Assembly (NCBI GenBank): GCA_963704885.1 | Contig: CAVPIB010000012.1 | Coordinates: forward strand, 1 to 13,895 | Length of the DNA: 13,895 bases | Origin: an uncultured Actinomycetes bacterium | Lineage (GTDB): Bacteria; Actinomycetota; UBA4738; HRBIN12 | Direction: 5' to 3' | Part shown: one piece after another, positions 1 to 13,895 of the stretch | How positions within the stretch are numbered: the stretch's first letter is position 1 | How the letters are laid out: every line of letters begins with the position of its first letter | Notes under the pieces: model-generated | Databases searched by the model: none | The model's input: the letters and a program-made list of their open reading frames with translations, nothing else | What the model was told of the DNA's origin: nothing | Translations under genes and position numbers: made by a program

Positions 1-46
1 GAGCGGCAACCGCATGGCCGATGCCGGCTGATAGACGGCACCTGAT

Positions 47-328
47 TCAGGAAGCGAAGGAAGAGGAACGACCATCCTGGATCGTGACGATAACGACGCG
101 GTCATCCTCTTCCAGATGGACGTACACGATGATCATCCAACGCCAAGGGCCGAGGAGGAAACGGAGACCCGTCCATCGACCGGTGAGCTCCGCGCCGAGC
201 CGCGGGAACCGGGTCAACGGGGCGATCGATCGGTTGATCCGCTTCCGAGTGTCCAGAGGGAGGCTGTGCGAGCGGATCAGTCTGTCGAGATCTCCGACCG
301 CAGCCTCGGCGAGCTCGACACGAGCCAC
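47..328 (-). CDS. Type II toxin, RelE/ParE superfamily
   Basis: 93 aa with RelE/ParE pattern: N-terminal 'RVELAEAAVGDL', central 'FPRLG..L.G...GLR', C-terminal 'IIVY.....DRVVIVTIQDGR'. GTG start 3 nt after the stop of the upstream antitoxin-like gene. Confidence 0.8.
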   Translation of the reverse strand: MARVELAEAAVGDLDRLIRSHSLPLDTRKRINRSIAPLTRFPRLGAELTGRWTGLRFLLGPWRWMIIVYVHLEEDDRVVIVTIQDGRSSSFAS

Positions 329-331
329 CGC

Positions 332-589
332 TCAGAGCTCGTCGATCGAGATCGTCCGCTTCCTACGAGCCTGTCTGAGCCCGAGCTGTGCTCGCTCGAA
401 CGCACCGGAGATACCGTCCAAGACCTGCACGACGTTGTCCGCGTCGACGTCGGCCTCGTCGATCGCCTGGGATAGGAGCGACCGCGCCAGCGTTCCCTCC
501 TGCACGTGCGTCCTCTCGGCCAGGCGGGCGAGTTTGGCCGCGTACTCGTCGTCGAGCGTGACGTTCAGACGTTCGCTGCCGCGAGCCAT
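332..589 (-). CDS. Type II antitoxin, ribbon-helix-helix (CopG-like)
   Basis: 85 aa from ATG 589 (MARGSERLNVTLDDEYAAKLARLAERT...LARSLLSQAID): RHH strand-helix-helix pattern, acidic middle and 'RTISIDEL' tail. Directly upstream of the toxin. The start is supported by a -10 box 6 nt upstream. Confidence 0.78.
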   Translation of the reverse strand: MARGSERLNVTLDDEYAAKLARLAERTHVQEGTLARSLLSQAIDEADVDADNVVQVLDGISGAFERAQLGLRQARRKRTISIDEL

Positions 590-595
590 GGACGA

Positions 596-604
596 ACCAT
601 AGCA
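596..604 (-). promoter_or_regulatory. Extended -10 (TGcTATGGT), probable leaderless promoter of the TA operon
   Basis: Minus strand reads TGC-TATGGT-tcgtcc-ATG(589): TGn plus TANNNT, 6 nt before the start codon, with no SD sequence. Confidence 0.55.
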
Positions 605-897
605 CGGGACCACACTATCCGTGTACCCTCAGCGCAGCCTATTGCTCCGGCGAGGCGCTGTGGAACCGGCGAGACCCGGTCCGGTTGAAGCTGGCCGGCG
701 GCCGGACCTGCTCGATCTCTGGCGCGAGACGGTGCGGATCAGTTGGAGCTGAAAGGGGTGCATCACACGCGCTCCAGCATGAGCGCGTGCGGCTTCAACG
801 GGTCCTCCGGTCAGCTAGATCCCGGTCGTTCGCCTCTGGCTGACGACCGCCAGATGCAGGAGCGTGATCTGAGGATCCGCCCATCAAGGAGGTCGCC

Positions 898-1410
898 ATG
901 TGGAGGCCGATCGCAATTTTCGTCGCCGGCTTGGTGCTGGTGCTCGCGACGATCGGGACCGTCTTCTTCGTCGGTATGCGGACGAAGTTCCCCCTCGTCC
1001 TCGATGTCGTTCGCCGTTTCAACCGAGCCGTCGGGAATCCGTATCAGATGAAGAGGGCAGGGACGCCGGGCGCGTACGCCTCGGTGATCCGACACGTCGG
1101 CCGCAAGACGGCCCGATCCTACGCAACGCCGGTGGTGCCCTACGCGACCGATGACGGGTTCGTGATCGCGTTGCCCTACGGGTCGCGTGCGGATTGGCTC
1201 AAGAATGTGCTCGCGAGCGGGTCAGCCACCATCGTCCATGAAGGGAATACGTACCGGGTCGACCAGCCGGAGCTCGTTCCCACAGCCGTGGCCGCACCGT
1301 ACATGCCGGTCAAGGAGCAACGGGACCTTCGCCGGTTCGCCATCGACCGGTGCCTCCGGGTAAGGCTGGCGGAGGCGGAGGAGGCATCCGAGCTCGAGAG
1401 CGTCCGATGA
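898..1410 (+). CDS. Deazaflavin (F420)-dependent nitroreductase-family oxidoreductase (Ddn/FDOR-like) with N-terminal membrane anchor
   Basis: SD AAGGAGG just upstream. Motifs 'IRHVGRKTARSYATPV', 'GFVIALPYG..ADWLKNVLASG.ATI'. Residues ~5-25 are hydrophobic. Confidence 0.85.
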   Translation: MWRPIAIFVAGLVLVLATIGTVFFVGMRTKFPLVLDVVRRFNRAVGNPYQMKRAGTPGAYASVIRHVGRKTARSYATPVVPYATDDGFVIALPYGSRADWLKNVLASGSATIVHEGNTYRVDQPELVPTAVAAPYMPVKEQRDLRRFAIDRCLRVRLAEAEEASELESVR

Positions 1411-1435
1411 AGCAGGTCGTTCCGGGTGAGTCGAT

Positions 1436-1510
1436 CTATGGGTCCTCGTTCAGGCGGTCGTACTCGGCGGCCACGCGTTTCGGCACCACCATCCGCCAGG
1501 CTTCGAGCAC
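1436..1510 (-). pseudogene. Probable C-terminal remnant of an MmcQ/YjbR-family gene, or a 24-aa peptide
   Basis: Frame reads VLEAWRMVVPKRVAAEYDRLNEDP*, resembling (from recall) the C-terminal helix of actinobacterial MmcQ/YjbR proteins. The upstream part of this frame runs into the neighbouring gene and is not protein-like. Confidence 0.4.
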
Positions 1511-1527
1511 CGGTTCGCCTCGCCTCC

Positions 1528-2157
1528 CTACGTCGCCGCCGCGGAGGGGTGGAACAGCGGGACGGCCGGCTTCCAGTCGGCGCGGAGAACCTCGACCATC
1601 GAAGGCAGCGTGACCACGATCGCTCGACCACCCTCGGGTCGCGGCACGCGCTCGACGTAGCCGGCCGGCGACCACCTCGCGAGGCGGGCGCCGACCACGA
1701 CCCATGGTGCGCCCTGCCGCAGGACGAAGGTCCCGTCGGGGAGGTCGTCGATCGGCGCTCCGTGGTGTCGCTGCCCACGCGTCACCGGGTCGACTCGCTC
1801 GGTGTGCAGTTGCACGTCGATCACATCGGCGCCGACCTGGTGCGGATGTTGTTCGCGCCAGATATCAGCGAAGCGCACGTAGTCCTCGCGGCGGCAGAGC
1901 GCGCATGGACGATGTCCGGCGGCGAACGCGGTCGCCTCGTCCAGGAAGAAGAGCTCGGTGAACCGACCCGGCTGCATGAGCGGGTGCCGGTGCCACCCGC
2001 GGAACTCAAGCCGACACGCGATCCAGCGCCTGCCGTTGTACCGGCGGCGGATCCGCCCGGCTTCGTCGTGAAGACAGCCGCGGTTGCCGTAGACGAGCCC
2101 GCGAGCCGGGTCGGCGATCACCTCACTGAACGGTGTGACCCGGTTCTGCAGGGGCAT
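1528..2157 (-). CDS. Conserved hypothetical protein with Ada-like Cys motif (putative Zn-binding)
   Basis: 209 aa with 'MPLQNRVTP', 'GNRGCLH', 'WIACRLEF', 'TELFFLDEATAFAAGHRPCALCR'. The last motif resembles the N-Ada 'FF....A..AGFRPCKRC' motif. GC-rich third codon positions. Confidence 0.8.
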   Translation of the reverse strand: MPLQNRVTPFSEVIADPARGLVYGNRGCLHDEAGRIRRRYNGRRWIACRLEFRGWHRHPLMQPGRFTELFFLDEATAFAAGHRPCALCRREDYVRFADIWREQHPHQVGADVIDVQLHTERVDPVTRGQRHHGAPIDDLPDGTFVLRQGAPWVVVGARLARWSPAGYVERVPRPEGGRAIVVTLPSMVEVLRADWKPAVPLFHPSAAAT

Positions 2158-2175
2158 CAGCGGATCATCTTCGGT

Positions 2176-2709
2176 TCATTGGGCCCGTGATAGCCGGTAG
2201 CGCAGTTCCACGAGGCCCGTGGAGTAGGGCTTCGCGTGGATCAGGTCGGCCGCCGCCGGCCCCGTGCCATCGAAGAGATGCACACCAGCACCCAGCACGA
2301 CGGGCACCATGAACAGGATCAGCTCGTCGATCGCCTGCGCGCCGAGGAACTGGGACGCGAGCTGCGCGCCTCCGACCAGGAACACGTCGCGATCCGTCGT
2401 CTCCCGGATCGACGGCGCCACGTCGGCCACCGCGCCGCTGACGAAGCGGACGGTCGCTACTTCCGGAGCCGGGAGCTCCCGGTGGGTGAAGACCCAGGTC
2501 GGTCGGTTCCCGTACGGCCACTCGCCGCGCGCGACCTCCTGTTCATAGGTGGTGGCACCCATGATCACGGCGTCGACCCCGGAGAGGAACCGTCGGTAGC
2601 CGTGATCCTCGCCTTCGACGTTGAAACGCTCCAGCCAAGCGACACCGCCGTCGGCATCGGCGATGAAGCCGTCCAGGCTCGCCGCGATGAAGAGCACGAT
2701 CTTGCCCAC
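2176..2709 (-). CDS. Dihydrofolate reductase family / RibD C-terminal domain protein
   Basis: 'IAASLDGFIA', 'IMGATTYE', 'VFLVGGAQLA', 'IDELILFMVPVVLGAG..LF', 'GLVELRY'. Confidence 0.9.
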   Translation of the reverse strand: MGKIVLFIAASLDGFIADADGGVAWLERFNVEGEDHGYRRFLSGVDAVIMGATTYEQEVARGEWPYGNRPTWVFTHRELPAPEVATVRFVSGAVADVAPSIRETTDRDVFLVGGAQLASQFLGAQAIDELILFMVPVVLGAGVHLFDGTGPAAADLIHAKPYSTGLVELRYRLSRAQ

Positions 2710-2719
2710 GAACCTAGCC

Positions 2720-2914
2720 CTACGTCAGGATCCACTCGGAGCGCCCGCTGGACCTGTCTCCGGTGAGCCACTGCCAGTCCAGATACATGCGCATCTGATC
2801 TTCCTCGTCCAGCGCGAACCTCTTGTGGGTCCTTCCCGCTTCGACCTCACCGCCCGACGGTCTTTCCCGCAAGATCCACAGCTTCCGCTCCTTCTGGCTA
2901 CCCACCTGAGGCAT
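2720..2914 (-). CDS. Possible small hypothetical protein (64 aa)
   Basis: ATG 2914 opens MPQVGSQKERKLWILRERP...EWILT*, ending 10 nt before the DHFR-family start. No clear SD and no recognisable family. Confidence 0.3.
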   Translation of the reverse strand: MPQVGSQKERKLWILRERPSGGEVEAGRTHKRFALDEEDQMRMYLDWQWLTGDRSSGRSEWILT

Positions 2915-2940
2915 AGTCTCAGAGGTCCGAAGGCGGCGCC

Positions 2941-3007
2941 CCGCTCCTGAACCACAGCCCCGACGGGCTACCCGCGGATGGTCAGATAGAGCCATCCACC
3001 GGAGCAG
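2941..3007 (-). ncRNA. Candidate structured RNA (three-stem junction)
   Basis: Minus-strand stems: CUGCUCC/GGAGCGG (3001-3007 with 2941-2947), GUGGAUGG/CCAUCCGC (2992-2999 with 2974-2981), UAGCCC/GGGCUG (2965-2970 with 2955-2960). Each non-Watson-Crick position is a G-U pair on this strand only. Confidence 0.3.
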
Positions 3008-3086
3008 ACTACCGATGTCCTTCGGGGCAACGAACCCTCCAGAGTCCCGACTCATGAAGAGCGGCCTGCGTGCCGACCATTGCACT

Positions 3087-3401
3087 ATGAGAGAACCGAT
3101 CCCGTTCCTTCGAGAGGCCGCTGTAACTATCGTGCCCCAGCTCTCGGACGAGCAGCTCGAACGCATCGGCGCCGAGCTCGCCTCGCAGAGCAACCCCTTC
3201 CTGCTGGTCAGCCGGGTGAGCGACTGCACGGCGTTGATCCAGGGGATCCCGGTAACCGCCGAGTCGCCGCACGAAGCCGACGCGCTCACGTGGGACATCG
3301 TCCACAGCCATGTGAGCGCAGCCTTGTGTGAACCGTGGGACTGGGACACGACCGTCACCGCGATCGACGTCCGATCGGCCGACGGGGCCCTCGCCTCCTA
3401 G
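3087..3401 (+). CDS. Hypothetical protein (104 aa)
   Basis: MREPIPFLREAAVTIVPQLSDEQLERIG...ADGALAS* with GC-rich third positions. ATG 3087 is preferred over 3015 because GACCAT-N6-ATG precedes it. Confidence 0.6.
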   Translation: MREPIPFLREAAVTIVPQLSDEQLERIGAELASQSNPFLLVSRVSDCTALIQGIPVTAESPHEADALTWDIVHSHVSAALCEPWDWDTTVTAIDVRSADGALAS

Positions 3402-3441
3402 CGCGAACCCGTAGCCGGACCTCGATACGGAAGCGTCGCAG

Positions 3442-3513
3442 AGCCGGAGCGGGGATTCGAACCCCGGACCTACCACTTACGAGGCGGTTGCTCTACCACT
3501 GAGCTACTCCGGC
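3442..3513 (-). tRNA. tRNA-Thr (anticodon CGT)
   Basis: GCCGGAG-TA-GCTCAGTGGTAGAGC-A-ACCGC-CTCGTAA-GTGGT-AGGTC-CGGGG-TTCGAAT-CCCCG-CTCCGGC-T: complete cloverleaf; CCA not encoded. Confidence 0.97.
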
Positions 3514-3524
3514 GGCGGCTGCCG

Positions 3525-3530
3525 AGTCTA
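3525..3530 (-). promoter_or_regulatory. Putative -10 box (TAGACT) of the tRNA promoter
   Basis: TANNNT hexamer 11 nt upstream of the mature tRNA 5' end, followed by a GC-rich discriminator-like stretch. Confidence 0.5.
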
Positions 3531-3611
3531 CCGAACGGGTGCTGGCACCACGGGAGGAGCGGCGGTCTGCACGGTCGTCGAGTTGAGCCTCCATCAGCGA
3601 TGATGCCCTCT

Positions 3612-5723
3612 ATGAGCTCCGGCGGAAGCGTCAACATCCAGGGGCAGGTCGGCCGTGTGATGGTGGGGACCGACCGCTCGGAGACCGCCGAGCGCGCCGT
3701 TCGGTGGGCCGCCTCTTTCGCGGAGCTGTACGCCGCCGACCTCCATATCGTTCAGGTGATCGTGCCGCGCAACCCGGCCGACACCGAGTTCGGAGCCGCC
3801 GAGGCCACCCGGGCCCGCGGCGCCGCCGACGAGCTCCAGACCTACGCCACCCAGATCGCGGGCGAGCGCGGCCGCGGCCACGTGGTGATCGACGACGACC
3901 CCGCCATGGCGATCGTGCACGCCACCGAGGAGCACGCTATCGACGTCTTGGTCGTTGGCAACGCGGGGATGGCCGGCCGCAAGGAGTTCCTACTGGGCAA
4001 CGTCCCTAACCGGATCAGCCACAACGCGCGTTGCACCGTGATCATCGTGAACACGGCCGGAGACGGACAGGCGGCCGCGACCGGCGTTCCGCGCGCACCT
4101 GCATCGATCCGCTCAAGCGCCGTCGAGGTCGAGACCGAGCCGCACCTGGTCGCGCGCGGCACCAAGATCGCGAGCGTCTTCGCCAAGCACGGACTGAAGG
4201 AGCTGTTCGGCCGGCCCGACGAGGAGGGATCGGTCGGCAAGGTCCGTCAGGCTAAGCGCCTGCGCTCGGCCCTGGAGGAGCTGGGGCCGACGTTCGCCAA
4301 GATCGGGCAGATCCTGTCCACGCGGCCCGACCTGCTGCCCCCGGAGTTCATCCAGGAGCTGGCCACCCTGCAGGACGACGTGCCACCGCTCTCCGAGGAA
4401 CAGGTGGTCCGGGTCATGGAGCAGGAGCTGGGAGTGCCGTGGGAAGACGTGTTCGACCACATCGAGACTCAGCCGCTGGCCGCAGGCACGATCGCACAGG
4501 TGCATCGGGCCGTGTTGGCGAACGCCGAGCGGGTCGTGATCAAGGTCCAGCGGCCCGACGCCAAAGAGCAGATCGAGCAGGATCTGGCCCTGTTGGAGGT
4601 CTTCGCCGAGAAGGTGAGCCACCGCCCCGGACTCAAGCAGGTGATCGACATGGAGGCGGTGTTCATGCATCTGTCGGAGTCGCTCCATCGCGAGCTGGAT
4701 TTCCGGCAGGAGGCCGGGAACATGCGTCGCCTGGCGGCCGTGATCGAGCCGTTCAGCCGACTGCGGGTACCCGATGTGCACGGCGACTACTCGACGTCGC
4801 GCCTGCTGGTGATGCGCGACGTGGCCGGCGGTCCCCTCTCTTCGGCCCCCGAGGGTGGTCCGCGCAGGGAGGCGGCTCGGCAACTGCTGGAGTCCTTCTA
4901 CAAGCAGATCCTGGTCGACGGCTTCTTCCACGCGGATCCGCATCCCGGGAACCTCATGTGGCAGCCCGAGGAAGAGCTCCTCTACTTCTTAGACCTGGGC
5001 ATGGTCGGCGAGGTCGGCGCCGAGATGCGCGAGCAGATGATGCTGCTGCTCATGGCCTTCTGGCAGGAGGATGTGGGTTTCCTGACCGACGTATCGCTCA
5101 TGCTCGCGGGCGCGATCGATCGCAGCGATCTGGACGTCGACGCGTTCAGCGAGGAGATCGGCGAGCTGATGGCCAAGAACCGCACCGCTTCGCTGAAAGA
5201 CATCCAGTTGGGCCCCGTGCTTCAGGAGATGACTGAGATCTCGATCCGCCACGGCGTGCCGCTGCCGGCGTCGCTCACGCTCACCGGAAAGGCGCTCGCT
5301 CAGATGCAGCTGGCCGCAGCGGAGCTCGACCCCGAGCTGGATCCGTTCGACGTTGCGGGCAGCTTCCTGATGCGCGCCGTGACGAAGGACATAGGTTCGA
5401 AGTTCGATCTGAAGGCGGTCTTCTATCAGACCCAGAAGTTCAGGGTGCGGGCCATGCGGGTGGTCGAGGCGGTGGAGCGTCTGATCGGCGCGAGGCCGGG
5501 ACAGAAGCTGGAGGTCAACTTCCGGGCCTCAACGCTGGAGACGACGATCCGGCGAGCGGGCAGGCGCCTCGCGTTGGGTTTGACCGCGGGCGCGGCCATC
5601 CTGGCGACGTCGCTCTCGGCTTTGTCCGCGCGTGTCGCCGGCTGGGTGCCTGCAGCGTTCGGCGTCGTGGCCGGACTGCTCACGCTGGCGCTGGTCGTCG
5701 ACCTGATCCGGCGGCGCGACTAG
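3612..5723 (+). CDS. Universal stress protein domain fused to ABC1/AarF/UbiB-family atypical kinase, with C-terminal membrane anchor
   Basis: N-terminal USP ('VMVGTDRSETAERAVRWA', 'VVGNAGMAGRKEFLLGNVPNRISHNARCTVIIVNT'), Ala/Pro linker, then UbiB motifs 'LGPTFAKIGQILSTRPDLLP' (KxGQ), 'PLAAGTIAQVHRA', 'VIKVQRP', 'ELDFRQEA', 'GFFHADPHPGN', 'LDLGMVG', and two hydrophobic C-terminal helices. The start could be 3600, 3603 or 3612. Confidence 0.92.
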   Translation: MSSGGSVNIQGQVGRVMVGTDRSETAERAVRWAASFAELYAADLHIVQVIVPRNPADTEFGAAEATRARGAADELQTYATQIAGERGRGHVVIDDDPAMAIVHATEEHAIDVLVVGNAGMAGRKEFLLGNVPNRISHNARCTVIIVNTAGDGQAAATGVPRAPASIRSSAVEVETEPHLVARGTKIASVFAKHGLKELFGRPDEEGSVGKVRQAKRLRSALEELGPTFAKIGQILSTRPDLLPPEFIQELATLQDDVPPLSEEQVVRVMEQELGVPWEDVFDHIETQPLAAGTIAQVHRAVLANAERVVIKVQRPDAKEQIEQDLALLEVFAEKVSHRPGLKQVIDMEAVFMHLSESLHRELDFRQEAGNMRRLAAVIEPFSRLRVPDVHGDYSTSRLLVMRDVAGGPLSSAPEGGPRREAARQLLESFYKQILVDGFFHADPHPGNLMWQPEEELLYFLDLGMVGEVGAEMREQMMLLLMAFWQEDVGFLTDVSLMLAGAIDRSDLDVDAFSEEIGELMAKNRTASLKDIQLGPVLQEMTEISIRHGVPLPASLTLTGKALAQMQLAAAELDPELDPFDVAGSFLMRAVTKDIGSKFDLKAVFYQTQKFRVRAMRVVEAVERLIGARPGQKLEVNFRASTLETTIRRAGRRLALGLTAGAAILATSLSALSARVAGWVPAAFGVVAGLLTLALVVDLIRRRD

Positions 5724-5741
5724 TCCAGCTCAGACTAGTCG
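5717..5741. terminator. Hairpin between convergent genes (possible bidirectional terminator)
   Basis: CGACTAGTC-cagctca-GACTAGTCG: 9-bp perfect stem overlapping the stop at 5723. No U-tract. Confidence 0.4.
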
Positions 5742-5753
5742 GTCGGCCGAAGA

Positions 5754-5954
5754 TCACTGCTCGTCGAGCTTCGCCTCCGTCCCTTTCGTGGTGATGGTCG
5801 TGGGTTCCAGCGGTGTGGCGCCGCCCTTCCTCCTCACCGAGCGCATGACGACCTTCTCCAGCACGAAGGCGATCACCGCCATGATCACGCCGACGGCCCA
5901 GCGTTCGAAACGGCGGATCCCTTTCGGCTTCTTGATCGTGACGTGCCCGGTCAC
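5754..5954 (-). CDS. Small basic single-TM protein (66 aa)
   Basis: GTG start overlaps the kinase stop (GTGA, 5951-5954) with GAGGT upstream. Reads MTGHVTIKKPKGIRRFERWAVGVIMAVIAFVLEKVVMRSVRRKGG...KLDEQ with GC-rich third positions. Confidence 0.7.
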   Translation of the reverse strand: MTGHVTIKKPKGIRRFERWAVGVIMAVIAFVLEKVVMRSVRRKGGATPLEPTTITTKGTEAKLDEQ

Positions 5955-8059
5955 GCGGGCACCTCGGCATCCGGCAGGCGGAGGCGCCCCTCGATCGTCG
6001 TGCCGCGCCCCGGCGCCGATGTGACCACGAGCCCGCCGTCCTGAGCGCCCAGTCGGTCGGCCATCCCCTGCAGACCGGAACCGCCGACGGTTGATGCCGG
6101 ATCGAAGCCGTGACCATCGTCCGCAACGATGAACGTGAGCTCGCGATCGCGTTCGGCGAGCGACACGGTCACCGAGGACGCGTCCGCGTACTTGGCCACG
6201 TTCTGTAGCGCCTCCAGGCACGAGAAGTAGACGGCGGCCTCGACCTCCTGTGGGTAGCGACCTAGCCCGTCGGCCTCGATCTGCACCGGCAGGCCACTCT
6301 TGCGGCCCTGTGCCGCGAGAGCGGCGGCGAGACCCTTATCGGCCAGGAGCGGTGGGTATATGCCCCTCGCCAGGTCTCGCAGGTCCTCGAGTGCGGAGTT
6401 CGTCTCGCCTTGGAGCTGAGCGAGCAACTCATGGGCTTGCGTCGCGTCGCGCTCGACCACGCCATCCGCCAGCCGCAGTTTCACCGACAGCGCCACCAAC
6501 TGTTGCTGCGCGCCGTCGTGGATGTTGCGCTCCAGCTTGCGACGCTCCTCATCCTGGGCCGAGACCAACCGGCGCTGCGCCGCCTTCAGGTCCTCGAGCC
6601 GGGCCTTGAGCTCCTCGGTCAAGCGGACGTTCCGAAGCACCAACCCTGCCTGGGACGCCAGGCCGGCGATCAGCTTCTCATCCGCTGCGGAGACCGGATC
6701 GCTCACCGGTTTGCGCACCGCGAGCGCGCCCAGCAACTCACCGCCCTGTTCGACCGGATAGACGCGGTCGGCACCCTCGATCAGTGGCATCGCGCCGTTC
6801 GCCAAGGGGATCGCCGCTGTGCCGCTCGCGTCTGGAGGCCAGGCCGCGACATCGCGGAGCTCCCGGTCGACCGCCAGCCAGACGTCGGCCCGATCGGCGC
6901 CGACCCCTTCGCCCAGGATGCGGGCCATACGCCGCAAGACGTCTTCGTCGGCGTAGGCCTCCCCCACTCGCTCGGAGAACTCGGAGAGGACCTCGTAAGG
7001 TGTCGCGCGCTTGCCGTACACCAATCGGTTCGCGAACCGACCGGCCCGGTTGCGTATCGGGAAGATCAGCAACCCGATCGCCAGGCCGATCAGCACCTGC
7101 CAAGCATCTACGCCCGACCCTGAGCCGCGTCCGAGCACGATGGTCGGCAGGGCGATCGCCACCATCAGGTAGAAGGCCGTCACCGCCACGACCACCGTAG
7201 CGAAGATCACGGTCTTCTTGATCACGACGTCCAGGTCGTAGAGGTGGAAACGAAGAACGGCGATGCCGATCGAGAGCGGGAACATGAGGAAGGCCAGCCC
7301 ACCGATCACGGCACTCAGCACCCCTGTCTGGCTGAAGAAGCTGCTGATGACGATCGCCGCGAGGGCGGCCCCGAAGCCGAACACCACCCACTTGATCTGC
7401 TGGCGCTCCACGCCCGCCGACCTGCGGAAGCGGAGGATCAACGAGACGACCGAGGCCGCGAAGATCGCGGGGTACATGATCCCGATGATCGGGTCTAGGT
7501 CAGGCAGGCTCCCAACCGCGTCGACGTAAAGGGGGTTCACCGTCTCGACGTCCCCCGAACCGGTCAGGGTTGGTTGCCCGAACACGAGGCCGACCGCGAT
7601 AAGGGCGACTAACGCCGCGATCACCCACAGCAACGGTCGCCATCTCCTTGATGGGAGATGGCCGTCCGGGAACAACAGCGGCAGGAGGAACACGGTCAGC
7701 AGGATCCCGAAGAGCCACCCCGCGCCGTTGATGAGGCCACTCGATGTGACCCACCAATCGTCGTATCCACGAGGCACCGCGTACGTGAGGATCTCTCCGG
7801 AGAGGAAGGACGCGGCCGTCATGAACGACGCCCACATGAGGAGGAACCCGATAGTGTTCCGTCTGTCGCGGCTGAGGATGAGCGCGCCGACCACGCCGAA
7901 CATCGAGAACGCGATCACGTACGGGATCTGCTCGGCAAGGGACTCGCCGTTGAGCTCGACGAGGACCATGCTGGCCGTCGCCACCACAAGGAAGCCGGCG
8001 AAAACCACCCAGGGCCACCGCGCCGGACGCGCGATCTCCACCTCAGCCGAGGACGACAC
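5951..8059 (-). CDS. Multi-TM sensor histidine kinase (HisKA_3/NarL-type) with GAF-like region; HK1
   Basis: About 9 hydrophobic segments, H-box 'ERRKLERNIHDGAQQQL', N-box 'EALQNVAKYA', G1 'DDGHGF', G2 'GSGLQGMADRL'. GTG 8059 has GGAGG 6 nt upstream and overlaps the end of the cyclase gene. Confidence 0.93.
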   Translation of the reverse strand: MSSSAEVEIARPARWPWVVFAGFLVVATASMVLVELNGESLAEQIPYVIAFSMFGVVGALILSRDRRNTIGFLLMWASFMTAASFLSGEILTYAVPRGYDDWWVTSSGLINGAGWLFGILLTVFLLPLLFPDGHLPSRRWRPLLWVIAALVALIAVGLVFGQPTLTGSGDVETVNPLYVDAVGSLPDLDPIIGIMYPAIFAASVVSLILRFRRSAGVERQQIKWVVFGFGAALAAIVISSFFSQTGVLSAVIGGLAFLMFPLSIGIAVLRFHLYDLDVVIKKTVIFATVVVAVTAFYLMVAIALPTIVLGRGSGSGVDAWQVLIGLAIGLLIFPIRNRAGRFANRLVYGKRATPYEVLSEFSERVGEAYADEDVLRRMARILGEGVGADRADVWLAVDRELRDVAAWPPDASGTAAIPLANGAMPLIEGADRVYPVEQGGELLGALAVRKPVSDPVSAADEKLIAGLASQAGLVLRNVRLTEELKARLEDLKAAQRRLVSAQDEERRKLERNIHDGAQQQLVALSVKLRLADGVVERDATQAHELLAQLQGETNSALEDLRDLARGIYPPLLADKGLAAALAAQGRKSGLPVQIEADGLGRYPQEVEAAVYFSCLEALQNVAKYADASSVTVSLAERDRELTFIVADDGHGFDPASTVGGSGLQGMADRLGAQDGGLVVTSAPGRGTTIEGRLRLPDAEVPA

Positions 8060-9320
8060 GGAACACCTCCACTGGTTCCTCACGCCCCTTCACGTGACGC
8101 GTTCCGATGGGTTCGCTCGCGACACTCGGCGCCGCGGCGACGGTCGACGCTGCGGCCACGATCTCGCCGCCCTCGGCCTCGGACTGCAACCGCTGGGCGA
8201 TGTTCACGGCGTCGCCCACAACCGTGTACTCGAGGCGGCCACCTCCTCCGACCGTCCCGGCGATCACCAGACCGGTGTTCACGCCGATCCCGACCCTGAG
8301 CTCCGGAACGTCTGCGTCCCAGCCCTGCGTGTTCAGCTCCGCTTGGCGCTGTTGCATGGCGATCGCGCAGCGCAGCGCTCGTTCGGCGTGATCGGATGTG
8401 GGCTCAGGAGCTCCGAAGACGACCATCACAGCATCCCCCTGGAACTTGTCGATCATGCCGCCCATCGACAGGACCACCTCCGCCATCGCGGTGAGGTGCT
8501 TGCCGACGACCGTCGCGACGATTCGCGCGGGGAGGCGTTCGGCGAGCGTCGAGAACCCTCGGATGTCCGAGAACAGGACGCTAACCTCTACCTCCTGCGG
8601 CTCGATGGCGATGTCGGGGTGCGCGGCCAACCGATCGGCCAGCTGTTGTGGGACGAACGACGCGAGCGTCTTGCGGGAGGTCGTCTGCTCGACGACGGCT
8701 GCGTGGAGGCGCTTGAACTCGTCCACGAGCCCGGCACCGGCACCGTCGCCGGCCATCCGCTTGAACAACGCGGTGACCTGCGAATCGACGGCCTCTTGGG
8801 TGGTCCCCAGCGCCTCTGCGATCTCCGCGTAGCCAAGACCCTTGGCCATCATGTCGAGCAACTCGCGCTCACGCTCTACCGTGTCGCCGCGGCCCGACAG
8901 GCGCTCGGCGATCGTCGGATCCACGGTGCTGCCTCCCGCGTGTACCTCTCGGATCGCACGAGCGAGCTCGTCGCCCTGGGAGATGCGGTCCTTCAAGAGG
9001 TAGGCCAGGCCGCTATGACCGCCGCCGAGCAAGGCGAGCGCGTAGGCCTCGTCGTCGTGGGCAGACAGGACGACGACGCCGGTATCGGGGTGCGAAGAGC
9101 GGATCGCGTGCGCGCAATCGATCCCCTCCAGCTGGAACGACGGCGGCATCTTGATGTCGGTCACGACGACGTCGGGCGTATGCTCGGCGGCGGTCTCCAG
9201 CAGCGAGGGCGCGTCGACCGCGACCCCGACCACCTCGATGTCTTCGTAGGAATCCAGCAGCGCCCGGACGCCTTCGCGTACGAGGACGTTGTCCTCCCCA
9301 AGCACGACCCGGATGCTCAT
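8043..9320 (-). CDS. Response regulator (REC + degenerate LuxR HTH) fused to a class III adenylate cyclase
   Basis: REC with E9/D10, D55, S86, K110. HTH-like 'ERERELLDMMAKGLGYAEIAEALG'. Cyclase 'VLFSDIRGFS' (D252), 'IDKFQGD' (K292, D296), 'EYTVVGDAVNIAQR' (T366, N373, R377), 'VKGREEPV'. GGAGG 7 nt upstream of the ATG. Confidence 0.93.
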   Translation of the reverse strand: MSIRVVLGEDNVLVREGVRALLDSYEDIEVVGVAVDAPSLLETAAEHTPDVVVTDIKMPPSFQLEGIDCAHAIRSSHPDTGVVVLSAHDDEAYALALLGGGHSGLAYLLKDRISQGDELARAIREVHAGGSTVDPTIAERLSGRGDTVERERELLDMMAKGLGYAEIAEALGTTQEAVDSQVTALFKRMAGDGAGAGLVDEFKRLHAAVVEQTTSRKTLASFVPQQLADRLAAHPDIAIEPQEVEVSVLFSDIRGFSTLAERLPARIVATVVGKHLTAMAEVVLSMGGMIDKFQGDAVMVVFGAPEPTSDHAERALRCAIAMQQRQAELNTQGWDADVPELRVGIGVNTGLVIAGTVGGGGRLEYTVVGDAVNIAQRLQSEAEGGEIVAAASTVAAAPSVASEPIGTRHVKGREEPVEVFRVVLG

Positions 9321-9352
9321 CCCGCTGCCTCCGACCGCTCGATGCCCGCGTG

Positions 9353-9358
9353 TACCAT
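9353..9358 (+). promoter_or_regulatory. -10 box (TACCAT), probable leaderless promoter of the response regulator
   Basis: TACCAT-ccgcgc-ATG(9365), with no SD sequence. Confidence 0.55.
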
Positions 9359-9364
9359 CCGCGC

Positions 9365-10033
9365 ATGATCCGCGTTGTGTTCGCCGAGGATAACTACCTG
9401 GTCAGGGAGGGGACGGCAGCCCTCCTGGCCACCTCGGATCAGATCGAGCTGGTCGGAACCGCGACCACGCGCGACGAGCTGCTCTCGGCCGTCGAGGAGC
9501 ACTCCCCCGACGCGGTCCTCACGGACATCCGCATGCCCCCGACCGGGACCAACGAGGGCATCGAGGCCGCGAAGACGATCCGCTCCACCCACCCGGCGAT
9601 CGGTGTGGTCGTGTTGTCGCAGTTCGTCGAGGAGGACTACGCGTTCGACCTGCTGAAGGACGGCGCCGCCGGCCTCGGCTATCTGCTCAAGGAGCGGGTC
9701 GCCGACGTGGACGAGCTGGTTAGGGCGCTGGGAGAGGTCGCCCGTGGAGGCAGCGTGCTCGACCCCAAGGTCGTCGAGGCGCTCGTCTCGGCCAAGGAGC
9801 GCATGGCGCACTCGCCCCTCGCGCAGCTGACCGATCGCGAACGCGAGGTGCTCTCGCACATGGCGCAAGGAGAGAACAACGCGGCGATCGCCAAGTCGCT
9901 CTTCCTCACCGAACGCGCCGTCGAGAAGCACATCAACTCCCTTTTCCACAAGCTGGGTCTCACGGAGGAGCCCGACGTGCACCGCCGGGTGATGGCAGTG
10001 CTCGCGTTCCTCCGCGAGACCGGCGACGCCTGA
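9365..10033 (+). CDS. NarL/FixJ-family DNA-binding response regulator (REC + LuxR HTH)
   Basis: 'MIRVVFAEDNYLVREG', 'VLTDIRMPP' (D54), 'GYLLKERV', 'LTDREREVLSHMAQGENNAAIAKSLFLTERAVEKHINSLFHKLGL'. Confidence 0.95.
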   Translation: MIRVVFAEDNYLVREGTAALLATSDQIELVGTATTRDELLSAVEEHSPDAVLTDIRMPPTGTNEGIEAAKTIRSTHPAIGVVVLSQFVEEDYAFDLLKDGAAGLGYLLKERVADVDELVRALGEVARGGSVLDPKVVEALVSAKERMAHSPLAQLTDREREVLSHMAQGENNAAIAKSLFLTERAVEKHINSLFHKLGLTEEPDVHRRVMAVLAFLRETGDA

Positions 10034-10035
10034 CA

Positions 10036-10443
10036 TCACTGCGCTCGGCGCGTATCCACGATGAACACCGAGCAAGGCGCGTGGCGCAGGATCATGTTCG
10101 GGACGCTGTCGCGAACGTGCCACCGTCCGCCCTGCGCCCCTCGGTTGCCCACCACGATCGTTTCCGCCAGCTCCTCGGCCGCCACCTCACAGATGCGCTC
10201 GGCCGGCTCTCCTCGCTCAACGCGAGTGCGGGCCGCGACGTCGGGGAACCGCGTCGCTATCCGAGCCAGGTACGCGGAGGGGTCCGCCGCCCGATCGGGG
10301 TCGACCACCGCACGCAGTTCGGACTCGGGCTGCACGTACAGGACCAATAGCTCGGCCCCACGGTCGCGTGCTAGCCGGGCGGCGCTCTCTACGGCCAGAT
10401 CGGCCGCTGCGGATGTATCCGTTCCTACCAAGACGGTGCTCAT
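10036..10443 (-). CDS. Universal stress protein (single domain, 135 aa)
   Basis: ATG 10443 with GAGGAGG upstream. 'MSTVLVGTDTSAAADLAV..A..LA', 'GEPAERICEVA', 'IVVGNRG', 'SVPNMILRHAPCSVFIVDT'. Confidence 0.92.
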   Translation of the reverse strand: MSTVLVGTDTSAAADLAVESAARLARDRGAELLVLYVQPESELRAVVDPDRAADPSAYLARIATRFPDVAARTRVERGEPAERICEVAAEELAETIVVGNRGAQGGRWHVRDSVPNMILRHAPCSVFIVDTRRAQ

Positions 10444-10521
10444 CTGGGGCCTCCTCACTCGTCGCCCCGAACGTACGCTCGGGGGAAGGCGGGGACAGCC
10501 CGGCCGCCACCACCGTTTCCA

Positions 10522-10555
10522 GTGGGTAGCACCACCCACCGGCGGTGGTCTCCAC
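10522..10555. promoter_or_regulatory. GTGG/CCAC inverted-repeat cluster, candidate regulator binding site
   Basis: GTGG-gtagca-CCAC (10522-10535), CCACC-ggc-GGTGG (10536-10548) and GTGG-tct-CCAC (10545-10555) lie in the divergent USP / kinase-operon intergenic region. Confidence 0.4.
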
Positions 10556-10617
10556 TCGCGAACGAAGGCGGGTACCGCCCTTCCGGCCGGGGCTGCGAGG
10601 GGGCGACAATCCGGGGC

Positions 10618-10758
10618 ATGACGACGACCATGGAGGGACGGCCTCAGCTGGCCTTGACCCTGGCCATCACAGGCTCGGTCATCGGAACGCTCATCGCCGG
10701 GAGCCAGCAGCGTCTCACGATGCGTCATCCGATGGTAGGCGCGGAGGACGCATCGTGA
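10618..10758 (+). CDS. Small hydrophobic peptide (46 aa) leading the kinase operon
   Basis: MTTTMEGRPQLALTLAITGSVIGTLIAGSQQRLTMRHPMVGAEDAS*. GACAAT-N7-ATG upstream; its stop overlaps the HK2 start (GTGA, 10755-10758). Confidence 0.5.
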   Translation: MTTTMEGRPQLALTLAITGSVIGTLIAGSQQRLTMRHPMVGAEDAS

Positions 10759-12971
10759 GTCCCGCGACAGCGAAACGCCTTTCGCGCGGGATCATCGGGG
10801 TCGCGCTCGTGATGATCGCGATCTCGCTCTTCGTCGGCATCGCGTCCTCCAAGCACCAACAGCCGGGGCGCATCTTCATCGTCGGTGATGCGACCGTCGG
10901 TGACGGGCCGCTGGTTCATAAGGCGCTCATCGAACGCCAGACGGAGGGCGAGACGTTCACGGTCGGAGCGGTCAACCCGCAGATCGTGATCGCGTTGGTC
11001 GTCGGTCTGCTCTGGATGATCACCGGATCGCTGATCGTGTCGCGCCAGCCGCGGAACGCCGCGGGCTGGATCTTCCTCGCGATCGGTGTTGCCCTCCCTC
11101 TCAGTGGCATGGCCACCACGCTCGCCGTGACGGGTGTGAAGACCGTTGCCGCCTCGGTGCCGCTGGTCGGTCTCTGGGCGGTCGTCAACGAATACAGCTC
11201 CCTTCCGGTCGTCCTGCTCCCCCTGCTCTTCCTGCTCTTCCCCGACGGACGGCCGCCCACGCCTCGCTGGCGATGGGCCGAGCGTGCTTTGTTCGCGGGG
11301 CTCGCGATCGCCATCGTGGGGTTCACGCTGTCCCCGGGGCCACTGAACAACCTCGTCGACCCCGGCATCCTGTACGAGAACCCGATCGGGATCCCCGCGT
11401 TCGCCGGCGTGTCCGACGCGATGACGACGATCGGCGTCGTGTTGTGCCTCATCGCCGGCTTCTCCACGGTCTTCGCGGTCCGAGGTCGCTTCAAGCGCTC
11501 GACGGGCGAGGAACGCCAACAGCTCCGCTGGCTCGTGTTCGTAGCGACGACCGCCGGGATCTTGTTCACGATCCTCTTCGGGATCACCGTCCCCGGCGAT
11601 GTCATCGGCCCGGTGTTCGGAAGCTTGCCGATCTTCGCCGTCCTCTTCCTCCTCCTGGCCGTCGTGATCGCGTTCGGCGTTCCCGGCGCCTACCTGGTCG
11701 CGATCTTCCGATACGGGCTGTGGGAGCTGGACGTCGTGGTGCGCAAGACGATCGTGTATGTGGTACTGGCCTTCCTGCTGCTCGGGACCGGGATCGCGTT
11801 CGTCTGGTTCATAACCGGACTGTTCGCCTCGACGGCTGCGTCGAACGGAAGGGTGGACCTGCTGGCGGGTGTGGCGATCGGTCTGTTGTTCTGGCCGCTT
11901 CGCAAGCTCGCGGTCAGGGTCGCCGATCGTCTCGTCTACGGGGGGCGAGCCACGCCCTACGAGGTTCTGACCTCGTTCGCAGGACGGGTTGGGGAGACAT
12001 ATTCGACCGACGACATCTTGCCCCGGATGGCGCAGGTGCTGGCGAAGGGAGTCGGGGCACAAGGGGCGACGGTGTGGCTCCGGGTCGGGAACGAGCTCCG
12101 CCCCGCCATGACCTGGCCGGTCGGCGCGCCGGATCCGGCTCCGGTGAGGCTGACCGCAGACGCTTTGCCAGTGATCTCCGATCAGCACGCGTCCGAGGTG
12201 AGAGATCAGGGCGAGCTCTTGGGCGCGCTCTCCGTGGCGATGTCCGCCTCGGATCCGATGACGCCCGGGAAGGAAAGGCTGGTCCGCGACCTAGCGTCAC
12301 AAGCCGGACTGGTCCTCCGAAACGTACGCCTGATAGAGGAGCTCCGGGCGTCGCGACAACGACTGGTCACCGCGCAGGACGAGGAGCGGCGCAAGCTCGA
12401 GCGCAACATCCACGACGGAGCGCAGCAGCAGCTGGTCGCCCTCGCGGTCAAGCTCCGGTTAGCGGACACGTTGATGGAACGCGACCCCACGAAGGCCCAC
12501 GAGCTGATGACGCAGCTGCAAGCAGAGACCCACGATGCGTTGGAGGATCTGCGCGACCTCGCACGTGGGATCTATCCGCCGCTGCTCGCGGACAAGGGAT
12601 TGCCTGCCGCACTCGAGGCCCAGGCCAGGAAGGCGGCCGTGCCGACAACGGTGGTCGCCGACGGCGTGACTCGGCACTCGCAGGACGTGGAGGCCGCGGT
12701 CTACTTCTCCTGTCTGGAGGCGATGAGCAACGTCGCGAAGTACGCCTACGCGGCCAGCGCATCCATCGAACTGACCCAAGCCAACGGCCACCTCACATTC
12801 GTGGTCAAGGACGACGGGCGGGGGTTCGATACGCAGGCCAACGGCTACGGAACGGGGCTGCAGGGGATCGCGGATCGGCTCGATGCGATCGGCGGAACGC
12901 TGTCGGTAGCCAGCCGAACGGGAGCTGGGACGACGATCACCGGCACGGTGCCGGAGGCGGTGGAACGATGA
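10755..12971 (+). CDS. Multi-TM sensor histidine kinase (HisKA_3/NarL-type) with GAF-like region; HK2
   Basis: GTG 10755 with GGAGG at 10743-10747. Multi-TM N-terminal half, 'ERRKLERNIHDGAQQQL', 'EAMSNVAKYA', 'DDGRGF', 'GTGLQGIADRL'. Paralog of HK1. Confidence 0.93.
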   Translation: MSPATAKRLSRGIIGVALVMIAISLFVGIASSKHQQPGRIFIVGDATVGDGPLVHKALIERQTEGETFTVGAVNPQIVIALVVGLLWMITGSLIVSRQPRNAAGWIFLAIGVALPLSGMATTLAVTGVKTVAASVPLVGLWAVVNEYSSLPVVLLPLLFLLFPDGRPPTPRWRWAERALFAGLAIAIVGFTLSPGPLNNLVDPGILYENPIGIPAFAGVSDAMTTIGVVLCLIAGFSTVFAVRGRFKRSTGEERQQLRWLVFVATTAGILFTILFGITVPGDVIGPVFGSLPIFAVLFLLLAVVIAFGVPGAYLVAIFRYGLWELDVVVRKTIVYVVLAFLLLGTGIAFVWFITGLFASTAASNGRVDLLAGVAIGLLFWPLRKLAVRVADRLVYGGRATPYEVLTSFAGRVGETYSTDDILPRMAQVLAKGVGAQGATVWLRVGNELRPAMTWPVGAPDPAPVRLTADALPVISDQHASEVRDQGELLGALSVAMSASDPMTPGKERLVRDLASQAGLVLRNVRLIEELRASRQRLVTAQDEERRKLERNIHDGAQQQLVALAVKLRLADTLMERDPTKAHELMTQLQAETHDALEDLRDLARGIYPPLLADKGLPAALEAQARKAAVPTTVVADGVTRHSQDVEAAVYFSCLEAMSNVAKYAYAASASIELTQANGHLTFVVKDDGRGFDTQANGYGTGLQGIADRLDAIGGTLSVASRTGAGTTITGTVPEAVER

Positions 12972-13895
12972 AAGGGAGTCGCTGGACCCGTTGGCTGGCG
13001 CTTGGGATCTGGCTCGTCACGCTCCTCCTGTTGTTGCTCGCCGTCATCCTGTCGATCGGCGACCCGGCGAACGAGGTGAAGGACCTGCCGTTCGCCCTCG
13101 GCTTGGGGGTCGGCATGCTGGCCTTCGGCACGATCGGCGCGGTCCTCGCGACCCAGGCACCGAGGAACCCGATCGGATGGCTCTACGGGCTCGCCGCGTT
13201 CGGCGTGGTCCTCAGCGTGAGCGCGGAGCAGTACGCCATCCGAGGGCTCGAGGACCTGACCAACCTGCCGGCCGTTCCGTACATCTACTGGTTGCACCAG
13301 GTCATCACCCCGATCGCGATGTCGCTCATCCCGATCGCGCTCGTTCTCTTCCCCGACGGCCACCTCCTCTCTCGGCGCTGGCGTCCGATCCTGTGGTCCC
13401 TGTTCGCCGCGGCGGTGCTGGGATCGTTCGCGTCGGCGTTCTTCGAAGACATGTTTCAGGTCGGCGAGTCCGCGTACGTGAGGAACCCGTTCAGCATCGG
13501 ATCCGGAGCTGGCGATCGTCTCTGGCCACTGCTGATCGGCCTGCTGCTGGTGGGGATCGTGGGATCGCTCTCGTCGGTGATGATCCGATACCGCAGGTCC
13601 GAGGCAGAGCAGCGCCAGCAGCTCCGTTGGCTGGCCGCCGCCGTGCTGGTCATCGGCGTCGCGGGTGTCGTTGCGCTCGCGATCGGCTTCCTGCCGCCAA
13701 CCGATGTGACCGGGATCCTGAGCGCCGTCGCAGGCTATGTCATGTTGGCCGCCGCAACGATCGGACTCCCCGCCGCGACCGCGGTCGCGATCCTGCGGTA
13801 CCACCTCTACGACCTCGACCTGGTCGTGAAGAAGACGGTCGTGTTCACGATCGTGGCGGTATTCCTCACTGGCCTCTACATAGCGGCTCTGGCGT
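12968..13895 (+). CDS. Third paralogous multi-TM sensor, probably a histidine kinase; HK3 (3' truncated by the window edge)
   Basis: Absent from the ORF track (no stop in the window). ATG overlaps the HK2 stop (ATGA). Manual translation MKGSRWTRWLALGIWLV...PRNPIGWLY...LFPDGHLLSRRWRP...RYRRSEAEQRQQLRW...AILRYHLYDLDLVVKKTVVF shares the membrane-domain motifs of HK1 and HK2. The kinase core lies outside the window. Confidence 0.88.
   Translation, partial: MKGSRWTRWLALGIWLVTLLLLLLAVILSIGDPANEVKDLPFALGLGVGMLAFGTIGAVLATQAPRNPIGWLYGLAAFGVVLSVSAEQYAIRGLEDLTNLPAVPYIYWLHQVITPIAMSLIPIALVLFPDGHLLSRRWRPILWSLFAAAVLGSFASAFFEDMFQVGESAYVRNPFSIGSGAGDRLWPLLIGLLLVGIVGSLSSVMIRYRRSEAEQRQQLRWLAAAVLVIGVAGVVALAIGFLPPTDVTGILSAVAGYVMLAAATIGLPAATAVAILRYHLYDLDLVVKKTVVFTIVAVFLTGLYIAALA

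Follow-up and report, generated by a model that had tools for sequence, protein, structure and literature searches.

A signalling gene cluster with paralogous sensor kinases, a receiver-linked adenylate cyclase and USP genes in uncultured Actinomycetota: a putative DevR/OsdR-type system with a cAMP branch

The window, i.e., the whole stretch of DNA which was analysed (13,895 nucleotides), encodes only signalling proteins between positions 3600 and 13895, as judged from Pfam searches and the reading of open reading frames (ORFs). These are a USP-UbiB/ABC1 fusion, three paralogous membrane HisKA_3 kinases, a NarL/DevR-like regulator, a paralogue of this regulator consisting of a receiver (REC) and an adenylate cyclase, a USP of 135 amino acids and a small membrane ORF. 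A reading of the letters alone (the sequence-only reading) had described about 10 kb of signalling genes, and this content was matched by the Pfam domains and by paralogy. The features are as follows:

3441..3513, minus strand: tRNA-Thr, anticodon CGT (ARAGORN; Rfam tRNA, 72.4 bits)
3534..3553, no strand assigned: palindromic candidate operator, core GGTGCTGGCACC, a 7-2-7 inverted repeat (20.3 bits)
3600..5723, plus strand: USP-UbiB/ABC1 fusion, 707 aa (Pfam ABC1 213.6 bits, Usp 85.3 bits)
5754..5942, minus strand: small single-pass membrane ORF, 62 aa, hydrophobic segment 15–33 (tblastn conservation)
5951..8083, minus strand: HK1, sensor histidine kinase (Pfam HisKA_3 47.2 bits, HATPase_c 29.9 bits)
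8043..9320, minus strand: response-regulator paralogue fused to a class IIIb adenylate cyclase, 425 aa (Pfam, PDB matches, AlphaFold, Foldseek)
9365 (or GTG 9350)..10033, plus strand: NarL/DevR-like DNA-binding response regulator (Pfam Response_reg 58.1 bits, GerE 53.0 bits)
10036..10443, minus strand: USP2, stand-alone USP, 135 aa, with the variant motif G-x2-G-x9-D-S (Pfam Usp 89.1 bits)
10520..10539, no strand assigned: palindrome before USP2 in degenerate form (aligned with the closest loci)
about 10755..12971, plus strand: HK2, sensor histidine kinase, paralogue of HK1 (Pfam HisKA_3 50.2 bits, HATPase_c 36.6 bits)
12968..13895, plus strand: HK3, third paralogous kinase, truncated at the window end, with only its N-terminal membrane domain inside (tblastn)

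For comparison 80 related loci were used, which came from different species-level genomes, all of them uncultured Actinomycetota MAGs. The kinases number three in the window and from zero to six per related locus. By hydropathy and Pfam, HK1 consists of about nine hydrophobic segments, a GAF-like region, HisKA_3 and HATPase_c; its C-terminal half matches DesK (1.4e-11), and no named family was matched by its sensor domain. The longest ORF of HK2 opens at 10545, with GTG 10755 as the probable start, and HK2 contains about ten hydrophobic segments; the start of HK3, which has eight such segments, overlaps the stop codon of HK2 (ATGA). Identities are 49% over 575 aa between HK1 and HK2, 33% over 275 aa between HK1 and HK3, and 32% between HK2 and HK3. 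The GAF matches of the kinases fall below the cut-off of Pfam. The annotated start of HK1 overlaps the stop of the cyclase gene, and both genes probably belong to one operon. Two small hydrophobic ORFs had been pointed out in the sequence-only reading, of which one stood: ORF 5754–5942, downstream of HK1 and convergent with the USP-UbiB gene, gave 48 tblastn matches in related loci, each of them located between the final downstream kinase and USP-UbiB, and matched no Pfam or NCBIfam family. The other (10618–10758) had no significant match in the search of related loci and is not conserved.

The regulator has DevR as its best solved relative (3c3w, 3.4e-24). Its gene is divergent from the cyclase gene across a gap of 44 bp, in which a TACCAT box 6 nt before the ATG suggests a leaderless mRNA; an intergenic word, GGATGGTA / ACCATCCG, was present between the two genes in 42 of 68 loci. 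The cyclase protein is 47% identical to the regulator over 196 aa and is composed of a receiver (1–141, with D55), a three-helix LuxR-like remnant (147–190), a linker helix (196–220) and the cyclase domain (242–422). Pfam scores were 84.0 bits for Guanylate_cyc and 58.5 bits for Response_reg, while the GerE match of 22.1 bits was under the cut-off of 23.5. The protein matches CyaB, Cya2 and CyaC by sequence (PDB). The AlphaFold model (mean pLDDT 84.8) contains the receiver, the three helices, the long helix and the cyclase; Foldseek aligned it with CyaB (target-normalised TM 0.90, rmsd 1.5 Å) and, over 236 columns, with a phytochrome-cyclase fusion, including the linker helix of the latter.

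All six canonical class III catalytic residues are kept in the cyclase. Among 43 family members D252, D296, N373 and R377 are invariant, T366 is found in 42 and K292 in 37, this substrate lysine being replaced by Q or E in six; the receiver residues D10, D55, S86 and K110 occur in 43 of 43, and the linker helix is conserved. These findings bear out that one of two paralogous receivers carries an intact cyclase, and the residue alignment placed the receiver aspartate at D55, both as proposed from the letters alone; the proposed division into a transcriptional arm (9365–10033) and a cAMP arm (8043–9320) likewise fits the anatomy. In a distant homologue (P0127) the cyclase protein has a C-terminal domain with 58% identity to the stand-alone receiver (REC1), which is part of the cluster, outside the window, in 41 of the 80 loci. 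Such a fusion would be a further tie between the cyclase and a phosphorelay.

The USP-UbiB protein begins with a USP domain (about 19–150); a UbiB-type atypical kinase/ATPase domain follows, and the C-terminus has two hydrophobic helices (657–675 and 685–703). Of 40 orthologues 39–40 keep the USP motif G-x2-G-x9-G-N and the residues of the UbiB catalytic loop, and the best 120 homologues all contained both PF00582 and PF03109. The NCBIfam UbiB score is 327.8 bits, under the equivalog cut-off of 487.55; thus, the protein is not an orthologue of the ubiquinone-pathway UbiB. No publication describing a USP-UbiB fusion came up in a literature search.

The regulator and cyclase genes were adjacent and divergent in 75 of 75 testable loci. 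An orthologue of USP2 was present in 60 of 72, and USP-UbiB in 37 of the 41 loci whose downstream flank extended over 9 kb or more; its linkage survives two rearranged contexts, where it lies directly downstream on the same strand (L075) or beside the regulator (L062). The sequence-only reading had named unlinked cyclase and USP-UbiB genes in related genomes as an observation against itself; since they are linked in 37 of 41 loci, this objection fails. The tRNA-Thr gene, just left of the point where that reading had let the cluster begin and divergent from USP-UbiB, is a conserved left boundary, which adjoins USP-UbiB in 39 related loci (twice in L004). The five window ORFs to the left of it had a tblastn match in none of the 80 loci, so that the conserved block stops at the tRNA. 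The block persists at 63–92% protein identity and stays intact while kinase copy number and 3.6-kb insertions vary within it. Around cyclase genes of less than 70% identity USP2 was found in 0 of 10 loci and USP-UbiB in one of four with enough flank, so that only the regulator/cyclase pair is universal. Also, part of the synteny may be simple inheritance, because all 80 loci stem from one uncultured lineage. Judged by sequence comparison, the locus is a real conserved unit and not a chance run of signalling genes; by the same measure the region makes up the greater part of a signalling island which is conserved in an uncultured lineage of soil Actinomycetota and has tRNA-Thr as its boundary on one side.

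A 7-2-7 palindrome, GGGGTGC-YR-GCACCCC, stands at a fixed distance upstream of the genes for USP2, USP-UbiB and the stand-alone receiver. The copy at 3534–3553 is the only site in the window of at least 8 bits. Its centre lies 56 bp upstream of the ATG of USP-UbiB, and the 5' end of the tRNA is about 30 bp away; the site could act on the tRNA gene instead, since the gap of 86 bp is shared with this divergent gene. The exact 12-mer is present a single time in the window, and none of 200 dinucleotide-preserving shuffles contained it; with up to two mismatches there are eight occurrences, which is close to chance (shuffle mean 3.2; 6 of 200 shuffles reach eight). Upstream of USP2, at 10520–10539, the left half-site is intact and the right half disrupted; no site of at least 4 bits was found there by the matrix, and the closest loci carry GGGGTGCTGGCACCCC at this place. 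In 1.19 Mb of sequence 115 sites of at least 12 bits were counted versus a mean of 18.6 in five shuffles, and 96 of the 115 lay upstream of the three gene classes. A site was present upstream of USP2 in 50 of 57 loci (81–111 bp from the start) and upstream of USP-UbiB in only 18 of 37, an enrichment which is partly circular, because the matrix was built from the sites of these two genes; it was also present upstream of the stand-alone receiver in 28 of 36, whose sites had been left out of the matrix. No site was found between the regulator and cyclase genes (0 of 72 loci), unlike DevR and OsdR, and hence there is no sign of autoregulation. A reading of the palindrome as an RNA hairpin was ruled out by its 2-nt spacer. 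Most likely it is the operator of the DNA-binding regulator of the cluster.

The reading which we prefer, with a rough probability of 0.55, is a conserved stress two-component system of the DevR/OsdR type (NarL family), in which many sensors feed a branched output that includes a built-in cAMP branch. The paralogous polytopic HisKA_3 kinases would be expected to phosphorylate the two divergently transcribed paralogous receivers. One of them is an ordinary DNA-binding regulator (9365–10033); the other (8043–9320) retains three LuxR helices next to its receiver, and the place of the last helix is taken by the linker helix and an adenylate cyclase of class IIIb. Once D55 is phosphorylated, the receiver would dimerise and thereby bring together the cyclase dimer, whose active sites lie at the dimer interface, yielding cAMP. 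The genes for USP, USP-UbiB and the stand-alone receiver would be tied in mainly as a small regulon by the palindrome. USP-UbiB is, on this reading, a membrane-anchored UbiB-type ATPase or atypical kinase with a nucleotide-binding regulatory domain, which probably tunes membrane lipid or quinone handling under the stress that is presumably sensed.

A different role for the USPs had been proposed from the letters alone: cAMP from the receiver-gated cyclase would be read locally by both USPs, the fused one gating UbiB/ABC1, in a self-contained pathway. The linkage of cyclase and USP-UbiB, also in the two rearranged contexts, is in favour of this proposal, as is the conservation of the fused USP motif. 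Both USPs, which are 32% identical over 137 aa, keep the equivalents of the cAMP-contacting G10 and G114 of MSMEG_3811 (G7/G99 in USP2, G23/G120 in the fused USP); however, the same glycines are present in ATP-binding USPs, no sequence feature was found which sets the window USPs apart from the latter, and the best solved relative of both is the ATP-binder Rv2623, ahead of Rv1636. USP2 (whose longer ORF to 10728 is an Arg/Pro-rich extension without a match) departs from the nucleotide motif at the third glycine, for which 40 of 55 orthologues have D and 14 have E, while the alignment has Gly in Rv2623; an acidic residue might, speculatively, disfavour a triphosphate. Within a sub-clade the cluster also takes in a cNMP-binding protein and a further multi-USP redox fusion, which shows that USP modules recur near the cyclase. 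A dedicated reader, where the cluster encodes one, is nevertheless a canonical cNMP-binding domain: a protein of 139 aa adjoins USP-UbiB in five loci and ends the kinase array in L067. With such a protein in six related loci and the stand-alone receiver in relatives, the circuit is not self-contained in the window. In PMC11107214, Rv1636-type cAMP-binding USPs are said to be limited to Mycobacterium, Corynebacterium and Nocardia, and Rv1636 is read as a cAMP-sequestering protein or buffer, not as a switch. The shared candidate operator is a simpler reason for the linkage, and local reading of cAMP by the USPs appears doubtful. cAMP binding by them is possible, but the label "cAMP-type USP" was an interpretation which is not visible in the letters; the stress-protein genes look more like transcriptional targets than proven cAMP sensors. 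As far as comparative genomics can tell, what links the USP genes with the system is a shared candidate operator and not cAMP binding, as in DevR/OsdR regulons.

The modules might also be neighbours by descent only, the two-component system, cyclase paralogue, USP and USP-UbiB being independent and not yet separated. The single lineage of origin, the lack of USP2 and USP-UbiB around most of the divergent cyclases and the frequency of USP genes in actinobacterial genomes would agree with this; yet synteny breaks exactly at the tRNA, the block withstands divergence, insertions and changes in kinase number, USP-UbiB stays beside the pair after rearrangement, and one operator is common to three genes, which makes mere descent unlikely. 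If the palindrome were bound by a cAMP-responsive CRP/FNR-like factor encoded elsewhere, the cAMP arm would switch on the genes for USP, USP-UbiB and the stand-alone receiver. GC-rich palindromes of 16 bp are a geometry which dimers of the CRP family also use, and the promoter of the regulator lacks the site; but the spacing of the half-sites (GTG-N10-CAC, 7-2-7) is 2 bp off the CRP consensus TGTGA-N6-TCACA, 7-2-7 is the classical NarL geometry, no CRP-type gene was found in the window or in the annotated loci, and the cNMP-binding proteins of related loci lack a DNA-binding domain. Such a factor is quite improbable here, although a Crp-like gene in the OsdR regulon of Streptomyces, according to PMC5069765, indicates that cross-talk of this kind exists. 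Finally, the cyclase-fused paralogue could be chiefly a phosphate sink or competitor, with a cyclase that is weak, constitutive or regulated other than by D55, e.g., by the stand-alone receiver. The two receivers are 47% identical and probably served by the same kinases, the stand-alone receiver is frequent in the clusters and fused to the cyclase protein in P0127, and six family members carry Q or E in place of the substrate lysine. On the other hand, the invariance or near-invariance of the catalytic residues and the conserved linker helix argue for selection on regulated catalysis, and receiver-controlled class III cyclases are known (CyaC), so that a sink must be considered very improbable.

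The preferred reading, a DevR/OsdR-type system with a cAMP branch, can be placed beside several known systems. Rv1636/MSMEG_3811 has a single USP fold with glycines contacting ribose and cyclic phosphate, which align in the window USPs; the latter are no closer to it than to ATP-binding USPs, USP2 has D or E for the third motif glycine, and Rv1636 is a stand-alone protein, whereas one window USP is fused to an enzyme. With the UbiB/Coq8/ABC1K family the fusion shares the ABC1 domain (213.6 bits), the C-terminal membrane helices and, in its orthologues, conserved motifs which we take to be the lysine-x-Gly-Gln stretch, the Ala-rich loop, the HADPHPGN catalytic loop and DLG; it differs by its N-terminal USP domain.

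In mycobacterial cyclase-ATPase-LuxR proteins (Rv0386 type) a class III cyclase is joined to a LuxR-type helix-turn-helix, as in the window protein, but the order is reversed, with the cyclase first, a STAND ATPase between and the helix-turn-helix last, and a receiver domain is absent. Cyanobacterial CyaC was reportedly described by Kasahara and Ohmori, in a paper of 1999 cited by PMC1183210, as a receiver-controlled class III cyclase with phosphorylation-based activation. Like CyaC and the Rec-GGDEF diguanylate cyclases, the window protein has a receiver upstream of a cyclase that requires dimerisation for its activity, and the sequence and fold of its cyclase domain match those of CyaC, CyaB and Cya2. 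Its receiver, however, belongs to the NarL subfamily, and between receiver and cyclase three helices of the LuxR DNA-binding domain remain; the polypeptide lacks a histidine-kinase domain and has the adjacent transcription factor as a recent paralogue. Phosphorylation-driven dimerisation is presented as the accepted activation logic for receiver-regulated nucleotide cyclases in PMC8041772.

Close parallels are also DevR (DosR)/DevS/DosT of M. tuberculosis and OsdR/OsdK of Streptomyces coelicolor, two-component systems for dormancy or stress. Common to these and the window are a NarL-family regulator (DevR being the best solved match), two or more HisKA_3 kinases with a GAF-like region that feed it, a cluster of USP genes around the system, and a GC-rich palindromic box of 16–20 nt roughly 80–100 bp upstream of USP genes. 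According to PMC5069765, the USP genes around the two-component system of OsdR have, at about –80 to –100, a GC-rich palindrome of 16 nt to which OsdR binds, USP genes are transcriptional targets in DevR/OsdR regulons, and OsdK serves a second regulator, too; six of the ten USPs of M. tuberculosis are placed in the DosR regulon by PMC2914252. The window kinases differ in being polytopic membrane proteins with an unnamed sensor domain, whereas those of the known systems are soluble haem-GAF proteins; the OsdR box is AGGGCCGATCGGCCCT versus GGGGTGC-YR-GCACCCC, and the box is lacking at the regulator's own promoter. In addition, the window cluster has a divergent paralogue of the regulator fused to an adenylate cyclase, a USP fused to a UbiB enzyme and tandem arrays of kinase genes.

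Codon-position G+C gave a single clear gene per stretch of the window (about 67% G+C), and by family profile searches the DNA from 3600 to the window end contains signalling genes exclusively. The features are the following, the tRNA gene lying just left of USP-UbiB:

3441-3513 (-), tRNA-Thr (CGT)
3600-5723 (+), USP-UbiB/ABC1 fusion (USP-UbiB)
5754-5942 (-), single-pass membrane ORF, 62 aa
5951-8083 (-), kinase HK1
8043-9320 (-), receiver / LuxR-like / adenylate-cyclase protein (cyclase protein)
9365-10033 (+), NarL-type regulator
10036-10443 (-), USP2, 135 aa
about 10755-12971 (+), kinase HK2
12968 to window end, membrane domain of kinase HK3, its ATG overlapping the HK2 stop codon

HK1 is 49% identical to HK2 and 33% to HK3; identity is 47% between the receivers and 32% between the USP domains. 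These values and the family searches confirm the all-signalling locus with paralogous kinases and receivers and two USP domains that had been proposed in the sequence-only reading. Two small hydrophobic ORFs had also been counted; the one at 5754-5942 is conserved, whereas the one at 10618-10758 gave no significant tblastn match in 80 related loci and was dropped as a gene. Longer forms of USP2 (230 aa, to 10728) and HK2 (808 aa, from 10545) were set aside in favour of the shorter ones, since their Arg/Pro-rich extensions overlap each other and match nothing. Rfam was searched for known RNAs such as riboswitches in the 310 bp that separate USP2 from HK2, with the tRNA as its only match, and no cNMP-binding or CRP gene was found among the window ORFs scanned. 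Window positions 1-3400 carry an ORF of the deazaflavin (F420)-dependent nitroreductase family (898-1410, +), a reductase with a RibD_C domain (2176-2709, -) and several ORFs with coding-like G+C and no family (1528-2157, 2720-3358); none of these flank genes was found near the cluster in relatives.

Residues 1-190 of the cyclase protein align with the neighbouring regulator over the receiver and three LuxR-domain helices. The GerE profile scores 22.1 bits (cut-off 23.5; model positions 5-45 of 57) in the cyclase protein and 53.0 bits in the regulator. An AlphaFold model built from a 43-sequence alignment (mean pLDDT 84.8) contains the following parts:

1-141, receiver
147-159, 164-171 and 175-190, three helices, then a Gly-rich loop
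196-220, long linker helix
242-422, cyclase

The Gly-rich loop and the linker helix replace the fourth LuxR helix in the model; because of this and the GerE score below cut-off, the protein is best described as a probable derivative of NarL/FixJ response regulators rather than a full member. The cyclase domain reaches 84.0 bits with the Guanylate_cyc profile (Pfam cut-off 21.9), its sequence matches include CyaB (3r5g, 1.4e-31), Cya2 and CyaC, and Foldseek placed it on CyaB of P. aeruginosa with a target-normalised TM of 0.90 and an rmsd of 1.5 Å; linker and cyclase together matched a phytochrome-cyclase fusion across 236 columns.

Class III cyclases possess two metal-binding Asp, a transition-state Asn and Arg, and a substrate-defining Lys and Thr, with Thr in place of Asp being the mark of subclass IIIb. 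Both metal-binding aspartates (D252, D296) and both transition-state residues (N373, R377) are present in 43/43 family members, the substrate lysine K292 in 37 and T366 in 42 of the 43. The receiver residues D10, D55, S86 and K110 occur in all 43 and are invariant also in the alignment including the regulator. Because all six catalytic and all four receiver residues are kept in the window's protein, it is predicted to have a NarL-type receiver and, after it, a class IIIb adenylate cyclase, both intact; Pfam, the fold match and the catalytic residues thus agree with the earlier proposal of a receiver paralogue bearing an intact cyclase. Duplication and fusion would appear to have turned a transcription factor into a second-messenger enzyme, with the sister copy keeping the DNA-binding role. 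Receiver-controlled cyclases are already a known kind; CyaC is reportedly a class III cyclase under receiver control. Rec-GGDEF proteins are another such kind, according to one report (PMC8041772). No paper describing a NarL-receiver/HTH-remnant/cyclase protein or a USP-UbiB fusion was found in a literature search that had most subscription journals outside its reach.

The kinases have 8-10 hydrophobic segments each, together with a GAF-like stretch, HisKA_3 and HATPase_c. The single GAF-like match per kinase scores 17.6-17.9 bits, under the cut-off of 22.4. For the sensor domain no Pfam family was obtained; it fell into unnamed atlas clusters, with a weak and untrusted lead to HisKA_7TM at 0.84.

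A word-indexed search with the cyclase protein returned 6184 matches, the best 120 of which (413-432 aa, 81-97% identical) all contain receiver and cyclase and come, where a source is named, from uncultured Actinomycetota. An exhaustive search of representatives at 50% identity showed whole-protein coverage in four of the best 150 (P0121, P0125, P0127, P0131), the remaining rows being fragments or single-domain matches. With few full-length distant matches and many close ones, the architecture is abundant but phylogenetically narrow. USP-UbiB shows a like pattern, its best 120 matches all carrying both domains; for each of the key proteins, identity to the window's copy is 76-100% among the best 120 homologues, which stem from many separate contigs.

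The genome scan yielded the 80 loci, each from a different species-level genome, all MAGs of one lineage and mostly from soil projects; window proteins were mapped onto them by tblastn and counts were restricted to loci with enough flank. The usual order is a kinase array (reverse), USP (forward), regulator (reverse), cyclase protein (forward), zero to three kinases (forward), the small ORF (forward), USP-UbiB (reverse) and tRNA-Thr. Only the regulator/cyclase pair is universal among the loci, with the two genes adjacent and divergent in 75/75. USP2 was found in 60 of 72 loci (60/62 at cyclase-protein identities of at least 70%, 0/10 below). USP-UbiB occurs in 37 of the 41 loci with at least 9 kb downstream (36/37 and 1/4, respectively), so that the neighbourhood check proposed with the sequence-only reading turned out in favour of linkage between cyclase and USP-ABC1, and the refuting outcome, unlinked genes, was not seen. 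Among divergent loci, USP-UbiB lies directly downstream of the pair on the same strand in L075 and adjoins the regulator in L062. Kinase copies within 10 kb on each side number from 0 to 6 (30 loci with full flanks); these copy-number changes and a 3.6-kb insertion in a sub-clade leave the block unbroken. Since the five ORFs that lie to the left of the tRNA in the window had no tblastn match in any of the 80 loci, and tRNA-Thr adjoins USP-UbiB in 39 loci, the block is a unit with a sharp edge.

The tRNA-Thr (window 3441-3513; for example, 15986-16058 in locus L001) marks a sharp synteny break, with the cluster side kept in these 39 loci and the far side different even in the closest relative, L001 (cyclase protein 92% identical), which suggests that the region at the tRNA is variable or insertion-prone. 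Past the tRNA, L001 encodes a 1240-aa protein (16061-19783, -) that combines double zinc ribbons, TPR repeats and an AAA_16 ATPase with a class III cyclase, i.e., a second, unrelated cyclase beside the cluster that is absent from the window. Locus L004 (14356-20141) has two tRNA-Thr copies and also two matches resembling USP-UbiB (identity 87% and 55%) with a palindrome (GGGGTGC-YR-GCACCCC, treated below) at each, as if the boundary module had been duplicated locally. Downstream of the most divergent cyclase genes lie other neighbours, namely a SpoIIE/PP2C phosphatase (L076, 11464-12720) and a Cu/Zn superoxide dismutase (L067, 11313-11873).

Relatives possess additional parts. In 41 of the 80 loci, the kinase array has a stand-alone receiver at its far end (about 125 aa; 81.5 bits with Pfam Response_reg), the copy of L005 being the query and the other copies 65-96% identical to it; the window ends before that position. 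The distant cyclase-protein homologue P0127 (561 aa) carries a C-terminal domain (444-558) with 58% identity to the stand-alone receiver, against only 30% to the receiver at its own N terminus; this fusion points to a functional link of the stand-alone receiver with the cyclase protein. The 3.6-kb insertion (L032, 14331-17940) is a three-gene set between the small ORF and USP-UbiB in six loci (L026, L028, L030, L032, L033, L034). It encodes a cupredoxin/DUF2269 membrane protein, a USP-USP-Rieske-ferredoxin-reductase fusion of 776 aa and a 139-aa protein consisting of a cyclic-nucleotide-binding domain only, the last detected in five of the six (not in L028); a protein of the same kind stands at the kinase-array end in L067. 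Judging from these proteins, a cluster-encoded cAMP reader, where there is one, would be canonical.

USP-UbiB is a member of the wider ABC1/UbiB family (Pfam, 213.6 bits). Its scores of 327.8 against TIGR01982 (cut-off 487.55) and 261.8 against NF003404 (cut-off 667) lie under the equivalog cut-offs, and because of this it is taken, on profile scores, as no orthologue of the ubiquinone-pathway UbiB.

The palindrome GGGGTGC-YR-GCACCCC surfaced from 8-mer counts in orthologous upstream regions, and a matrix was built from 41 instances, all upstream of USP2 or USP-UbiB. The single window site of at least 8 bits (3534-3553, 20.3 bits) is centred 56 bp before the USP-UbiB ATG, and in the window's copy at USP2 the right half is lost. 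The window has one copy of the exact 12-mer, which appeared in 0 of 200 dinucleotide-preserving shuffles; at up to two mismatches, the window count is close to the chance level. Across the 80 loci, 115 sites of at least 12 bits were counted, compared to a mean of 18.6 in mononucleotide shuffles, and 96 of the 115 are upstream of three gene classes: USP2 (50/57 loci, at a distance of 81-111 bp and a median of 89 bp from the start codon), USP-UbiB (18/37) and the stand-alone receiver (28/36). The receiver-gene sites were absent from matrix building and thus are independent confirmation. Between regulator and cyclase genes, 0 of 72 intergenic regions had a site of at least 12 bits. An RNA hairpin was ruled out, as the loop would be only 2 nt, and this spacer makes the palindrome a candidate DNA operator for a dimeric protein; a 7-2-7 geometry is that of NarL-family regulators. 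Since the window site lies within the 86-bp gap common to USP-UbiB and the divergent tRNA gene, it may act on the tRNA promoter as well.

Two other upstream regions showed conserved features. At window 10438-10520 and in aligned loci, a block of about 20 nt right after the USP2 palindrome is near-invariant in all six aligned sequences (consensus ACCGTGGTGGCGGCCGGG); after it come a -10-like box containing TACGT and an AAGGAGG ribosome-binding site. The regulator and cyclase genes, which diverge, are only 44 bp apart (9321-9364), with a TACCAT box 6 nt before the regulator ATG, which suggests a leaderless regulator transcript; the word GGATGGTA / ACCATCCG is present between the two genes in 42 of 68 loci.

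We consider it somewhat better than an even chance (about 0.55) that the cluster is a DevR/OsdR-like multi-kinase system in which the regulator, as a DNA-binding arm, would control the genes for USP, USP-UbiB and the stand-alone receiver, while a separate cAMP arm would run beside it via the cyclase protein. The sequence-only reading had placed the USPs downstream of the cyclase as cAMP readers. Its real unit, branched output and intact cyclase stand; the USPs as readers do not fare as well, the nearest solved structure to both being the ATP binder Rv2623 and not Rv1636 (4.7e-10 vs 7.9e-9 for the fused USP, 3.6e-8 vs 3.2e-5 for USP2). Both can be aligned to MSMEG_3811 (5ahw) and Rv1636 (1tq8) and have equivalents of G10 and G114, glycines contacting cAMP in these proteins according to PMC11107214. 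These equivalents are unspecific, because ATP-binding USPs carry the same glycines.

ATP-binding USPs have the motif G-2x-G-9x-G-S/T, which is complete in neither protein: USP2 has G-x2-G-x9-[D/E]-S, with an acidic residue for the third glycine in 54 of 55 orthologues, and the fused USP has the near match G-x2-G-x9-G-N (39-40 of 40 orthologues). A step from cAMP to a USP is therefore possible but purely hypothetical, and one could imagine a dormancy-type two-component system with its own second-messenger branch, the surrounding USP modules serving as its local receptors for cAMP. The paralogue fused to the cyclase, once phosphorylated, would then raise cAMP, which would bind the USP domain fused to the membrane UbiB enzyme and also the variant USP2, whose acidic substitution would exclude ATP; lipid or quinone handling would be switched directly by cAMP, and the DNA-binding paralogue would raise the amounts of the same proteins. 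If this were true, the range of cAMP-binding USPs would extend well past mycobacteria, and for the first time a UbiB-family enzyme would have a defined physiological regulator. We regard it as rather improbable; the transcriptional link is the better-supported explanation for the presence of the USP genes.

UbiB/ABC1 proteins and universal stress proteins are very widespread, and their regulation and biochemical roles are poorly understood. Here, both are in one compact, conserved cluster under a cAMP-making two-component system, in a lineage abundant in soil metagenomes. The cluster offers a testable set of questions: the pairing of kinases with the three receivers, cyclase switching by receiver phosphorylation via the helix-turn-helix remnant, the reader of the palindrome, and binding of cAMP by the USPs.

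A comparison with DevR/OsdR systems shows likenesses and differences. Six of ten USPs of M. tuberculosis belong to the DosR regulon, as stated in PMC2914252. For Streptomyces, PMC5069765 describes most USP genes as near osdRK, OsdK as serving two regulators, and OsdR as binding AGGGCCGATCGGCCCT, a GC-rich palindrome of 16 nt located at about -80 to -100 relative to USP genes. In the present cluster, a GC-rich palindromic box, with binding predicted, likewise is found upstream of the neighbouring USP genes, and the regulator is nearest to DevR among solved structures (3c3w, 3.4e-24, just ahead of VraR, 2.3e-23, in a sequence search). However, the box differs in sequence from that of OsdR and is not found at the regulator's own promoter, and the kinases are membrane proteins in tandem arrays instead of soluble, gas-sensing kinases with haem in tandem GAF domains. 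Unlike those systems, too, the cluster has a regulator paralogue turned adenylate cyclase and a USP fused to a UbiB-family enzyme.

Follow-up and report, generated by a model that had tools for sequence, protein, structure and literature searches.

The locus analysed here raises the question of what a NarL-type response regulator does once a class III cyclase has been joined to its DNA-binding end. It lies in a window of 13,895 nucleotides from an uncultured Actinomycetes bacterium (GCA_963704885.1, contig CAVPIB010000012.1), in which one ORF had been described from its letters as a receiver (REC), an eroded LuxR-type helix-turn-helix (HTH) and a catalytically complete cyclase, an architecture on which Pfam domains, the named residues, the identity to a paralogue and AF2 models agree (Table 1). 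As the cyclase stands at the end of the regulator, the likely output is cAMP and not direct gene control. We consider it reasonably probable that the protein is a soluble, homodimeric adenylate cyclase of class IIIb type, which acts as the phosphorylation-controlled output of a two-component system and in which the HTH serves as a structural transducer.

Table 1. Features of the cyclase gene and its neighbours in the window; residue numbers refer to the cyclase protein.
Feature	Residues	Position	Strand	Basis or remark
HK1, membrane histidine kinase (HisKA_3 + HATPase_c)		5951..8083	minus	Pfam; directly downstream of the cyclase gene
Cyclase gene, whole ORF	425 aa + stop	8043..9320	minus	REC - vestigial HTH - helical linker/CTE - class III cyclase
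Class III cyclase catalytic domain	244-425	8046..8591	minus	Pfam, residues, fold, alignment
CTE-like segment	216-243	8592..8675	minus	Alignment to Cya2 in 6fht
Gly-rich loop (191-197) and helix (about 198-215)	191-215	8676..8744	minus	AF2 models; parallel coiled coil in the dimer model
Vestigial LuxR/GerE HTH	148-192	8745..8879	minus	Helices 149-159, 164-171, 175-190/192
NarL-family inter-domain segment	128-147	8880..8939	minus	GGSxVDPxI motif and helix 135-142
Receiver domain	1-127	8940..9320	minus	Pfam, residue check, AF2 models
Divergent canonical NarL-type regulator, REC + GerE (53 bits)		9350..10033	plus	Paralogous to the cyclase protein's N-terminal half
Single-domain universal stress protein		10036..10443 (longer ORF to 10728)	minus	Conserved neighbour, 60/67 loci
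HK2, second HisKA_3 histidine kinase		10545..12971, true start uncertain	plus	HK1 paralogue, nearly identical DHp domain

That the ORF is a real gene follows from its relatives, matched in 266 stretches of species-level genomes, and from dN/dS values of 0.13-0.41 in every segment. Within the 425 residues, Pfam assigned Response_reg to 6-104 (58.5 bits), GerE to 149-189 (22.1 bits vs a cutoff of 23.5; profile positions 5-45 of 57) and Guanylate_cyc to 244-416 (84 bits vs a cutoff of 21.9). NCBIfam was found to hold no model for the REC-HTH-cyclase family; its top matches were models of NarL-type regulators far below cutoff, all of which stop near residue 189. Proteins of this kind already carry the automatic annotation 'class 3 adenylate cyclase/DNA-binding NarL/FixJ family response regulator'. 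Orthologue loci were gathered by tblastn, and residue conservation was counted over 75 orthologues of the cyclase protein.

At its GTG start HK1 shares 41 nt with the 3' end of the cyclase gene, and it is presumably the cognate kinase. A same-strand kinase starts within -100 to +400 nt in 46 of the 69 scorable loci and is absent within 2.5 kb downstream in 21 of them, so that gene order does not settle which kinase is the partner. On the other side, a divergent NarL-type regulator was present in all 72 loci with enough upstream sequence, at a median gap of 29 nt, the same distance as in the window. Its start at 9350 stands, since the conserved stretch upstream of the ATG is coding (M/V-Y-H-P-R-M); neither a promoter nor a terminator was found in the divergent region 9150-9550. 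Among the remaining ORFs of the window, Pfam recognised only a RibD_C-like protein.

The receiver is of the NarL type and carries a complete set of active-site residues at the expected positions, namely E9/D10, the phospho-acceptor D55, S86, Y107 and K110. All of these are found in 75/75 orthologues, with position 9 being E or D, and within the protein conservation is highest in the receiver, at a dN/dS of 0.13. The inter-domain segment that follows is nine residues shorter than that of the paralogous regulator.

Kinship with transcription factors continues into the middle of the protein. Residues 3-189 are 47% identical to the neighbouring NarL-type regulator (E 1e-53), hhalign returned a probability of 100 across residues 4-192, and NarL, VraR and DevR align with the cyclase protein through their HTH. 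An AF2 model of the N-terminal part (pTM 0.83) placed three helices in the HTH with pLDDT 90-94, and its best fold matches were full-length NarL-family regulators (VraR, DesR, LiaR, RcsB and NarL; 190-215 aligned columns), so that the middle region does model as an HTH, as the preliminary description had proposed. From this kinship we infer that the protein originated from a NarL-type regulator, paralogous to the divergent neighbour, which was fused at its HTH end to a cyclase together with its transducer element.

Erosion of this HTH was assessed by comparing the 75 orthologues with 68 paralogous regulators. The recognition-helix strings quoted earlier for the two proteins were located at residue 173 of the cyclase protein and residue 186 of its neighbour; in the former the third ('recognition') helix reads TTQEAVDSQVTALFKRM. 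An Arg that is invariant in the paralogue (R189) is replaced by E176 in 74/75 orthologues, N176-N177 by G163-Y164 in 75/75 and N196 by T183 in 73/75, and the mean net charge of the HTH is about -4.5 in the cyclase proteins vs +0.4 in the paralogous regulators. An acidic residue need not in every case point to erosion: opposite D179 the canonical paralogue carries E192. GerE was detected at E<=0.01 in only five of 57 family members, Guanylate_cyc in all 57. Judged by these residues, the HTH has probably lost DNA binding. It is not decaying, as its dN/dS of 0.26 equals that of the cyclase domain (0.26; linker 0.41).

This constraint bears on a dual output, in which the HTH would still bind DNA (or RNA) and the phosphorylated protein would regulate transcription besides making cAMP. 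Such a reading would fit the confidently three-helical model, purifying selection as strong as on the cyclase, and a GerE score in the window copy just 1.4 bits under the cutoff. It would also fit the exposed residues of the third helix (T173, T174, E176, D179 and T183), whose near invariance indicates that they are functional, with a ligand other than the neighbouring domain being possible. We nevertheless regard it as quite unlikely, given the scarcity of GerE matches across the family, the charge reversal at the invariant Arg, the lost N-N and N and the negative net charge; moreover, the third helix enters the predicted dimer interface with its C-terminal half (182, 186 and 189-191), and one relative (P0140) manages without any HTH domain.

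Behind the third helix, homology to NarL-type regulators stops at residues 189-192; the chain continues with a Gly-rich loop and a new helix. The preliminary description had the last LuxR helix replaced by a helical linker, with which the end of homology and the new helix would be compatible. A weak positional resemblance of residues 199-212 to the last helix of the paralogue is not significant and is not taken as a surviving fourth LuxR helix: MAFFT paired D200, K203, R204 and A207 with that helix, but hhalign stops at 192, and the pairing had a profile score of 5.2, surpassed at six other offsets among the 214 listed and attained by 769 of 20,000 column shuffles. In the AF2 monomer model residues 192-222 have a pLDDT below 50.

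The cyclase transducer element (CTE) is a feature of IIIa and IIIb cyclases. Residues 216-235 align with the CTE of Cya2 in 6fht, with RKTLASFVPQQL opposite RNTFGRYLTDQV and FGRY opposite LASF, and can thus be assigned to a CTE. The motif FGRY is described for the CTE in PMC5995499.

As a homodimer the protein was modelled with an ipSAE of 0.75, vs 0.00 for the best control; the ipSAE mark used was reached in a benchmark by 20 of 30 proteins solved as one-chain pairs and by one of 23 solved as single chains, and passing it may here reflect memory of, or likeness to, known structures, as class III cyclase dimers have already been solved. The runs had at least 67% of contacts in common, with a partner pLDDT of at least 81. 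In the model the two chains meet in the cyclase, in the coiled coil of the linker and in a portion of the HTH: the interface comprises 198-235 (self-contacts at 205, 209, 212, 216 and 219), cyclase residues including 292 and 364-366, and, in the HTH, 158-161 besides the third-helix residues given above. The post-HTH helix and the CTE form a parallel coiled coil beneath a canonical cyclase dimer, in which cross-chain contacts include 292-364/366. No receiver residue was found in the confident interface of this model, which therefore gives no picture of how phosphorylation acts. The earlier suggestion that phosphorylation-driven dimerisation switches activity thus finds no support in the form in which it was put; a constitutive dimer whose geometry is altered by phosphorylation would, going by the model, explain the protein at least as well.

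Under the preferred reading, a phosphorylation-controlled adenylate cyclase, D55 would be phosphorylated by a HisKA_3 kinase, for which HK1 and possibly HK2, with almost the same DHp domain, are candidates. The change in the receiver would pass through the HTH-derived three-helix bundle into the parallel coiled coil (about 198-215) and on through the CTE (216-243), altering the geometry of the cyclase dimer and with it the rate of cAMP synthesis; the HTH would no longer read DNA and would be retained as a folded spacer and interface. Both the acting kinase and the direction of the phosphorylation effect are what we infer within this scheme.

The receiver might instead act mainly as a phosphate sink or competitor that tunes the adjacent regulator, the cyclase being constitutive or answering to another input, e.g. 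bicarbonate/CO2. Several observations would suit such cross-talk: identity between the receivers is 54% (64/118; 9/14 in helix alpha-1), HK1 and HK2 agree at 29/33 positions surrounding the phospho-His and at 67/85 of the DHp domain, as opposed to only 69/194 of the membrane sensor, the regulators lie next to each other at every one of the 72 loci, and the dimer model lacks receiver contacts. As for the other input, PMC3383692 describes Thr at the position of T366 as a presumed predictor of regulation by bicarbonate in sAC-like cyclases. This explanation appears improbable to us, however, because the strongly conserved receiver is covalently tied to the cyclase via a conserved helical path, because the cyclase of CyaC is activated by phosphorylation of its receiver (PMC3009899), and because retention of the HTH would be left unexplained.

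The nature of the product depends on the catalytic domain. All catalytic residues named in the preliminary description sit at their given numbers, i.e. D252 and D296 for metal binding, K292 and T366 for the substrate, and N373 and R377 for the transition state. D252, D296, N373 and R377 align to the equivalent residues of CyaB and CyaC; D252, D296 and R377 occur in 75/75 orthologues, T366 and N373 in 74/75 and K292 in 69/75. Class IIIb is said, following Linder and Schultz in 2003, to be marked by Thr (or Ser) replacing the substrate-specifying Asp and paired with Lys; the length of the dimerisation arm separates IIIb from IIIc. By profile and fold the closest solved relatives are Cya2, CyaB, CyaC and bPAC, with CyaB (3r5g) matching at TM 0.90 and an rmsd of 1.4 A. 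K292 and T366 stand opposite the K/T of CyaB (3r5g) and CyaC (1wc1), vs E/G in the guanylate cyclase Cya2. The proposed class IIIb-type pair was hence confirmed as that of CyaB and CyaC, the latter being called type IIIb in PMC3009899. The product is accordingly predicted from the residues to be cAMP. At position 292, five orthologues have Q and one E, and Q also occurs in more distant relatives, so that ATP specificity is not uniform across the family. A product such as cGMP or some other cyclic nucleotide, or a cyclase domain that serves dimerisation without catalysis, is very improbable, since for all the substitutions at 292, and the side guanylate cyclase activity linked to a Gln-Asn pair in a mycobacterial enzyme (bioRxiv 10.1101/2024.03.06.583649), the K/T pair is kept in the window copy and in 68/75 orthologues, and the metal-binding Asp pair, N373 and R377 are virtually invariant.

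The closest known systems include CyaC of Spirulina (Arthrospira) platensis and Anabaena, which belongs to type IIIb and is activated by phosphorylation of the adjacent receiver (PMC3009899). In CyaC as in the present protein, a receiver precedes a catalytic domain of class IIIb type that has K/T as its substrate pair. CyaC, however, is a large hybrid with GAF domains, a histidine kinase of its own and two receivers, and without an HTH between receiver and cyclase, whereas the protein studied here is a stand-alone regulator of 425 residues with a NarL-type receiver, an HTH remnant and its kinase in a separate gene. As receiver-regulated class IIIb cyclases are thus known, the REC-HTH-cyclase arrangement is a variant and not a new principle.

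With NarL, VraR, LiaR, DesR and the neighbour in the window, homology covers residues 1-189/192 including the three HTH helices, and NarL/FixJ regulators share the complete receiver active site and the pairing with HisKA_3 kinases; they differ in that the HTH of the cyclase protein is below the Pfam cutoff, lacks the paralogue-invariant residues, has no recognisable fourth helix and is followed by an added 230-aa linker and cyclase. Among the representatives, REC-cyclase proteins that lack an HTH are frequent. The short regulators P0140, P0215, P0246, P0257 and P0271 likewise place a class III cyclase after a receiver, but with 50-70 residues between the two and no HTH-like bundle; P0140 has a NarL-type receiver and the cyclase subtype in common with our protein (39% identity overall), and in the alignment its HTH segment is missing, the same receiver and cyclase being kept. 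Cya2 (fusion 6fht), bPAC and OaPAC, top profile and fold matches, also have a helical linker and CTE ahead of the catalytic core and coiled-coil coupling, comparable to the parallel coiled coil predicted here, yet their sensors are a phytochrome (6fht, artificial, replacing the CHASE2 of Cya2 itself) or BLUF instead of a receiver and HTH remnant. The mycobacterial proteins Rv0386, Rv1358 and Rv2488c (PMC3466318; bioRxiv 10.1101/2024.03.06.583649) likewise unite a class III cyclase with an HTH of LuxR type on one chain in Actinomycetota. According to these sources, they are built of a cyclase, a large ATPase and an intact C-terminal LuxR HTH, without a receiver, over about 1,000 residues, and are described as class IIIc (bioRxiv 10.1101/2024.03.06.583649). 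The domain order claimed to be different is indeed so, as the present protein runs REC-HTH-cyclase and Pfam detected no ATPase domain in it. No description of a REC-HTH-cyclase protein was found in the literature searched, where the census paper PMC1183210 gave no information on such proteins; the response-regulator classification of Galperin (2006) may list one.

A further reading, possible though on the doubtful side, is that the HTH, without its DNA-reading residues yet still under selection, was exapted as an allosteric transducer and that the signals of two kinases, alike in their DHp domains and different in their sensors, converge on one phosphorylation node, from which they would be split into transcription and cAMP. 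The cAMP might then be received by the universal stress proteins conserved in the neighbourhood.

Response regulators with enzymatic output usually have the receiver joined straight to the enzyme. Here the ancestry is still readable in the sequence, as a whole NarL-type transcription factor has been retained and its HTH would have become a folded connector. Together with the relatives this gives a natural series, from the intact paralogue through the eroded HTH of the cyclase protein and the undetectable HTH of P0133 and P0137 to the deleted HTH of P0140, useful for studying both the transfer of signals from a receiver to a class III cyclase and the repurposing of a DNA-binding domain. The family is abundant in uncultured soil Actinomycetota, a lineage for which, to our knowledge, nothing is experimentally known, and in which it would link two-component signalling to cAMP.

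The three parts of the architecture proposed in the preliminary description, a receiver (REC), a LuxR-type HTH and a class III cyclase, were all recovered as Pfam domains in the cyclase protein, and the residues named there (D252, K292, D296, T366, N373 and R377) were each found at the number assigned to them, by which the observation is confirmed. The preliminary description gave no strand for the ORF, which lies on the minus strand. The receiver possesses E9/D10, D55, S86, Y107 and K110.

Features of the cyclase protein and of the genes surrounding it (nucleotide positions refer to the window, residues to the cyclase protein)
Feature	Location	Strand	Remarks
Cyclase ORF	8043..9320	minus	425 codons
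Receiver	residues 6-104		Pfam, 58.5 bits
GerE/LuxR HTH, partial	residues 149-189		Pfam, 22.1 bits (cutoff 23.5); profile positions 5-45 of 57
Class III cyclase domain	residues 244-416		Pfam, 84 bits
NarL-type regulator (REC + GerE)	9350..10033	plus	paralogue of the cyclase protein
HK1, HisKA_3 kinase	5951..8083	minus	GTG start
HK2, HisKA_3 kinase	10545..12971	plus	true start uncertain
Single-domain Usp (universal stress protein)	10036-10443	minus	gene after NarL-type regulator in 60/67 loci
Usp-ABC1/UbiB-like kinase fusion	3600-5723	plus	flanks system
RibD C-terminal (reductase) domain ORF	2176-2709	minus	69 bits

By profile and fold search, the cyclase domain was nearest to Cya2, CyaB of P. 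aeruginosa, CyaC of S. platensis and BLUF cyclases, the fold match to CyaB reaching a TM of 0.90 with an rmsd of 1.4 A. K292 and T366 align with K and T in CyaB and CyaC and with E and G in the guanylate cyclase Cya2, in agreement with the Lys and Thr pair of class IIIb claimed previously, under the customary definitions of the class III subclasses. CyaC is referred to as a type IIIb cyclase (PMC3009899), and for sAC-like cyclases the Thr has been described as a presumed predictor of regulation by bicarbonate (PMC3383692). The cyclase transducer element (CTE) of Cya2 aligns with residues 216-235, LASF standing opposite FGRY, a motif of the CTE (PMC5995499). Across 75 orthologues the metal-binding D252 and D296 as well as R377 are invariant, N373 and T366 are each conserved in 74, and position 292 is occupied by K in 69, Q in five and E in one. 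The six deviating copies belong to loci L015, L055, L058, L060, L062 and L071. Q is also found at this position in the distant relatives P0133, P0137 and P0140, representatives of protein clusters at 50% identity. Members of the family may vary in nucleotide specificity.

Relatives of the cyclase protein are encoded in 266 stretches (contigs, one genome per species). A word-indexed search yielded over 120 clusters (413-432 aa, 81-97% identity), all with precomputed PF00211 and PF00072 and many named 'class 3 adenylate cyclase/DNA-binding NarL/FixJ family response regulator' by one source. Among the 50%-identity representatives, scanned exhaustively with HMMER, full-length relatives were few (P0127, 71% identity; P0131, 48%; P0137, 46%; P0133, 43%, with an additional receiver at the C-terminus). 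Related loci were fetched (n = 79, 68-92% identity), 78 of them from uncultured Actinomycetota MAGs. One orthologue (L026, 82% identity) lies on a 1843-nt contig from a MAG that bears the name Candidatus Velamenicoccus archaeovorus, the other records being Actinomycetota; this placement is probably a binning error. One orthologue carries an in-frame stop (L038:6004-7263) and another gave a split match (L068:6001-7271, best segment 6001-6711); both copies are possibly pseudogenes or assembly errors.

The middle region descends from a LuxR-type HTH. Residues 3-189 share 47% identity with residues 7-202 of the neighbouring regulator (E 1e-53), hhalign gave a probability of 100 across 4-192, and alignments with NarL, VraR, DevR, DesR and ChrA extend through the HTH. 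In AlphaFold the region models as three helices (149-159, 164-171 and 175-190), so that the failure to model as an HTH which the preliminary description had named as refuting was not seen, with a pLDDT of about 80 in the full-length model and 90-94 in an N-terminal model (pTM 0.83), the top fold matches of which were full-length NarL-family regulators over 190-215 columns. At E<=0.01, GerE was detected in only five of 57 family members, the distant relatives yielding no such match. Compared with 68 copies of the paralogous regulator, the 75 orthologues show replacements at several positions that do not vary in the paralogue, with E176 for R189 (74/75), G163-Y164 for N176-N177 (75/75), T183 for N196 (73/75) and R or Q for H194, as well as a deletion of nine residues upstream of the first HTH helix and a mean net charge of the HTH of -4.5 vs +0.4. 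The altered Arg/Lys and Asn positions are presumably those contacting DNA in the NarL and DosR complexes, and we infer that DNA binding has been lost. In P0140 receiver and cyclase are present as in the cyclase protein and the HTH segment is missing. According to 400 pairs from the 75 orthologues, dN/dS is 0.13 in the receiver, 0.18 in the inter-domain helix, 0.41 in the linker (191-243) and an equal 0.26 in HTH and catalytic domain. Erosion, the HTH-less P0140 and this equal dN/dS together point to a folded HTH, eroded without being in decay, that would have been retained for some function other than DNA recognition.

As regards the proposed replacement of the last LuxR helix by a helical linker, homology to regulators stops at 189-192 and is followed by a Gly-rich loop and a helix, the latter lying within residues 192-222, for which pLDDT in the monomer model is below 50. 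A resemblance of residues 199-212 to the paralogue's last helix was not significant. The homodimer model reached an ipSAE of 0.75 (median run; best control 0.00), passing a mark attained by 20 of 30 proteins whose solved structure is a one-chain pair and by one of 23 with a single-chain structure; since class III cyclase dimers have already been solved, this pass may in part reflect known structures. Runs had at least 67% of contacts in common, with a partner pLDDT of at least 81. The interface consists of a parallel coiled coil (self-contacts at 205, 209, 212, 216 and 219), the canonical cyclase interface, with contacts of 292 to 364/366 among others, and HTH residues 158-161, 182, 186 and 189-191. 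No receiver residue belongs to the confident interface of the model, which does not fit the dimerisation driven by receiver phosphorylation that had been proposed, and fits a constitutive dimer in which linker geometry would be modulated.

The NarL-type paralogue was divergent and adjacent at all 72 scorable loci, its receiver being 54% identical to that of the cyclase protein in the window. The start codons are separated by 29 nt (9321-9349; median 29, range -1 to 79), and no sigma-70-like promoter was found around the divergent region (9150-9550); promoters must overlap coding regions or the mRNAs must be leaderless. The conserved 15 nt preceding an internal ATG of the regulator are coding (M/V-Y-H-P-R-M).

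A HisKA_3 kinase on the same strand starts between -100 and +400 nt downstream of the cyclase gene in 46 of 69 loci; in the window HK1 overlaps its 3' end by 41 nt (8043-8083). In 13 of the 79 loci the kinase match begins 3-37 nt before the cyclase match ends, which suggests translational coupling. HK1 and HK2 are paralogues (49% identity overall) agreeing at 29/33 positions around the phospho-His, 67/85 in the DHp and 69/194 in the membrane sensor, which hints at a common partner specificity with different inputs. The near-identical DHp domains and the similarity of the two receivers suggest that each kinase might serve both regulators. cAMP binding was reported for the mycobacterial USPs Rv1636 and MSMEG_3811 (PMC11107214), whose structures the single-domain Usp matches only weakly (5ahw, E 1.9e-5; 1tq8, E 3.2e-5); this Usp might act as a receiver of cAMP. 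Of the other long ORFs in 1-3600 and 12845-13895, most lacked a Pfam match, and many are likely high-GC shadow frames.

Among the 50%-identity representatives, REC-cyclase proteins that lack an HTH are common. As had been stated, the order REC-HTH-cyclase differs from that of the mycobacterial cyclase-ATPase-LuxR proteins, which begin with the cyclase and possess an ATPase and an intact HTH (PMC3466318; bioRxiv 10.1101/2024.03.06.583649). In P0239 a cyclase-like domain is followed by a receiver and that by an intact GerE (57 bits). A description of REC-HTH-cyclase proteins was not found in literature searches outside the main response-regulator classification. This is not a new signalling principle, as control by a receiver was already established for the class IIIb cyclase CyaC (PMC3009899). 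The cyclase protein is rather of interest as a likely case of an exapted DNA-binding domain, in a system where transcriptional and cAMP outputs are apparently paired and hard-wired.
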